Below, piece after piece: positions 1 through 64,000 of a stretch of DNA of 64,000 nt. The translations under genes and the position numbers were made by a program. The stretch covers positions 448,001 to 512,000 of the forward strand of contig CAWDDT010000009.1 of assembly GCA_963801165.1 (NCBI GenBank). The letters run 5' to 3'. The stretch is from an uncultured bacterium. GTDB lineage: Bacteria; Actinomycetota; Acidimicrobiia; Spongiisociales; UBA5794. The stretch's first letter is position 1. Each line of letters starts with the position of its first letter. The notes below the pieces were generated by a model. The model worked only from the letters and a program-made list of their open reading frames with translations. It had not been told where the DNA came from and ran no database searches.

Positions 1-927
1 ATCACTCCCGATCGAGACGGGTACCGGGCGGTCGGTCTCGACCGAGAGGTCCGCATCTCCAACCCGCACAAGCCCTTCTTCGGTGACGAGTACACCAAGG
101 GAGACCTGATCCAGTACTACGCATCGATCGCACCCGTGCTCCTGCCGCACCTAGAGGGCCGGGCGCTGTCGATGAGCCGCTACCCGGACGGTACGCACGG
201 CGGCTCGTTCTACGAGAAGCAGTGCCCGTCGCACGCACCCGACTGGCTGGTGCGGGCGCCGATCCACTCGGGCCATCGCGGCGAGGAGATCGAGTTCTGC
301 ACCGCCCCCGACATCGAATCGCTGGTGTGGCTGGCCAACATGGCATGTATCGAGATGCACCCCTGGCTGAGCCGGGCCGAGCGTCACGAGTACCCCGACT
401 TCGCAGTGTTCGACCTCGATCCTCAGGAGGGCGCCACTTGGAGCCAGGTGACATACACAGCCAACCTCATCAAGGTGATCCTCGACAAGCTCGGCCTCGC
501 CGCCTACCCCAAGACGAGCGGAGCCACGGGCATCCATATCTACGTCCCCCTCGACCCGCTCTACGAGTACAGCCGGGTCCGGAAGTTCGTCGAGACCGTT
601 GGCCAGTTGATCGTCGCCGCCGACCCGGACACCGTCACGATGATCTGGGACAAGCCGAAGCGCGGGCCCAAGGTGTTCATCGACCACAACCAGAACGTGG
701 GCGGGAAGACAATCGCCTCTGTCTATTCGGTGCGACCCCACCCAGGTGCGCCGGTTTCCACCCCGTTTCTGTGGGACGAGCTCGAGACGGTGCAACCAGA
801 CGACTTCACCATGGCCACCATCTGGCCGAGGCTGCGCCAATACGGCGATCTCTTCGCCCCGGTGTTGAGTGGTGGGCAGACCCTGGAGCGGGCGGAGGTG
901 GCGTTACACCTCGCCCCTGAGGACTAG
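1..927 (+). CDS. ligD: NHEJ DNA ligase D polymerase/primase domain (5'-partial; frame open from base 1)
   Basis: Frame 1 reads ISNPHKPFF..TKGDLIQYY, RYPDG..FYEK, DLDP, KTSGATGIHIYVP, FIDHNQN..GKTIASVYSVR, all AEP LigD-Pol motifs. Confidence 0.93.
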   Translation: MTPDRDGYRAVGLDREVRISNPHKPFFGDEYTKGDLIQYYASIAPVLLPHLEGRALSMSRYPDGTHGGSFYEKQCPSHAPDWLVRAPIHSGHRGEEIEFCTAPDIESLVWLANMACIEMHPWLSRAERHEYPDFAVFDLDPQEGATWSQVTYTANLIKVILDKLGLAAYPKTSGATGIHIYVPLDPLYEYSRVRKFVETVGQLIVAADPDTVTMIWDKPKRGPKVFIDHNQNVGGKTIASVYSVRPHPGAPVSTPFLWDELETVQPDDFTMATIWPRLRQYGDLFAPVLSGGQTLERAEVALHLAPED

Positions 928-1500
928 ATCGACGGCGGCGACGATCAGGTTGTGCTCCACCTCGTGGATGCGCTTCTCGAGATCGTCCAAGGACTCTCCC
1001 GGGAAGATCGGGACCCGCTCCAATGTCACCACAGGCCCCGCATCGACCTCAGGAATCACCCGATGCACCATGACGCCCGTCTGGGTGATCTCACCTTGTT
1101 GGAACGCGGTGTAGGCCCTCTCGATGGCGTGTGTCCCGGGAAAAGTCCCCGGCAACGCGGGATGCAGGTTGATCACCTTGCCGGGAAAGTGCTCGAGGAA
1201 CGCCTCGCTCAGCACGAGCATCCAGCCGGCCAGCACCACCAGGTCCGGCCGGTATCCGGCGACGAGCCCCGCCAGCTCGACATCGAAGGCGAGCCGGTTG
1301 CCCCCGTCGGCGAGCACGTTCCCCAGGTCCATGATCTCGGTGGGTATTCCGGCGCGCTTTGCCCGGGTCAACCCGAACGCATCGGGATCGCTCGAGACTA
1401 CCGCTGCGATTTCGGTGTCGAGATCACCCGCCGCGACGCTGTCGATCAGCGTCTGGAGGTTGGAGCCGTTACCCGAGATGAGAACGACGATCCTGCTCAC
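904..1500 (-). CDS. purN: Phosphoribosylglycinamide formyltransferase
   Basis: VLISGNGSNLQ, LAGWM, NLHPALPG, VH..VDAGP motifs; GTGA overlap with purM. Confidence 0.97.
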   Translation of the reverse strand: MSRIVVLISGNGSNLQTLIDSVAAGDLDTEIAAVVSSDPDAFGLTRAKRAGIPTEIMDLGNVLADGGNRLAFDVELAGLVAGYRPDLVVLAGWMLVLSEAFLEHFPGKVINLHPALPGTFPGTHAIERAYTAFQQGEITQTGVMVHRVIPEVDAGPVVTLERVPIFPGESLDDLEKRIHEVEHNLIVAAVDLVLRGEV

Positions 1501-2378
1501 GTCAGCTCAACCGGCTTGCCCGTGCGGGGCACGATCTCGCCAATGCGCCACGCATCGGGGCCGATGATCTCCATGGCGCCGGCGGCGTCGTCGGCGGCGA
1601 CGACAACCAACATGCCCGCCCCCATGTTGAAGGTTCGGAACATCTCTTCGTCGGGGACGTTGCCTTGCGAGCGGATCATGGCAAACAGCGGCGCCGGCGA
1701 CCACGTCGATGTGTCTATGCGCATTGCCATGTCGTCGGCGAGAACGCGGGCAGGGTTCTCGATGAGACCACCCCCCGTCACGTGAACGAGCGAATGGATG
1801 GAGATGCCCGCTTCCCGGATGCTCATCACCTCGCTCAGATAGCTGCGGTGCACGGCCAGCAGCGCAGCGCCGAGCGACGACCCGAGTGCGGCGACCCGAT
1901 CGTCGAGATTCCAATGTTCGAACACCCGGCGGGCCAGCGAATAACCGTTGGTGTGTAGCCCGGTGGACTTGATGGCGATCACGGCATCGCCGATCTCGAT
2001 GCCGCTGTGGTCGATCGCTTCCGCCCGGTCCACCACCCCCACGATCGTACCGACGACGTCGAGCTCACCCGTCCTGTAGACGCCCGGAAGCTCGGCGGTC
2101 TCACCACCGAGCAGAGCGCAGCCCGCCACCCGGCAGGCTTTCGCCATACCCCCAACCACGGTGGCGGCGATGGCGGGATCGAGTTGGCTGGTGGCGAAAT
2201 AGTCGAGAAAGAACAGAGGCCGGGCCCCCTGGACGAGAACGTCGTTGATGCAGTGGTTGACGATGTCCTGGCCGATGGTGTCGTAGCGCTGCATCGTGGT
2301 CGCGATGGTGGTTTTGGTCCCGACCGAGTCCGTCGACGCCACCAGCACCGCGGTCGGCGCCGAGCCCGGATGCGTCAT
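1497..2378 (-). CDS. purM: AIR synthase (phosphoribosylformylglycinamidine cyclo-ligase), C-terminal part; the N-terminus lies in the purD frame (frameshift at ~2352)
   Basis: VLVASTDSVGTK, NDVLVQGARPLFFLDY, GGETAELPG, GLHTNGYSL, HVTGGG, EMFRTFNMG. Confidence 0.93.
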   Translation of the reverse strand: MTHPGSAPTAVLVASTDSVGTKTTIATTMQRYDTIGQDIVNHCINDVLVQGARPLFFLDYFATSQLDPAIAATVVGGMAKACRVAGCALLGGETAELPGVYRTGELDVVGTIVGVVDRAEAIDHSGIEIGDAVIAIKSTGLHTNGYSLARRVFEHWNLDDRVAALGSSLGAALLAVHRSYLSEVMSIREAGISIHSLVHVTGGGLIENPARVLADDMAMRIDTSTWSPAPLFAMIRSQGNVPDEEMFRTFNMGAGMLVVVAADDAAGAMEIIGPDAWRIGEIVPRTGKPVELT

Positions 2379-3822
2379 ACATGCCGCCGAACGCCCCGAT
2401 GCCGCTGATCACCTCGGGCCCATAGGTGGAAACGACGGCGCGTTTCATCATGGCGACCGCCCGCGTTCCGGCGTCGATGTCGACCCCGGCGTCGGCATAG
2501 GTGGTCGACCTGGGCAGCGGGCTCTGCCCGGAGTCTTCGATCGTCCCGGAGATCCTTCCGCCGATGTCGTTGCGGTATTGCATGCCGGCGAAGTCGATGT
2601 GCTCGATGCCGTGATAGGCGCAGGCCAGAGCCATCGGCAGAGTTGGTTGCACCCCGGTGACGGCCAGGACTCTTCCACCAGCGGTGACGACATCGTCGGC
2701 AAGTGCGGTTCCGGCGTGGAATACCGTGACGCCGGGCACGCTGTTGGCTTCGCCGATGCCCGTGATGGGAATCCCCCTCTCGTACTCGCCGGGATACCCC
2801 GCCGAGGCGGCCACGACGGTCGCCGCCACTGCGTCCTCCCATTCGACGATGAGCTCATCGAGGGTTCCCGCCACGCAGGCCGACAGGATCTCGTAGAGGT
2901 CGCTGTGCAACAGAGGCAGCACCACTTGCGCCTCCGGGTCGCCGAACCGGCAGTTGAACTCGAGCACCTTGGGCCCGTCGTCGGTGAGCATCAACCCCGC
3001 ATACAGCACCCCCACATAGGGGTGTCCTTCCCGCGCCAGCTCATCGAGCACCGGTCGCATCACCCTCTCCACGACCTGAAGCTCCAGGGCCGCATCGACC
3101 AGCGGGGTCGGAGCGTATGCCCCCATGCCACCGGTATTGGGTCCCTTGTCGCCGTCGAGCAGCGGCTTGTGGTCCTGGGCGGCCGGCATCAGCGCGATGG
3201 TGGCACCGTCGCAGAAGGCGAGGACGGTGGCTTCCTGGCCCGTCAGGTATTTCTCGATGAGGACTTCGTCTCCCGATGCGCCGAACTCGCGGTCGACCAT
3301 GATCCGGTGCAGGGCGTGGTTGGACTCGGCGAGGGAGCCCGGGACGATGACCCCTTTCCCGGCGGCGAGGCCGGAGGCCTTGATAACGACCGGGTACGCG
3401 GCCGACCTGACGTACGTGACAGCTTCGTTGTAGTCGGTGAAAGCGCGGTACCCGGCGGTGGGAACCCCGGTCTTCTCCATCAACTCTTTGGAGTAACGCT
3501 TCGATCCTTCCAACCGCGCCGCAGCGGCATCAGGTCCGAAACAACGGAGTCCTGCGCTCTGGAACCTGTCGACGATTCCCACGGTCAGTGGCGCTTCCGG
3601 GCCGATCACGGTCAGGGCAATGTCGTTTGTTGTGGCGAATTCGATGAGCTCGTCGATCTCGTTCTCGCTGATCGGGACGTTCTCGATCTTGCCACCGGCG
3701 CCTGCCGTGCCACCGTTGCCCGGGGCGACGAAGACCTTGCGCACTTTCTCCGACTGTGCCAGTTTCCATGCGAGGGCATGCTCCCGTCCGCCACCTCCGA
3801 CAACGAGCACCATGTCGGTCAT
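2101..3822 (-). CDS. purD: Phosphoribosylamine-glycine ligase fused in frame to the PurM N-terminus (PurD-PurM bifunctional gene 1497-3822 with a one-base frameshift)
   Basis: GGGGREHAL, APGNGG, KASGLAAGKGV, QDHK..DGDKGPNTGGMGAY, EFNCRFGDPE, then TYADAGVDIDAG..GIGAFGGMY (PurM start); ATGA overlap with purF. Confidence 0.93.
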   Translation of the reverse strand: MTDMVLVVGGGGREHALAWKLAQSEKVRKVFVAPGNGGTAGAGGKIENVPISENEIDELIEFATTNDIALTVIGPEAPLTVGIVDRFQSAGLRCFGPDAAAARLEGSKRYSKELMEKTGVPTAGYRAFTDYNEAVTYVRSAAYPVVIKASGLAAGKGVIVPGSLAESNHALHRIMVDREFGASGDEVLIEKYLTGQEATVLAFCDGATIALMPAAQDHKPLLDGDKGPNTGGMGAYAPTPLVDAALELQVVERVMRPVLDELAREGHPYVGVLYAGLMLTDDGPKVLEFNCRFGDPEAQVVLPLLHSDLYEILSACVAGTLDELIVEWEDAVAATVVAASAGYPGEYERGIPITGIGEANSVPGVTVFHAGTALADDVVTAGGRVLAVTGVQPTLPMALACAYHGIEHIDFAGMQYRNDIGGRISGTIEDSGQSPLPRSTTYADAGVDIDAGTRAVAMMKRAVVSTYGPEVISGIGAFGGMYDASGLGADRGAGGVDGLGRDQNHHRDHDAALRHHRPGHRQPLHQRRSRPGGPASVLSRLFRHQPTRSRHRRHRGWGYGESLPGGGLRSARW

Positions 3823-5297
3823 CTGTTCTCTCCTTCGCCGGACCACGCACCCTGGAAGGCCATCTTGTCCCGGCTCTCCCAGTAGGAGTCGAGCTTGATC
3901 GGGTACTCGCCCGAGAAGCAGGCGTTGCAGTGGCCGGCGCCCGGAGGTGCCGCCGACTCGACCGCCTGCATCATCCCTTCCTCAGACAGGTAGGCGAGCG
4001 ATTCGGCCCCGATGTGCTTCCGGATCTCCTCGGTGGTCTTGATGAATCCGATGAGCTGCTCGCTGTCGGCCATGTCGATTCCCATGAAACAGGGATGCCG
4101 CACCGGCGGTGACGACACGCGGACGTGAACCTCGGCAGCGCCTCCTTCCCGCAGCAGCGAGACGAGCGGGCCGGCCGTTGTGCCGCGGACGATCGAGTCG
4201 TCGACCAGAACGACCCGCTTACCCTCGAGGTTCGATCCGAGCGGGTTGTACTTGAGATGCACTCCGGAGCGGCGCAGCTGCTCACTCGGTTGGATGAAGG
4301 TACGGCCGATGTAACGATTCTTGGTGAGACCCTCCGTATACGGGATGCCGGAGGCGGCGGCGTAGCCGATAGCCGCAGGGGTAGCCGAGTCCGGGACGCC
4401 GACGACGACGTCTGCCTCGGCGGGTGCTTCCCGTGCTAGAGCCTCGCCGAGCTTCTGGCGCACCTTGTGGATCGATTGGCCCTCGAACACCGAGTCGGGA
4501 CGGGCGAAGTACACGTACTCGAAGACGCACAACGAGGTCCGGGTCGGGGTCATGCCGATCGTGCTGTGATAGCCGTCTTTGTCGAGACGGATGATCTCGC
4601 CGGGGGCTACCTCGCGGACGAACCGGGCACCAACGGTGCCGAGGGCGCACGACTCGGAGGCGACCACGTATCCGCCACCTTCCAGCTCGCCGACGCACAG
4701 CGGGCGGAACCCCTGCGGATCCCTGACCCCGAAGACGGCATCACGGGTCAGCACGACGAGTGTGTAGGCGCCCTCCGCCTCCCGCATGAAACCGGCGATT
4801 CTGGCTTCCCAGTCGGGACCGTTGTTGGTGCCCGTCGGGGCGGCGAGCATCTGGGTGATCACCTCGCTGTCGGTGGAGGAGGTGAGCCCGACCCCCCGTT
4901 CCAGCAGCTTGTTGCGGAGTTGGGGGGCGTTGGTGAGGTTGCCGTTGTGGCCGACCCCGAGCGGCCCGTGCATTGTCTCGAGCAGGTACGGCTGGGCGTT
5001 GCGGAGATGCGACGAACCTGTCGTCGAGTAGCGAGTCTGCCCGATGGCGAGGTGGCCGGTCAGCCGGGAGAGATTGCTCTCGTTGAAGACCTGGGAGACA
5101 AGACCCATGTCCTTGTGTACCGCCGCCGAGATGCCGTCGCTGGTGGCGATGCCGGCGCTCTCCTGGCCACGATGTTGGAGCGCATAGAGGGCGAAGAAGC
5201 TGATTCGGGCGACGTCGGTGTCGGGTGCGTAGATGCCGAAGACGCCACACTCCTCGTGCGGCCGGTCCAGCTCGTCGTCTCGCAGAAACCAGTCCAT
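3819..5297 (-). CDS. purF: Amidophosphoribosyltransferase
   Basis: Propeptide then CGVFGI, QHRGQE, RYST, HNGN, VDDSIVRGTT, Fe-S cysteines. Confidence 0.98.
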   Translation of the reverse strand: MDWFLRDDELDRPHEECGVFGIYAPDTDVARISFFALYALQHRGQESAGIATSDGISAAVHKDMGLVSQVFNESNLSRLTGHLAIGQTRYSTTGSSHLRNAQPYLLETMHGPLGVGHNGNLTNAPQLRNKLLERGVGLTSSTDSEVITQMLAAPTGTNNGPDWEARIAGFMREAEGAYTLVVLTRDAVFGVRDPQGFRPLCVGELEGGGYVVASESCALGTVGARFVREVAPGEIIRLDKDGYHSTIGMTPTRTSLCVFEYVYFARPDSVFEGQSIHKVRQKLGEALAREAPAEADVVVGVPDSATPAAIGYAAASGIPYTEGLTKNRYIGRTFIQPSEQLRRSGVHLKYNPLGSNLEGKRVVLVDDSIVRGTTAGPLVSLLREGGAAEVHVRVSSPPVRHPCFMGIDMADSEQLIGFIKTTEEIRKHIGAESLAYLSEEGMMQAVESAAPPGAGHCNACFSGEYPIKLDSYWESRDKMAFQGAWSGEGENR

Positions 5298-5335
5298 GGA
5301 TCCTTACTTCCGGGGGGAGGCTAGTGGCCAGGGCA

Positions 5336-5812
5336 TTACTGAATCTCCTTGTCATCCCCGACGATCGTTTCCGTCGACGTCTGCTGGACGAGCCGCACCG
5401 TCTCCCGGATCGCATCATCTCCGACACCGAGGATCTTTGCGGCGGCCAGCGCTGCCCCACCGGGATCGAGGACCACCATAGGCGCGATGCCGGACGGCAT
5501 CCGGAGCGACGAGAAGAGATCGGCGCCGCCGAACCGGTCCGAATACGGTGGGCAGGCGATGACCGGTGCCGCGACGTTGCCGTCGACGAGACCGCTCAAC
5601 GCATTGGAGCGACCCGCGATCGTGACGTAGACCTTTGGTCTGGCATCGGCCTCGTACCCGGTCAGAATCCCGAGCAGATGGGCGGCCGCCTTGTGGGCGG
5701 AGGCGACCCGGATCTCGCTGGCGATGCCGAAGACGCTGAGCGCGTCTGCAACCGCCTTGCCGTGCTCCAGGTCCGATCTGGAGCCCATGATGATCGGAAC
5801 GAGAGGGCTCAT
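5336..5812 (-). CDS. purE: AIR carboxylase, class II PurE type
   Basis: MGSRSD, SAHK, IAGRSNALSG, SSLRMPSG. Confidence 0.95.
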   Translation of the reverse strand: MSPLVPIIMGSRSDLEHGKAVADALSVFGIASEIRVASAHKAAAHLLGILTGYEADARPKVYVTIAGRSNALSGLVDGNVAAPVIACPPYSDRFGGADLFSSLRMPSGIAPMVVLDPGGAALAAAKILGVGDDAIRETVRLVQQTSTETIVGDDKEIQ

Positions 5813-6750
5813 GACAATGCCCTTCTGATGCGATCGGCTGCCGGCTGCTCACCGGGTTCGAACGTCTTGCCGGTGAGACGCTCGTAGGTGTCGATGTACC
5901 TGGCGGCGACGGCGGCAACGAATTCGTCGGGCATCGTTGGAGCCGTTCCCTCGCCGCGGTAGCCCTGCTCGACGAACCAGAGGCGCAGGAACTCCTTGTC
6001 GTAGTTCTCCGGTTCGCCGAGCCCGTAGCTGTCGGCGACCCAGTAGCGGCTCGAGTCGGGGGTGTGCACCTCGTCGATGAGGGCGAGCTTCCCGTCGATC
6101 AGGCCGAACTCGTACTTCGTGTCGACCAGGATGAGGCCGGCCTCCGCTGCCACCCGCTGACCGTGTAGGAACACTGCCAGCGCTGCTTCTTGCACTTCGT
6201 CCCAGAGAGCCGGGTCAACCAGCCCTCTGGACACCACCTCGGACCCTGTCAGCCGCTCGTCGTGGGCGCCACCTACCGCTTTGGTGGTGGGGGTGATCAC
6301 CGGGTCCGGAAGCGGGTCGTTCTTGTGCAGGCCCGGCGGCAGGTCGAGACCGTAGGGGCGTTCGACACCCTGTTCGTACAGGGTCCACAGCGACGTCGAA
6401 GTGACCCCGGTGATGAAGCCGCGCACGATGACCTCGACCGGCAACGCTTCGGCTTCCGCACCGATAGTGACGTTTGGGTCGGGGACCGAGATAACGTGGC
6501 TGGCGACCATATCGGCGACCTCGCGGAACCACCAGGCGCTGAGCTGGTTGAGCACCTGGCCCTTGAACGGGATGACCCCGAGCACCCGGTCGAACGCTGA
6601 TACCCGGTCGGTCGTGATCAAGACCCGGCGGTCGCCCTGGAGATAGATGTCTCTGACTTTGCCCTCGATCCTCTCGCCGAGCTCGGGGTAATCGGTCCTG
6701 AGCAGCGCGCCCGGTATCGCGGCGCGGATGGTCGATTTGTTGATCGTCAC
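5809..6750 (-). CDS. purC: SAICAR synthetase (long form)
   Basis: GKVRDIY, TDRVSAFD, KGQVLNQ, DTKYEFG, DEVHTPDSSR; GTG start at 6750 with GGAGGAG RBS. Confidence 0.97.
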   Translation of the reverse strand: MTINKSTIRAAIPGALLRTDYPELGERIEGKVRDIYLQGDRRVLITTDRVSAFDRVLGVIPFKGQVLNQLSAWWFREVADMVASHVISVPDPNVTIGAEAEALPVEVIVRGFITGVTSTSLWTLYEQGVERPYGLDLPPGLHKNDPLPDPVITPTTKAVGGAHDERLTGSEVVSRGLVDPALWDEVQEAALAVFLHGQRVAAEAGLILVDTKYEFGLIDGKLALIDEVHTPDSSRYWVADSYGLGEPENYDKEFLRLWFVEQGYRGEGTAPTMPDEFVAAVAARYIDTYERLTGKTFEPGEQPAADRIRRALS

Positions 6751-6772
6751 GGCTCCTCCTCGTGATCCACCA

Positions 6773-7549
6773 CTAGACGCGGGCCGCATGGCCCACTCCG
6801 TTCTCGAATAACGCCAACCCCAAGCCCTTCTGGTGGCCGTGGTGGCGGCGCGGGTGCTGCTCCGGAGCAATGTGGTTCTCCGGGTGTGGCATCAACCCGA
6901 GGACGTTGCCGGCGGGGTTGCTGATCCCGGCGATGTTGTTCATCGAACCGTTGGGGTTGGCGGGGTAATCACCCGACGAATAGCGAACGGCGACGAGGCC
7001 CGCATCCTCGAGCGCGGTGAGAGTCCCGTCGCTGGTGAGGAACCTGCCTTCACCGTGGGCAACGGGACAGTAGATGTGTTCCTCCAGGTTGCGGGTCCAG
7101 ATGTTGTCGCCTTCCGGGACGAGCTCGACCCAGCGGCACTCGAACCGCCCCGACTCGTTGCGGGTGAGGGTGGCTTGCTGGGCCCATTGTTGCCTTGTCC
7201 CCACGGCTACGTGGTTGTCTAGAGCAGGCAGTAACCCTGACTTGACCAGGGCTTGGAAGCCGTTACAGATGCCGATGACGGGGCGGCCCGCGTCGACGAA
7301 CTCATCGAGATCGTCACCGAGCCGGGAGCGCAGAGCGATGGCCCACAGCTTGCCGGCGCCGAGGTCGTCCCCGTAGGAGAATCCACCCGGCAACACCATC
7401 ATCTGATAGTCGAGCAGACGTGCGGTCGCGTCACGGAGCGCATTGATGTGCACGATCTCGGGAACGCCACCTGCGAGGTCGAGTGCCCTGGCCACGTCGT
7501 GATCGCGGTTGGTGCCGGTGGCGTGGACGATGAGCGCCCGGGGCTTCAT
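6773..7549 (-). CDS. purQ: FGAM synthase glutaminase subunit
   Basis: GTNRD, PGGFSYGD, GICNGFQ, AHGEG, GLMPHPE. Confidence 0.97.
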   Translation of the reverse strand: MKPRALIVHATGTNRDHDVARALDLAGGVPEIVHINALRDATARLLDYQMMVLPGGFSYGDDLGAGKLWAIALRSRLGDDLDEFVDAGRPVIGICNGFQALVKSGLLPALDNHVAVGTRQQWAQQATLTRNESGRFECRWVELVPEGDNIWTRNLEEHIYCPVAHGEGRFLTSDGTLTALEDAGLVAVRYSSGDYPANPNGSMNNIAGISNPAGNVLGLMPHPENHIAPEQHPRRHHGHQKGLGLALFENGVGHAARV

Positions 7550-10434
7550 GCGTTGTCTCCCCGCCAGGCTGCGGTGAGGGCGGCGATTGTCATGCCCAGG
7601 TCGAAGTCCACCGCCCTGATAGTGACCTTCTCGGAGGCCGTCGTCTCTCCGATTCGTGCGGTCGGGTAGTTGCCCATCATCTGTTCGAACTGTGCGGCCA
7701 TCTCCGCGGGGACCTCGACGAGCAAGCGGCCGAGCGACTCGGAGAACGCGGTGGTGATCCCGCTGAGATCTCCCTCGATCGGCGCTCTGGCGAGGTCGAT
7801 GCTGGCACCAACGCCTCCGGCGATCGCCATCTCGGCAATGGCAACGGCGATACCGCCTTCGGAGACGTCGTGGCAGCTACGCACGAGCCCGTCGGCGATG
7901 GCCCGGTGCAGGGATCGGTAGCCGTCCGGAGCGTTGGGTACCGGTGCCGGAGCTTCGCCTCCGGCATTGCCCGCCCAGCCGGCGAGCGCCGAGCCGCCGA
8001 GGTGGTCTCCCGTCGCACCGATGATGTAGATCGGATTCCCCGCCTCCTTGAAGGCGCTGGTGACCGTCCTGGCGACGTCCGGCACGATGCCAACGCTGGA
8101 GATGACGAGCGTACCGGGGATTGTGTGCTTGTCCCCGTCGATGCCTGTGTACTCGTTGTTGAGGCTGTCCTTGCCCGAGATGAAAGGGGTTCCGTAGGCG
8201 ACCGCGGCGTCGTAGCAACCCTGGGTGCACCGGACAAGCGAGCCGAGCCGGTCGGGGATGTGCGGGTTTCCCCAGGAGAAGTTGTCGAGGATGGAGATCC
8301 GGTCGGGGTCGGCGCCCACGGCCACCACGTTGCGCACCGCCTCGTCGATGTTCGCCCACGCCATCCGGTAGGGGTCGACCGATCCGTAGGCGGGGTTGGT
8401 CCCGACTGCCAGAGCCGCTCCCGGTGTACCCGGGCCAATCTCGAGCGGCGTGACGACCGCGGCGTCACCGGGCCCGTATTCGCCGTTCCCGACGAGGGGC
8501 TTGACCACCGTGCCGCCCTGTACCTCGTGGTCGTAGCGGCGGAGGATGTCCTCCTTCGAATTGATGTTCGGGTGGGCGAGCAACGAGAGCAACGCCAGCA
8601 CGGGGTTGACGTCCTCGAGGCGTTCTCCGTCGACCACGGGCGGGCTCCAGGTTGCGTTAAGCCGCTGTCGGGGAATGCCGCCGTGCAAGAAACCGCAATC
8701 GAGCTCACCAACGGTGGAGCCATCGTTGAGGATGCTCAGGACACCATCTCCCGTGAACTCACCGAGCACGGTCATCTCGACATCGTGGGCCGCTGCCATG
8801 TCGGCCACCCGCGCCAGCTTGTCCTCGGGAACGGCGATCACCATCCGCTCCTGAGCCTCGCTCAGCCAGATTTCCCACGGCGCAAGACCGGGATACTTGA
8901 GCGGCACCCGGTCGAGATGGACCACGGCACCGAGCTTCTCGGCCATCTCCCCGACCGCAGATGACAGCCCGCCCGCACCGCAGTCGGTGATGGCGTTGTA
9001 GAGCCCTTCGTCGCGGGCGTCGATGAGCACGTCGAGCGTCTGCTTCTCGTGGATGGGATGGCCGATCTGCACCGCGCTCCCCGATACGTCACTCGTGGTG
9101 TGGTCGGACTCCATCGAGGAAAAGGTCGCTCCCCGCAGACCGTCGCGACCGGTGCGGCCACCGAGGACGACGATGCGGTCACCGTGCTGTGCGGCCGTCG
9201 GGTGCGAGCCTCTTGGCAGCGCGCCGAGACACCCGCAGAAGACGAGCGGGTTGGCTGTATATCCCGGGTCGTAGTAGACCGCCCCGCTCACCGTGGGAAT
9301 GCCCATCTTGTTGCCGTAATCCTCGATACCGGCGATGACCCCGGCCGCGATCCGTTTCGGGTGCAGCACCCCCGTGGGGAGTTCGTCGAACCGGGTATCG
9401 GCCGGTCCGAAGAACAGGACGTCGGTGTTGGCTATCGGCTTGGCACTGACCCCCATGACATCTCGAACCACACCGCCCACGCCGGTATTGGCGCCACCGA
9501 ACGGCTCGAGAGCCGATGGGTGATTGTGGGTCTCGACCTTGAATGCGATGTCGGTGGTGTCGTCGAGGGCGACGATCCCGGCGTCGTCAACGAAGGCCGA
9601 GTGCACCCAGGGGCGGGCCAATTCCTCGGTGGCCGCCCGGATGTGCTGGTTCAGGATCCCGTCGATGGTGACCGTCTCGATCGGCCCGGTCGCTCCCGGC
9701 GGTGGACCGGTATATGTGACCAGGGCGCGGAACGTCTTGTGGACGCAATGCTCGGACCAGGTCTGTGCGATCGTCTCCAACTCGAGGTCGGTCGCCTTCC
9801 GGTCGCCGAAGTGGGCTTGGATCGCCTCCATTTCGTCACCGTCGAGACTGAGCCGTCGCTCGTGGCTCAGGGCGATCAGCTCGTCACGGTCGAGCCCGGC
9901 GAGCGAGATGAGCTCCACGGCCGCGGGCGCGGCGACGGCGGCGCTGAAGGGTGGTGGTGCGGGAGCGTCGATGTGGTAGGTCTGGATGACCCCGTTTGCC
10001 AGTAGCGACGTGGCAATCCGCTCGACCGTGTCCCTGGTGAGCGCCTCACCGGTGATGACGTAACGCGTACCGGTGGCCGCCTGGTCGACACCGGCAAACC
10101 CGAGTTCGGCGACGCCTGCCATCAGGCTCTCGGCGGGAGAGTCAGTCACCCCTGGATGGAGCACCACCTCGACCGTGTAGGCCCCATCGCCGTACTCGAC
10201 GGTATCGAGCTCCAGGGGAAATCCGCGAGCGTCCTCGTTGATTACGTCGTGAAGCAGGGTTGCTGTCAAATCCGAGATGAGCTCGGGAGAGAGCTCACCG
10301 CTCAGGTAGTACCGGTCCCTGACCTCGACCCGCTCGACTCCCGATATGCCGAGCAGGTCGATTTGGGTCTCGAGGTTCTCGGCGCGTATGTCCCGAAAAC
10401 CCGGCTTGCTGGCAACTTCGACGCAGTAGTTCAT
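7546..10434 (-). CDS. purL: FGAM synthase PurL with N-terminal PurS-like extension (~960 aa)
   Basis: QTWSEHCVHK, KVETHNHPSALEPFGGANTGVGG, DCGAGG, SEAQERM, ISGKDSLNN, HDVSEGG; ~180-aa N-terminal PurS-like region. Confidence 0.96.
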   Translation of the reverse strand: MNYCVEVASKPGFRDIRAENLETQIDLLGISGVERVEVRDRYYLSGELSPELISDLTATLLHDVINEDARGFPLELDTVEYGDGAYTVEVVLHPGVTDSPAESLMAGVAELGFAGVDQAATGTRYVITGEALTRDTVERIATSLLANGVIQTYHIDAPAPPPFSAAVAAPAAVELISLAGLDRDELIALSHERRLSLDGDEMEAIQAHFGDRKATDLELETIAQTWSEHCVHKTFRALVTYTGPPPGATGPIETVTIDGILNQHIRAATEELARPWVHSAFVDDAGIVALDDTTDIAFKVETHNHPSALEPFGGANTGVGGVVRDVMGVSAKPIANTDVLFFGPADTRFDELPTGVLHPKRIAAGVIAGIEDYGNKMGIPTVSGAVYYDPGYTANPLVFCGCLGALPRGSHPTAAQHGDRIVVLGGRTGRDGLRGATFSSMESDHTTSDVSGSAVQIGHPIHEKQTLDVLIDARDEGLYNAITDCGAGGLSSAVGEMAEKLGAVVHLDRVPLKYPGLAPWEIWLSEAQERMVIAVPEDKLARVADMAAAHDVEMTVLGEFTGDGVLSILNDGSTVGELDCGFLHGGIPRQRLNATWSPPVVDGERLEDVNPVLALLSLLAHPNINSKEDILRRYDHEVQGGTVVKPLVGNGEYGPGDAAVVTPLEIGPGTPGAALAVGTNPAYGSVDPYRMAWANIDEAVRNVVAVGADPDRISILDNFSWGNPHIPDRLGSLVRCTQGCYDAAVAYGTPFISGKDSLNNEYTGIDGDKHTIPGTLVISSVGIVPDVARTVTSAFKEAGNPIYIIGATGDHLGGSALAGWAGNAGGEAPAPVPNAPDGYRSLHRAIADGLVRSCHDVSEGGIAVAIAEMAIAGGVGASIDLARAPIEGDLSGITTAFSESLGRLLVEVPAEMAAQFEQMMGNYPTARIGETTASEKVTIRAVDFDLGMTIAALTAAWRGDNA

Positions 10435-10596
10435 GCCCCGGTCTCTGCGGAAGATCGCAGTTTGGCAGCGGCCCGGTGCTGTGTCTCGCACTACGTCGTG
10501 GTTTCCCCTAAGCCGCGAAATCTTTTCTTAGATTGCCACCTACAGTGCTCGACCGACCACTATATTGATTTGTGTCGACGTTGTCGATGCCATACT

Positions 10597-10724
10597 CGGA
10601 AGGGCTCCCAGCTCTTTCCGGGGGACACGACCTTACGGTCGGGAATACGGTGGTTTTCGGGGGAAAACGTGTTCCAGGAAGTAGGGCGGCTCATCCTGGT
10701 AGGGGGAGATAGCCGCCCTACTTC
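10597..10724. ncRNA. Candidate structured RNA / terminator cluster between the sulfurtransferase gene and the pur operon
   Basis: Hairpin at 10597-10620; multibranch fold GGGACACG/CGTGTTCC enclosing CGACC/GGTCG and GTTTTC/GAAAAC; perfect 14-bp stem 10678-10691/10711-10724. Confidence 0.4.
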
Positions 10725-10739
10725 TACGTCCGGGGCCTC

Positions 10740-11552
10740 TCAGGGTGCGACTTCACCACCCGAGGTGCACCAATCGCTCCACGACCCCGGGTAGAGGAGA
10801 ACCCCGGCCCGGCCGGCGATCTCCATCGCCAGGATGTTGCTGCAGGCCGTCACCCCGCTTCCGCAGTAGCACACGATCGGGTTCCGGCTGGTCAAAGCCG
10901 CAAACCGCTCCGTCAGGTCGCCGACCGGGAGAAACCGCCCGGTTTCGTCCGTGTTCCCCTGATACGGGATGTTGACCGATCCGGGGATATGGCCCGCCAC
11001 CGGGTCAATAGGCTCGACCTCGCCCCGGTGGCGAGCCGCCGCACGTGAGTCGAGGAGGAGCAGGTGGTCACGACCTGCGACGATCGCTTCGCGATCAATG
11101 GTGCCCGACCACGTGCCGCCGATCGCGGTCTCTGCCGGCGGCCACGGCAGCACCTCAGCTGTGATCGAGCGACGTTCCCGTTCCCAGGCCGCCCATCCGC
11201 CGTCGAGAACGAAGGCGTCACGATGACCGAGCGAGCGCAGCATCCACCACATCCTCGCGGCCATGGAGCTGTCGCCCTGGTCGTACACGACGACGGTGTG
11301 CTCAATTCCGATGCCCACCCGTCGCATGTCTTCGGCGAACGCCGCCGCCCCGGGGAGCGGATGGCGTCCCGCACCGGGGGTCGCGGTCAGGTCCCGGTCC
11401 AGCGAGAAGTACAGGGCGCCCGGGATGTGACCGGCGCGGTACTCGTCTTCGCCTCGGGCGGATTCGGCGAGATAGAAGCGGCAGTCCGCGACCCGCAGGC
11501 TCTCGGAATGCAACCTGGTGCCCAGCCACTCGGTCGATACGAGCGGTCCCAA
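10740..11552 (-). CDS. Two-domain sulfurtransferase (rhodanese/SseA family)
   Basis: GHIPGA, GRHPLP, LDGG, GHIPGS, YCGSGVTAC, YPGSWSDW. Confidence 0.95.
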   Translation of the reverse strand: MGPLVSTEWLGTRLHSESLRVADCRFYLAESARGEDEYRAGHIPGALYFSLDRDLTATPGAGRHPLPGAAAFAEDMRRVGIGIEHTVVVYDQGDSSMAARMWWMLRSLGHRDAFVLDGGWAAWERERRSITAEVLPWPPAETAIGGTWSGTIDREAIVAGRDHLLLLDSRAAARHRGEVEPIDPVAGHIPGSVNIPYQGNTDETGRFLPVGDLTERFAALTSRNPIVCYCGSGVTACSNILAMEIAGRAGVLLYPGSWSDWCTSGGEVAP

Positions 11553-11558
11553 CGCGCC

Positions 11559-13040
11559 CTACCGTCTCCAGCCGAACATGACCCGGGCCAGCCTGGTCCA
11601 GTACCGGGGGCGTGGGCCGCGGGGGAGCCATGCCCCGAGCAGCCTCGTGGTCGGTTTGAACCGGGCGGAGGTGATCGTCCGCGGGATCGCAAACGCCTTG
11701 ATGCCCTCTGATCCCATCTGGCCACCGTTTCCTGAGTCGCCTATCCCGCCGAGGATGAGGCTGGGGAAGAAGAAGTTGATCACGTGGTCGTTGACGGCCA
11801 CCGATCCGGTCTTCATACGAGCCGCCACCGCGGCTCCGTGTCTGCGGTTTCCGGTCCACACCGAGCCGTGGAGCCCGTAGCGCGAGTCGTTGGCCTTCTC
11901 CAGCCCCTCCGCCTCGTCGGCGACACGCATGACCGGCACGATCGGGCCGAATGTTTCTTCGGTCATCAGCTTCATGGAATGGGTGACGTCGGTCATCAGG
12001 GTTGGTTGAAAGTAGATGCCGTGTTCAGTCTCTACCCGGGAACCGCCGCAGAGGATCGTGGCGCCCTGATTGACCGCGTCTGCGACATGGTCCTCGATGA
12101 TGTCGATTTGCGCCGGGTTGATGAGTGGTCCGATGTCGGTGCGGTCACCGGTGGCCACCGTGAGCTTGCGGATCGCCTTCTCCGCCTCGGTCATGAACTC
12201 GTCGTAGATTTCGGAGACGACGTAGACCCGTTCGATACCAACACACATCTGCCCGGCGTTGAACACGCCGAAGCTGACGGCGCCCCTGGCGGCTTGTTTG
12301 ATGTTGGCGTCCGCCAGCACGATCTGGGCGTCTTTGCCCCCGAGCTCCAATATCACCGGCTTCAGCCTGGCTGCGGCCGCAGCGCCGATCTTCTTGCCGA
12401 CGGCGGTTGATCCGGTGAAGGCGATGATGTCGGTCTCGGCGTCCACCAGGGCAGCTCCGGTGGCGCCGTCGCCGTGGATGACCTGGACGACGTTGTCGGG
12501 GATGCCGGCCTCTGCGGCGAGATCCTGGATCAGCTGACCGGTCAGCGGGGTGATCTCGGAAGGCTTGATGACCGCAGTGCACCCGGCCGCCAGAGCCTCG
12601 ATGACCGAGAGAAGGGGAAGAAAGAACGGGTAGTTCCACGGGGAGATGATCCCGGCCACCCCCCGCGGGTGATATTCGGTCCAGCCTTCGGTGGTGAGAA
12701 ACGGCCATAGCGCCCCCCGCTTAGGACGGAGCAGACGGGCCGCGTTGTGGGCGTAGAAGTCGAGAACTGTGAGCGCCGCCAGCACTTCGGCGTGGACATC
12801 GCTGCGGTGCTTCCCGGTCTCGGAGATCATCACATCCGCGATGCGATCCATCGATCGAAGCACGTGCTTGGCGAAGCCGCGGAGGTAGGGAGCACGCTCG
12901 GCATGACTCATCGCTCCCCACGTGGTGAATGCCGTCCGGGACCGCGCCACCGCGTCGGCTACGCCATCGGGCTCGGTGATCGGTACCGATCCCGCCTGGT
13001 CGCCGGTGAGCGGGCTGTGGGGGGTCAGCCAGCGGGTCAT
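11559..13040 (-). CDS. Aldehyde dehydrogenase family protein
   Basis: ISPWNYP, KPSE, FTGST, LELGGK, NAGQMC, EETFGP; start taken at ATG 13040. Confidence 0.95.
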   Translation of the reverse strand: MTRWLTPHSPLTGDQAGSVPITEPDGVADAVARSRTAFTTWGAMSHAERAPYLRGFAKHVLRSMDRIADVMISETGKHRSDVHAEVLAALTVLDFYAHNAARLLRPKRGALWPFLTTEGWTEYHPRGVAGIISPWNYPFFLPLLSVIEALAAGCTAVIKPSEITPLTGQLIQDLAAEAGIPDNVVQVIHGDGATGAALVDAETDIIAFTGSTAVGKKIGAAAAARLKPVILELGGKDAQIVLADANIKQAARGAVSFGVFNAGQMCVGIERVYVVSEIYDEFMTEAEKAIRKLTVATGDRTDIGPLINPAQIDIIEDHVADAVNQGATILCGGSRVETEHGIYFQPTLMTDVTHSMKLMTEETFGPIVPVMRVADEAEGLEKANDSRYGLHGSVWTGNRRHGAAVAARMKTGSVAVNDHVINFFFPSLILGGIGDSGNGGQMGSEGIKAFAIPRTITSARFKPTTRLLGAWLPRGPRPRYWTRLARVMFGWRR

Positions 13041-13561
13041 GTCGGTTGTGCCATCGGGTTGGCGGCGATGAGTGTCGCCGGCGCCGCGGCGGCCTCCCAG
13101 GGTCGAGCGACCGAGTGCCAGGCGAGCGCCACCACCAATATCGGGATTCCGAGCGGGGCGTCTATGTCGACCTTGTTGTAGGAGACGAGCGAGCCGGTGA
13201 TTCTGGCCACCGGGGTGCCACCCACCGTTATGTGCCAGCGCCGGGGGCGGGGATCGCTGACCAGCTGATATACCCATCGTTGCGAGGTGATCTCCCAGCG
13301 TCTCCCGAACCACGAGGTTCGGGTGATCCTGGCTAACTCGGTTCCTTTCGCATCGAGAGCGACAACCACGGAGTGCTCGTGTGGTGCGAGCACCGCCTCC
13401 TCTCCGTCGGGCATGTAGATCCGGGAGATATGAAGACGGCCGATACGGCGCATGGTGGCGACCTCGCTGCCGTTGTGAAGGAGTCGCCAGCGGCTGGACA
13501 TGAACGGGCTGCGCAGCTCGGCTGCGCCGTAGACCGTCCCGAACAAGCCTCGATCTGCCAT
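13037..13561 (-). CDS. Hypothetical protein (possibly LURP1/scramblase-like beta fold)
   Basis: ORF translationally coupled (ATGA) to the ALDH gene; repeated beta-strand pattern; start uncertain. Confidence 0.6.
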   Translation of the reverse strand: MADRGLFGTVYGAAELRSPFMSSRWRLLHNGSEVATMRRIGRLHISRIYMPDGEEAVLAPHEHSVVVALDAKGTELARITRTSWFGRRWEITSQRWVYQLVSDPRPRRWHITVGGTPVARITGSLVSYNKVDIDAPLGIPILVVALAWHSVARPWEAAAAPATLIAANPMAQPT

Positions 13562-13616
13562 GACCTGAACGGTAGTACGTCCACCGACACGGTGGCGGGC
13601 GGTATCGTCGGGGTCC

Positions 13617-14486
13617 ATGAAGCTGCATCTGATGGACGGGACCTACGAGCTGTTCCGTTCGCATTTCGGGTCGCCGACCCGCACCAGCCCGTCCGGCCAG
13701 GAGGTCGGCGGCGTCTACGGGATCGTCGCCTCGACCCTGTCTCTTCTGAGCGAGTCCGGCGTGACACATCTGGCCGCCGCCTTCGACACCGTCATCGAGT
13801 CGTTCCGCAACGAGGTGTATGACGGCTACAAGACGGGCGCCGGTGTCGAGGAAGTCCTTCTGGCCCAGTTTCCTCTTGCCGAGCGAGCCCTAGAGGCGAT
13901 CGGCGTGAAGGTGTGGCCGATGGTCGAGTTCGAGGCGGACGATGCGCTGGCAACTGCCGCCTGGCGCTGGGTGAGCGCGGTCGACCAGGTGGTGGTGCTG
14001 ACCCCGGACAAGGACCTCGCCCAGTGTTACGGGAACCCCAAGATCGTCGGCTACGACCGGCGCAGGCAGGCCTTCATCGACCATGACGCGGTTGTGGCTA
14101 AGTTCGGCGTTTACCCGGACTCGATACCCGACTATCTGTCACTGGTCGGGGACTCGGCCGACGGCTTTCCCGGTCTGCCGGGGTGGGGCGCCAAGTCGGC
14201 CGGCACGGTGCTGCAGCGCTACGTGCACCTGGAGAACATCCCGCTCGAGGCATCACGATGGGACGTCACGGTGCGAAGCGCCGACAAGCTCGCCACCACC
14301 CTGCGCACCCGGATGGGCGACGCTCTGTTGTTCCGGTTCCTGGCCCAGCTCCGCCCCGATGTTCCTCTCAGCGACGAGCTGGAGGATCTCGAGTGGCGCG
14401 GCGCCCACCGTGAGGCATTCACCGAGCTGTGCGACGAGCTTGGTTTCGGTGGGCTCCGCAACCGCCCGGAGAAGTGGCAGGACTAA
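13617..14486 (+). CDS. Stand-alone 5'-3' exonuclease / flap endonuclease
   Basis: DGTYELFR, AFD, SFRNE.Y.GYK, FEADD, DKD, LVGDSADGFPGLPGWGAK (H3TH). Confidence 0.94.
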   Translation: MKLHLMDGTYELFRSHFGSPTRTSPSGQEVGGVYGIVASTLSLLSESGVTHLAAAFDTVIESFRNEVYDGYKTGAGVEEVLLAQFPLAERALEAIGVKVWPMVEFEADDALATAAWRWVSAVDQVVVLTPDKDLAQCYGNPKIVGYDRRRQAFIDHDAVVAKFGVYPDSIPDYLSLVGDSADGFPGLPGWGAKSAGTVLQRYVHLENIPLEASRWDVTVRSADKLATTLRTRMGDALLFRFLAQLRPDVPLSDELEDLEWRGAHREAFTELCDELGFGGLRNRPEKWQD

Positions 14487-14537
14487 CGCTTCTAGCGTCC
14501 AATCTGGCGAGATATTGCCTCTGCAGACGCCCAGAAG
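14487..14537. repeat. REP-like imperfect palindrome, copy A
   Basis: CGCTTCTAGCGTCCAA...GACGCCCAGAAG; 15/16 identical to the reverse complement of 17910-17925. Confidence 0.6.
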
Positions 14538-14589
14538 ACTCTGCCAACTGCTACTCAAAGTGCTCGTGTTCTTGCCGATACAGGTGAGC

Positions 14590-17139
14590 ATGATCCATCT
14601 CGCTGTGCGTCGTGTGGGGGGCGCAGCCCTCTTTGCGCTCGTGGTCGGGCTGTGGTGGGGGCAGGCCGCCGCGGCGGCCGTTGCCGGGGAGCAAGCTGAC
14701 GATCAGGTGCAAGTTCAGCCCGTCGTCGTCGACGGCGGTGTCGACTGCGGGAGCACCGATGCCGTCGATCAGCTCCAGTGTCATGATCCCGCCTCACCGC
14801 ACTACGACATCGTCATCACCGAGATCATGCAGAATCCATCGATGGTGTGGGATTCGGTCGGGGAGTGGTTCGAGGTATACAACGCCGGCTCGTCTTCGGT
14901 TGACCTCTCCGGCTGGACCATAACGGACGAGCTAAACAACAAGCACGTCATCTCCGGCCCGCTCATCATCGAGCCGGGTGCCTACCTCGTCTTCGGGCGC
15001 AACACCAACAGTTCGGTCAACGGCGGGGTTGCCGTGGACTACGGGACCGGCACGGACATCTTCCTGTTCAACAGCTCGGACCGGCTGGTGCTTCTCGATG
15101 CCGCAGGCAACGAGGTGGACCGAGTCGCCTGGGACGATGGAGCCACCTTCCCCGACCCCAACGGTGCCTCGATGTCGCTCGCCGCCACGGGCAACGACAA
15201 CTCCGTGGGAGCCAACTGGTGCACGTCGACCACCGTCTTCGGCGACGGTGACCTCGGCACGCCCGGCGGGCCCAACACGTGCGCTACCGGCACAAAAGTT
15301 GTCATCACCGAGATCATGCAGAACCCCAACGCCGTTCCCGACTCCCGCGGCGACTGGTTCGAGATCTACAACCCAAACGACTCTGCCGTGGACCTCTCCG
15401 GCTGGACCATCAAAGACGACGATATCGACAGGCACACCATCACCGGCCCGTTGGTCGTCGCCCCACACGAATATGCGGTGATCGGCCGCAACGGTGACCC
15501 GGGCGCCAACGGGGGAGTCCCGGTCGATTACGTGACAGGCTCCGACATCCTGTTCCACAACAACTTCGACGAGCTGAACCTCATCGACCCGGCCGGGGTG
15601 CGGGTCGATCGGGTGGTCTGGGACGATGGGCGTACTTTCCCCGACCCGACCGGGGCCTCGATGTCCCTCATGGATGCCGGTGCCGACAACAACATCGGAT
15701 CCAACTGGTGCCGGTCGACGACCCCGTTCGGGGACGGCGATCTCGGAACTCCGGGAGCGGCCAACACCTGTACCGAGCCGGCCCCGCAGCCGCCTATGGC
15801 TCGTCTGGAGATCACCGAGATCATGGCCGATCCGGCCGCGGTCATCGACAACGACGGCGAGTGGTTCGAGATCTACAACCACGAGGCGCACGACGTCGAT
15901 ATCAACGGGTGGACGATCCGCGACTTCGACACCAACGTGCACGTCATCGAGAACGGGGGCCCGCTCGTGATCCCGGCGTACCGCTACCTCGTCCTCGGTC
16001 GCAACGCCGACATGGCGACCAACGGTGGCGTTCCCGTCGACTACGCATACGGGACCGCGATGGTGCTGTACAACGCCGCCGACGAGGTGGTCATCGTCGA
16101 TCCCAACGGGGCCATCGTCGATCAGGTTGCCTACGACGACGGCAAGACCTTCCCGGACCCGGAGGGGGCGGCGATCGCGGTCGAGAACCTGGCTCTGCGC
16201 AACGACGTCGGGCAGCATTGGTGTGTGGCCAACACCCCGTATGGTGCCGGTGACGCCGGTACGCCGGGAGCACCCAACTCGTGCGGGCCGGGCACCCCGA
16301 TCGCACCGCTGGTGATCAACGAGATCATGCAGAACCCGGCGACCGTCCCCGACTCGGTTGGCGAGTGGTTCGAGCTCTACAACCCGACCGAGGATGCGGT
16401 CGACATCGATGGGTGGATCATCCGCGACGACGACTACAACCGTCACGTCATCAACAACGGCGGCCCGTTGCTCATCGGACCTCACGGCTACCTGGCGATG
16501 GGGCGCCAGGGATCGATCTGGGCCAACGGAGGCGTGTCGCTCGACTACGCATACGGCACGGGGATGGTGCTGTACAACGGATCGGACGAGATCGTTCTGG
16601 TCGACTCCAACTACATCGAGGTGGATCGGGTCGAGTGGGACGACGGGGCCACGTTCCCCGATCCGGTCGGCGCATCGATGAGCCTGATCGACCCAACTGC
16701 GGACAACTCCGCCGGCGGAAACTGGTGTGTTTCCGGTGGCGGCTATGGCTCGGGAGAGCGGGGAACACCGGGGGAGCCCAACCGGTGTGCACCGACGTGC
16801 TATCCCGGCGGGCTGTCCGTCACCGTGACCGCTACCCCGGACACGTTGTGGCCGCCAAACGGCAAGCTGGTCGGGGTGACGACGAACGTCGTGATCGCCG
16901 ATGAGGAGCCGGGCACGCTCGTGCGGCTCGTCGACGTGGTCTCCAGCGAGGACGACCCGTATTCGAACCGCTACCCCGACATAGTCATCATCGACGACTA
17001 CACCTTCGAGCTGCGCGCCGAGCGCTACGGGTACGGTGAGGGCCGGGTGTACACGATCACCTACGAGGTGATCACCCCATGTGGTGAGAGCGAGCAGTTC
17101 TCGACAACGGTGTCCGTCGCCCACGATCAAGGCGGTTAG
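14590..17139 (+). CDS. Secreted protein with four tandem lamin-tail domains and a C-terminal LWPPN-motif Ig-like domain
   Basis: Signal-peptide-like N-terminus; 4x I(T/N)EIM.(N/D)P..GEWFE.YN..VD..GWTI..GTPG..N.C; C-terminal LWPPNGK..LRAER.G.G.GRVYTITY. Confidence 0.88.
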   Translation: MIHLAVRRVGGAALFALVVGLWWGQAAAAAVAGEQADDQVQVQPVVVDGGVDCGSTDAVDQLQCHDPASPHYDIVITEIMQNPSMVWDSVGEWFEVYNAGSSSVDLSGWTITDELNNKHVISGPLIIEPGAYLVFGRNTNSSVNGGVAVDYGTGTDIFLFNSSDRLVLLDAAGNEVDRVAWDDGATFPDPNGASMSLAATGNDNSVGANWCTSTTVFGDGDLGTPGGPNTCATGTKVVITEIMQNPNAVPDSRGDWFEIYNPNDSAVDLSGWTIKDDDIDRHTITGPLVVAPHEYAVIGRNGDPGANGGVPVDYVTGSDILFHNNFDELNLIDPAGVRVDRVVWDDGRTFPDPTGASMSLMDAGADNNIGSNWCRSTTPFGDGDLGTPGAANTCTEPAPQPPMARLEITEIMADPAAVIDNDGEWFEIYNHEAHDVDINGWTIRDFDTNVHVIENGGPLVIPAYRYLVLGRNADMATNGGVPVDYAYGTAMVLYNAADEVVIVDPNGAIVDQVAYDDGKTFPDPEGAAIAVENLALRNDVGQHWCVANTPYGAGDAGTPGAPNSCGPGTPIAPLVINEIMQNPATVPDSVGEWFELYNPTEDAVDIDGWIIRDDDYNRHVINNGGPLLIGPHGYLAMGRQGSIWANGGVSLDYAYGTGMVLYNGSDEIVLVDSNYIEVDRVEWDDGATFPDPVGASMSLIDPTADNSAGGNWCVSGGGYGSGERGTPGEPNRCAPTCYPGGLSVTVTATPDTLWPPNGKLVGVTTNVVIADEEPGTLVRLVDVVSSEDDPYSNRYPDIVIIDDYTFELRAERYGYGEGRVYTITYEVITPCGESEQFSTTVSVAHDQGG

Positions 17140-17181
17140 CCGGCCGTTCCGGTGCGTTTCGGGTCGACTATGTAGGCAACG

Positions 17182-17201
17182 ATACATCTGATATGTATGA
17201 T
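17182..17201 (+). promoter_or_regulatory. vapBC operator palindrome overlapping the -10 box (leaderless promoter)
   Basis: ATACAT-N5-ATGTAT inverted repeat; TATGAT 6 nt before the GTG start. Confidence 0.6.
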
Positions 17202-17207
17202 TGTTCT

Positions 17208-17438
17208 GTGAAGACGATCACCATCACAATTCCCGATGAGCTCGACGCCGAGGCCGCTGCTGAAGCGAGGCGGCGCGGCATCTCCAAGTCAGAGCTCATT
17301 CGCCGCGGGTTAGCTGCTGTTCTCCCCGATCAGGACATCGGAGCGGAGGAGGATCCTTGGCGTCGACTGGCAGGCTTTGCGTCGCCAAACGCGTCGGTTG
17401 ACCAAGGTGAGATCGACCGGGTCGTGTACGACTCGTGA
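17208..17438 (+). CDS. Ribbon-helix-helix (CopG/VapB) antitoxin
   Basis: KTITITIPDEL..EARRRGISKSELIR; GTGA overlap with the PIN gene. Confidence 0.88.
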   Translation: MKTITITIPDELDAEAAAEARRRGISKSELIRRGLAAVLPDQDIGAEEDPWRRLAGFASPNASVDQGEIDRVVYDS

Positions 17439-17845
17439 AATTCGCCGCCACCAGCTGGTGGGTTGCCTGGGCGCTGCCGGGAGATGGGCGACATGGTGAC
17501 GCGGTGGCGTTGCTGGATCATCTCGGACCCAACGAGCAGGTACTCACCACCAATCTGATAGTCGGCGAAACCTGGACCTTCTTGCGCCGCAAGGACGGAC
17601 ACGCCACGGCGGTCGGGTTCATCGACCGGGTCGGCGCGCTCGACCGGCAAGCCAAACTCACCGTCCATGGTGTCACCTCCGAGCAAGAGGACAAGGCGTG
17701 GGATTGGCTGCGCAGGCACGACGAACGCGCCTACTCGTTCGTCGATGCCACCAGCTTTCAGGTGATGCGCGACCGCCGCCTCCGGGAAGCTCTGGCATTT
17801 GACCAGGACTTCGCCGCCGCGGGCTTTGTCGAACTGCGCCCGTAA
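17435..17845 (+). CDS. PIN-domain (VapC) toxin; first catalytic Asp replaced by Ala
   Basis: F-A-A-TS (normally DTS), TTNLIVGET, YSFVDATSF.VM, AFDQDF..AGF. Confidence 0.88.
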   Translation: MKFAATSWWVAWALPGDGRHGDAVALLDHLGPNEQVLTTNLIVGETWTFLRRKDGHATAVGFIDRVGALDRQAKLTVHGVTSEQEDKAWDWLRRHDERAYSFVDATSFQVMRDRRLREALAFDQDFAAAGFVELRP

Positions 17846-17872
17846 CCCCAGGACATGCGCCCGCGAACCGCC

Positions 17873-17925
17873 ATTCTTGCCGCCGGAAGGCGCCGGTTGG
17901 TTGCCCGTCTTGGACGCCAGAAGCG
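17873..17925. repeat. REP-like imperfect palindrome, copy B
   Basis: TTCTTGCCGCC...TTGGACGCCAGAAGCG abutting the acyl-CoA dehydrogenase stop codon. Confidence 0.6.
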
Positions 17926-19068
17926 CTACAGACCCAGGCCGCGGCCGATGAGCTCTTTCATGATCTCGGTGGTTCCGCCGTAGATCGTCTGGGCGCGGCT
18001 GTCCGTGAACAATCGGGCAATCGGGTATTCGCTCATGTATCCGTAGCCGCCGTGGAGCTGGAGCCCACGGTCGACGACCTTGAGCTGGAGCTCGGTGCAC
18101 CACCACTTGGCCATGGCGGCGACGTCGGCTGTGAGCCGGCCTTCGACCAGCTCCAGCGTGCAGTGGTCGATGAACACCCTGGCGATCTCGAGCTCGGTCG
18201 CCAGCTCCGCCATGGTGAAACGGCTGTTCTGGAACCTGCCCACGGGTCGCCCGAACGCCTGGCGCTGCTTGATGTAGTCCATCGTCACAGCAAACGCCTT
18301 CTCGGCGGTGGCGACGGCGCTGACGGCGATGGTCATCCGCTCTCGTTCCAGCCCGGCCATCAGGTAGAAAAAGCCCATCCCTTCCTCGCCGATCCGGTTC
18401 TCGATCGGCACCTGCACATCGGTGAAGAACAGCTCCGAGGTGTCCTGAGCCTTGAGACCGATCTTCTCCAGGTTCTTGCCGCGTTCGAAGCCGGCCATGG
18501 ATGTCTCGACCGCCAGCAGGGTCAAGCCCCGATGCGGATCGTCCGAGGTTCGGGCAACCACGATGATCAGATCCGCGAGCTGTCCATTGGAGATGAACGT
18601 CTTGGCTCCGTTCACCGTGTACCCGTCACCATCGAGTCTCGCCGACGTCCTTATCCCGGCGAGGTCGCTGCCGGTGCCCGGCTCGGTCATGGCGATGGCG
18701 GTGATCAGCGATCCGTCGACGCAGCCCGGTAGCCAGCGGCGCTTCTGCTCCTCGGATCCGTACTCCTGGATGTAGGGAACCGCCATCTCCGAGTGAATGA
18801 GAAACCCGGGCCCGCTCACAAGCGCATCGGCCAGCTCCTCGATCATGACGACCGGGTAGCGGAAGTCGGCCACACCGGCGCCCCCGTACTGTTCGGCAAC
18901 CGAGTGGCACAGGTGACCCGCCGCGCCTGCGGCGAGCCAGCAATCCCGGCTGACCACCCCGTCCTTTTCCCATTGCTCGTGGAAGGGCACTAGCTCCTTG
19001 TCGATGAACTCCCTGGCCGCACGCCGGTAGAGCTTGTGATCAACGGTGTAGATGTCGCGTCTTGCCAT
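17926..19068 (-). CDS. Acyl-CoA dehydrogenase (long-chain type)
   Basis: IAMTEPGTGSDL, GAKTFISNG, KIGLKAQDTSELFF, QLHGGYGYM.EY, IYGGTTEIMK. Confidence 0.96.
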   Translation of the reverse strand: MARRDIYTVDHKLYRRAAREFIDKELVPFHEQWEKDGVVSRDCWLAAGAAGHLCHSVAEQYGGAGVADFRYPVVMIEELADALVSGPGFLIHSEMAVPYIQEYGSEEQKRRWLPGCVDGSLITAIAMTEPGTGSDLAGIRTSARLDGDGYTVNGAKTFISNGQLADLIIVVARTSDDPHRGLTLLAVETSMAGFERGKNLEKIGLKAQDTSELFFTDVQVPIENRIGEEGMGFFYLMAGLERERMTIAVSAVATAEKAFAVTMDYIKQRQAFGRPVGRFQNSRFTMAELATELEIARVFIDHCTLELVEGRLTADVAAMAKWWCTELQLKVVDRGLQLHGGYGYMSEYPIARLFTDSRAQTIYGGTTEIMKELIGRGLGL

Positions 19069-19089
19069 CTGCCCATTATGCCGTAGCTC

Positions 19090-20223
19090 TCAGAGGGCGC
19101 GGGCAGGAGCCTCGGTGTCGGCGCATACGTGGAGCGACCAGACCCATCCGGTCCAGACGAGGGCAATATTGCGGGCCACGATGACAGCCCACCACCAGAG
19201 ATACCCGCTGAACCAGAATGTGACGAACACGCCGGTGAGGATGGCACTGGCTGTGGCTCCGACCCGAACCTTCTTGGAAGACGTCAGCGCGGCAAAAGGA
19301 GTGATCCAGAAGACGAACTGTGCGGACAGTAGCGGGCTGAGCAGCATGACCGCGATGGCAAGCGTGCCGATCAGATCGGTGGCGCGCCTCCAGTCAAAAG
19401 AGGTACGCAACGCTCGGAGCGCGCTCAAACCGATAGCGAGGCCGATAGCGGCATTGACGACCACGGCCCATGTCCCGACCGCGACGTAGGACGCGCCGGC
19501 GGTGGTCGCCACCTGCGGGTCGGTTCCCAGCCAGAGGCGGGCTAGACCTGTGATGGCCCCGGTGACCGTCTCAATGTGGACACCGAAGAACTCCCGTCCG
19601 GATCGGAACAGGGGCAGCGTGGTCAATACCAGTGCACCCGCGGCGGTAGCGATGACGGTGGTGATCGCTCGTCGGTAGCGATGCCGCCACCAGTCAACGG
19701 CGGCCATGACGATTGGCCAACCCTTGGCAGCGATCGCGGCTCCCAGGGCCCATCCCGATCGAGCGTCTTCGCCCTCGATGGTGAGGACCAGGGCGAGCAG
19801 CGCGAGCAGAACTGACACCGCGTCCAGCCTGAAAGCGATCAGCGGCAAGATCGCCCACGAGATCTTCAACCACCTGATGGCGGCGCCGTCGACCCCGAGC
19901 CGCCGGCCGAGTCGGTTGACCGTGAGCCCGATCCCGAACAGCACTACTCCCATGACTGCCCAGAGGACGACGGCGTAGCTGACGCCGACGATCCTCTCGA
20001 TTGCCCCGATCACGAGCATAGGGACAACGGCTAGGGGCAGGTGTTCGAACTCAAAATCCAGGTAGGGCACGTCGCCGTTGAACATGTGGTGGGTGCGCGA
20101 GGCATACGCGGCTGCGTCGTTGTCGAGAGCCGCAGAAGTGAGGTTCGAGGCGATCGCGAGACCGGCGATCAGTATCGCTGCGAGGAACAGCATCCACCGC
20201 AGTTGCTCCAGCCTCGGTTTCAC
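19090..20223 (-). CDS. Polytopic membrane protein, glycosyltransferase family 87 (GT-C)-like
   Basis: PYLDF.FEHLP, RLD, K.WP, LSAQFVFW motifs; many TM segments. Confidence 0.75.
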   Translation of the reverse strand: MKPRLEQLRWMLFLAAILIAGLAIASNLTSAALDNDAAAYASRTHHMFNGDVPYLDFEFEHLPLAVVPMLVIGAIERIVGVSYAVVLWAVMGVVLFGIGLTVNRLGRRLGVDGAAIRWLKISWAILPLIAFRLDAVSVLLALLALVLTIEGEDARSGWALGAAIAAKGWPIVMAAVDWWRHRYRRAITTVIATAAGALVLTTLPLFRSGREFFGVHIETVTGAITGLARLWLGTDPQVATTAGASYVAVGTWAVVVNAAIGLAIGLSALRALRTSFDWRRATDLIGTLAIAVMLLSPLLSAQFVFWITPFAALTSSKKVRVGATASAILTGVFVTFWFSGYLWWWAVIVARNIALVWTGWVWSLHVCADTEAPARAL

Positions 20224-20224
20224 G

Positions 20225-21049
20225 TCAACCGTCTCCGCCGAAGCCGAGCAGGCTCTCCCGGTTCAACGCCCGTGACCCCGAGACCAGCCCGAGTATGGCG
20301 AGGATCCAGGCGACCGCCCCTATAACCAGCGCCGCGATGACGGGGTCGATCAGTAGACCGCTGGACACTCCGTATGCGGCCATGATCACCGGGAGCGACA
20401 CCAGGGTCGCCGCCTGCTGGGCGGCGGCGGTGCTGCGCACCTTCGATGACACCCACAGGATGACCGACAGTGCCAGGGCGATAAACGGGGGAACGACCCA
20501 GAAGATCAGGATCCACCAGCCGGCAGTAGGGAAGAACCAGCCCCCGACCAGCGGTCCCACCTTGGCGTTGACGAGCAGCGAGTAGACGAAGAAACCCATG
20601 CCCGTGGCGATGAACCCCGGTACGACACTGGCGAGCATCTTGCCGAAAAAGATCTCGCGGATGGTGAGCGGCGAATGCGCCAGGAACTCACCGGTGCCGC
20701 GTTCCCGTTCCCCGACGATGGCATGGGCCCCTACGGCCGACGAGATCGTCAGCGGCACGACGATGGCGATTGGTGCCAGCAAGTAGACGGCCAGCATGTA
20801 AGCCCCCTGCGCCTGCGGCGTCGCCCCGACCACGTTCTGCTGGATCGGGCCGGGCAGGGTCTGCAGCACCTCACCGATCTTGTTGATCAGATCGCTGCTG
20901 TTGGTCGAGGTCACGACGGTGAGCAGACCGAGTGGGATGAACACGAAGAACACCGCAGCCAGGAACCCCATCGGGACCCAGTAGTCCTTCGACTTGAAGA
21001 GAACGCGCAAGTCGATGCGAGCAACCGTCATGACCTTGCCCCACCTCAT
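20225..21049 (-). CDS. ABC-2 type transporter permease
   Basis: IVGERERGTGEFLAHSP..IFFGK; ~6 TM segments; ATGA overlap with the ATPase gene. Confidence 0.9.
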   Translation of the reverse strand: MRWGKVMTVARIDLRVLFKSKDYWVPMGFLAAVFFVFIPLGLLTVVTSTNSSDLINKIGEVLQTLPGPIQQNVVGATPQAQGAYMLAVYLLAPIAIVVPLTISSAVGAHAIVGERERGTGEFLAHSPLTIREIFFGKMLASVVPGFIATGMGFFVYSLLVNAKVGPLVGGWFFPTAGWWILIFWVVPPFIALALSVILWVSSKVRSTAAAQQAATLVSLPVIMAAYGVSSGLLIDPVIAALVIGAVAWILAILGLVSGSRALNRESLLGFGGDG

Positions 21050-21963
21050 GGCTGCCTCCGTAGCGACCGCTGCATCTCGAAATACAGGGTCTCGAGTGTC
21101 GGGTTGTCGGGCTGGACCCGGGTGAGCCGAACCCCGCGGGCGACCAGGTCGGCTACCAGGTCCGGGAGACGATCCAGGTGGGTGAGCCGAACGTGTACCG
21201 ATCCGTTCCATTCGGCCGAGACGACGTGCTCGTGGCCCTCGATTCCGGCGAGAGCGCTGCGGTCCTCGGCATCGAGGATCACCGACGGGTTGGTGACGTA
21301 CTGGTCGGCGAGCTGCGACTGGCTGCCTGCGATCTGAGCCCTCCCCGCACCCATCAGGACTACCTGGTCGGCGACACCTTCGGCCTCGTGAAGGAGGTGG
21401 GTGCACAGCACGATGGTCCGGCCCCTTCCGGCGAGCTCACGGATGAGGTTGAGCACCGCGCGGGCAGATTCGGGGTCGAGACCGGCAGTCGGCTCGTCGA
21501 GGAGAAGGATCTGCGGGTCGTGCAGCACCGACCGGGCCAGAGCGAGCCTGGTACGCATCCCCGTGGAATAGCCCCCGACATTCAGATCCAGGGCATGATC
21601 GATCCCAAAGCGCCGGGCCGCGGGAAGGATCGCGGAGTTGTCTGCGTCGAATATGGCGGCGGTGTACTCGAGGTTCTCTTGTCCCGTGAGACGGTCATAC
21701 AGCGCCGGTTTCGGCGGTACTACCGCGGTCCTGGCGCGGACCCAGTCACCATCCTTTGCCGGGTCCTTGCCCAGCACCCGGATCTCGCCGCCATCAGAGC
21801 GGAGGGCGCCGGTGGTGAGGCGAACGGTCGTCGTTTTCCCGGCGCCGTTCGGTCCGAGCAGAACCGTGATGGACCCCTCGGGGACCGTCATGTTCAGGTC
21901 GTCGACTGCAGTGATACTCCCGAAGCGTCTGGTGACGTGTGAGAACTCGATGGCTGTAGGCAT
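21046..21963 (-). CDS. ABC transporter ATP-binding protein
   Basis: GPNGAGKTT, YSTGM, LLLDEPTAGLD, TH. Confidence 0.95.
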   Translation of the reverse strand: MPTAIEFSHVTRRFGSITAVDDLNMTVPEGSITVLLGPNGAGKTTTVRLTTGALRSDGGEIRVLGKDPAKDGDWVRARTAVVPPKPALYDRLTGQENLEYTAAIFDADNSAILPAARRFGIDHALDLNVGGYSTGMRTRLALARSVLHDPQILLLDEPTAGLDPESARAVLNLIRELAGRGRTIVLCTHLLHEAEGVADQVVLMGAGRAQIAGSQSQLADQYVTNPSVILDAEDRSALAGIEGHEHVVSAEWNGSVHVRLTHLDRLPDLVADLVARGVRLTRVQPDNPTLETLYFEMQRSLRRQP

Positions 21964-22011
21964 GGGTTCGATTATCGGTCCCGATCGTCCTCAACTGAAC
22001 CGCACGTTGTG

Positions 22012-23874
22012 TCACCCGGGAGTCAAGAACAGACCGGCGAGCGGCGGCACGGTAATCGACAGAGATTGCGCAAAGCCGTGGTTCTCCCGGTCCGTGGTCA
22101 CCAGGGGGCTTTCGTTGCGGACGCCGCTGCCGCCGTAGCGCGCGTCGTCGCTGTTGAGTATCTCGACCCATTCTCCGGCGACGGGGACACCGATCCGGTA
22201 GTCGTGACGAACCACAGGAGTGAAGTTGCCCACCCAGAGCAGCGGGTTGTCGTCGTGGTCGAGTCTCACGAAGGCGAAAATGCTGTTGTCGGCGTCATCC
22301 CCGATGATCCATCGGAAGCCTCGCTCGTCGAAGTCGCGCTCGTGTAGCGAAGGCTGGGCGCGGAGCAGCTCGTTGAGGTCGGCCACCCAGCGCTTCACCC
22401 CGGCGTGGTCCTCGAACTCGAGGGCACCCCAGTTCAGCTCGGTGGTGTGTGCCCACTCCTCATCCGCGCCGAACTCGCTCCCCATGAAGAGCAGCTTCTT
22501 GCCCGGCTGTGCGTATTGATAGGCGAGCAACAGCCGTAGCCCGGCGAACTTCTGCCAGCGGTCGCCGGGCTGTTTGGCAAGCAGCGAGCCCTTGCCGTGA
22601 ACGACCTCGTCGTGTGACAGCGGCAGGGTGAAGTTCTCGTTGAAGGCGTACACCATCCGGAAGCTCAACTCGTGGTGGTGAAAACGGCGATGGACGGGGT
22701 CGAGGGCGAAGTACTCGAGCGTGTCGTTCATCCAGCCCATGTCCCACTTTTGGCCGAATCCGAGCCCGCCGTGCTCGATGGGTCGGGTCACCGCAGGGAA
22801 CGCGGTGGATTCCTCTGCGTACATCTGGATGTCGGGGAACCGGCCGTAGGCGAACTTGTTTATCTGTTGGAGCAACGAGATGGCGCCGAGGTTCTCCCTC
22901 CCTCCGAACTCGTTTGGGATCCACTCGCCTTCCTTGCGGGAGTAGTCGCGGTAGAGCATCGACGCCACCGCGTCGACCCGGATCCCGTCGGCGTGGTACT
23001 TCTCGAGCCAGAACATGGCGCTCGACAGCAGGAAGCTGCGCACCTCGTACCGGTCGTAGTTGAAGATGAGGCTGTCCCAGTCGGGGTGGTAGCCCTCTTT
23101 CGGATCCTGGTGCTCGTATAGATGTGAGCCGTCGAACAGCGCCAGCCCGTGGGCGTCCCTGGGAAAATGCGATGGGACCCAGTCCAGGATCACACCGATC
23201 CCGTTCTGGTGGAGATAGTCGACGAGGTACATCAGGTCCTGGGGAGTGCCGTAGCGCGAGGTCGCCGCGTAGTAGCCGGTCAGCTGGTAGCCCCACGAGC
23301 CGTAGAAGGGGTGCTCCATGACCGGAAGCAGCTCGACGTGGGTGAATCCGGTCTCCTTGACGTAATCGGTTAGCTGGTGGGCGATCTCGCGGTAGCCGCC
23401 CGGCTCGTAGCGCCACGACCCGAGGTGCATCTCGTAGATGGAGATGGGGGCGTCGAAGGCGTTGGCGGCTCCGCGGGTGGCCATCCACTCGTCGTCGCTC
23501 CACTCGTATGCGAGATCCCAAACCACCGAGCCGGTGCGCGGTGGTTCTTCGGCCCTGAACGCAACCGGGTCGGCCTTCTCGACCGGGAGCCCTCCGTGGT
23601 CGGGGACGATGCTGTACTTGTACACGTCGCCCTGACCGACTCCCGGAACGTGTCCGTGCCAGATGCCGGATGGGTCTGCGTTGAGCGCCCAGCCGTCGCT
23701 CCAGCCGTTGAAGTCGCCGACGACCTCAACGCGCTTTGCCGATGGAGCCCAGACGCGGAATGTTGTTCCGTCCGGTCCGAGGTGTGAGCCAAGCACGTCG
23801 TACAGCGAGGTGTGGGTGCCGCCATTGAATGACCAGCGGTCGTCGTCGGTGAGGTCACGGGGTATGTCCGTCAT
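22012..23874 (-). CDS. glgB: 1,4-alpha-glucan branching enzyme (short form)
   Basis: [52 protein letters not shown]. Confidence 0.97.
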
Positions 23875-23938
23875 GGGCCCAAGTTAACACCGGCAGCTTG
23901 TTCCCATCGTGGAAAAGCGGACCCGGCCTCGCCGGGAC

Positions 23939-23966
23939 GTCGCGCGGATGTGGTCGCGCGAATGTG
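23939..23966. repeat. Tandem 14-bp direct repeat in the divergent glgB/glgC intergenic region
   Basis: GTCGCGCGGATGTG GTCGCGCGAATGTG (13/14 identical). Confidence 0.55.
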
Positions 23967-23979
23967 GCAGTATGTCCAC

Positions 23980-25230
23980 ATGAGTATGCGTGCTTCTGCT
24001 CCCAGTGTCCTCGCGATGGTGCTTGCGGGCGGCCAAGGGACGCGTCTTCTTCCCTTGACCCAGGTGCGGGCTAAACCGGCGGTTCCCTACGGTGGCCAGT
24101 ACCGACTCATCGACTTTGCGCTCTCCAATCTGGCCAACGGCGGGTACCGCAAAATCGTCGTGCTCACCCAGTACAAGAGCCACAGTCTCGACGTCCATCT
24201 TTCCCGCACGTGGCGGATGTCGACCTTTCTCGGCAACTACGTCACGTCGGTTCCCGCCCAGATGCGCCGCGGCCCGTGGTGGTTTGCGGGCTCCGCTGAC
24301 GCCATCTTCCAGAACCTCAATCTGATCGACGACGAGCAGCCCGAGTACATCTTCGTATTCGGAGCCGACCACATCTACCGGATGGACCCCGGCCAGATGC
24401 TCGAGCACCATATCGCAAGCGGAGCCGGCGTCACCGTCGCCGGGATCCGGGTGCCTCACGCCGAAGCCAAGGCCTTCGGCGTGATCCAGCGCAATCCGCA
24501 CTCGGCGCTCATCGACGCCTTTCTCGAGAAACCCGAGGACCCGCCCGGGCTTTCCGATAACCCCGATGAGGTGCTCGCCTCCATGGGCAACTACGTATTC
24601 ACCACTGAGGTCCTCGTCGACGTGCTCAACGCCAACGCCGAGGACCAGGAATCGGGTAGCGACATCGGCGGCGACGTGATCCCGGCCCTGGTCGCTTCCG
24701 GTCAGGCGTACGTATACGACTTCACCACCAACACGGTTCCGGGGGAGACGCCCCGCGACCGGCACTACTGGCGTGACGTCGGGACGCTCGACTCCTACTA
24801 CGAGGCCAACATGGATCTGGTGGCGCCTCTACCGGTGTTCAACCTCTACAACGATGAGTGGCCGGTGTTCACCTCGTTCCGCACTCTGCCTCCCGCCAAG
24901 GTCGTTGCGCACGGGGAGCTCGGTTCTGGTGAAATCGCCAACTCGATGCTGTCACAGGGGTGCATCATCACGGGAGCCACGGTACGTAACTCGGTGCTCT
25001 CGCCCAATGTGCGCATCGAGCCCGGGGCGGTCGTGGAAGGATCCATCCTTTTCGACGACGTCCTCGTCGGCGCCGGTGCGATGGTGCGCAACGCCATCGT
25101 CGACAAGCACGTCGTCATCCCGCGCGGCCGGCAGATCGGGGTCGATAGTGATCGCGACGCCAACGACTTCACCATTTCCCCGAACGGTGTCGTGGCCATC
25201 GGCAAGGGGCACAAGGTCACCTACGCCTGA
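23980..25230 (+). CDS. glgC: Glucose-1-phosphate adenylyltransferase
   Basis: [43 protein letters not shown], hexapeptide tail. Confidence 0.97.
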
Positions 25231-25314
25231 GCCCGACGCCCGTCCAGGTGGGCCGACGGTTAGCGTTCGGTGGGATTGAGTCGGCACGAGGGAGCCACGT
25301 GCTCGGTGACTCAC

Positions 25315-26742
25315 TTATGGCTTCGCGGGTAGCCCGGCAATCTCCGAGTACAGCTCGATGTGGCGTCGGGCGGGCTTCGTCCACGACCAGTCCTTGCGCA
25401 TCCCTCGCCGCTGGATCGCTTGCCGTCGCTGCTTGTGCCGCCAAGCACGTACCGCCCGGTGGAGCGCATCTACAACACCTGCCACATCGATTGTGGCTGC
25501 ATGGAAACCGGTGCCGTTGGCCCGGTCGGCGTCGGCATCGATGACCGTGTCGTGCAGACCGCCGACATCTGTGACGACGGGGATCGTTCCGTAGGCCATT
25601 GCCTGCATCTGAGCCAAGCCACAGGGCTCGAACCGGCTTGGCATCAGCAGCAGATCTGACCCGGCCAATATTTTGTGGGAGAGCGCCTGGTTGTAGCCGT
25701 CGGCGAAGTAGACGTGGTTCGGCCACGTGCTCGCTGCCCGCCGGGCCCAGTCGGCCAGCTCCCGATCTCCCGAGCCGAGCATCACCAGCCGGAAGGGGAC
25801 GCTCGGAGCGAAACGCACCGCCTCCAACGCCAGATCGACACCCTTCTGGTCGACCAGGCGCGTGACGATGCCGACGATCGGAGCTCCGTCCTCATTCCAG
25901 CCGGCCGTGGCAAGCAGCTCGTGACGGCAATCGTCCTTGCCATCGAGCTTGTCCGAGGTGAAGTTGGTCGCGATCATCGGATCCGTTGCCGCGTTCCATA
26001 TGTCGGTGTCGATCCCGTTCCTGATGCCGACGAGCCGGTCGCCGAGATCACTCAGGATGTGTGCCAGCCCCATTCCCGACTCGGGCCGGCGGATCTCGTC
26101 GGCGTAGTTAGGGCTCACGGCGATCACCCGGTCGGCCACCTGGATGGCACCGGCAAGCGGGTTGACTTCGCCGAAGCACTCGAACGCCGATTGGTGATGC
26201 GGGATACGCGGCAGCCATTGCCCCCCGGCCCATCCCTGATAACCGAGCGTGTGGATGGTGAAGACAGCGGGAGGGCGCCGCCACGCCATCCCCAGGGCTG
26301 CTGCCGTGTGCCAGTCGTTGAGATGCACCACATCGGCGTCGGTCTCCTCGATCATCCCGGCGACGGCAGCCGAGAAGGCGAAGAAGCGGTAGTCGTTGTC
26401 CGGCCATCCGTGCCCGTACTCGTCGATGTAGGGGTGCGGGCGCTCGATCCCGGGCACCTTGACGAGGGTCACCTCTCCAATACCCTCGACCACGCCACGC
26501 CGGGCGGAAGCCGGCTCGGCCCAGTCCGGTACCGAAACGGGTAGTGGTTGCTCATCTGCAAGCACCACCCCTGAATAGTCAGGGAGTGCCAGGTCCACCG
26601 TCACTCCAGCCTTGCGCAGCGCCGCAACCAGGCCGGAGGCGGCTTCGGCGAGACCGCCCACCCTGGCGAGGGGGCTGAGCTCGGCCGAGGCAAACAGGAT
26701 CTTCAGACCGGCTCGATCTGTTGGAGCAGAACCACCGACCAT
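25315..26742 (-). CDS. glgA: Glycogen synthase (GT5)
   Basis: ARVGGLAE, HLNDWH, AVSP.YA.EI, GIRNGID, RLVDQKG, MPSRFEPCGLAQM, GGLHDTV; start uncertain. Confidence 0.93.
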   Translation of the reverse strand: MVGGSAPTDRAGLKILFASAELSPLARVGGLAEAASGLVAALRKAGVTVDLALPDYSGVVLADEQPLPVSVPDWAEPASARRGVVEGIGEVTLVKVPGIERPHPYIDEYGHGWPDNDYRFFAFSAAVAGMIEETDADVVHLNDWHTAAALGMAWRRPPAVFTIHTLGYQGWAGGQWLPRIPHHQSAFECFGEVNPLAGAIQVADRVIAVSPNYADEIRRPESGMGLAHILSDLGDRLVGIRNGIDTDIWNAATDPMIATNFTSDKLDGKDDCRHELLATAGWNEDGAPIVGIVTRLVDQKGVDLALEAVRFAPSVPFRLVMLGSGDRELADWARRAASTWPNHVYFADGYNQALSHKILAGSDLLLMPSRFEPCGLAQMQAMAYGTIPVVTDVGGLHDTVIDADADRANGTGFHAATIDVAGVVDALHRAVRAWRHKQRRQAIQRRGMRKDWSWTKPARRHIELYSEIAGLPAKP

Positions 26743-28811
26743 CCGTCAACCTCCCATGCGTCGCCTGCTTTGAGGAGATCCGTGCACGTCACTTCACGTG
26801 ATGTATCCAGAACGACCTGCCACTCGAAGCTACTGAGATCATCCGGTACCGAGAAGGTTACCGGCTTGGTATGGGCGTTGAAGAGGAGAACGAAACTGTC
26901 GTCCTCCACCTTCTCTCCGCGCGGGCCCGGTGTCGGGATCAGTTTGCCGTTGAGAAAGACGGCAAGTGACCTGGCGTAACCGATGTTCCAGTCCTCGTCC
27001 GACATCGGCGCACCGTCGGTGTTGTACCAGCCGATGTCGTTGACCCACGCGCCGTGGGTCCTTCGCCCTTCGAACCACCGCCGCCTCCTGAAGACCGGGT
27101 GTTGGTTGCGGAGACCGATGAGCCGTTTGGTGAAACCAAGCAGGAACCGGTCGGTGCTGTCCCAGTCGTACCAGGAGATCGCATTGTCCTGGCAGTAGGC
27201 GTTGTTGTTGCCCTGCTGGGTGCGTCCCATCTCGTCGCCACCGACAAGCATCGGCACTCCTTGCGAGAGCAGCAACGTCATCAGGATCGACCGCTGCCGC
27301 CGCTTCCTGGTCTCGATGATGTCGGGGTCGTCGGTGTCGCCCTCAACACCCGAGTTCCAGGATCGGTTGTGCGATTCACCGTCACGGTTCTCTTCGCCGT
27401 TGGCGAGGTTGTGCTTGTCGCCGTAGGAGACGAGATCGCGGAGGGTGAAGCCGTCGTGGGCGGTGACGAAGTTGATGCTCGCGTGGGGTCGCCGACCCGA
27501 GAAGCCATACAGGTCCGACGACCCGGTGAATCGAGAGGCGAAGTTGGCCAGCGACCAGTCGGTGCCGCGCCAATAGTCACGGACACCGTCGCGGTACTTG
27601 GCGTTCCACTCGGACCACAATGGTGGGAAGTTGCCGACCTGGTAGCCGCCGTCGCCCACATCCCACGGCTCGGCGATGAGCTTCACCCTGTTGACCACCG
27701 GGTCCTGCTGGATGAGGTCGAAGAAGGAAGAGAGCCGATCGACCGAGTGCAGCTCACGAGCCAGCGCAGCCGCCAGATCGAACCGGAACCCGTCGACGTG
27801 CATCTCGGTGACCCAGTAGCGCAGGCTGTCCATTATCAGCTTGAGCACCGCCGGGTGACGCACATTGAGGCTGTTGCCGGTACCGGTGTAGTCGACATAG
27901 CGGCTCGGATCGTCGGGGTCTGTGCGGTAGTAGGTCTGATTGTCGATCCCGCGGAAGCTGAACGCCGGGCCGAGAGTGCCCCCCTCACAGGTGTGGTTGT
28001 AGACGACGTCGAGGATCACCTCGATCCCGGCGCGGTGGAACGCCTTCACCATCTCCTTGAACTCGACGACCTGTTGGCCACGGTCGCCCGCCGCGGAGTA
28101 CGCACCGTGCGGTGCCAGGTAACCGATCGTCGCGTAGCCCCAGTAGTTGACCAGGTCCTTGGTCACCAGGCTGTGCTCGGAGATGAAATGATGCACGGGC
28201 ATCAACTCGACGGCCGAGATGCCCAGCGCCGATAGGTGATTGATGATCGGCTCGCTGGCCATTCCGGCGAACGTGCCCCGCAGCTCCTCGGGTACGTCGG
28301 GGTGTCGCATCGTCATCCCGCGCACGTGGGTCTCGTAAATGACGGACTTGTGCAGCGGGATGCCGGGCGGCGCGTCGTCCCCCCAGTCGAAATGGCTGTC
28401 GACGACGACCGATCGCGGCACATACGCCGCATTGTCGGTCTCGCTGATCCGGTCCGGATGGTGCCATTGATATGCGAAAACCGCCTTCGACCATCTGACT
28501 TCGCCCTCGATTGCCTTGCTATAAGGGTCGAGCATCAGCTTGGCCGGGTTGAACAGCAGACCCTCAGCCGGGCTCCACGGTCCGTGGACCCGGAACCCGT
28601 AGCGTCGTCCCGGAGCGACACCGGGCACGTAGCCGTGATGCGTGAAGGCCGTTATCTCGGCGAGCCTGAGCCTGATCTCGTTGTTCTCGTCGTCGAACAG
28701 ACACAACTCGACACGGTCGGCGTTCTCGGCAAAGATCGCAAAGTTGGTGCCCTCGCCGTCGTAAGTTGCGCCGAGCGGGTAGGGAGAGCCGGGCCAGACC
28801 GAGGCGCTCAA
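26703..28811 (-). CDS. glgX: Glycogen debranching enzyme
   Basis: PGSPYPLGAT, NYWGY, DVVYNH, DGFRFDLA, IAEPWD, AHDGFTL; TTG start overlapping the glgP stop. Confidence 0.97.
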   Translation of the reverse strand: MSASVWPGSPYPLGATYDGEGTNFAIFAENADRVELCLFDDENNEIRLRLAEITAFTHHGYVPGVAPGRRYGFRVHGPWSPAEGLLFNPAKLMLDPYSKAIEGEVRWSKAVFAYQWHHPDRISETDNAAYVPRSVVVDSHFDWGDDAPPGIPLHKSVIYETHVRGMTMRHPDVPEELRGTFAGMASEPIINHLSALGISAVELMPVHHFISEHSLVTKDLVNYWGYATIGYLAPHGAYSAAGDRGQQVVEFKEMVKAFHRAGIEVILDVVYNHTCEGGTLGPAFSFRGIDNQTYYRTDPDDPSRYVDYTGTGNSLNVRHPAVLKLIMDSLRYWVTEMHVDGFRFDLAAALARELHSVDRLSSFFDLIQQDPVVNRVKLIAEPWDVGDGGYQVGNFPPLWSEWNAKYRDGVRDYWRGTDWSLANFASRFTGSSDLYGFSGRRPHASINFVTAHDGFTLRDLVSYGDKHNLANGEENRDGESHNRSWNSGVEGDTDDPDIIETRKRRQRSILMTLLLSQGVPMLVGGDEMGRTQQGNNNAYCQDNAISWYDWDSTDRFLLGFTKRLIGLRNQHPVFRRRRWFEGRRTHGAWVNDIGWYNTDGAPMSDEDWNIGYARSLAVFLNGKLIPTPGPRGEKVEDDSFVLLFNAHTKPVTFSVPDDLSSFEWQVVLDTSREVTCTDLLKAGDAWEVDGWSVVLLQQIEPV

Positions 28812-30808
28812 ACCGGCACGGAGACCCGGTACACGCGGCTGGCGTACTCCTGGAGCATGCGCGATGCCGTGACGAAGGGACCCAGCGTTCGCCAGTTGTG
28901 ACGTACCTTGGCAAGCCACGCGCTGCTCGGGGCGAGACCGCCGTCCGCGTAGTACAGCGGGATTACCTCGTTGGCAAGGACGTCGTAGAGGCTGTTCGCC
29001 TCTTCCATGTCCCTCTGCTCGTGATCCTCGGCCGCCGACGACTCGATGGCCCACCCGTTCTCTCCGTCGAAGCACTCGTCCCACCAGCCGTCGAGGATCG
29101 AGCAGTTGAGTACGCCATTGAGAGCGGCCTTCTGGCCGCTGGTGCCGCTGGCCTCCCGCGGGCGGATCGGGTTGTTCAACCAGACGTCGCAGCCGGCATA
29201 AAGGGCGCGGGACACGGCCATGTCGTAGCCGGGCACAAAGACGAAACGGCCCCGGCTCTCGGGGCTCTCGGCGAAGGCGGCAACTCTGGCGAGGATGGCC
29301 TTGCCCGGTTCGTCCGCGGGGTGTGCCTTGCCGGCGAATACGAACTGGACCGGTCGATCCGGATCGTTGATGAGACTGAGGAGACGCTCCCGGTCACGCA
29401 GCAGAAGATCGGCGCGCTTATAGGTGGCGAAACGACGAGCGAAACCGATCGTGAGAATGCCCGGCTCGAGTCGCGTCGGCCTACCGATGTGACGGTCGGC
29501 CATCTCGATCATCCGGTTGCGACCCACGGCGAATGCGGTCTTGATCTCATCGTCGGTGATGCGGTCGACACGATCCCACACCGTCTTGTCCGGGAGATGC
29601 CACTCGGTGGTGCCGAGCTTGTCGTCAAAGAGATTCTGCAGCTGCGGGGTGACCCAGGTGCGGGCGTGTACCCCGTTGGTCACCGAGCCGATCTCCGATC
29701 CGCCGGGCACGTCGGCGAACATGTGCCGGCTCACCTGTCCGTGCAGCTTCGAGACCCCGTTGCAGCGACCGGCGACGCGGACGCAGAACGCCGCCATGTT
29801 GAAGTGGTTGTCGCTGCCGGGGAGGATGCCGAGCTCGAGGAGCCGGTCCATTTCGATGTCGTTGCGTTCCGCCCAACCACCGAGGTACTTACGCATCAGC
29901 TCGGGGGAGAACCGATCGATGCCGGCCGGGACCGGGGTGTGGGTGGTGAACACGATCCGGTTCCTGACCTCGGCAACCGCCTGGTCGAGCGTATGCCCCT
30001 TGGCGACCTCGTCGGCGAGAAGCTCAAACGCGAGAAAGCCGGCGTGTCCTTCGTTCAGGTGGAACTTCGCCGGCTCGTATCCAAGTTGGCGGATGGCGCG
30101 TACGCCGCCGATGCCCATCAGCAGCTCCTGGCGCATGCGGTGCTCACGATCGCCGGCGTAGAGACGATCCGACACCCGGCGGCCGACCTCGTCGTTGACC
30201 TCGAGGTCCGTGTCGAGCAGGAAGAGACGGGTGGTGCCGACGTTCGCCTGCCAGACGCGGGAGGTGACCATACGTTCTGCCACCTCGAGCTCGACGCGCG
30301 CCGGCGTCGCGGTCAGGGCGAGGAAACGAGGGTTGTTCGTCTCGTATCGTTCCCTCTGGTGGCCGTTCTCGAGCGCCTGACGGAAGAACCCGTCGCGATA
30401 GAAGAGCCCCACGCCGAGCAAGGGCATCCGCAGGTCGCTCGCCGCCTTGAGGTGGTCGCCGGCGAGGACTCCGAGACCACCCGAATACTGTGGCAGCATC
30501 TCGGAGATCCCGAACTCGGGCGAGAAGTATGCGACGGTCTCGTCGTCGTTCAGATGCAGCGGTTTCGGGATCCGGCTGTGTGCGAGCCTGGCGAGCTCGG
30601 TGAACTCAGGATCGGCCAGCAGGCCCGCCCAGTCATCCTCGTTCAGCAGCTTGACCCGCTCGGTGGGATGAAGCGCAGAGTCGCCGTTCATAGCCGGGAT
30701 ACGGCGGAACAGCTCGCGGGCGCTGATATCCCAGGTCCACGAGTAGTTGCTTGCTATCTGGAGCAGCGTACTCTCCAGTTCATAGCGTGATGTTGTGTCG
30801 TCTTGCAC
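28808..30808 (-). CDS. glgP: Alpha-glucan phosphorylase
   Basis: YFSPEFG, YSGGLGVLAGD, HLNEGH, FTTHTPVPAG, TNGVH, ARRFATYKR, EASGTSGQK. Confidence 0.96.
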   Translation of the reverse strand: MQDDTTSRYELESTLLQIASNYSWTWDISARELFRRIPAMNGDSALHPTERVKLLNEDDWAGLLADPEFTELARLAHSRIPKPLHLNDDETVAYFSPEFGISEMLPQYSGGLGVLAGDHLKAASDLRMPLLGVGLFYRDGFFRQALENGHQRERYETNNPRFLALTATPARVELEVAERMVTSRVWQANVGTTRLFLLDTDLEVNDEVGRRVSDRLYAGDREHRMRQELLMGIGGVRAIRQLGYEPAKFHLNEGHAGFLAFELLADEVAKGHTLDQAVAEVRNRIVFTTHTPVPAGIDRFSPELMRKYLGGWAERNDIEMDRLLELGILPGSDNHFNMAAFCVRVAGRCNGVSKLHGQVSRHMFADVPGGSEIGSVTNGVHARTWVTPQLQNLFDDKLGTTEWHLPDKTVWDRVDRITDDEIKTAFAVGRNRMIEMADRHIGRPTRLEPGILTIGFARRFATYKRADLLLRDRERLLSLINDPDRPVQFVFAGKAHPADEPGKAILARVAAFAESPESRGRFVFVPGYDMAVSRALYAGCDVWLNNPIRPREASGTSGQKAALNGVLNCSILDGWWDECFDGENGWAIESSAAEDHEQRDMEEANSLYDVLANEVIPLYYADGGLAPSSAWLAKVRHNWRTLGPFVTASRMLQEYASRVYRVSVPV

Positions 30809-30874
30809 GCTTTTGTCCTTGGGCGTAAGCCGCGATCATATAGTCTCGCGTCGTACCGGGCATCTCAGGGGTTC

Positions 30875-32776
30875 CTATTCCGACTCGTCGTGAGCTGGGT
30901 CACGTATCTCGTGGAGATGCTCGAGTCGCGACAGAATGCCCGTGTCGGTCGTCAGCTGTTCAACCGTCATGGCATGACGGGCTCGCCAATTCGGGCGCTC
31001 CGTGTCGGTTCCGGGAACGTTTTGGCGACGCTCCTCCCCCCACAGATCGTCGACGTTGACGATCGCCACGCTTGCGTCGGAGCGGGCCATCCATTCGAGG
31101 ATCGCGTTGCGGGTGTCATCGAGACCGTCGGTCTGGAGCAGATCCTGCAGGTAATCGAGCGTGTCATCCCGGTCGCGACGAGCCTGATCTCCGCGTCCGT
31201 CGGTGTAGACGCCGAGGTCCTCCCCGTCGTCGATGTCCTGCTTCTCCCACCATGCCGCAAACGGTGGCGTGTCGTGGGTGGCCAGGGCGATCAGCTCCTG
31301 GTCGGTCGGGTCACTCAGACTGTCGACGGCGACCTTCATCCCGAGCAGCCGGTGTCGCTCGAGGGCGACGGTCACCGCCTCGGGGACGGTGCCCAGGTTC
31401 TCGCCACAAACGGCCGCGCCCGCCCGATGGGCTTCGAGACAGAGGATGGCGAACATCTCCTCGGTCGGCTGTAGGACGTACGCCCCGTCCGTTGCGGAGA
31501 GACCGTGCGGCACCCACCAGGCTCGGTGAAGACCCATGACGTGGTCTACCCGGAGTAGACCGGCCACCGAGAGCTGGTGCCGGACCGCCTTTATGAACCC
31601 CACGTGGTGCGCCTCCCTGGCACGTGCCGGGATGGTGGCGGGGAGACCCCATTCCTGGCCGCCGAGGAACAGCGAGTCGGGCGGGGCGCCGACGCTGGCC
31701 GGGGCGAACAGATGTTGCTGGTCCCAGATGTCGTACCCGTCGGGATGGCAGCCGATCGGCAGGTCGAGGTACAGGTATTGGCCCCGGGACGACAGGCGGT
31801 TGCTCAGGTCTCGGAGCTGCTCGGTCGCCAGCCATTGTCCGACGAGGTGATACGCCTCCCGATCGGGATGACCCGTGGCGTCGGCGGGCCAGGCACGCCA
31901 GTTGCGACCATGGCGATCGCACGTAGCGCGGAAGCGGGCGTAGGGGGCGGCGTCGTCGTTGGCGGCGGCAAATTCGTCGATCCGGGTTCGCAAATGTGGC
32001 TGGCGCATCGCCGCCACGGCATAGCCGGCGATTGCCTCGCGGATCCGGGGGGCCGCTACGTCGTAATCGACCCACAGTGGATCGCCGGTGTACTCAGCGA
32101 TCTCGCCTTGCCATCCGGGAGCGGCCGCCAGGTCGACGAAGAGCTCGTTCCAGGCCCGGCGCGACGCCGGCGCATACGGTGAGGGCTGGTCGGCGAAGGT
32201 GGCGACGAGCGGCAATGTCCCGATGACGGTTGCTCCTGTGACCAATGCCGTGTCGGCGAGCTGTCCGAGAAGCCCGATGTTGCCGACGCCGGTGTCGTCG
32301 TGCTCGGTGCGGATCGAATAGACGGGGGCCATGAGCCCCAAGGCGCGCCGGGGGGCGTCGGGGGCGGCGGTTGGAGCAGCGATGACCATCGTCGAACCGG
32401 GTGCGCCCGGAAGGTGAAGATGGTGGTAGCCGAGTGGAAGCTGCCTATCGATCGAAATCTGTCGCTCGTTGATTTGTACCGGGACTTCGTCGGCCTGTTC
32501 GGTCACCAGGTGCGCCGATGAAACCGGTCGGCCCAGCGTCGTTTCCGGGAACCATCCGTCCCAGGCGACGACGACAGGCTCGACGACAGGGCGATGGTTG
32601 CGCAGCTCGTGTGTCAGGGCGGCGATCGATCGAGCCGACTCGAGGTCGCGTCCGGTCAGCGCATGCAGCGTCGCCACCAGGTGCTCGCGAGCAACCTGAT
32701 GCGGCTGCCCCCACACGTCGATCCACTCGGTGAGGACGCCGGCGAGCCCGGCCAGTTCGTGGATTGTGTCTTCGAT
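30875..32776 (-). CDS. malQ: 4-alpha-glucanotransferase (amylomaltase)
   Basis: SPYAPASR, YLDLPIG, GAPPD..GQEWG, RVDHVMGL.R.WW, GENLG, THD, QNVPGT..PNW; conserved N-terminus extends upstream of GTG 32716. Confidence 0.92.
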   Translation of the reverse strand: MEDTIHELAGLAGVLTEWIDVWGQPHQVAREHLVATLHALTGRDLESARSIAALTHELRNHRPVVEPVVVAWDGWFPETTLGRPVSSAHLVTEQADEVPVQINERQISIDRQLPLGYHHLHLPGAPGSTMVIAAPTAAPDAPRRALGLMAPVYSIRTEHDDTGVGNIGLLGQLADTALVTGATVIGTLPLVATFADQPSPYAPASRRAWNELFVDLAAAPGWQGEIAEYTGDPLWVDYDVAAPRIREAIAGYAVAAMRQPHLRTRIDEFAAANDDAAPYARFRATCDRHGRNWRAWPADATGHPDREAYHLVGQWLATEQLRDLSNRLSSRGQYLYLDLPIGCHPDGYDIWDQQHLFAPASVGAPPDSLFLGGQEWGLPATIPARAREAHHVGFIKAVRHQLSVAGLLRVDHVMGLHRAWWVPHGLSATDGAYVLQPTEEMFAILCLEAHRAGAAVCGENLGTVPEAVTVALERHRLLGMKVAVDSLSDPTDQELIALATHDTPPFAAWWEKQDIDDGEDLGVYTDGRGDQARRDRDDTLDYLQDLLQTDGLDDTRNAILEWMARSDASVAIVNVDDLWGEERRQNVPGTDTERPNWRARHAMTVEQLTTDTGILSRLEHLHEIRDPAHDESE

Positions 32777-32836
32777 GGTGGCCCTTATCGACGCAGAGGT
32801 TGCGCATTATGGCTCTTTGACGGCTGACGCCAAACG

Positions 32837-32858
32837 TGTCATTCGTTTCTGAGACAAT
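32837..32858 (+). promoter_or_regulatory. Possible PafBC/RecA-NDp-type leaderless promoter of the SRAP gene
   Basis: TGTCAT-N10-GACAAT, 6 nt before ATG 32865 (consensus TGTCGG-N10-TANNNT). Confidence 0.4.
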
Positions 32859-32864
32859 GCCGTC

Positions 32865-33572
32865 ATGTGCGGACGGTTTGTGCAATCTCATGACGCGGCT
32901 TTCTATGCCGACGCGTTTCAGGTCGAGACGATGCGGACCGAGGGTATCCCCGCCTCATTCAATGTCGCCCCGACCGACAAGATCTATGCGGTCGCCGAGC
33001 ACGAGGGCAGGCGTCAGCTCGGGGTCTTCAACTGGGGTCTGATCCCGTTCTGGGCAAAGGACAGGACGATCGGTGCCCGTAACATCAACGCTCGCGTCGA
33101 GTCGGTTGCGGACAAACCCACCTATCGCGACTCTTTTGCCCGGCGACGGTGTCTGATCCCGGCCGACGGGTTCTACGAATGGCAAGCCCTGCCCAAGGGA
33201 AAGCTCCCCCATTACATCTACAGGCGGGACGACAAGCCGCTGGCTATGGCGGGTCTGTGGGCGAGCTGGAAGGACCCGGAGTCGGGTGAATGGGTGCGAT
33301 CGTGCACGATCATCACCGGCCGGCCCAATGCGATGGTCGCCGAGCTGCATGATCGGATGCCGGTGATCCTCCCCGAGGCTGCGTGGAGTGTCTGGCTCGA
33401 TCGGGGCATTGCCGACCGAAACCTCCTGGAAGGTTTGCTCGGAGTGTTCCCCGAGGAAGAGATGGGTGAGCACCCGGTCGCTACCTTGGTGAACAAGGTC
33501 GCGAACAACTACCCGGAATGCATCGAGCCGCTCGATACGGCCGCCGTCGAGCAATTGCGACTGGGAGGTTGA
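32865..33572 (+). CDS. SOS response-associated peptidase (SRAP/HMCES abasic-site protection)
   Basis: MCGRF, NVAPT, WGLIP.W, INAR.E, RCLIPADGFYEW, HDRMP. Confidence 0.96.
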   Translation: MCGRFVQSHDAAFYADAFQVETMRTEGIPASFNVAPTDKIYAVAEHEGRRQLGVFNWGLIPFWAKDRTIGARNINARVESVADKPTYRDSFARRRCLIPADGFYEWQALPKGKLPHYIYRRDDKPLAMAGLWASWKDPESGEWVRSCTIITGRPNAMVAELHDRMPVILPEAAWSVWLDRGIADRNLLEGLLGVFPEEEMGEHPVATLVNKVANNYPECIEPLDTAAVEQLRLGG

Positions 33573-33638
33573 CACCGACTTGATGTCGGGTCGGCCGTCG
33601 GCGAGATTGCAGTTCCCACGACCCGATGAGGCGAATCG

Positions 33639-34085
33639 ATGCCCGACCAGATACCCCCAGACTTCGAGACCGCTCCCGTCGCGGAGCCGCGGGTGATGTC
33701 GAGCCGCCTCGGCCGTGTGGTTTTCACCGCTCTCGGTTTCCTGTGTCTCGGGCTCGGCATCGCGGGCTATGTGCTGCCGGTGCTCCCGGGAACGGTGTTC
33801 ATCCTGCTCGCCGTGTGGTTCTTCTTCCAGTCGAACGCGAGGATGTATCACTGGGTGTTGAACCATCCCCGTCTCGGACCGACGGTGCGCGCATATCGAG
33901 CCGGCTATGGAATTCGACGACGGATCAAGGTCATCGCGATCACGATGCTTGTGGGCAGCGTCGCGTTCTCCGTCGTCTTTGCAATCGAGAGTATGGGGAT
34001 GCGTGTGTCCCTCATCGCGCTCGGAGCAATCGGGGTCGCGTTCATCCTGACGCGGCCCACCACCGAACGGGTGATGGCCGGCTAG
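33639..34085 (+). CDS. YbaN (DUF454) family membrane protein
   Basis: LG..G..LPVLPGTVF.LLA...F..S.....WVLNHP.LGP. Confidence 0.9.
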   Translation: MPDQIPPDFETAPVAEPRVMSSRLGRVVFTALGFLCLGLGIAGYVLPVLPGTVFILLAVWFFFQSNARMYHWVLNHPRLGPTVRAYRAGYGIRRRIKVIAITMLVGSVAFSVVFAIESMGMRVSLIALGAIGVAFILTRPTTERVMAG

Positions 34086-34088
34086 TTG

Positions 34089-34997
34089 TCAGTTGTCAGT
34101 CGTCTCTTCACCCTCGAGCCGTCTTTTGATGCCGCCGCCCCGCCGTTCATAGATCGTGGGTCTGGGGTTGACCGCATAGTGAGCCAGATCAGCAGATTCG
34201 TCGTTCGTCTCGTCTGCGTTGCCGGTGAGGTCGATTGTCATTCCTGGCCCGGTGAGCCGCACGACCTCGGGCTCGCGCTCTTCTGCGGCGTCGGTGAGCT
34301 CTGTGGTCTCGAGATCGATCATCGACGCCATGATCTCGGTCTGTCCCAGAGTCGACTCGGCGAGATTGCGGAACTGGTCCTCGACCCCGGCGATGGCGGT
34401 GCGCAGCTGCGCGAGGCGTTGCTCGAGCTCGGTGTGCTCCCGCCGCGCTCTGCCCAGGATCGAGCCCGCCTCGTGACGTGCGTTCTCGATTAGCTCCTCC
34501 GAAGACAGCTCGGCAGTGCGGATCAGGGACTCGGCCTCGGCACGCTTGTTGGAATGGAAGTCGTTGATCTCACGCAAGGCGCGAGCCCGAAGCGCCCTGA
34601 CCTCGGAGAGCGCCGACGTGATGAGAGCCTCGCTGCGCTCGTTCCGTCTGCGGACGAGGCCGGCGGAATCGGCGAGGGCGCTTTGCCGGATCTGGTCCGC
34701 GGCTTCTTTGGCACTTGTCACGATCTCGGCGGCCTGTTGCTTGGCCTCGCTGAGTTCGACGGTCGACATTTGCCAGGCCGCCTCACTGTCTGCGGTGAGT
34801 GCCTCGGCGTGCGCCCGGGCCAGGCGCGCCTTCTCCAGGTCGGTGATGGTGGCCCCGGTGGCTTCGCTGGTCTGCGCCTCGTACCTGCGCAAGGTGTCGG
34901 CGAGTCGCTTCATGACGGCATCGACCTCGGCCTTGTCGTAGCCGCGCCGATGCGCCACCAGAAAATGGTGACCCTCAATGAACGCTGAGCGAATCAT
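34089..34997 (-). CDS. DivIVA-domain coiled-coil protein
   Basis: F...RRGYDKAEVD N-terminal motif followed by a long Ala/Glu-rich coiled coil; AGGAGG RBS. Confidence 0.8.
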   Translation of the reverse strand: MIRSAFIEGHHFLVAHRRGYDKAEVDAVMKRLADTLRRYEAQTSEATGATITDLEKARLARAHAEALTADSEAAWQMSTVELSEAKQQAAEIVTSAKEAADQIRQSALADSAGLVRRRNERSEALITSALSEVRALRARALREINDFHSNKRAEAESLIRTAELSSEELIENARHEAGSILGRARREHTELEQRLAQLRTAIAGVEDQFRNLAESTLGQTEIMASMIDLETTELTDAAEEREPEVVRLTGPGMTIDLTGNADETNDESADLAHYAVNPRPTIYERRGGGIKRRLEGEETTDN

Positions 34998-35166
34998 TGC
35001 GCTGTTCCTCCTGGGTCTCCACCCGTCCGGCATCACTGCCTTACCCGAAGAACCGTCGCCGACGCTCGCGCAGTATCCCAGAGCGCGAAATATCAAGCAA
35101 GCACTTCCCGGGAGGTGACCCAGGCCGCTTGCCTGTGCACCCGGTGCCTCATAGCCTGTAGCTGCC

Positions 35167-35376
35167 ATGGAGAGGATCACCGTCGACATCGAGAAGGAGT
35201 GGCTGTCGGTCGCCGACATCTGCCGGTATATGGACGTCTCTCCCTACGTGGTGACGAGTCAGCTGCGGTCCGGTGACTTACCTGCGGTCAAGTTCGGCCG
35301 TCAGTGGCGTATCGCCCGCGAGGACTTCGAGCTGTGGTTGAACGAGCGGCGCATGGCGGGAGGGCAGGAGCGATGA
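35167..35376 (+). CDS. Excisionase-like (HTH_17/BldC-type) DNA-binding protein
   Basis: WLSVADI..YM.VS.......RSGDLPAVKFGRQWRI. Confidence 0.88.
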   Translation: MERITVDIEKEWLSVADICRYMDVSPYVVTSQLRSGDLPAVKFGRQWRIAREDFELWLNERRMAGGQER

Positions 35377-35660
35377 CCACCGCACCGATCGAGGTCGATC
35401 GGCCGGCGGGCTCCGACGATATCGCCTACAGCCCGACCTGGGACGTCGTTGTTTGGAACGACCCGGTGAATCTGATGGTCTATGTCGTCTGGGTGTTCCG
35501 AACCCTCTTTGGATACCCTGAGGCGCAGGCGACTCGTCTCATGCTGCAGGTCCACAACGAAGGACGGGCGGTTGTTGACTCCGGCCCTCGCGAGCAGGCG
35601 GAGATGAGCGCGTTCCGGCTCCACCACCACGGCTTGTGGGCGACGTTGGAGAAGAGATGA
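35373..35660 (+). CDS. clpS: Clp protease adaptor ClpS
   Basis: VVWNDPVNLM.YV..VF..LFGY, LMLQVHNEGRAVV..G.RE, GLWAT. Confidence 0.95.
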   Translation: MTTAPIEVDRPAGSDDIAYSPTWDVVVWNDPVNLMVYVVWVFRTLFGYPEAQATRLMLQVHNEGRAVVDSGPREQAEMSAFRLHHHGLWATLEKR

Positions 35661-36133
35661 GCCGGTTCTCCGTAGTACCCTGCGGTATCGAGGTGTCGCT
35701 GATCGGGCCCGAGATAGCGGTGCTCTACCAGCTGGGTAGCCTGCTCGGGGCGGCCGGGGTCGATAGGAATGATCCTGCCCGGGCCCGGCTGATTCCGCAG
35801 ATCTATCCCGACGACGAGCGGGCGTCGCGGGACTTCGATCGGTTTGGCGAGAAGGAGCGGGTCGAGGTCCGCTCTGTCGATCGTGAGATCTTCAACGAGG
35901 GGCTCGACAACGCAGTCGGCGGACCCATGGTGCTAACCGACGAGGAAGCGGCCGCATGGGCGCGAGTACTCGGCGAGGCGAGGATCGTTCTCGGCGCCCG
36001 CAAGGGTCTCTTCGAGAACGGGCTGCCGGAGCAAGCGGGGAGGGATCCGGAAGTGGCGCTCGTCACGTTTCTCGGCATGCTTCAGGAAGAGCTGGTTGGC
36101 GAGATGTTGACGAGGCTGGGGGAGGCAAAGTGA
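35657..36133 (+). CDS. DUF2017 family protein
   Basis: DPARARL.P..Y.DD, AAAW...L..AR..LG; conserved position downstream of clpS. Confidence 0.85.
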   Translation: MSRFSVVPCGIEVSLIGPEIAVLYQLGSLLGAAGVDRNDPARARLIPQIYPDDERASRDFDRFGEKERVEVRSVDREIFNEGLDNAVGGPMVLTDEEAAAWARVLGEARIVLGARKGLFENGLPEQAGRDPEVALVTFLGMLQEELVGEMLTRLGEAK

Positions 36134-36621
36134 CCGATCGTCGCGACGAGTACGAGCCGGGCGAATCCGGGGAGCACCCGGCCCGGCCGACCGAGCACAG
36201 AAAGCCGCGGGATCCGGCGACCACCCTGACGACGGCGCTCGTCGTCTATATCTTCATCAACCTGGTACTCGCTCTGCCGCTGGTGATATTTCCGGTCACG
36301 TATTTCAAGGCGATCGGTCTCGATGGCGCGACGGCCGACTTACTCGGGGGGCTTCGTTGGGTGGGTGCCGTCCTGCTGGCGTGGTCGATCACCGCCATCG
36401 CGGTGATGGCGAGACCGGCAGGCCGCGGCGTGTTCGTCACCGCCGGGGCGACGCAGCTGACACTTGGGGCCGTAGGATTCCTGTACTCGCTCTCGGTCCA
36501 CGAATACCACTGGAGTGCCTGGTACCAGTGGCTGTGCACCATTGTCCTGACCGCGGGAGCGGTCTACATGTGGTGGGCCCGGCTGAGTGGGCGCAAGCTG
36601 CTGCGCGGTCCTGCGGAGTGA
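36130..36621 (+). CDS. Hypothetical 4-TM membrane protein
   Basis: GTGA overlap with DUF2017; four hydrophobic helices. Confidence 0.75.
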   Translation: MTDRRDEYEPGESGEHPARPTEHRKPRDPATTLTTALVVYIFINLVLALPLVIFPVTYFKAIGLDGATADLLGGLRWVGAVLLAWSITAIAVMARPAGRGVFVTAGATQLTLGAVGFLYSLSVHEYHWSAWYQWLCTIVLTAGAVYMWWARLSGRKLLRGPAE

Positions 36622-36675
36622 CGGTTCTTCGCCCTCGCCGACTAGCGTTGAGAACCGATAGACGGAGGAACGTTT

Positions 36676-37269
36676 GTGAAGGTTGCTGCGCTGGTCCTCG
36701 CCGCTGACTCCGGCACAGGTTTCACGCGGTCCAAGTATCTCGCACCGTTCCGGAACTCGACGCTGATCGAAGAGGTCGTTGCCGAGGTCCACCAGTGGCC
36801 TGTCGATCTGGTCATCGTTGTGCTCGGGCCCGATGCCGAAGAGATAGTCGAGAAGGCAGACCTGGGCGATGCGATGATCGTCATCGATCTCGAGTGGGGT
36901 GAAGGGGAGGCCGCCTCCCTCCGCGTTGGCATCGACACTCTCTACCGGCTCGACGAGTTCGAAGCCCTGGTCCTCATTCACGCAGATGAGCCGGGATCCC
37001 GGGGTGAGGAGGTGCTCCGTCTGCTCAACAAGCACGCTGAGTCTCCTCGCGAGGCGGTGGTGCCCAAGTACCGGTATGCGGTTGGTCATCCGGTTGTCGT
37101 CGGCGAGATGCTGTGGGGCCGCCTCATCACCATGGAGGGGAGCGCAAAGGTCGACCAGCTCTTGCAGGCTCACGCGGATTGGGTGGATGAGGTCTGGTTC
37201 GACCGACTTCCGGGACGCCGGGTGCTCACACCCGACGACCTGCTCGACATCCAGTCGGTTCGTCACTGA
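36676..37269 (+). CDS. MobA/MocA-like nucleotidyltransferase family protein (degenerate motif)
   Basis: AALVLAA...F..SK.L, W.EG.AASLR.GI, D.P, GHPV. Confidence 0.8.
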   Translation: MKVAALVLAADSGTGFTRSKYLAPFRNSTLIEEVVAEVHQWPVDLVIVVLGPDAEEIVEKADLGDAMIVIDLEWGEGEAASLRVGIDTLYRLDEFEALVLIHADEPGSRGEEVLRLLNKHAESPREAVVPKYRYAVGHPVVVGEMLWGRLITMEGSAKVDQLLQAHADWVDEVWFDRLPGRRVLTPDDLLDIQSVRH

Positions 37270-37393
37270 GACACCACCCGGTTGCCCTCCAAGCCGTCTG
37301 GCATTTCGGATGGGGACGTCGGTATTCTCTGAACCGTGTGATCGGAAAGGCAGGGGCTCGACGCACTTGGAAAGATGATCGGGAAGGACGGGT

Positions 37394-37798
37394 ATGGCGT
37401 CGATCGATACGATCGAGGGGATCGGTCACAAGCAGGCAACGAGCCTCCGCAAAGCGAGGATTCGCACCGTCGAATCACTTCTCAAGAAGGGAGCGACACG
37501 CCGGGGCAGGCGCGAGGTCGCCGCGGCGACCGGAATCAGCGAGAAGCTCATCCTCGAGTGGGTGAACCGCGCCGACCTGATGCGTGTGCGAGGTGTTGGT
37601 GAGGAGTACTCCGACCTTCTCGAATCCGCCGGTGTCGATACCATCAAAGAGTTGCGTCGCCGCAATGCCGCAAACCTGCTGGCAGCCATGGTCGAGATCA
37701 ACGATAAGAAGTCACTCGTCAGGCGTTTGCCGACCACAGCAATGGTTGAGCGCTGGGTGGAGCATGCGGTGGAACTCGACCCCATCGTCGAGCACTAG
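37394..37798 (+). CDS. DUF4332 helix-hairpin-helix protein
   Basis: IEGIG, WVNRADLMRVRGVGEEYSDLLE.AGVDT.KEL.RRN. Confidence 0.92.
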   Translation: MASIDTIEGIGHKQATSLRKARIRTVESLLKKGATRRGRREVAAATGISEKLILEWVNRADLMRVRGVGEEYSDLLESAGVDTIKELRRRNAANLLAAMVEINDKKSLVRRLPTTAMVERWVEHAVELDPIVEH

Positions 37799-37852
37799 GC
37801 ACGGTTTCCGGCGAGGTGCTCGGCATCCTCTTCCGGAGAGAGAGGGAACGAT

Positions 37853-37885
37853 GAAGCCCCCGGCATTGGACGCCGGGGGCTTCTT
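37853..37885. terminator. Intrinsic terminator between convergent genes
   Basis: 12-bp perfect stem GAAGCCCCCGGC/GCCGGGGGCTTC with short T tail. Confidence 0.8.
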
Positions 37886-37980
37886 GGTTGACTGAGAAGG
37901 CGAAGCAGGGAGGGAGGGAGAGCTTCGACGACGTTGAGGTCGCTTCTTCCCAGCCAGGTCTAGGTTGGCCGGGGGTGTTG

Positions 37981-38409
37981 CTACTTGGCGGCAGCGGTCT
38001 TCTTGGCAGCAGGTGCCTTCTTGGCCGGAGCCTTCTTGGCCGGTGCCTTCTTGGCGGCGGAGGCCTTGGCTGCCGGGGCCTTCTTCGGCTCCTCGGTCTT
38101 CTTCTCCGTCTCGGGGGCGAAGGACTCGCGCCAGTTGTTGAGCGTAGTCTCGAGCTGGTCACGCAGCTGCTCGACGCGGCCCTGGACCTTGTCGATGTTT
38201 ATCCGCTGCTCGAGCTCTTCGACCACGTTGCGCTCCTGGAGCTGCGTGGTGACCTTCTTGCCTTCGGCTGCGTACGCGTCGATCTGCGTCTGGGCATCGG
38301 CCATCATCTTGGTGCCGAGTTCCTTCACCTTGCGAGCCACCACGACGGGTGCTCCCACGGCGACGTATGCCGACTTCTTGACGACCTCTTTGGATGTCTT
38401 GAGTTCCAT
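37981..38409 (-). CDS. HBHA/TadA(MLDS)/phasin-like protein with PAKK-repeat tail
   Basis: YVAVGA motif, amphipathic coiled coil, C-terminal KKAPAKKAPAKK; directly downstream of an XRE regulator as in Rv0474-hbhA. Confidence 0.75.
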   Translation of the reverse strand: MELKTSKEVVKKSAYVAVGAPVVVARKVKELGTKMMADAQTQIDAYAAEGKKVTTQLQERNVVEELEQRINIDKVQGRVEQLRDQLETTLNNWRESFAPETEKKTEEPKKAPAAKASAAKKAPAKKAPAKKAPAAKKTAAAK

Positions 38410-38411
38410 TG

Positions 38412-38753
38412 TTACTCCTCTGTCGCGCCGCTGACGAAGCTGTTGTAGATCTCCAGCAGCGCATTCTTCTGTGTCTTGGTGAGCGTCTCGTCCGCGCTTA
38501 TCGCGTCCGGGACGTCTCGCCTCTTTCCGACTTCATCGAGCAGACCGGCCCGCTCGTACAGCGTCTCGGCCGAGATCGACAGCGCCCTGGCGAGCGACTT
38601 GAGGATCTCCGCCGACGGCTTCCTGAGCCCGCGCTCGATCTGGCTGAGATACGGGTTGGAGATACCGGCGGCCTCCGCCAGCTTGCGTAGCGACATGGCG
38701 CTTCGCTCGCGTTGGTGACGGATGTATTCGCCGACGTTGCCCATCTGCTTCAT
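38412..38753 (-). CDS. XRE-family HTH regulator (Rv0474/MLDSR-like)
   Basis: GEYIR.QR....SLRKLA..AGISNPYLSQIERGLRKPSAEIL..LARAL.ISAETLY. Confidence 0.93.
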   Translation of the reverse strand: MKQMGNVGEYIRHQRERSAMSLRKLAEAAGISNPYLSQIERGLRKPSAEILKSLARALSISAETLYERAGLLDEVGKRRDVPDAISADETLTKTQKNALLEIYNSFVSGATEE

Positions 38754-38792
38754 TGTTAGCACGATAACGCAAAGTGCTAGCAATTGCAAGCA
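38754..38792. promoter_or_regulatory. Triple TGCTAGCA-like palindromic operator
   Basis: TGTTAGCA 38754-61, TGCTAGCA 38775-82, TGCAAGCA 38785-92 immediately upstream of the XRE start. Confidence 0.7.
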
Positions 38793-38794
38793 GT

Positions 38795-39940
38795 CTATAT
38801 GGCCGACCCCCGCTGCGCCAGCAGCTCGTATAGGTTCTGCTGGATGGCCTCTCTGATCTCCTGGGTCCGCTCCAGCATCTCGAGCGGGTCAGGATCGGAT
38901 CCCGAGTGCGACGGCATGATCGGGTCGAGAAACCGGATCCGCCACCGGATTGGCAGGGGGATCAGGTTCAGGTATACGGCCATCTCATCGACGCGCTGTG
39001 ACGGCCAGATGAGCCGCACCACCCGGGCGAGGATCTCTGAGGAGAAGACCGCTGGGTGGACCTCGTCGGAGCCCACGATCGCCACCGGAACGACAGGTGC
39101 CCCGTGCCGCTCAGCGATGGTGATGAAGCCGCCGCGACCGAAACGCTGGACGTGGTAAGCCTGCGAGAAGGGTTTCTGGAACGCACGCACGCCTTCGGGG
39201 AAGACGCCGACCATCTTTCCGGTGCGCAGCAGGTAGTCGGCATCGCCCCGCGAGGCGTAGACGCCGCCGACCTTGCGGTAGAGGTGGGAGAGGGTCGGTG
39301 TTGCGTTGAACACCTCGGTGGCCATGATCCGGGGGCGGCGCGGAGCGGCCATCTCGTTGGTGACCGCCAGGGTCAGCATGGCCGCGTCGTAGGGCAGGGC
39401 GGCGCCGCCGTGGTTGGCGACCAGGAGCACAGGCCCCGAGTCGGGGATGTTGGCGACACCCTCGACCTCGACCCGGAAGTACTCGAAGTAGAGGTAGTTG
39501 AGCACGTGCCACACCATCTCGGCAACGATGGGGTCGAGCCCGATCGGGTCGACGTTGTATGTGGCGAGCCATAGCTGGCGGAGCACCGTCGGCCAGGTGT
39601 CGAACCCGAGCCGCCCCGTGGCCGGTATCGCCAGGTCGGAGTCTCCGAGACCGCCGTGCAGGGAGCACCGGTCCCGAGAGCGGATAACGGGAAGCCCGCA
39701 CGGACGACCCTCGGCCCCGCGCCAGTTGCAGGAGATCGAGTGATCTACGAACGAGTTGAGCCGGGCATTGAGCAGGTTCCGCCGCTGCTGCGGCGTAGCG
39801 CTTGCGGCGGCCGCTTGCGGTGGTGGGATGCTGCTCAGGCCGGCCACGAGCTCCTGTTTGGTCATCCGGCTGCGGCCGGAAAGGTTGCGTCTGCGGGCCA
39901 TCTCGAGGAGCTGCTTCTTGCTCAGGTCGTCGAGATTCAT
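38795..39940 (-). CDS. Lysophospholipid acyltransferase (PlsC-like) with N-terminal Rho-N-like and Cys/His Zn-finger-like modules
   Basis: NHGGAALPYD, VFPEG, FGRGGF, PVVPVAIVG; N-terminal LSKKQLLEMARRRNLSGRSRMTKQELV and C..C..C.LHGG. Confidence 0.88.
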   Translation of the reverse strand: MNLDDLSKKQLLEMARRRNLSGRSRMTKQELVAGLSSIPPPQAAAASATPQQRRNLLNARLNSFVDHSISCNWRGAEGRPCGLPVIRSRDRCSLHGGLGDSDLAIPATGRLGFDTWPTVLRQLWLATYNVDPIGLDPIVAEMVWHVLNYLYFEYFRVEVEGVANIPDSGPVLLVANHGGAALPYDAAMLTLAVTNEMAAPRRPRIMATEVFNATPTLSHLYRKVGGVYASRGDADYLLRTGKMVGVFPEGVRAFQKPFSQAYHVQRFGRGGFITIAERHGAPVVPVAIVGSDEVHPAVFSSEILARVVRLIWPSQRVDEMAVYLNLIPLPIRWRIRFLDPIMPSHSGSDPDPLEMLERTQEIREAIQQNLYELLAQRGSAI

Positions 39941-40884
39941 CGCAGGCCAGACGGAGCCAGCGAGCGGCGGAAACCGTTCGTGATCGCTACCCGGATGGCA
40001 TCGTTCGGCTGGAAGCCGAGCACCTCGGTCATCCGGGTCGTGTCGGCCACGAGCCCGTATTGAACGAGATGCTTGATGTGCTCGGGAAGATAGATGTTGG
40101 CCCGCCTCATCCCCTTGATAGCGATGTCGTAGGCACGGGACGGGAGCGGCTGTGGTGCCCGTCTCCCGAGCCGGAGGATGCGCGAGAGGTAGAGCTGGCC
40201 GGGGGCGGCAATGTTGAAGGCTCCCGGCTCGGGGTGGTCGATGGCATGCTCGATTGCCCGCACCGCGTCGTGACCCGAGAGGAGCTGTAGGCGGGGGTCG
40301 TAGCCAAGACGGGTCGGGACGACGGGTAGTCGCAGATACCGGCTGACGGGGTTGTCGACATCGACGCCGAAGATCGGGGCGAAACGAAGGATTGTGAATA
40401 CCGCATCGCCGCGCACCGCTGCTGCGTCTGCCGTGTAGCCCTCGACCTGCTCCAGATCCCGGCCGTAGCGACCGCGCTTCCCGGCAAAGGCCGTGTCCTC
40501 GGTGACTACCGAAGGGCAGCGAGGCCCCATGCCGTAGATGCAGAGATCGGACTTGACCACAACTTGCTTGATGGATCGGCAGCGGCGGATGGCGCCGAAT
40601 AGAGCCTGGGAGCCGACAACGGCCTCGTCGTGGGCGCGCCGACCCCCGAGCATCGCCGAGCGGTCAACAGTTTGCAGGTGAACCAGTGCGTCGGGTGCGG
40701 CGTCGATGACGAAGTGGGCGAACTCCGCGTTGTCCAGCTCGAAGATCCGTACCTCGGTGTTGAGCGGCACCGGCGCCGGGATCTCGTCGACCGCGATGAC
40801 GGCGACGTCGGGTATGCGCTCGAGTCGCTCGATGAGATGACAGCCGGTCCAGGTTGCGGCACCGGTCACCAGGATTCGCCTCAT
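39937..40884 (-). CDS. NAD-dependent epimerase/dehydratase (Rv0501-like)
   Basis: ILVTGA, VVKS..YG...P....ED, LGYDPRLQ; coupled to the acyltransferase gene. Confidence 0.88.
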   Translation of the reverse strand: MRRILVTGAATWTGCHLIERLERIPDVAVIAVDEIPAPVPLNTEVRIFELDNAEFAHFVIDAAPDALVHLQTVDRSAMLGGRRAHDEAVVGSQALFGAIRRCRSIKQVVVKSDLCIYGMGPRCPSVVTEDTAFAGKRGRYGRDLEQVEGYTADAAAVRGDAVFTILRFAPIFGVDVDNPVSRYLRLPVVPTRLGYDPRLQLLSGHDAVRAIEHAIDHPEPGAFNIAAPGQLYLSRILRLGRRAPQPLPSRAYDIAIKGMRRANIYLPEHIKHLVQYGLVADTTRMTEVLGFQPNDAIRVAITNGFRRSLAPSGLR

Positions 40885-41002
40885 AGCCCCCCAGCCTACA
40901 ATTTCAGGCCCGCCCTCTCTCTGGCTACGAGCAGGCGTATCCTCCTATCCTGGCCCAGGCACTGCGGAGCGATCCATGCAATCCACAAAAGGGGATGAAT
41001 CC

Positions 41003-42013
41003 TTGATCATCGTCATGGCGAAAGACTGCTCTGCCGAGGACATAGCTCAGGTCATCGAGCGGCTGCGGGCGATCGGGGCCGAAGCCCATGTTTCCGAGGG
41101 CAAACAGCGGACGGTCATTGGCGTCGTGGGTGATCGCACCGCGATCCAGCTGCTGCCGTGGGAGGCGTTCACCGGGGTGGAGCGTGCGGTCCCGGTGCTC
41201 AAGCCGTTCAAGTTCGTCAGCCGCGACTTCCAGGTTGAGGACACCGTTGTCGACGTTGGCGGCGTTCCAGTGGGTGGCGGGCACTTCGCTGCCATTGCCG
41301 GGCCGTGCGCAGTGGAGTCACGGGAGCAGCTGTTTGCGGCTGCCGAAGCAGTCGCCAAGGCGGGCGCCAAGATCCTTCGCGGCGACGCCTTCAAGCCACG
41401 GACTTCGCCCTACTCGTTTCAGGGTCTTGCCGAGAAGGGTCTCGAGCTGATGGCGGAGGCCCGTGACGCGTTCGGGATGCCGTTCGTCGCCGAGGCTGTC
41501 GACCCCCGTGATGTGGAGTTGGTGAGCAGCTACGCCGATTTGATCCGGGTGGGCACGCGGAACATGGCGAACTTCACGCTGCTCTCGGAGCTGGGGAGGC
41601 AGGACAAACCGGTGATGCTCAAGCGGGGCCTCACCGCCACAATCGAGGAATGGCTCAACGCCGCCGAGTACATCTACAAGGAAGGCAACCACGACGTCAT
41701 CATGTGTGAGCGGGGCATTCGCACATTCGAGACGGCGACCCGCAACACCCTCGACATCTCTGCCGTGCCGGTGCTCAAGGAGCTTTCCCATCTTCCTGTC
41801 GTCGTTGATCCGTCGCACTCGGGGGGCAGGCGGTCGCTCGTCGCGGCGTTGACCCGGATCGCGGTTGCCTCAGGCGCAGACGGGTTCATGGTCGATGTGC
41901 ATCCGGCGCCCGAGACTGCTCTGGTCGACGGCCCCCAGGCGATTCTGCCCGGTGAGTTTGCAGAGTTGATGGATCAGGTGCGGGCCCTTCGCACCGTCAT
42001 GGAATCCTTCTAG
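41003..42013 (+). CDS. aroF: DAHP synthase type I-beta with N-terminal regulatory domain
   Basis: AGPCAVES, KPRTSPYSFQG, G.RNM.NF, LKRG, CERGIRTFE, DPSH; TTG start. Confidence 0.95.
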   Translation: MIIVMAKDCSAEDIAQVIERLRAIGAEAHVSEGKQRTVIGVVGDRTAIQLLPWEAFTGVERAVPVLKPFKFVSRDFQVEDTVVDVGGVPVGGGHFAAIAGPCAVESREQLFAAAEAVAKAGAKILRGDAFKPRTSPYSFQGLAEKGLELMAEARDAFGMPFVAEAVDPRDVELVSSYADLIRVGTRNMANFTLLSELGRQDKPVMLKRGLTATIEEWLNAAEYIYKEGNHDVIMCERGIRTFETATRNTLDISAVPVLKELSHLPVVVDPSHSGGRRSLVAALTRIAVASGADGFMVDVHPAPETALVDGPQAILPGEFAELMDQVRALRTVMESF

Positions 42014-42022
42014 AGGCCGTTG

Positions 42023-43045
42023 ATGCCCACTGCCGCCATCGCCGGGACGGGGCTGATTGGTGCCTCGATAGGGCTCGGTCTGACGCGCGCCGGCTGGGCG
42101 GTCACCGGGTGGGACCCGAGCCGGCAGCGGCTCGATACCGCCGTCGCCATCGGCGCAGTCGCGAACCGCAGTGGCTCGTTCGACGAGCTGGTGGGGCGCG
42201 CCGTGGACCTGCTGGTGCTCGCCGGGCCGCCGCGGGCGATCCTGGAGCAGGTCGGGGCCCTGACGACCGGGGCGTTGGTGATCGACGTCGCCGGGGTCAA
42301 AGGTCCCATCGTTGCCGCTGCCGGCGCTCCCAGGTTTGTCGGCACGCACCCCATGGCAGGGCGGGAGATCCAGGGTCCGGAGGGGGCGACCCCTTCGCTG
42401 TTCCGGGGAGCGACCTGGGTGATCGTCACCGACGGCGCCGCCCCTGACGATCTCGACATGGTCGAAGACATCCTCGTCCAGCTGGGCGCCCGCCCACTGC
42501 GGATGACCGCCGCCGCCCACGATGCCGGCGTCGCCATGATCAGCCACCTTCCTCAGGTTCTGGCGACGACTCTCGTCAACGAAGCTGCGGACCGTACCAA
42601 GACGCTCGAGCTGGTGGCGGGCAGCTTTCGTGATCTGACCCGGGTTGCCGCATCCGACCCCGCGATGTGGATCGATCTGTTCGAGATAAACCGGCCGAAC
42701 GTGGTGGCGGTCATCGAGGATTTCCGGGAGCGGCTCGGTGCAGTCGCCCGCGCAATCGGTGCCGATGACACCGACGGGATCAGGGACTTTCTCGATCGGG
42801 GCCGGGAGGTTCGGCGCGGTCTCGCCCCCGGCGCCGTGGCGATACGTGTGGCGCTCGCCGACGAGCCCGGTGAGCTGGCCCGGGTCGGCCGTGCTTTTGG
42901 CGCATCCTCTGTCGATATTCGTGATCTACAGCTCCGTCATTCCCCCCACGGCGGCGGTGGTGTGCTCACGGTGTCGGTGCGCCCCGGTGAGGAGGAGGCG
43001 CTGCGCACCGCACTGGGCGACGAGGGGCTTCTGGTTCTGGACTAG
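42023..43045 (+). CDS. tyrA: Prephenate dehydrogenase with C-terminal ACT domain
   Basis: G.GLIG.S, DVAGVK, GTHPMAG.E, HD...A.ISHLP, FRDLTRVA.S, D.PGELA. Confidence 0.93.
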   Translation: MPTAAIAGTGLIGASIGLGLTRAGWAVTGWDPSRQRLDTAVAIGAVANRSGSFDELVGRAVDLLVLAGPPRAILEQVGALTTGALVIDVAGVKGPIVAAAGAPRFVGTHPMAGREIQGPEGATPSLFRGATWVIVTDGAAPDDLDMVEDILVQLGARPLRMTAAAHDAGVAMISHLPQVLATTLVNEAADRTKTLELVAGSFRDLTRVAASDPAMWIDLFEINRPNVVAVIEDFRERLGAVARAIGADDTDGIRDFLDRGREVRRGLAPGAVAIRVALADEPGELARVGRAFGASSVDIRDLQLRHSPHGGGGVLTVSVRPGEEEALRTALGDEGLLVLD

Positions 43046-43059
43046 GTCGGAGTCGCCCA

Positions 43060-43089
43060 GCTGGGAAAGGTGCGTTTCCCAGCGTTCTT
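43060..43089 (+). terminator. Putative intrinsic terminator after tyrA
   Basis: GCTGGGAAA-N6-TTTCCCAGC followed by GTTCTT. Confidence 0.6.
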
Positions 43090-43127
43090 GCGTACATGGT
43101 GCCGGGCGGTTTCAGATACGCCGGAAG
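43083..43127. repeat. REP-like imperfect palindrome, copy C (divergent)
   Basis: CGTTCTTGCGTA...TACGCCGGAAG; same TTCTNGCGT/ACGCNNGAA ends as copies A and B. Confidence 0.4.
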
Positions 43128-43148
43128 CAGGACGGTCGCTGCGTGTGG

Positions 43149-43487
43149 TCAGTAGCTGAGCAGGGTCTTGATGACAGTGGTGGCTTGGCTGCTGATGTCT
43201 CGATTGACGGCGCCGAGTCGATGGACCAGTCGGTTGCGGTTGATCGATCTGATCAGTTCGCACTGGATGTAGCTGGTGGTGTCGAGACCGGTCTCGGCGG
43301 TTGCCTCGACTTCTACGTGAAGTGATAGCCCTCGTCGGGCGGTAGTCAATGGGGTGACAATCACGAAGGGAAATCCAGGACCGAAGGTGTCGGGCGGACC
43401 GACGATCAGCGCCGGTCGGTACGACGCCGGCTCGCCGGGGTACGGCTGGCCGAAATCGACGAGCCAGAGATCATCAACCGATGCCAT
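43149..43487 (-). CDS. PemK/MazF family toxin
   Basis: DLWLVDF..P..GEP...RPALIV, IVTPLTT, CELIRSI...RL..RLG. Confidence 0.92.
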   Translation of the reverse strand: MASVDDLWLVDFGQPYPGEPASYRPALIVGPPDTFGPGFPFVIVTPLTTARRGLSLHVEVEATAETGLDTTSYIQCELIRSINRNRLVHRLGAVNRDISSQATTVIKTLLSY

Positions 43488-43710
43488 CGCTCACCGACGT
43501 GTTGTCCGCCTCAGCAAGGTAGGCCTCCCATGCCTGAGGGCTCTCACGGAGCTTGTCGAGTTCGGCGGCCACCTGGTGAGCAAAACGTTGCCGGCTGAGG
43601 GCTTCGGTGGCATCACGTACCGTCTCGATCAGCGATGCCCCGCTCTCTTTGCTCAAGTCGAGAAGGCGGGCGTGTGTGTCGGTATCGACTCGAATCGTTG
43701 TCGTTCCCAT
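43474..43710 (-). CDS. Cognate antitoxin (RHH-like)
   Basis: TTIRVD..T...L..L; acidic C-terminus (DGIG); overlaps the toxin gene; TACAT-A-ATGTA palindrome upstream. Confidence 0.82.
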   Translation of the reverse strand: MGTTTIRVDTDTHARLLDLSKESGASLIETVRDATEALSRQRFAHQVAAELDKLRESPQAWEAYLAEADNTSVSDGIG

Positions 43711-43769
43711 ACCATCAGTCTACATAATGTATGCGCCACGGTCTACACTCAGGGCCGGCGGGGGACTGA

Positions 43770-44987
43770 CTAGGGGCGGAGCCGGATCGGGACGGACTCG
43801 TAGCCGTGGATGGTGAAGGTGTGGTGCCGAACCGGGTCGCTGCGCAGCTCCATTTCCGGGGCGGTCTTGGCGAGCGTTGCCAGACCCTCGGCGAGCTCGA
43901 TGCGGGCGAGCGGGGCGCCCAGACAGTGATGGGTTCCGCCGCCGAAGCCGACGTGATTCGCCGCGTGCCGGCGGGCGTGGAACGCGTCCGGGTCGTCGAA
44001 GGCACGCGGGTCGCGGTTTGCCGAGCCGAACAACATCCCGATCTTGTCGCCGAACGCCAGCGTGGTGTCTGCGATTTCGACGTCGTCCTCGAGGACCCAC
44101 CGCTCGAACAGCTGTAGCGGCGCATCCCAGCGCACCATCTCCTCGATGGCGATCTGTGGTGCTACCCAACCATCGACCACCCGATGCCATTCGTCGCGGT
44201 GGGTCAGGAAAGCGGTGATCCCGTTTCCGAAGGTGTTGACGACCGCCTCGTGGCCGGCGTTGAGCAGCACGATCGTCGTGGAGACGATCTCTTCGTCGGT
44301 GAGTTGCTCGCCATCGACCTCGGCGTGCACGAGGTCGCCGATGAGACCACCTCGCGGCTTGTCGCGATGGAAGTGGATGAGTCCCCGCACATAGCGGTCA
44401 AACAATCCGGCGGCGTCGGCGGCACGCCGGGCCTGGTCGTCCGTTGTGTTCAACTCGTACATCTTCACCATGCGGTGTGACCAGTCGAGCAGGTCCTTGT
44501 GGTCTTCGAACGGGACACCCAGCAGCCGGCAGATGATTGCCACCGAGTAGGGCTGGGCGAAGTCGGCCAACAGGTCGATGTCGTTCTGTTCGAGGAGCAC
44601 GTCGAGGATCAGTCGCGCCGTTTCTTGTGACGGTTCCCGCATCGCCTCAACAGCGCGGACCGTGAATGCTTTGGATACGAGCTGGCGAAGCCTGGTGTGC
44701 TCGGGAGGCTCGAGCTCGAGCAGAGAGTGTTGTTCCACCTTCCAGAATGAGCTCCACCGCGGATCCCGCGGCGTTGCCCCGATCTCATCCCCGGTGGTCA
44801 CGTGGTCGTAAACCCGACCGAGGCGCCGGTCGCGGAGACATGCTTTGACATCCTTGTGTCTGGTAACCATCCAGAGGTTCGATGGCTCGTCGTAGATCAG
44901 CGGAGCTGATTCACGCATCTCGGCCAGCGCCGGATACGGATTCTGGGTGAATTCCCGGCTGGTCACGTCGAGTAGCGAGCTGTTCAT
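43770..44987 (-). CDS. Cytochrome P450
   Basis: EPPEHTRLR, AGHEA, EEMVR, NRDP, FGGGTHHCLG heme motif. Confidence 0.97.
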   Translation of the reverse strand: MNSSLLDVTSREFTQNPYPALAEMRESAPLIYDEPSNLWMVTRHKDVKACLRDRRLGRVYDHVTTGDEIGATPRDPRWSSFWKVEQHSLLELEPPEHTRLRQLVSKAFTVRAVEAMREPSQETARLILDVLLEQNDIDLLADFAQPYSVAIICRLLGVPFEDHKDLLDWSHRMVKMYELNTTDDQARRAADAAGLFDRYVRGLIHFHRDKPRGGLIGDLVHAEVDGEQLTDEEIVSTTIVLLNAGHEAVVNTFGNGITAFLTHRDEWHRVVDGWVAPQIAIEEMVRWDAPLQLFERWVLEDDVEIADTTLAFGDKIGMLFGSANRDPRAFDDPDAFHARRHAANHVGFGGGTHHCLGAPLARIELAEGLATLAKTAPEMELRSDPVRHHTFTIHGYESVPIRLRP

Positions 44988-45020
44988 AGCCCGAACCTAC
45001 TCACTAGACACCAGATCGCG

Positions 45021-45037
45021 TAACCGATTATCGGTTA
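45021..45037. promoter_or_regulatory. Perfect palindromic operator between the divergent P450 and MetH-domain genes
   Basis: TAACCGAT-T-ATCGGTTA. Confidence 0.65.
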
Positions 45038-45164
45038 TGACTGATTCTTGGGGGGCTCGCCCACCCGCTTCGCTACGGGTTCGAGTTCGGAGGTTGGGGT
45101 AATCCACGGTTTATTGGCGGTCTTGGCTTATCGTCGAGTCGATGAAGACCCAACCGTGTCGGCA

Positions 45165-46007
45165 ATGATCGAGGCTGTGACGATGGTCATGTCCCCCGCC
45201 CCGGCATATGTGCGATCGGCGACGATTTCGGCTGCCAATCCGACGATTGAGCCGCCGTTTCTGGGGGCACACGTGGTGGGTCCCGTGCGCCCCGACGAGA
45301 TCGTCGGCTACCTGGACGAGGACGCACTGTTCGGAGCCCGGTGGCACCTGAGTCCCGGCGCCGGTGAGAGCGAGTCCGCGTTCCGTCGGTCCGCCCGTCG
45401 TTTGCTCGTCGAGCAACTTGCCGCTGCCGCCAAGCAAGAGATATTCGCTCCCCAGGTTGCCTACGGGTACTTCCCGGCCAACAGCGACGGTAACGAGGTG
45501 ATCATCTGGGATGACGAGATGTCGAGCGAGAGGGCCCGTCTCGTCTTCAAACGGCAGAGCGGGCAACCGCGACTATGTGTTGCGGACTACGTCAAACCGG
45601 TGGGTCAGATCGACTACGTGGCGCTGCAGATGGTCACGATGGGCAACCGGATGTCCCGACGCAGCCCCGATCACTACGGGGGAGCCACCCCGGAGAGCTA
45701 CTTGCGGCTGCACGGCCTCGGTATCGCAATGGAAGACGCCCTCACCGAGTACTGGCATCGTCGTATCCGTATCGAATGGGGTTTCTGGGACGAGGATGGC
45801 CCGTCGCTCGGTCTGGTGTTCCGCCAGTTCTACAGGGGTGGCCGGTACCCCGTGCCGGGCAACGAGCACACGGTCGCCGAACTGTTGGGTGCGGAGCGAA
45901 TCGGTGTGACCGTCGGTGGCGCCGGTGACGATCCGCTTCAGCCCGAGTTGACCACGGTGCGGCTCATCGTCCACCACCCACAGGCAGGCGGCTTCGTCAT
46001 CGACTGA
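45165..46007 (+). CDS. Stand-alone B12-dependent methionine synthase activation-domain homologue
   Basis: PPF.G, YLDE.ALF..RW.L, YGYFPANSDGN, F.RQ....RLC.AD, YL.LHGLG....AL.EYWHRRIR.EWG, PE.TT....HHP.A; start uncertain. Confidence 0.82.
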   Translation: MIEAVTMVMSPAPAYVRSATISAANPTIEPPFLGAHVVGPVRPDEIVGYLDEDALFGARWHLSPGAGESESAFRRSARRLLVEQLAAAAKQEIFAPQVAYGYFPANSDGNEVIIWDDEMSSERARLVFKRQSGQPRLCVADYVKPVGQIDYVALQMVTMGNRMSRRSPDHYGGATPESYLRLHGLGIAMEDALTEYWHRRIRIEWGFWDEDGPSLGLVFRQFYRGGRYPVPGNEHTVAELLGAERIGVTVGGAGDDPLQPELTTVRLIVHHPQAGGFVID

Positions 46008-46089
46008 GGTCGGCCCGATAGAGCTTACCTGGGGGGCCGGAAGCGTCCGCTGTGGGAGCTCCCAACCCCCGAGGTTGCTCAGCCGTGAC

Positions 46090-46584
46090 TCAATCGACCG
46101 GGCACTGCCGGACGTTGGGGTTGTAGTCCGCAAAGATCCCTGATGGGTTCTTCTTCCAGATCCAGGCGTGGAGCACCCAGACCCCGAGTGCGGTGTTCTC
46201 GTGAAATGGCATGCCGAACAACCGGGGCGGATTGGCCGGATCGACCAGGTCCCCGGGAACGATGTACTCCACCGCTACCAACCTGAGGCCTCTTCCGGTG
46301 ACTTCGTAGACCATGGCCTCGGGGCTGAGGGCGTCGACCTCGGCATCGAGCGCGTTCAGATTCACGTAGTGCTGGCCCATTCCACCTGCGTCTGAGTCGA
46401 AGCAGTCGAGGAACATCGAGTACCCCGCGCTCTCAGCGTTGGCAACGTTGTGGTACGCGGCCGTGGCCTGCCTAACGCCGTTCAGTGACTGGCTCAGCTC
46501 GGATGCGCTGGCCACTCCGGGCAGCGTGGTGAGCGCAACCGCCACCAGCGCGAGCGTGATGCTGCGGGCTGCCGTCGTTCTCAT
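46090..46584 (-). CDS. Secreted protein with GMGxHY / LHAWxW..NP.G.F motifs (TTHB210/DUF5602-like)
   Basis: Signal peptide; ATAAYH.V..A...GY, GGMGQHYVN, PEAMVYE, LVAVEY, LHAWIW..NPSGIF..YNPNV.C. Confidence 0.8.
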   Translation of the reverse strand: MRTTAARSITLALVAVALTTLPGVASASELSQSLNGVRQATAAYHNVANAESAGYSMFLDCFDSDAGGMGQHYVNLNALDAEVDALSPEAMVYEVTGRGLRLVAVEYIVPGDLVDPANPPRLFGMPFHENTALGVWVLHAWIWKKNPSGIFADYNPNVRQCPVD

Positions 46585-46832
46585 CCTTCCGACACCTCGA
46601 ATATCTCGTCGGCGACCAGGCCGTGCGCTTCCCGGTGCACGGTCGCTGCAGCGTCGGCGCTCGGCGCCTCTACCAGACAGAAGACCTTGCCGGCCCTCTC
46701 GTCGACCCAGTAGCTGCGATAGTTGACGCCGTGTTTCCCCTGGATCTCCAGGTCCGCCTCGTGGGCCTTGGCCACGTCTGCTGCGGTCGCCCCATCTGGC
46801 AGGTGGGCGTGAACGTCCATATACAAGGGCAT
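46581..46832 (-). CDS. DUF4242 (SCO4226-like nickel-responsive) protein
   Basis: MPLYMDVH, DVA.AH.ADL.IQ.KHGV.Y..YWVDE..GKVFCL..AP......VHREAHGL.ADEI. Confidence 0.92.
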   Translation of the reverse strand: MPLYMDVHAHLPDGATAADVAKAHEADLEIQGKHGVNYRSYWVDERAGKVFCLVEAPSADAAATVHREAHGLVADEIFEVSEG

Positions 46833-46937
46833 TTGCTTTCTCCTTCTGCTTGGAACCCTTCACCCACACGTTGACCGACGACGATCGTTTTCAGGTTGTA
46901 CGGCGCTTTGATCCGGATAGCACGGTACGTTTGCGTC

Positions 46938-49900
46938 ATGCGGATCAACGTCCTCGGCCCTCTCGAGGTCCTCGACCCACTCATTGCGGTGAGTCGGCCT
47001 GCCGACCGCGCCGTTATGACCATCCTGGCTGCATCGTCCGGCGAGCTCGTGTCGATCGACAGGCTGGTCGACGGCCTGTGGGGCGAACGGGCACCCGACT
47101 CGGCATCAAGGACGCTGCGCACCTATGTCCACCATCTGCGTTCGCTCATGCCTGAAGGTGTCATTGCGACTGCCGGTGCGGGATACCGGCTGGATCTCGA
47201 GCCCGGCTGTGTGGATGCCGACCAATTCATCACGGGTCTCGAGTCGGCCGGCGATCTGGTCGCGCAGGATCCGTCCGAGGGGGCGCGATTGCTCCGCGCT
47301 GCGCTGGAGCTCTGGCGAGGCTCACCGTTTGCCGATGCTCCGAACGCCGACCACCTGATCCCGCTCCGAACCCGTCTCGAGAGTCTGCACCTCCAGGCAC
47401 GGGTCGATCTGCTGGGTACCCGGCTCGCAATGGGCGAGGACCAGGAGCTAGTCCCGGAGTTGCGGGCCTTGCTCGAGGAGCAGCCGCTGCTCGAGGACGC
47501 CTGGGCGCTGCTGATGACGGCCCTGTACCGCACCGGCCGGCAAGCCGATTCACTGCGCGCCTACGCCTCGGCCCGCCGCCACCTGGTCGAGGAGCTAGGC
47601 ATCGACCCGGGTCCCGATCTCAGACACCTCGAGGCGCGGATCCTTGCGCAGGACCCGGGTCTTCTTCTGACACCGCCGCCGATGGTGTCGTCCACGCAAA
47701 CAGAGCCCGGCCCGCTTCTCAGCGAGCCACAGCGCCGGCTGGCGACGTTTGTCCTGGCCGAGATGACCGCGGAACGGACGGGTGGAGAAGGTGCTTCCGA
47801 GCCGCTCGACGTTGTGCGCGGGGCGCTGGAGAGGCTTGGTGGATCGATTGTGGCGACAAGCGCTTCATCGGTGATCGCATCGTTCGGGATTCCCGTGGCG
47901 CGCGACGACGACGCCTATCGAGCCATCCGGGGAGCAATAGAGGCGCGCAGCGAGACTGCCCTGGCGGGACGAGCCGGCGACGCACCCGCGGATATCCACC
48001 TAGCCGTCCTCTCGCTGCCGGTCGATGTGACGGCGGGGAAGGTTTCACAGCTGACCGGGGTGACCGGACGGCTCATCGACCTGCTCTCGGCCGCCGATCC
48101 GGGCGACGTCGTTGTCGACGGCGCCACCAGGCGACGACTGGACCGCCTTTTCACGTGGGAGGAAGACTCGGCCGTGGCGCCGGACGGCGTTCCGGTGTGG
48201 CGTGTGGGCTCGACTCGCGGCACCGCCGACAAAGTACGCATGTCGCCCCGGCTGCGGGCCCGTTTCGTCGGGAGGGAAACCGAGCTGACCGCAGCCCGTA
48301 CCGTGATCGACGCAGGCAATAAGGGGCTTGGTGGCCTGCTGATTGTGCGCGGTGAGGCAGGTGTCGGCAAGACCCGTCTGGTCGAGGAGCTCAGGTCCCA
48401 TGCGAGCGGGCAGATGACCTGGCTGGTTGGCCATTGTGCTGCCTACGCCGAGGCGATTCCGTACTGGCCCATCGCAAGCCTCCTCCGCGACTGGCTCGAC
48501 CTCGGTGTCGACGACACTGACGTGAAGGCTCGAGTTGCCCTCCAGGCCAAGCTGGAGTCGACGCTCGACTCACCCGAACGCGTCTTCCCCTACCTGGCCG
48601 GGGTGCTGGGAGGTACCCAAGACAAGAGCTCGGGGACTCGCACGAACCTGGCCCCCGAAGCGCTCCAGTACCGGACCTTCGAGGCGCTTGGTGAGCTGGT
48701 CGAGGCGCTCGCCAGGCGTGCGCCACTGGTGGCGATCATCGAAGACGTGCATTGGGCGGATCCCACCTCGCTGCGTCTCATCGAGCAGTTGCTCGAATAC
48801 ACCGAGCGCACCGCGCTCGTCATCGTCCTCACCATGCGGCCCGACCCCGACCATACCTCCCAGCAGTTGCTCGAGGTGGTCCACAGGACCATCCCACACC
48901 GTGTCACCGAGATCCATGTCGATGTGTTGCTGCAGCCGGCGCAAGCGGAGATGCTCGACTCGATGGTGGGGGCGGGGACGCTTCCGGAGAAGACGGTTGG
49001 CCAGCTTCTCCAGCTTGCAGAGGGCAACCCCTTCTATGTCGAGGAGCTGGTCGGAACGCTCGTGGACGCCGGTGCCCTCGTGCGCGCCGGGACGGTATGG
49101 CGGTTCGACCACGATCTGCCCTTAACGGTCCCGGAGTCGGTCGAGAAGATCGTGCAATCACGCATCGACCGGCTCGATCCCCATACTCGCGAGGTGGTCA
49201 CCTCGGCCGCGGTGCTGGGACGAAGCTTCGGGTTGCCGCTGCTCCAAGGGGTCACCGAGGAGCCCGAGGAGCTGCTGACATCGATCAACCAGCTTCTCCG
49301 GCTCGATCTTCTCATCGAGGTGCGCCGGTGGCCACAGGCCGAGTATGTGTTCAAGCATGCCCTGACCCAGGAAGCCGCGTATCGCACCCTGTCGGAGGAG
49401 AGACGCCGCGACCTGCATCGGCGCGCCGCCGTCTGGCTCGAGCATCGCCACGAAGGCAACCTCAACGAGGTTGCCGGTCTGCTCGCCAACCATTGGCTGG
49501 CGGCGGGCGACGAGTCAAAGGCAACCGTCGCATTGCTGCGCGCCGGTGACGTCGCCAGGAGCGAGCACGCGCTCGACGAGGCGATCGGCCACTACAGGGC
49601 GGCGTTGCCGATCCTCGAGCGCGACCCCGATCGCCGGGAGACTGCCGTCTTGCTGCTGAAGCTGGCCAATGCCTTCCACTCGTCGTTGCGATTCGCCGAG
49701 GCCAACGACGCTTACCAGCAGGCGTTCGAGTTGTGGGATTACGGGGACGTCGCCGAAGCGACGGAGACACTGCGTGTTTCCGGCCCACCGTTCTACCGGC
49801 CGGCAGACCCTGTCCGTTCATATGCGCTGCAGGACATCCAATTACAGATGGCGTTGTTTGATCGCCTGGTCGAGCGTTGGCCGGATGACACGCTTGTCCC

Positions 49901-51242
49901 GTCGCTGGCGGATCGCTGGACGATCTCAGCCGACGGTCTCGAGTACGTATTCCACCTTCGCCCGGGACTGTCATGGTCCGACGGCACTCCACTGACCGCA
50001 CACGATGCCGCCTTCGGGATCCTGCGGAATCTCGACCCGGTGAGGCCGGGAATCAGCGTGGCCATGTTGTACGTGATCGCCGGCGCCCGCGATCACGTTC
50101 TCGGGGTCGTCTCGGACCTCGACAGCGTCGGAGTCGAGGTACTTGACGATCTGACGATCAGGTTTCGGCTCGATGCACCGGCACCGTACTTTCTCTCCAT
50201 GCTCAACAGGCCCGACTGCGGTCCGCAGCCTCGCCATGCGATCGAGAAACTGGGTGATGAATGGGCGACGGCCGACAACGAGGTCGTCAGCGGGCCCTTC
50301 CACCGGGTCGACCACGACGCCGATCACGTCACGTTGGAGAGGCGGCCCGGTTACCCGGGAACGCGATTCGGGAACGTTCATCGGGTCGAATGGAGACAAG
50401 GCACGTACGAAGCGGCTATCGCCGACTATGCAGAGGGTCGTCGGGACCTCCTCTGGCTGGGCGCCGGCTGGCATGGAGAGGGGGTCGATCTTATTCCCCC
50501 ATCCGATATCTACCCCGAGCCGCCGGCAGGGCTCACCTATCTCTACTTCGATTTCGAGCACGAGCGGGTAGGCGACCCCGCGGTTCGTCGCGGGCTGGCC
50601 CATGCAATCGATCGCACAGCGTTGGCGGAGGTCTTTCCCGTCAACTCGATGGTCGCTACCGGTGGTGTGGTCCCCCCGCCGCTGGCCGGTCACACGCCCG
50701 ATATCGCTCTGCGCTTCGACCCGGAGCTCGCTCGGGCGCTCGTGAAACCACACGAGTGGATCGATCCGCTCCAGGTGGTCACCACCCCCCTGTTTGCGCC
50801 GCGTGTCGTGGCTGTCGCGGAGATGTGGCGTGCCCATCTCGGTATCGCCGTCGACGTGACGACGCTCGAGGGGACGAGGCTACGCGAATTTCCCAGTAAA
50901 CGGCACGAATACGCCGTGTACCCGGCCTATTGGTATCCGGGCTACACGGACCCGGAGTACTTCCTGCGGCTGCTGCTCACCCACGACGCCATGGACAACG
51001 CGGGCTCGTTCAACCATCCCCCATTCGATGCGCTCGTCGCTCGTGCGATTGCCGAGCGGGACGAGCACACCCGGCTCGAGTTGTTTCACGCCGCTGACAG
51101 GATGGCGGTGGCTGAGGCGGTGGCGCTGATCCCGCTTGCCTATGTCTGGAACACATCTGTCCGCGCCCCGTATCTCCACGGCTGGTGGGAGTTCGGCAAG
51201 TCCTGGGCGAGCTTTGCGGATGTCACAATCGAACGACGTTGA
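46938..51242 (+). CDS. SARP (wHTH+BTAD) - degenerate cyclase - STAND AAA ATPase - TPR - family 5 solute-binding domain fusion
   Basis: RINVLGPLEV, LWRG.P, LM.ALYR.GRQA.SL, GIDPG; FVGRE.EL, GEAGVGKT, IEDVHWAD, GNPFY.EE, FKHAL.QE.AY; PSLA.RW.IS.DG..Y.F.LR....WSDG.PLTA.D, VRRGLA.AIDR. Confidence 0.9.
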   Translation: MRINVLGPLEVLDPLIAVSRPADRAVMTILAASSGELVSIDRLVDGLWGERAPDSASRTLRTYVHHLRSLMPEGVIATAGAGYRLDLEPGCVDADQFITGLESAGDLVAQDPSEGARLLRAALELWRGSPFADAPNADHLIPLRTRLESLHLQARVDLLGTRLAMGEDQELVPELRALLEEQPLLEDAWALLMTALYRTGRQADSLRAYASARRHLVEELGIDPGPDLRHLEARILAQDPGLLLTPPPMVSSTQTEPGPLLSEPQRRLATFVLAEMTAERTGGEGASEPLDVVRGALERLGGSIVATSASSVIASFGIPVARDDDAYRAIRGAIEARSETALAGRAGDAPADIHLAVLSLPVDVTAGKVSQLTGVTGRLIDLLSAADPGDVVVDGATRRRLDRLFTWEEDSAVAPDGVPVWRVGSTRGTADKVRMSPRLRARFVGRETELTAARTVIDAGNKGLGGLLIVRGEAGVGKTRLVEELRSHASGQMTWLVGHCAAYAEAIPYWPIASLLRDWLDLGVDDTDVKARVALQAKLESTLDSPERVFPYLAGVLGGTQDKSSGTRTNLAPEALQYRTFEALGELVEALARRAPLVAIIEDVHWADPTSLRLIEQLLEYTERTALVIVLTMRPDPDHTSQQLLEVVHRTIPHRVTEIHVDVLLQPAQAEMLDSMVGAGTLPEKTVGQLLQLAEGNPFYVEELVGTLVDAGALVRAGTVWRFDHDLPLTVPESVEKIVQSRIDRLDPHTREVVTSAAVLGRSFGLPLLQGVTEEPEELLTSINQLLRLDLLIEVRRWPQAEYVFKHALTQEAAYRTLSEERRRDLHRRAAVWLEHRHEGNLNEVAGLLANHWLAAGDESKATVALLRAGDVARSEHALDEAIGHYRAALPILERDPDRRETAVLLLKLANAFHSSLRFAEANDAYQQAFELWDYGDVAEATETLRVSGPPFYRPADPVRSYALQDIQLQMALFDRLVERWPDDTLVPSLADRWTISADGLEYVFHLRPGLSWSDGTPLTAHDAAFGILRNLDPVRPGISVAMLYVIAGARDHVLGVVSDLDSVGVEVLDDLTIRFRLDAPAPYFLSMLNRPDCGPQPRHAIEKLGDEWATADNEVVSGPFHRVDHDADHVTLERRPGYPGTRFGNVHRVEWRQGTYEAAIADYAEGRRDLLWLGAGWHGEGVDLIPPSDIYPEPPAGLTYLYFDFEHERVGDPAVRRGLAHAIDRTALAEVFPVNSMVATGGVVPPPLAGHTPDIALRFDPELARALVKPHEWIDPLQVVTTPLFAPRVVAVAEMWRAHLGIAVDVTTLEGTRLREFPSKRHEYAVYPAYWYPGYTDPEYFLRLLLTHDAMDNAGSFNHPPFDALVARAIAERDEHTRLELFHAADRMAVAEAVALIPLAYVWNTSVRAPYLHGWWEFGKSWASFADVTIERR

Positions 51243-51417
51243 CGACGGTGCGTTCGTCGTTGGTCCAGATGCCGGCCACGGGCAGCGAGCAACGGTTCCG
51301 GGCACCGCAAAACCACCGACGGGTCGTCGTGGCTTGCCATGAGGGCCGTCGGTCTGATCTGTCCGAGGCGTCGAATTGTGGAAGGGGTGGTATCAGCGCC
51401 CCTGACGAAACCTCGGC

Positions 51418-52695
51418 TCATGGTGCTCGTGCGTGTTGGGCGGGTCGACCGCTGGTGGTGTAGTGGTGCCCGAGAGGGCTGGTGTGAACGAATTCGCCGC
51501 CCTTGACGAGTTGGTAGCTCCACCCATACGCATGTCGGATCACATGGTGATGGCGACACATGGGTCCGAGGTCACATGTGCATGTGATGTGTCGGTGCGA
51601 CCATGGGATGCGGTGGTCGATGTCACAGTCGACGGCCGGTCTGCGACATCCCGGATGGATGCAGGTGGGATGTAGGGTCTCGGCTCGGCGGCGCTGCGAG
51701 GCGGTGGGTCTGCGTCGGGTTATGCCGCCGTCGATGGGCTGTCCGGTGTCGGGGTCGACGAGGGACCAGCGGTGCTCGACGTGCTCTTGATGATCGGCCA
51801 CCTGGCGGGCGATGTCGGCCAGTATCGGCCCGTACCCTCCCAACTCGGCCGACTCGTCGGATTGACCTGTGAGGGTCTCTGCGGTGAGGTTCATGTCGAG
51901 AATGCCGTAGTCGGCCCGGGTGATCTTCCCGGTCACCCTACGGCGTTTCAGGAGGTCGAGATAGATGTCGGCTCGTAGCTGATCCATGGTGCGGGTGTCG
52001 CCGAGGCGTTTTAGCTTGAGCGCTTCCTTGCTGATCCACTTGCCGATCGCGGCGGCGTCGTGGGGCGGTAGATCCAATCCGAGGATGTTGGCGGTTCCGG
52101 AACCGGTGGGCTCTACCACCAGGCGGCGATCCTGCACAGACTGGTCGTAGCGCGCCTTCGCCGCCTCGGGGTCGAGGTCGATGCACAGCTTCTCCAGCCG
52201 GCGGTGCAACTGGCCCGGGGTCAGCCCTGACGCCTCGGGCAACACGAAGTCAACGATCTGCTGGGCGGTGGTGTCCGCCAGGACCATCGTGTGTTGCACG
52301 ATGATCTTGGCCCGGTAGAGGTCGATCCGTCCGTGGAGGACTGCTTCGAACACCTGCGGGTAGTGCCGGCACAAAACCACCGCAAAGGACGTCTCGGTCT
52401 CGGCGGTACGTCGGGTCATATGGAGGGCGGCGCCGATCTCGGCAGCGGCGCCGTCTTGAACCTCCTGGCTATAGGAGAGCCCGCTCTGGAAGTCGTGCTG
52501 GTAGATGGCGACGATCTTCTCAATGGTCCAGCATCGTCCGGCCTGGTAGTGCGAAATCTGCCGGTCCTGGGCCTGGAGGACCCGGATGAGGTTGTAGCCG
52601 GAGAGGTGTTCCCAATCCACGCCGGCCAACACCGCCGCCAATTGGGGGCCGGGCGGGATGTCTTTCAGGTTGTCCGGTACTTGGGAGTCGAACAT
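51418..52695 (-). CDS. DUF222 / HNH endonuclease (13E12-repeat-like) protein
   Basis: RTMDQLRAD, L.GYGP, C.HPGC..PA..CDIDH.IPW, L.P.CRHHH..RH..GW, TSPLG..Y. Confidence 0.92.
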   Translation of the reverse strand: MFDSQVPDNLKDIPPGPQLAAVLAGVDWEHLSGYNLIRVLQAQDRQISHYQAGRCWTIEKIVAIYQHDFQSGLSYSQEVQDGAAAEIGAALHMTRRTAETETSFAVVLCRHYPQVFEAVLHGRIDLYRAKIIVQHTMVLADTTAQQIVDFVLPEASGLTPGQLHRRLEKLCIDLDPEAAKARYDQSVQDRRLVVEPTGSGTANILGLDLPPHDAAAIGKWISKEALKLKRLGDTRTMDQLRADIYLDLLKRRRVTGKITRADYGILDMNLTAETLTGQSDESAELGGYGPILADIARQVADHQEHVEHRWSLVDPDTGQPIDGGITRRRPTASQRRRAETLHPTCIHPGCRRPAVDCDIDHRIPWSHRHITCTCDLGPMCRHHHVIRHAYGWSYQLVKGGEFVHTSPLGHHYTTSGRPAQHARAP

Positions 52696-52724
52696 ACGTT
52701 CGATACTACCCGATGTCTGGGACA
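52688..52724 (-). promoter_or_regulatory. LexA SOS box overlapping the start codon plus a RecA-NDp/PafBC-like promoter
   Basis: TCGAAC-ATAC-GTTCGA at 52688-52703; minus strand TGTCCC-N10-TAGTAT at 52724-52703. Confidence 0.85.
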
Positions 52725-52908
52725 AGTCAAGGCTATCGATCGTTCTCGCCGGGGATCTCTGATGCCTCAGCTCAACGGGAAGGTCACGGGCGCTGAAAGG
52801 TTGCAGACGTAACCGGCTCCTCGATTTGCCGATATGGGCGACCGAAGTGACGAAGCGCTCACAAGTCGGATCAACTCGCGACGAGGGCCAGCTAGGAGTG
52901 TGGGGCGA

Positions 52909-53750
52909 TCACGTCGGGTCGGGTCCCACCACCATGGGCAGGGCCGGGCCCTTGGTCCACTCCTCGAGGGAGCCGCGGTAGATGGCGACTTCGGCGTAGC
53001 CGGCGCGCACCATGGCGAACGCCGAGGCGGCGGCAGCGATGCCGCCCCCGCAGTAGGTGATGGCCCGCTGGTCGGGCGAGCCGCCCAACCCCGCCTCGAT
53101 CTCCTCGGTCGACTTCAGCGAGAAGCCGTCGCTGCTGATGGCCCCCATGGGCTCGTTGACCGCCGAAGCGATGTGCCCGGGCCGGTCGTACATGGCGAAC
53201 AGCCCTTGGTAGCTCTCCGGGGGAGGACATCGATGATTCGCACGGTGGGTTCCCTAGTGGCAGCGAGGACCTCGTCCATGTCGGCGAGGGCTCCCGGGCG
53301 GGGGGCAGGGGTGAGAGTCGCCGGCGGGTACTCGGTCGCTTGGTCGGTCACCGGGTGGCCCGCTTGACGCCATTCGGCGACCCCGGCGGGCAGCAGTGCC
53401 GCACGGTCGAAGCCGACCGAACGCAGCAGCCACCAGGCCCAGGCGGCCCACATCGACCCGGAGTTGTCGTAGAGCACTACGTGGGTCTCGTCGCCGATCC
53501 CGAGCCGACTGAACGCAGCAGCGAGTTCTCCGACCGGAAGGGGCGTGTAACTGAGTTCGGCCTCCGGATCGGAAAGGTCGTCCTGGAGCTCGAGGAATGC
53601 AGCACCAACGATGTGCTCGAGGTCGTAGGCGGGACGCCCGGACTTCTCTTGGCCGATGGTCATGTCCACGAATCGAGAACAGTCGAAGACGAGGAGGTCG
53701 GGGTCGCTGAGGTGGTCGGCGAGCCAATTAATGGTGACGAGCGATTCCAT
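52909..53750 (-). pseudogene. Second two-domain sulfurtransferase, split by a one-base frameshift in a G5 run (~53219-53223)
   Basis: 5' ORF has EHIVGA, VVLYD..WAAWAWW.L; 3' frame continues PESYQG..RPGHI..YCGGGIAA..YRGSLEEW. Confidence 0.85.
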
Positions 53751-53846
53751 GACTTACATCGTGACGGTCATTCCCAATCAGCCGACACGCTCGGACACAG
53801 TAAAAAGGGCCCACCCGTAACCGACAATCCCGAGCGGACAGTGCGC

Positions 53847-54182
53847 TCAGGCCTCGAAGGGGACCGGCATCATTTCGTAGATCTCGATGGCGAAGTTCCC
53901 CGAGCCCTCACTCAGGTAGGGATGGCCGTCCGCGAGGTGCTGTGCGGCGGCCAGATCGGGTGCTTCGACGATCGAGTAGCCGGAAAGGGGGACGGGAGCG
54001 GACGTGGTTCCGTTGTCGATCACGGAGACACCCGCACCGAACGGTGTTCCCACATCTGAGAGCGCCGGTCCGACCTTTTCCATCCAGGCCCCCCATTTGG
54101 CCATGACTTCCCGCGCCTGTTCCTCCGTCATGTCGGCGGTGTCAGTCGCCTCTCCCTTGTAGATCATGATGAATCTCGGCAT
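53847..54182 (-). CDS. YciI/YCII-related protein
   Basis: MPRFIMIY.G, W.AW....G....D.G.P, SGYSIVEA.D...A......HP. Confidence 0.82.
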   Translation of the reverse strand: MPRFIMIYKGEATDTADMTEEQAREVMAKWGAWMEKVGPALSDVGTPFGAGVSVIDNGTTSAPVPLSGYSIVEAPDLAAAQHLADGHPYLSEGSGNFAIEIYEMMPVPFEA

Positions 54183-54201
54183 CGACCCTCCTCAGGTGCT
54201 T

Positions 54202-54253
54202 TAGTCGAGACTATATCGCTTGGTCCTCACTATTTCAACAGTGGCTAAAATAG
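54202..54253. promoter_or_regulatory. Candidate ArsR operators in the divergent promoter
   Basis: TAGTC-GA-GACTA (54202-13) and CTATTT-N12-AAATAG (54230-53). Confidence 0.45.
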
Positions 54254-54261
54254 CGCTCGAA

Positions 54262-54567
54262 ATGGACGACCTCCAGGTGCTCGCCGAGCCAAGACGGCGC
54301 CAGATCCTCGCCATGGTCTGGGATGAGGAGATGCCTGCCTCGGTGATCGCCGCCAACTTCGATGTCACGTTTGGCGCAGTTTCCCAACACCTCTCTGTCC
54401 TTCGGGATGCTGCGATGGTCAAGGTTCGGCAGGAAGGCAATTACCGCTACTACCGGGCGGATCGAGACCGGCTCGAGCCATATCGGACGATCCTCGAGGC
54501 CATGTGGCGGGAGACGCTTCGGGATCTCGCCTCCACGATCGAGCGGTCGGAGGGCGACGTGTCATGA
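54262..54567 (+). CDS. ArsR/SmtB family transcriptional regulator
   Basis: LAEPRRRQIL, IA..F.VT..AVSQHL.VL..A..V.VR..G..RYY. Confidence 0.92.
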   Translation: MDDLQVLAEPRRRQILAMVWDEEMPASVIAANFDVTFGAVSQHLSVLRDAAMVKVRQEGNYRYYRADRDRLEPYRTILEAMWRETLRDLASTIERSEGDVS

Positions 54568-54992
54568 AAGGCATCGTCGTGGAACAGTGGATCGAGGCGC
54601 CACCGGCGACCGTGTACCGATACCTGACGCAGGCCGAGGAATGGAAACGCTGGCAAGGCGTCGACGCTCACCTGGATGCGAGAGAAGGTGGGATCTTCTC
54701 GATGCTCATGGGCAACGGTATGCGGGCACGCGGCGAGTTCGTGCGATTGGTCGAGAACGAATTGGTGGTCTTCACCTGGGGTTGGGTTGACCGTCCCGGA
54801 ATACCTCCGGGTTCGACGACGGTCGAGATCACACTCACGAGCAAGGGCAACGGCACGCTCCTCACGCTCGCCCACCGCTCCCTCCCCGACGAGGAGGCCG
54901 ACCTCCACAGGATGGGATGGAAACACTATCTACCCCGACTCGCGGTCGTCGCTTCCGGTGGCAATCCCGGAACCGACCCCGGGCCCGGTTGA
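54564..54992 (+). CDS. SRPBCC (AHSA1-like) domain protein
   Basis: IEAPP..VY..LT.....RW, D.R.GG.F, VFTWGW, GST.VE, GW..YL.RL. Confidence 0.9.
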   Translation: MKGIVVEQWIEAPPATVYRYLTQAEEWKRWQGVDAHLDAREGGIFSMLMGNGMRARGEFVRLVENELVVFTWGWVDRPGIPPGSTTVEITLTSKGNGTLLTLAHRSLPDEEADLHRMGWKHYLPRLAVVASGGNPGTDPGPG

Positions 54993-55048
54993 CGACAGGG
55001 TCCGGCACTTCGAGCTGAACGCGGACGATGAGGGCAGCCCTTGTCGCG

Positions 55049-56221
55049 CTACGACCGCTCCAGCAGCCGGAGCAGGGTCTCGCCGGCGACCGCGATCCCC
55101 GTCTCGATGGCGGACTCGTCGACGTCGAAGGAGGCCGAGTGCAGATCGACCGTGCGATCAGGCAGCGCCGCACCGAGGCGGATGAGGGCCCCGGGAATAT
55201 CCTCGAGAAACCAGGCGAAGTCCTCGGCGCCGAGGCTCTGATGGGTTTCGACCACCTTGTTCGATCCCAGCACTGCGCCCGCCGCCGCCTCGATGACGGA
55301 GACGATCTCCGGGTCGTTCATTACGGGCGGGCAACCCTGGTGGTAGGTCGTCTCGACCGACGCACCGAGCGGTGCCGCCATCTCGGCGACCACCGACTCG
55401 ATTCGCTTTGGCATGTCACGCCACAGCTGGGGATCGAACAGCCGGACGGTTCCCTCGATGTCGACGTGGGTGGGGATGACATTGGCCGCCGACCCGCCCG
55501 CGATTTTGCCAAAGACAACGAGGACGGTCTCGCGGGGGTCGATGCTATGCCGGATCACCTGCGGCAGATCCGTGATGATCCTGGCGGCGACATAGAGCAG
55601 GTTGACGGTCTGGTGCGGGCGCGACGTGTGCCCGCCGGGACCGGAGAGACGGATGACCACCCGGTCTCCTGCACCGGTGATCCCACCTGCCCGGACGCCG
55701 ACCTTGCCGGGGCCCAGGGACGGATCTACGTGAAATGCGACGATTGCAGAGAGACCTTCATGTACCCCTTCCGCCCGCAGCGTCTGCGCCCCGCCGGGCA
55801 TGGTCTCCTCCGCCGGCTGGAAGATGAACCGGACACGTCCCGGCAGGTCACCGAGTTGACTCAGTGTCCATGCGGTGCCGAGCGCTACCGCGGTGTGAAC
55901 GTCGTGTCCGCAGGCGTGCATGACGCCGGGGTGGAGCGACACGTAAGGAGGGCTCGCTTCTTCGGTGATGGGGAGGGCATCGATGTCGGCCCGGAAGCCG
56001 ACGGTAGTCTCGCCGCTGCCAACCTCGGCAGTGAGGCCAGTTCCCTCCGGGCGGATCTGGGTGGTGACTCCCATGTCGTGCAACGCCTGTGCCACCTTGC
56101 GGGTGGTGCGATGCTCGGCCCAGCCGACCTCCGGGTTCTGGTGCAGATCGCGCCGCATCTCGATCATGCGCGGTGCGATCTCTGCGGCGAGACGCGTCAA
56201 CTCGGCAATTCGATCGGGCAT
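55049..56221 (-). CDS. M20 family amidohydrolase
   Basis: RRDLH.NPE, RADIDALP, MHACGHD.H, FQPAEE, GGHTSRPH, GAEDF, LHS..F. Confidence 0.95.
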   Translation of the reverse strand: MPDRIAELTRLAAEIAPRMIEMRRDLHQNPEVGWAEHRTTRKVAQALHDMGVTTQIRPEGTGLTAEVGSGETTVGFRADIDALPITEEASPPYVSLHPGVMHACGHDVHTAVALGTAWTLSQLGDLPGRVRFIFQPAEETMPGGAQTLRAEGVHEGLSAIVAFHVDPSLGPGKVGVRAGGITGAGDRVVIRLSGPGGHTSRPHQTVNLLYVAARIITDLPQVIRHSIDPRETVLVVFGKIAGGSAANVIPTHVDIEGTVRLFDPQLWRDMPKRIESVVAEMAAPLGASVETTYHQGCPPVMNDPEIVSVIEAAAGAVLGSNKVVETHQSLGAEDFAWFLEDIPGALIRLGAALPDRTVDLHSASFDVDESAIETGIAVAGETLLRLLERS

Positions 56222-56310
56222 GTCGGGAGTGTAGTGGGTGGCAGGCATCCTGCCGCGGTCGTCGCCTCTGGACTAACTTGGGGCAGCGTTCGCAGGGAGA
56301 TGGAGATCGG

Positions 56311-57441
56311 ATGGACCGACCAGCATTCACGCTCGGCATCGAAGAGGAATACCTGATTGTCGACATCGAGACTCGCGAGCTGGTCCAGGATCTGCCCGAC
56401 GGGTTGCTGGCGTCATGTCAAGAGATCCTCGAAGGGCAGGTCAGCCCCGAGTTCCTCAGGTCTCAAATCGAGATTGGAACCAAGATCTGCACCACCGTGC
56501 ACGAGGCCCGCGACGAGTTGAAGCGGCTGCGCCGGGCGGTCGCCGACGTGTGTCTCGAATACGGTTTGGCGCCGATTGCGTCGTCGACCCATCCTTCGGC
56601 CGATTGGTACGAACAGCGTCATACCGACGCACCGCGCTACAACATCCTGGCCAACGCTCTCGGCGGTGTGATCCGCCGGCTGTTGATCTGCGGGATGCAT
56701 GTCCACGTTGGCATCGAGGACCCCGACGTTCGTATCGACCTGATGAACCAGGTCCTCTACTTCGTGCCGCACATGCTGGCCCTGTCGACGTCGTCGCCGT
56801 TCTGGAACGGCAAGGACACAGGGTTGAAGAGCTACCGGACCTCGGTGTTCCGGGCGGTCCCCCGCACCGGCATGCCCGACGAGTTCGCCACCTGGGCGGA
56901 GTACCAGCGGCACGTAAACGTGCTGGTGAGGGCCGGGGTCATCGAAGATGCCACCAAGCTGTGGTGGGATCTGCGGCCGAGTGCCCGCTATCCCACGCTC
57001 GAGCTGCGTAGCAGCGATATCTGCACAAACTTCGAGGACTCTCTCGCCATCGTTGCGATGTTTGTTTCCCTGCTGTCGATGCTGTGGCGGCGCCGGGTGC
57101 AGAACCAGCGCTGGCGCATCTACAGCAGGATGCTCATCGAGGAGAACGTGTGGCGTGCCCAGCGCTACGGCATCTCGGAGTCGTTGATCGATTTCGGTCG
57201 AGGTGTGCTGGTTCCTTACCCTCGTCTCCTCGAGGAGATATTTGCTCTCGTCGATAAGGACGCCGAAATGCTCGACTGTATCGATGAGCTGCACCACGCC
57301 ACCACCATTGTCGAGCGGGGTACATCCGCCGACACCCAGCTCGACATCTACCGTGCCGCCAAGACCGGCGGCGCCGACGAGACCGAGGCCCTAGAGCAGG
57401 TCGTGGACTGGCTCATCGAAGAAACCGTCAGCGGCACATAG
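56311..57441 (+). CDS. Carboxylate-amine ligase (YbdK / glutamate-cysteine ligase family 2)
   Basis: FTLGIEEEY, EFLRSQIE, CGMHVHVG, LSTSSPFW.G.DTG..SYR, WWDLRP..RYPTLE.R. Confidence 0.95.
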   Translation: MDRPAFTLGIEEEYLIVDIETRELVQDLPDGLLASCQEILEGQVSPEFLRSQIEIGTKICTTVHEARDELKRLRRAVADVCLEYGLAPIASSTHPSADWYEQRHTDAPRYNILANALGGVIRRLLICGMHVHVGIEDPDVRIDLMNQVLYFVPHMLALSTSSPFWNGKDTGLKSYRTSVFRAVPRTGMPDEFATWAEYQRHVNVLVRAGVIEDATKLWWDLRPSARYPTLELRSSDICTNFEDSLAIVAMFVSLLSMLWRRRVQNQRWRIYSRMLIEENVWRAQRYGISESLIDFGRGVLVPYPRLLEEIFALVDKDAEMLDCIDELHHATTIVERGTSADTQLDIYRAAKTGGADETEALEQVVDWLIEETVSGT

Positions 57442-57450
57442 CCGACAATT

Positions 57451-58164
57451 ATGGCAAAGAGACCCCCTTCGCCGGGTTCGACAACCCCGCAGATCGTGAT
57501 CTCGCTCCCGTTCACGGGGAGGTGGTTGGCTCGGAACAGTCCGGCCAGACGGGTGCCAAGCCACGGAGCCGACGTGTTGGGTGAGCGCTATGCCATCGAC
57601 TTCATCGGCGTGAACGACCGGCGTCGGACCGCGGACCGACGCGACTGGCGGACCTTCCTCGCCACGGAACCGCCCGAGCGGTACTTCGCCTTCGGCCAAC
57701 CGATCCTGGCCCCGGTCGATGGCGTGGTCGTCGATGTGCACGACGGCGAGATCGATCACGAGGGGCGGCGGTCCCAGCTGGCCCTCGTCCCCTATGCACT
57801 GGGCCAGGTTGGGCGGCTGCGGCGGGGGGTGGGTTCGGTTGCCGGCAACTACATGGTCATCGAGCTGAGCGACGGTGGCGCCTTTGTTGCTCTCGCACAC
57901 CTGCGGGCAGGCTCCATCCAAGTGACCGCCGGGGAGCGGGTGACGACCGGCCGGCAGGTCGCTGAGTGTGGCAACTCCGGCAACTCCACCCAGCCTCACG
58001 TACACGTGCAAGTGATGGACAGCCGGGACCTCTCCGTCGCACAGGGCCTCCCGCTCGCCTTCCGGCAGTTTCGCGAATGGCCGCGCGGTGCGCACGATTT
58101 CCTGGTCAGGGAGTCCGGCATTCCGAACGAGGGGGCGGTCGTCGAGCCGCTACTCGCGCGTTAG
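57451..58164 (+). CDS. M23 family metallopeptidase
   Basis: PSHG....ERYAIDF, AP.DG.V, AGN, AHL..GS..V..G..V, GNSGNSTQPHVH. Confidence 0.9.
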   Translation: MAKRPPSPGSTTPQIVISLPFTGRWLARNSPARRVPSHGADVLGERYAIDFIGVNDRRRTADRRDWRTFLATEPPERYFAFGQPILAPVDGVVVDVHDGEIDHEGRRSQLALVPYALGQVGRLRRGVGSVAGNYMVIELSDGGAFVALAHLRAGSIQVTAGERVTTGRQVAECGNSGNSTQPHVHVQVMDSRDLSVAQGLPLAFRQFREWPRGAHDFLVRESGIPNEGAVVEPLLAR

Positions 58165-58411
58165 GCGGTACTCGACCCGGAACACGGGGTAGTAGTCGGC
58201 GATCGTCTCGATCTCCTGCTGCGAGGCATCGAGGTCGAGCCCGAAGTAGAAACGTGTAGGCGCGAACCATGGCCTCGTCGGTGGCCTCGCGAGCAAGATC
58301 GGGGTTGCGGATGACGACGGCGAGCGTGCGGTATACCTCGGGCCAGGCCGAGGAGTAGAAGTCCTCGAAATCGATCCAACGGAGCGATTCCATTTCGTTG
58401 GTTCGGCTCAT
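58150..58411 (-). pseudogene. Remnant: ECF sigma factor N-terminus joined out of frame to an unrelated C-terminal fragment
   Basis: FEDFY....PEVYR.L......DLA.EA.DEAMVRAY then a break; other frame RFYFGLDLDASQQEIETIADYYPVFRVE. Confidence 0.65.
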
Positions 58412-58563
58412 CAGCCCGCTTCCAGCCATCTCACGAGACAGACACTCGAGACAGCACAATCCTTCCATAAATTCTGAAATGCCTGTAGTCCGAACCGTGG
58501 TGCCTGCGTCGAAGCTCGGCCTTCTCGATGGGGCCCCGGCTGTCTTCGGGGTACCATCCCTGC

Positions 58564-59040
58564 ATGACATTGCCAGATGCAACGGTGCGGTTCCTGCGCG
58601 CCACCGCCGATCTGGGGGTCGCGATCGAGCCCAGGGAGTTCCCCGAAGGGACCAAGACGGCACGGGATGCCGCCGCGGCGATTGGGTGTGAGGTCGCCCA
58701 GATCGTCAAGTCGCTCGTCTTTGTCGCCGACGGCGAGTCGGTCCTGGCATTTGTACCGGGAGACCTGCGTCTCGACGTGGCGAAACTGGCAAACGTAGCC
58801 GGGGCAGCATCGGTGCGGAGGGCGTCTCTCGATGAGGTGCGTGCGGCGACGGGCTATGCGGCCGGGGGCACACCGCCGTTCGGCCATGGCGCATTGCTGC
58901 CGACCTACGCCGACCTCGGCCTCAGGCGCCACCGCCAGTTGTGGGCGGCGGCCGGAACACCAACTACCGTGTTTGCCATAGCCCTCGACGATTTCGAGCG
59001 GGCCGCGGCACCGACGTGGGCCGACCTGGCAGAGTCATAG
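58564..59040 (+). CDS. YbaK/EbsC aminoacyl-tRNA editing family protein
   Basis: T.TA.DAA.AIGCEV.QIVKSL.F, VR.ATGY..GGTPPFGH, WAAAGTP..VF. Confidence 0.93.
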   Translation: MTLPDATVRFLRATADLGVAIEPREFPEGTKTARDAAAAIGCEVAQIVKSLVFVADGESVLAFVPGDLRLDVAKLANVAGAASVRRASLDEVRAATGYAAGGTPPFGHGALLPTYADLGLRRHRQLWAAAGTPTTVFAIALDDFERAAAPTWADLAES

Positions 59041-59054
59041 GCAAGGGGACACAA

Positions 59055-59609
59055 ATGGCGGACTGGACGGACGCAACGGCGCTGATCGTCATCGACGTGC
59101 AGATGGGCTTCGAGGATGAGGAGCGTTTCGGCAAGCGCGACAACCCAACATGCGAGACCAACATCAGCCTGCTGCTGGATGCTTGGAGGGCACAAGGTTG
59201 GCCGATCGTGTTTGTCCAACACGACTCGAAGGAGGCGGGCTCACCTCTGGCGCCGGGATCACCCGGCCACGATTTCAAGCCGGTGGTGAGCGGCGCGTGC
59301 GATCTCCACGTCAACAAGTCGGTGCACTCGGCCTTCTTTGGTGAGCCCAACTTGAATGGTTGGTTGCGCAGCCACGGGATTGGGACACTCGCGATCTGCG
59401 GCATCCAAACCAACGTGTGCTGTGAGACGACAGCACGAATGGCGAGCGACATCGGCTACGAGACGTTGTTCGTGATCGACGCCACCCACACGTTCGACTT
59501 GCCCATACGAGGCGGCGTCATCAGCGCCGACCAGCTATCGCGAACCACGGCCGCCGTTCTTCATGGCGAGTTCGCCCAGGTTGTGCGCACCGAGGAACTA
59601 GTCGGCTGA
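59055..59609 (+). CDS. Isochorismatase-like cysteine hydrolase
   Basis: ALIVIDVQ.GF, VQH, K..HSAF, GIQTNVCCETTAR. Confidence 0.93.
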   Translation: MADWTDATALIVIDVQMGFEDEERFGKRDNPTCETNISLLLDAWRAQGWPIVFVQHDSKEAGSPLAPGSPGHDFKPVVSGACDLHVNKSVHSAFFGEPNLNGWLRSHGIGTLAICGIQTNVCCETTARMASDIGYETLFVIDATHTFDLPIRGGVISADQLSRTTAAVLHGEFAQVVRTEELVG

Positions 59610-60341
59610 ACCGGACCTGGAGGCCTCGGCCATCGTCTCCCGCTGAACCCGGTGGATCGAGATCACCCGGTCACCCACGATCATCCGGTAGCCGGCCCAG
59701 ATAGCCAGCAGGCCGACGAACTCGGTTGCGTAGAGCACCTCGACGTAGCCGGCCTTGGCGAAGGAACCCCCAAACCCGGGGAGGATCGCCCCGATGGCGA
59801 TCAGCCAGTTGCCGATGACCCGAGACGGCGCGTCGCCGCTGCGCTTGTATCGGACTGCGGACCAGATGGCGCCACCGACGAGAAAGGCGACCGCGTAGAG
59901 GTTGACGAACGGAGTCAACAGCCTGATCCACCACCACACGATGACCTTGCCGGTGAGGCTGTTGGCTTCCCCCTTGGACGGGTCGAGCGGGGTTGCGAGG
60001 ACGAGGGCGGAGGCTGCGGCAACGAAGGAGACCAAAGCTATCGTGAGACGATCGGCGGTCTTCTTCTTCAGCAGCAGATAGACAGTTCCCTGGGCGAGCG
60101 GCGCCCCACCCAGAAGCGCACCCGATATGTACCAGGCCCGGAAGACGATGCCATGCCAGCCGGTCAGAGTCGTGATCGCTTCGGTGAACGTGCCCACACC
60201 GTAGAGAAACACGCCGATCATCCACCAGAACAGGTAGCGGGCCTGCGGATGACGCCGCCAATGTCGGTAGAGAACAATGGAGAACGCGGTGGCAACGACC
60301 GTGGTGAAGATGGGTACGTAGTGAACCGGGTTCTGTGTCAT
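59598..60341 (-). CDS. Hypothetical 7-TM membrane protein
   Basis: About seven hydrophobic helices; WYISGALLGGAPLAQGTVY motif. Confidence 0.8.
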   Translation of the reverse strand: MTQNPVHYVPIFTTVVATAFSIVLYRHWRRHPQARYLFWWMIGVFLYGVGTFTEAITTLTGWHGIVFRAWYISGALLGGAPLAQGTVYLLLKKKTADRLTIALVSFVAAASALVLATPLDPSKGEANSLTGKVIVWWWIRLLTPFVNLYAVAFLVGGAIWSAVRYKRSGDAPSRVIGNWLIAIGAILPGFGGSFAKAGYVEVLYATEFVGLLAIWAGYRMIVGDRVISIHRVQRETMAEASRSGSAD

Positions 60342-60436
60342 GGTCCCTCTCCCTCGCTCGGGACCAGTCAACACCATCGCCGGATCGACAGAAAGTCGGG
60401 GGCCTCCCCGTGGGCGACGCGCAGTAACCTGCTGGA

Positions 60437-62140
60437 ATGTCTTTGCTACGTATCGCCGGAGCCCAGGTCAACGTCGTCGTCGGTGACATCGAGGGCAATG
60501 TCCGCACCATTCTCGAGGCCATTGAGCGCGCCGAAGCGGCCGAGGCCGATGTCCTCCTGCTCCCGGAGCTGGCGATCACCGGATACCCGCCCGAGGATCT
60601 GCTGCTGCGTCGCTCGTTCATCGACGAGAATCTCGAGGCGTTGCGTCAGATCGCCCGGTCCGCGGAGCACACGGCCGTCGTGGTCGGGTTTGTCGATCGA
60701 GTCGACGGCGATCGGCACTGGGACGACTCGGTAGAGCGGGGGATCGCCAACGCCGCGGCTGTGCTTGCCGACGGGGCGATCCGAGGCATCTACCACAAGA
60801 TCCTTCTCCCCAACTATGGGGTCTTCGATGAGGCGCGTTATTTTGCGCCGGGGCGCACGCCCGAGCAGCTGTGGGAGATCGGTGGAGTCGTCGCCGGTGT
60901 GTCGGTGTGCGAGGACATCTGGTCGCCAAACGGCCCGCCTGCCCAGCAAGCCGAGGCAGGGGCCAGGGTATTGCTCAACATCAACGGGTCGCCGTATCAC
61001 GTCGGCAAAGGCACCGAACGGGCAGCGCTCCTCGCCGGTGAGGCGGAGCGGTCCGGGGTGCCCGTCGTCTACTTGAACATGGTTGGTGGCCAGGACGAGC
61101 TCGTCTTCGATGGCGACTCGATGGTCTTCGATGCATCCGGTGGGCTCGTCTACCGCGCCGCCCAATTCGAGGAGGAGCACTTCGTCATCGACCTCGAGGT
61201 CAGCGATCAGGGGCACGACGCCGGCTTGATCACGGTGAGCCCGGGCAGAGGGAAGAGCAACGCCGTCGTGTCGACGCCTGAGATCAGGCCGAGGCTCGAC
61301 GAGAACGGCGAGATCTATACCGCGCTCGTGACCGGTCTCCGCGACTACGTGCAGAAGAACGGGTTCCGCGACGTGGTCATTGCGCTCTCGGGAGGAATCG
61401 ACTCGGCATTGACTGCGGCGATCGCGGTCGATGCTCTCGGACCAGACGCAGTATGGGGCGTCACCATGCCGACCCGCTTCAGCTCTGAGGGGTCGGTGAA
61501 TCACTCGATCGAACTGGCCAAGAACCTAGGGTGCCGGATCGACGAGATCGCCATCGAAGACATCTTCGGTGAGTTCCTCACCGCGCTGGGGCCGGTCTTC
61601 GAGGGAACCGGGTTCGGGGTCGCCGAGGAGAACCTCCAGGCCCGGATTCGTGGTGCGATCATCATGGCCATCTCGAACAAGTACGGGGGCATGGTGGTCG
61701 CCACCGGTAACAAGTCGGAGATGGCCGTCGGCTACGCCACCCTGTATGGGGACATGGCTGGCGGGTATGCGGTCCTCAAGGACGTGTTCAAGACGCGGGT
61801 GTACAAGCTGTCGGAGTGGCGCAACCGGAACGGTGAGGTCATCCCGAGGGCGATCATCGACAAGCCACCGTCCGCCGAATTGCGCCCGGATCAGAAGGAC
61901 ACCGACTCGCTCCCCGAGTACGACATGCTGGATCCGATCCTGCAGCGCTACATCGAGCTCGACGAGGCGCCCCGGACGATCATCGAGGATGGATACGACC
62001 GGGACACGGTGCTCCGGGTGGCCCGGATGGTCGACCGCAACGAGTACAAGCGCCGCCAGGCCGCCCCCGGCGTCCGGATCACGAGGAAGGCCTTCGGCAA
62101 GGACCGCCGTCTCCCCATAACCAACCGTTTCACGGACTGA
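60437..62140 (+). CDS. nadE: Glutamine-dependent NAD+ synthetase
   Basis: Nitrilase domain (PEL..TGYPPEDL, K..LPNYGVFDE.RYF, CED.W) plus SGGIDS, ENLQARIRG, TGNKSE, PSAELRPDQ.D. Confidence 0.98.
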   Translation: MSLLRIAGAQVNVVVGDIEGNVRTILEAIERAEAAEADVLLLPELAITGYPPEDLLLRRSFIDENLEALRQIARSAEHTAVVVGFVDRVDGDRHWDDSVERGIANAAAVLADGAIRGIYHKILLPNYGVFDEARYFAPGRTPEQLWEIGGVVAGVSVCEDIWSPNGPPAQQAEAGARVLLNINGSPYHVGKGTERAALLAGEAERSGVPVVYLNMVGGQDELVFDGDSMVFDASGGLVYRAAQFEEEHFVIDLEVSDQGHDAGLITVSPGRGKSNAVVSTPEIRPRLDENGEIYTALVTGLRDYVQKNGFRDVVIALSGGIDSALTAAIAVDALGPDAVWGVTMPTRFSSEGSVNHSIELAKNLGCRIDEIAIEDIFGEFLTALGPVFEGTGFGVAEENLQARIRGAIIMAISNKYGGMVVATGNKSEMAVGYATLYGDMAGGYAVLKDVFKTRVYKLSEWRNRNGEVIPRAIIDKPPSAELRPDQKDTDSLPEYDMLDPILQRYIELDEAPRTIIEDGYDRDTVLRVARMVDRNEYKRRQAAPGVRITRKAFGKDRRLPITNRFTD

Positions 62141-62151
62141 GCGGGCGGAAG

Positions 62152-63186
62152 ATGAGCACGCCGACACCGGGCCGTTCCGGGGTTATCTGTGCCGGGTCGA
62201 TCATCGTCGACCTGGGTAAGGTGATCGACTCCTACCCGGCTCTCGATCACCTGGCCACAATCGAGGAGGTCTCGATGAGCACAGGTGGCCCCGCGCTGAA
62301 CATGGCGGTCAATCTGCGCCAACTGGGTGCACGCTTCCCGGTGGCGATGCTCGGGGCCGTCGGCGACGACGAGAACGGGTCCTATGTGCGTGCCGAATGC
62401 GCCCGGTTGCACATTGACGGACGCGGCATCGAGACACTCCGTGGTGTTGCCACCGCCTTCACCGACGCCATGGTCGAGCGGGACAGCGGGCGACGGACGT
62501 TCTTCGTTCACAACGGGGCCAACGGTCTCTTCGATGCCCGCACGGTTGACCTCACCGACGCCACCGCACGGATCTTCCATGCAGGTGCGCCCGGTCTCCA
62601 CGCAACGCTCGACGCACCCGGTCCGGGAGGCAACGGCTGGACCGAGATGCTGCGCCGGGCCCAGGCCGCCGGCATGCATACCAACATGGAACTGGTCGAC
62701 CTCGACCCCGCCCGTCAGGTGGAGCTCAGCTCCTCATGTCTCCCGTTTCTCGACAGCATCGTCATCAACGAGCTCGAGGCCGGAGCGCTGACGGGGTTGC
62801 ATGCTCCTGCCCCGGACGCCGACGGCGAGGTCGACTGGGGTGTCCTCGAGACGATGGCGACACGGCTGATCGACCTCGGTGTCTCCACGCTGGCGGTTGT
62901 GCATTTCCCGGCCGGTTGTGTTGCTGCTGCCCCGGGCGGTCGCACCTGGCGGCACGGCTCGGTCCGGGTACCCCCGGAGCAGATACGGAGCACCACCGGT
63001 GCCGGCGATGCGTTTGCTGCCGGTGTCATCTTTGGAATCCACGAAGGACTGCCCATTGCGCGATGCCTCCTGCTGGGATCGGCCTCGGCGAGCACTTGTA
63101 TCCGCAGTACAAATACCTCAGCCGGCATCCAGACCGCAGATGGCTGTCTGGCCGCCGCCGACGCGGTCGGCTACCGCAGCGCTTAG
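62152..63186 (+). CDS. PfkB family carbohydrate kinase
   Basis: GGPALN.A, G.VGDD..G, RTF, NE.EA, TTGAGDAF.AG. Confidence 0.93.
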   Translation: MSTPTPGRSGVICAGSIIVDLGKVIDSYPALDHLATIEEVSMSTGGPALNMAVNLRQLGARFPVAMLGAVGDDENGSYVRAECARLHIDGRGIETLRGVATAFTDAMVERDSGRRTFFVHNGANGLFDARTVDLTDATARIFHAGAPGLHATLDAPGPGGNGWTEMLRRAQAAGMHTNMELVDLDPARQVELSSSCLPFLDSIVINELEAGALTGLHAPAPDADGEVDWGVLETMATRLIDLGVSTLAVVHFPAGCVAAAPGGRTWRHGSVRVPPEQIRSTTGAGDAFAAGVIFGIHEGLPIARCLLLGSASASTCIRSTNTSAGIQTADGCLAAADAVGYRSA

Positions 63187-63197
63187 ATTGGGAGACT

Positions 63198-63584
63198 ATG
63201 GAGACCTTCCCGTTCCGATTTGATTTGGCTTCCCGTCCGCTGTTGCTCGGCCTTGTGGTGCATCCGGGCAACGCGTCTGTGACGCTGACCGACGATGACC
63301 GCTTCGTTGCCCGCTTCGGCCACTGGGTGGTCGACACCCCGCTGGCGAACATCGACTGTGCCACCGTGACCGGCCCGTACCGCTGGTACAAGGCATTAGG
63401 GCTGCGCGGCTCGTGGGTCGACAACGGGATCACCTTTGGTACGTCCTCGGCAGGTGGCCTTTGCGTAACGTTTCACGAGCCGGTTCCCGGCTTGCTCCCC
63501 TGGGTGAAGGCTCACCCGGGTCTCACGGTGACGGTTACGGATCCTGAGGCGTTGGCCGCGGCGATCGAGGCACGACGGGCGTGA
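63198..63584 (+). CDS. Conserved actinobacterial hypothetical protein (PH-like)
   Basis: F.FRF, ARFG.W.V.TP..NI...VTGPY.W....G.R.S..D.G.TFGT...G.C..F..PV, LTVTV.DP. Confidence 0.8.
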   Translation: METFPFRFDLASRPLLLGLVVHPGNASVTLTDDDRFVARFGHWVVDTPLANIDCATVTGPYRWYKALGLRGSWVDNGITFGTSSAGGLCVTFHEPVPGLLPWVKAHPGLTVTVTDPEALAAAIEARRA

Positions 63585-64000
63585 CCGCGCTTTTCGAAGC
63601 GACCGGGAGCCTGGCACGGCGTCACCGCGAGGTGGCGCGACTCCAGGACACGTACGGCCCGCCACGTCTCGGCCGGCGTCCGCGCGTCGCCGATCGCTTC
63701 CGGTGGCTGGCCGAGTCGATCGCATACCAGCAGCTCTCGGGAAAGGCGGCGGCAACGATCTGGTCCCGGGTCGAGACCGTGCTGGAAGGCGTGGTCTCAC
63801 CACAAACGATTCTGGCCGCAGGCGAGGAGAAGCTGCGGTCGGCGGGGTTGTCACGAGCAAAGGCGGCGTCGCTTCTCGACATGTCGCACCGGTCCCTCGA
63901 GGGCGTGCTCGACCTCAGCCGTGTCGGCCGTCTCGACGACGCGGGGGTCATCGAGCATCTGGTGACGGTGCGCGGGATTGGGAGATGGACCGCCGAGATG
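63581..64000 (+). CDS. DNA-3-methyladenine glycosylase II (AlkA/HhH-GPD family), 3'-partial
   Basis: Translated by eye: F.WLAESIAYQQLSGKAAATIW, GLSRAK, L.TVRGIGRWTAEM. Confidence 0.9.
   Translation, partial: MTALFEATGSLARRHREVARLQDTYGPPRLGRRPRVADRFRWLAESIAYQQLSGKAAATIWSRVETVLEGVVSPQTILAAGEEKLRSAGLSRAKAASLLDMSHRSLEGVLDLSRVGRLDDAGVIEHLVTVRGIGRWTAEM

Follow-up and report, generated by a model that had tools for sequence, protein, structure and literature searches.

The 64,000-nt stretch of actinobacterial DNA analysed here (hereafter the window) carries an Anaerolineae-type pur operon of Chloroflexota that its host probably acquired from outside its own lineage, and the likeness of this operon to the fused purine enzymes of eukaryotes probably reflects, for the most part, convergence or parallel evolution. 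The genes run (S)L-Q-C-E(II)-F-D-M-N on a single strand, the order by which we define the "Anaerolineae-type pur operon" in this analysis.

Genes and layout of the operon

Pfam searches bore out the gene set that an earlier, sequence-only reading had assigned to positions 904..10434, all on the minus strand: PurS-purL, purQ, purC, class II purE, purF, purD-purM and purN. The features are as follows:

10559..10587, minus strand: promoter-like hexamers ~125 nt upstream of purL (10/12 positions; consensus match only)
7546..10434, minus strand: purL, "medium" form, with a PurS-like repeat, PurS, FGAR-AT linker and small-type PurL core (Pfam PurS at 106-175, AIRS/AIRS_C twice)
6773..7549, minus strand: purQ, glutaminase subunit (GATase_5, 2.4e-67); 4-bp overlap between its ATG and the purL stop
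5809..6750, minus strand: purC, putative long-type SAICAR synthetase (SAICAR_synt, 1.9e-60; ORF 5809-6870)
5336..5812, minus strand: purE, predicted class II, AIR carboxylase type (AIRC, 1.4e-35); 4-bp overlap between its ATG and the purC stop
3819..5297, minus strand: purF, amidophosphoribosyltransferase (Pfam GATase and Pribosyltran; 16-residue leader before the catalytic Cys)
2359..3822, minus strand: purD and the first ~50 purM residues, in-frame fusion (GARS_N/A/C; ORF 2101-3846; ATG at 3822)
2358..2358, minus strand: one additional base, a +1 shift of the purD-purM frame (comparison with the intact P0006 and a related contig)
1497..2357, minus strand: rest of purM in the +1 frame (AIRS/AIRS_C; ORF 1497-2378; 95% identical to P0006 residues 486-774)
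904..1500, minus strand: purN, GAR formyltransferase, fungal-like "group B" (Formyl_trans_N, 4.8e-50; trees; motifs); 4-bp overlap between its GTG and the purM stop

For purL, we took the ATG at 10434 as the start; the ORF is open from a GTG at 10491, and the Pfam search used this longer frame (7546-10491). The purC start is probably the GTG at 6750, behind AGGAGGAG, with an ATG at 6789 and a TTG at 6870 as alternatives. The 4-bp start/stop overlaps reported earlier within gene groups are present at purL/purQ (7546-7549), purC/purE (5809-5812) and purM/purN (1497-1500; ORF coordinates), and the 4-bp overlap of purF and purD, ATGA at 3819-3822, had been missed. Spacers occur at two junctions only, purQ|purC (22 nt, with the purC GTG at 6750) and purE|purF (38 nt). 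A single transcript is probable, in which the overlaps would couple translation within three blocks, L-Q, C-E and F-DM-N. By our own arithmetic, the block order has a probability of 24/5040 under random order of seven genes, so the arrangement is not due to chance. GC content is 64.5-66.2% across the operon compared to 62.5-66.7% over the window, with no composition anomaly. Two promoter-like sites were found against 0.9 expected.

Compared to solved structures, PurL matched small PurL best (3viu, 304 bits), with large PurL at 185 bits and PFAS lowest at 162 bits. Its N-terminal extension contains a Pfam PurS domain (46.8 bits), and this PurS-like extension shares an ORF with the small-type core, whereas GATase_5 is encoded by the gene that follows. 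We rejected an identity with large PurL or PFAS, since PurQ is a separate gene, PurL carries no glutaminase domain and the core is small-type. Brown et al. (2011; PMC3261824) describe archaeal "mdPurL" as a small-type core with ~200 extra N-terminal residues replacing PurS and a separate purQ. The window's PurL likewise combines a small-type core and a PurS-substituting extension with a separate purQ; it differs from the form described there in being bacterial and in showing a clear PurS match together with a weak second repeat, and PurQ is additionally fused in 12 of the 53 loci related to the window's. As a correction to the earlier annotation, PurS may be doubled: the first PurS-like repeat is a weak match (17 bits, E 0.0069, under the 22.2 cut-off) that covers half of the model. 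The solved matches of PurF were 9q0n (476 bits), the B. subtilis-type 1ao0 (439 bits) and E. coli (301 bits), and they begin at query residue 17, which corresponds to chain residue 1.

The purD-purM fusion proposed earlier stands in part. The PurD frame continues directly into the PurM N-terminus (YADAGVDIDAG...GAFGG), but one extra base at 2358 breaks it, so that PurD and PurM do not share a single uninterrupted frame in this assembly. This base is missing from the intact 774-aa relative P0006 (96% identical) and from a related contig, and the relatives' fusion is intact (P0006 and most top matches are fusions of 773-777 aa). We found no reads from the same strain over site 2358. The sole purM of the genome is frameshifted in this assembly and, if the frameshift is real, the operon would be incapable of supporting de novo synthesis.

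The window's PurE is, on sequence criteria, a class II enzyme of the AIR carboxylase type, nearer to class II than to class I. In phmmer comparisons with solved chains, it scored 168 bits (1e-48) with 3rg8 and 110 bits (1e-30) with PAICS 2h31, while the other PurE chains listed reached 30-61 bits and class I chains ~1e-12; in the PurE tree it is nested among the class II sequences, and the outgroups of class I (L101 and L127) stand apart. Like the bacterial class II PurEs (PDB 3rg8/3rgg), it is a stand-alone protein of ~158 aa that aligns with them end to end, including the stretches SAHK and AGRSNALSG, in a genome without PurK. It differs from these in that its gene overlaps purC by 4 bp within a seven-gene operon, and its activity is predicted. 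The absence of purK, noted earlier from the window, extends to the 4.55-Mb genome (~98% complete), in which no match reached the cut-off of 318 bits (best, 49 bits); PurK was likewise below the cut-off in all five operon-bearing genomes tested. The class II PurE is predicted to carboxylate AIR directly, without PurK or ATP.

The operon is predicted to cover steps 1-7 of the pathway with PurF, PurD, PurN, PurS-L plus PurQ, PurM, class II PurE and PurC; PurB and PurH are encoded at other genome locations. The genome has a single PurE and a single PurM, and PurH is encoded away from the operon. A second, native purD (C5:198892-200133), flanked by purA and purB, is the sole extra copy found by local tblastn. 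The locus thus appears to be the single de novo purine operon of this organism, and a working-looking one.

Gene order in other genomes and origin of the operon

The sequence-only reading had proposed a synteny search for this gene order. Among the best 80 class-II-PurE loci of species genomes, the order proved to be not peculiar to the window but standard for a whole bacterial lineage: the complete L-Q-C-E-F-D-M-N order is present at 43 of the 80 loci, and the others carry shorter pieces in the same order, with the single exception of L041 (C-F-E). In 80/80 of these loci, every pur gene found is on the same strand; C precedes E in 74/74 and F adjoins E in 75/75. By label, three loci are from Acidimicrobiia and four from Proteobacteria, and nearly all the remainder are from Chloroflexota. 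Fusions are common in this set (PurS-L, 47/53; D-M, 25/60; L-Q, 12/53), and relatives further show M-N, D-N, N-H, N-C-E, E-C, D-L and F-N. The Bacillus subtilis operon, ordered purEKBCSQLFMNHD, resembles the window's in being a long single operon with S, Q and L together and M adjoining N, but it encodes class I PurE and PurK, has no fusions and keeps C apart from E and D apart from M. We used a Bacillus sp. locus (L127) as the Bacillus operon reference.

At a threshold of at least 129 bits, class-II-like PurE is found in 11 of 401 genomes from the window's class. Of the family's 25 other genomes, one (the congener, G372) has a class-II-like PurE, 23 have a weak class-I-like match and one has none. 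The corresponding counts are 65/151 genomes in the class of Leptolinea and 31/301 in its phylum. The unfused native genes of the family and order are 35-52% identical to the window's (PurD 45-46%, PurM 35-41%, PurF 50-52%, PurC 41-44%, PurN 38-42%), whereas identity to Chloroflexota loci is 50-77%, with the order conserved; for a Caldilineae locus (L011), the values are D 60, M 60, F 72, C 76, E 70 and N 57%. The two control genes taken from this window behave differently, in a vertical manner. Identity for NadE is 83% with the congener, 72% and 62% with two family genomes and 33% with Leptolinea; for DAHP synthase it is 92% with the congener, 81% with one family genome and 51% with Leptolinea. 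DAHP synthase had no match in one family genome (G110), and neither control was found in a Caldilineae genome (G402). In the congener, the operon and both controls lie on one contig.

In the trees, the Acidimicrobiia operon clade falls among Chloroflexota (support 94/95 for PurD and 100/98 for PurM); the native Acidimicrobiia PurD copies group with Nocardia and the native PurM copies lie far from the operon type. The backbone within the operon-type clade is weak in the D, M and E trees (UFBoot 26-75), which leaves the donor subgroup, and formally also the direction of transfer, unfixed. The rarity in the class, the identity contrast, the vertical control genes, the trees and the retained native purD support the earlier suggestion that the operon is non-actinobacterial and horizontally acquired. 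An ancestor of the host genus, which probably belongs to Acidimicrobiia, would have taken up the operon whole; the incoming set would have displaced the host's own purE(I)/K, C, F, M and N, with the native purA-purD-purB cluster left in place.

Two other accounts of the operon's presence fare poorly. The operon might be ancestral in the host's class and inherited vertically, with class-I-type genes replacing it in nearly all relatives; class II PurE does occur in some other Acidimicrobiia (eight genomes of family f14, one of f43, plus L010, L012 and L017), and the operon shows no GC anomaly. We regard this as very improbable, since it requires losses across nearly all families sampled; moreover, the native purD, which groups with the family copies, is still present in the congener and in the window's genome, the f14 PurEs sit beside Anaerolineae subgroups other than that of the window's clade (on weak branches), and NadE and DAHP synthase show an identity pattern opposite to that of the operon genes. 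It is harder still to credit a binning or assembly artefact, in which the operon would lie on a Chloroflexota contig misplaced in this genome. The contamination estimate of 5.59% and the 13 contigs of what is probably a metagenome assembly leave some room for it, but the operon contig is 591.5 kb long with a GC content equal to that of the other contigs, housekeeping genes 30-50 kb from the operon are 62-92% identical to those of same-family and same-genus genomes, and in the congener the operon shares a contig with NadE and DAHP synthase at the same spacing.

Relation to the eukaryotic fusion enzymes

The sequence-only reading had also proposed that the operon derives from the bacterial lineage that supplied eukaryotic purine genes, or represents a pre-fusion state of PFAS, PAICS and GART. 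We consider this unlikely: PurM, PurL, PurC and PurE argue against it, fungal and dictyostelid PurN argues for it, and PurD is suggestive. With vertebrate and oomycete GART, PurD shares 54-57% identity, compared to 40-50% for ten named reference bacteria (29-50% for wider plasmid-collection matches), and its best solved match is human GARS (469 bits; chains taken as bacterial, 202-410). The earlier reading had singled out KASGLAAGKGV and PAAQDHK; KASGLAAGKGV and MP.AQDHK are indeed common to eukaryotic GART and operon-type PurD, the window's included. Of the eight named reference bacteria shown, six have KADG, as do the native Acidimicrobiia copies; KDDG is found in Nocardia and KASG in Ilyobacter. 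In the PurD tree, eukaryotes fall on the same side of an 85/98 split as the operon type, but the AU test does not reject the alternative placement (p 0.257). The affinity of PurD to eukaryotic GART is suggestive, with a tree position that is not significant (p 0.26). The trees sample neither archaea nor cyanobacteria nor many other phyla.

PurN of fungi and dictyostelids is nested within the operon-type clade (100/99), and the AU test rejects its union with the proteobacterial and animal group (p 0.008); we take this affinity to the operon type to be real. Fungal and dictyostelid PurN share with the window's PurN the motifs LHPALPG.F.G..AIERA and MVH.V, in keeping with the earlier reading; these are missing from the Bacillus and proteobacterial references and from animal and oomycete GART, whose PurN lies in the other group, outside the operon-type clade.

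Eukaryotic PurM groups with the alphaproteobacterium Sinorhizobium (100/98), and the AU test rejects its union with the operon type (p 0.0165); the PurM domain of rodent GART is 58% identical to Sinorhizobium and 42% to the operon type. Common descent of both GARS-AIRS halves with the eukaryotic fusion thus does not hold for PurM, with PurD at AU p 0.257, and the different PurM ancestry indicates that the window-type purD-purM fusion is independent of the eukaryotic one. According to PMC8449271, the bifunctional GARS-AIRS form occurs in Amoebozoa and Fungi, and the bacterial enzymes are single units. As in fungal Ade5,7 and animal and oomycete GART, PurD precedes PurM in the window, purN comes next and PurD shows the identity and motifs given above; the differences are the PurM ancestry, the separate purN and the frame broken in this assembly.

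Relatives carry many other fusion combinations, and the eukaryote-like pairs therefore do not stand out. Within this operon family, adjacent genes (S-L, L-Q, D-M, C-E and others) probably fused repeatedly, and the likeness to PFAS, PAICS and GART probably reflects parallel evolution acting on the same pairs of genes. The small-type PurL, for which PFAS is the lowest-scoring solved match, also counts against a common origin.

For PAICS, we discarded an identity, as purC and purE in the window are two genes with a 4-bp overlap and PurC is not PAICS-type. Class II PurE, with its predicted chemistry, is common to the window and animals, and PurC lies ahead of PurE as in animal PAICS (PDB 2h31); however, the window's PurE clade is distant from the PAICS-like one (96*), and the two are not neighbours. 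The nearest solved chain to the window's PurC is yeast Ade1 (1a48), and the window's protein gave no match to 2h31 at E<=0.001. In the PAICS-like P0192, the matches of the PurC half are short PurCs, placing PAICS PurC in the short type and the window's PurC, by the same comparisons, in the long yeast/actinobacterial type.

Operon layout, enzyme classes and the purD-purM frame

Seven minus-strand reading frames lie within 904-10491 of the window and carry Pfam domains for PurS+PurL, PurQ, PurC, PurE, PurF, PurD, PurM and PurN, so the purine operon noticed in the sequence-only reading is sound. Likely starts are as follows.

10434, minus strand: likely ATG start of purL
6750, minus strand: likely GTG start of purC, preceded by AGGAGGAG
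3822, minus strand: likely ATG start of purD

Start/stop overlaps of 4 bp occur at four junctions (L/Q, C/E, F/D and M/N), and short spacers at two (Q-C, 22 nt; E-F, 38 nt). The transcription groups proposed earlier hold for the overlaps at L/Q, C/E and M/N, but the coupling pattern departs from them in part, since purF is also coupled to purD. Rfam gave no RNA family anywhere in the window, and therefore no riboswitch is seen ahead of the operon. On the opposite strand, a LigD primase-polymerase domain protein, represented by its C-terminal part (1-927, plus), converges with purN, its final 24 bases overlapping the purN end.

PurL is of the small type, with one clear PurS domain at its N-terminus preceded by a weak PurS-like repeat (17 bits, under the cut-off). 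This is the layout described for some archaea as 'mdPurL', a PurS-like extension on PurL (PMC3261824). Among solved structures, PurE matches the bacterial class II enzyme 3rg8 at 1e-48, PAICS at 1e-30 and class I mutases only at ~1e-12. The genome (4.55 Mb; completeness 98%, contamination 5.6%) carries a single copy each of PurE and PurM, with PurH on another contig, and no PurK above the cut-off. The predicted class II PurE without purK is thus borne out. PurC belongs to the long yeast/actinobacterial type and has no match to PAICS, and the PurF alignment begins at residue 17, as expected for the form with a leader peptide. Local tblastn located another purD on contig 5 of the genome (198892-200133; 5887-7146 of locus L154), which therefore encodes two PurDs. 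This native gene, belonging to the host family's own set, is flanked by purA (adenylosuccinate synthetase) and purB (adenylosuccinate lyase) and overlaps each of them by 4 bp. In another genome of the family, G110, a class I purE directly follows purD.

The first ~50 residues of PurM are read in the PurD frame with no stop between, and the remainder of PurM lies in the +1 frame; a single extra base at 2358 explains the break. A relative, P0006 (774 aa, 96% identical), reads through purD-purM without interruption. The base is absent from a related-strain contig of a public sequencing run, the only one among the assembled contigs compared that spans the site (runs X2-X4 gave none). The extra base could be either an assembly error or a real lesion. 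Programmed frameshifting was considered and dropped because relatives read straight through.

Occurrence of the operon type and its probable horizontal acquisition

We scanned one genome per prokaryotic species with a 14-sequence class II PurE alignment and annotated the 80 best loci by comparison with the window's proteins. By title, three are Acidimicrobiia MAGs, four are Proteobacteria and nearly all others are Chloroflexota (Anaerolineae, Caldilineae, Thermoflexus, Ardenticatenaceae). The pur genes are co-oriented in 80/80 loci, C precedes E in 74/74 and F adjoins E in 75/75. The synteny search thus recovered the gene order, mostly from Chloroflexota: 43 of the 80 class II PurE loci have the complete L-Q-C-E-F-D-M-N series, hereafter the Anaerolineae-type operon, and the remainder are shorter pieces in the same order. 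The sole exception, L041, has C-F-E, with overlapping stop-to-stop frames of E and F. Fusion varies by pair: PurS-PurL in 47/53 loci, L-Q in 12/53, D-M in 25/60 and C-E in 1/74. In a subgroup of Anaerolineales loci (L030, L034, L035, L041, L056, L062, L069 and L088; about 10300-14000 in each), the PurM frame is ~520-590 aa and purN lies ~1.2 kb beyond PurM rather than abutting it.

Class-II-like PurE occurs in 65/151 genomes of Leptolinea's class and 31/301 of its phylum. In the window's class it is found in only 11/401 genomes, a tally that takes in four unpublished genomes, all without it. The window's family contributes 25 further genomes to the comparison; the congener G372 alone carries it, 23 give class-I-like matches and one gives none. 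The plasmid collection yielded no class II PurE at E<=1e-8, and the best 25 PurN matches, out of 82 matching records, do not exceed 43% identity; the operon type is absent only as far as that collection's named, mostly proteobacterial and Firmicutes records go. Among the papers listed by literature searches, titles and abstract openings contained nothing on this operon type or on bacterial GARS-AIRS fusions, and PMC8449271 describes the bacterial enzymes as single units.

That the operon was acquired from outside Actinobacteria, as previously suggested, is supported: protein identities, control genes, the native purD, and the PurD and PurM trees agree. In three same-family genomes and one of the same order, the native pur genes are unfused and their products are 45-46% (PurD), 35-41% (PurM), 50-52% (PurF), 41-44% (PurC) and 38-42% (PurN) identical to those of the window; a Caldilineae locus, L011, gives 57-76% for the same five proteins. 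Two housekeeping genes of the window, taken as controls, behave the opposite way. For NadE, identity is 83% with the congener, 72% and 62% with two genomes of the family and 33% with Leptolinea. The corresponding values for DAHP synthase are 92% (congener), 81% (one genome of the family; no match in G110) and 51% (Leptolinea). Neither control was found in the Caldilineae genome. A mis-binned contig would account for a foreign operon, but is excluded because the congener carries both control genes and the operon on one contig with the same spacing as in the window.

Both the congener and the window's genome keep the native purD; in the window's genome its product shares 87% identity with the copy of the congener and 46% with the operon PurD. 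In the careful trees, the Acidimicrobiia operon-type clade falls among Chloroflexota sequences (PurD 94/95, PurM 100/98); the native PurD groups with Nocardia (99/97) and the native PurM lies far off (100/100). The GC content of the operon is unremarkable and the pur proteins of the congeners differ by 19-34%, so the transfer was not recent. The locus is a clear example of a complete, essential biosynthetic operon taking the place of native genes in a different phylum, the retained native purD being a marker left behind by the replacement.

Relationship to the eukaryotic purine enzymes

The sequence-only reading had also proposed that the operon is the source, or a pre-fusion state, of the eukaryotic enzymes. 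Single-gene phylogenies of PurM, PurE, PurN and PurD divide on this point. In the PurM tree, the eukaryotic domains and Sinorhizobium cluster together (100/98), apart from an operon-type clade (100/99); uniting eukaryotes with the operon type is rejected by the AU test (p 0.0165). The bacterial D-M fusion therefore arose independently of Ade5,7 and GART. The PurE tree (158 columns, 51/117 branches open) is poorly resolved, and we used it only for the distance between clades: a PAICS-like clade (support 96), whose anchor P0192 has a 496-bit match to 2h31, sits well away from the window's clade. Eukaryotic PAICS was recognized here only through one comparison with the 2h31 structure and Myb-fused gene models. 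The window's PurC is not of the PAICS type, nor is its PurL of the PFAS type.

PurN points the other way. Its tree splits at 100/99 into group A (Bacillus, three proteobacteria, the native copies of Acidimicrobiia and the PurN domains of GART from animals and oomycetes) and group B (the operon type, several bacterial fusion proteins and nine PurNs from fungi and dictyostelids). The AU test rejects a transfer of the fungal set to group A (p 0.008), the set having been named after a quick tree was seen. The ADE8-like motifs noted earlier are exactly those that mark group B.

PurD is less decisive. The window's protein is 54-57% identical to vertebrate and oomycete GART, compared to 40-50% for ten named reference bacteria, and its best solved match is human GARS. 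KASG and MP.AQDHK are common to eukaryotes and operon-type PurD; KADG is found in most reference bacteria and in the native copies, with KDDG in Nocardia and KASG in Ilyobacter. In the careful tree, an 85/98 split leaves eukaryotes on the same side as the operon type, nested only by weak branches, and the AU test does not reject placing them with the proteobacterial/Firmicutes/actinobacterial side (p 0.257).

Of the proposed eukaryotic ancestry, a genuine though partial affinity of PurN, and possibly of PurD, survives; for PurM, PurE, PurC and PurL, it is not supported, and convergence largely takes its place. The reference bacteria were named chromosomes from the plasmid collection, covering few phyla and leaving out archaea and cyanobacteria, so Chloroflexota cannot be named as donor to eukaryotes; PurN group B and the operon side of the PurD tree may hold many unsampled lineages. 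We regard it as improbable that some eukaryotic purine enzymes came from bacteria with an Anaerolineae-type operon rather than from either partner, alphaproteobacterial or archaeal. On this reading, the enzymes concerned would be Ade8, the PurN that stands alone in fungi and Amoebozoa, and perhaps also GART's GARS domain and the animal class II PurE. If true, the eukaryotic pathway would be a mosaic drawn from two or more bacterial sources, and D-M, C-E and L-Q would have fused independently in both domains, pointing to a shared selective reason for pairing non-consecutive steps. Should the fungal PurN affinity stand up to full sampling, it would be relevant to the mosaic origin of eukaryotic metabolism.

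Fusions among relatives and other genes in the window

Fusions in relatives include M-N, D-N, N-H, N-C-E, E-C, D-L, F-N and N-S-L, so pairing of pur genes is combinatorial in these bacteria, and bacterial C-E and D-M fusion clusters exist in the Atlas. Features that textbooks treat as eukaryotic, namely a predicted AIR carboxylase without PurK, a GARS-AIRS fusion, PurS/PurQ joined to PurL, and PurC adjoining or fused with PurE, are commonplace across a large set of uncultured bacteria. That bacteria and eukaryotes independently joined the same non-consecutive steps offers a test bed for why such pairs are fused.

Metagenomic relatives with other pur fusions (M-N, D-N, N-PurS-PurL, D-PurL, F-N and N-C-E) are P0340, P0298, P0300, P0297, P0360, P0356, P0403, P0346 and P0328. 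Among them, a 629-aa piece comprising the end of PurD, PurM and PurN is apparently a truncated D-M-N and likely a bacterial GART-like trifunctional protein; its PurN groups with Villigracilaceae-like loci. PurC-PurE(II) fusions and the reverse PurE-PurC are represented by L022 (454-1995), P0125, P0128, P0179 and P0234, one titled as a Deltaproteobacteria MAG. In the PurE tree, L022, P0125 and P0128 stand beside the operon-type clade, and P0179 and P0234 form a separate PurE-PurC clade. The C-E fusion clusters of the Atlas include Myxococcota, Bacteroidota and even Nucleocytoviricota.

Elsewhere in the window, 14083-17139 (plus) encodes a 1018-aa protein with four lamin-tail domains (LTD), and 22012-32716 (minus) holds a glycogen/alpha-glucan cluster (branching-enzyme-like, starch-synthase-like, isoamylase-like, phosphorylase and 4-alpha-glucanotransferase). 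A 1448-aa protein at 46896-51242 (plus) combines a SARP-type regulator (Trans_reg_C, BTAD, AAA_16, TPR) with a family-5 extracellular solute-binding domain; it is unusual for a cytoplasmic regulator to be joined to a binding module of periplasmic type. The DUF222 family often occurs with HNH endonuclease domains in Actinobacteria, and the DUF222 gene at 51418-52725 (minus) may be a mobile element remnant.
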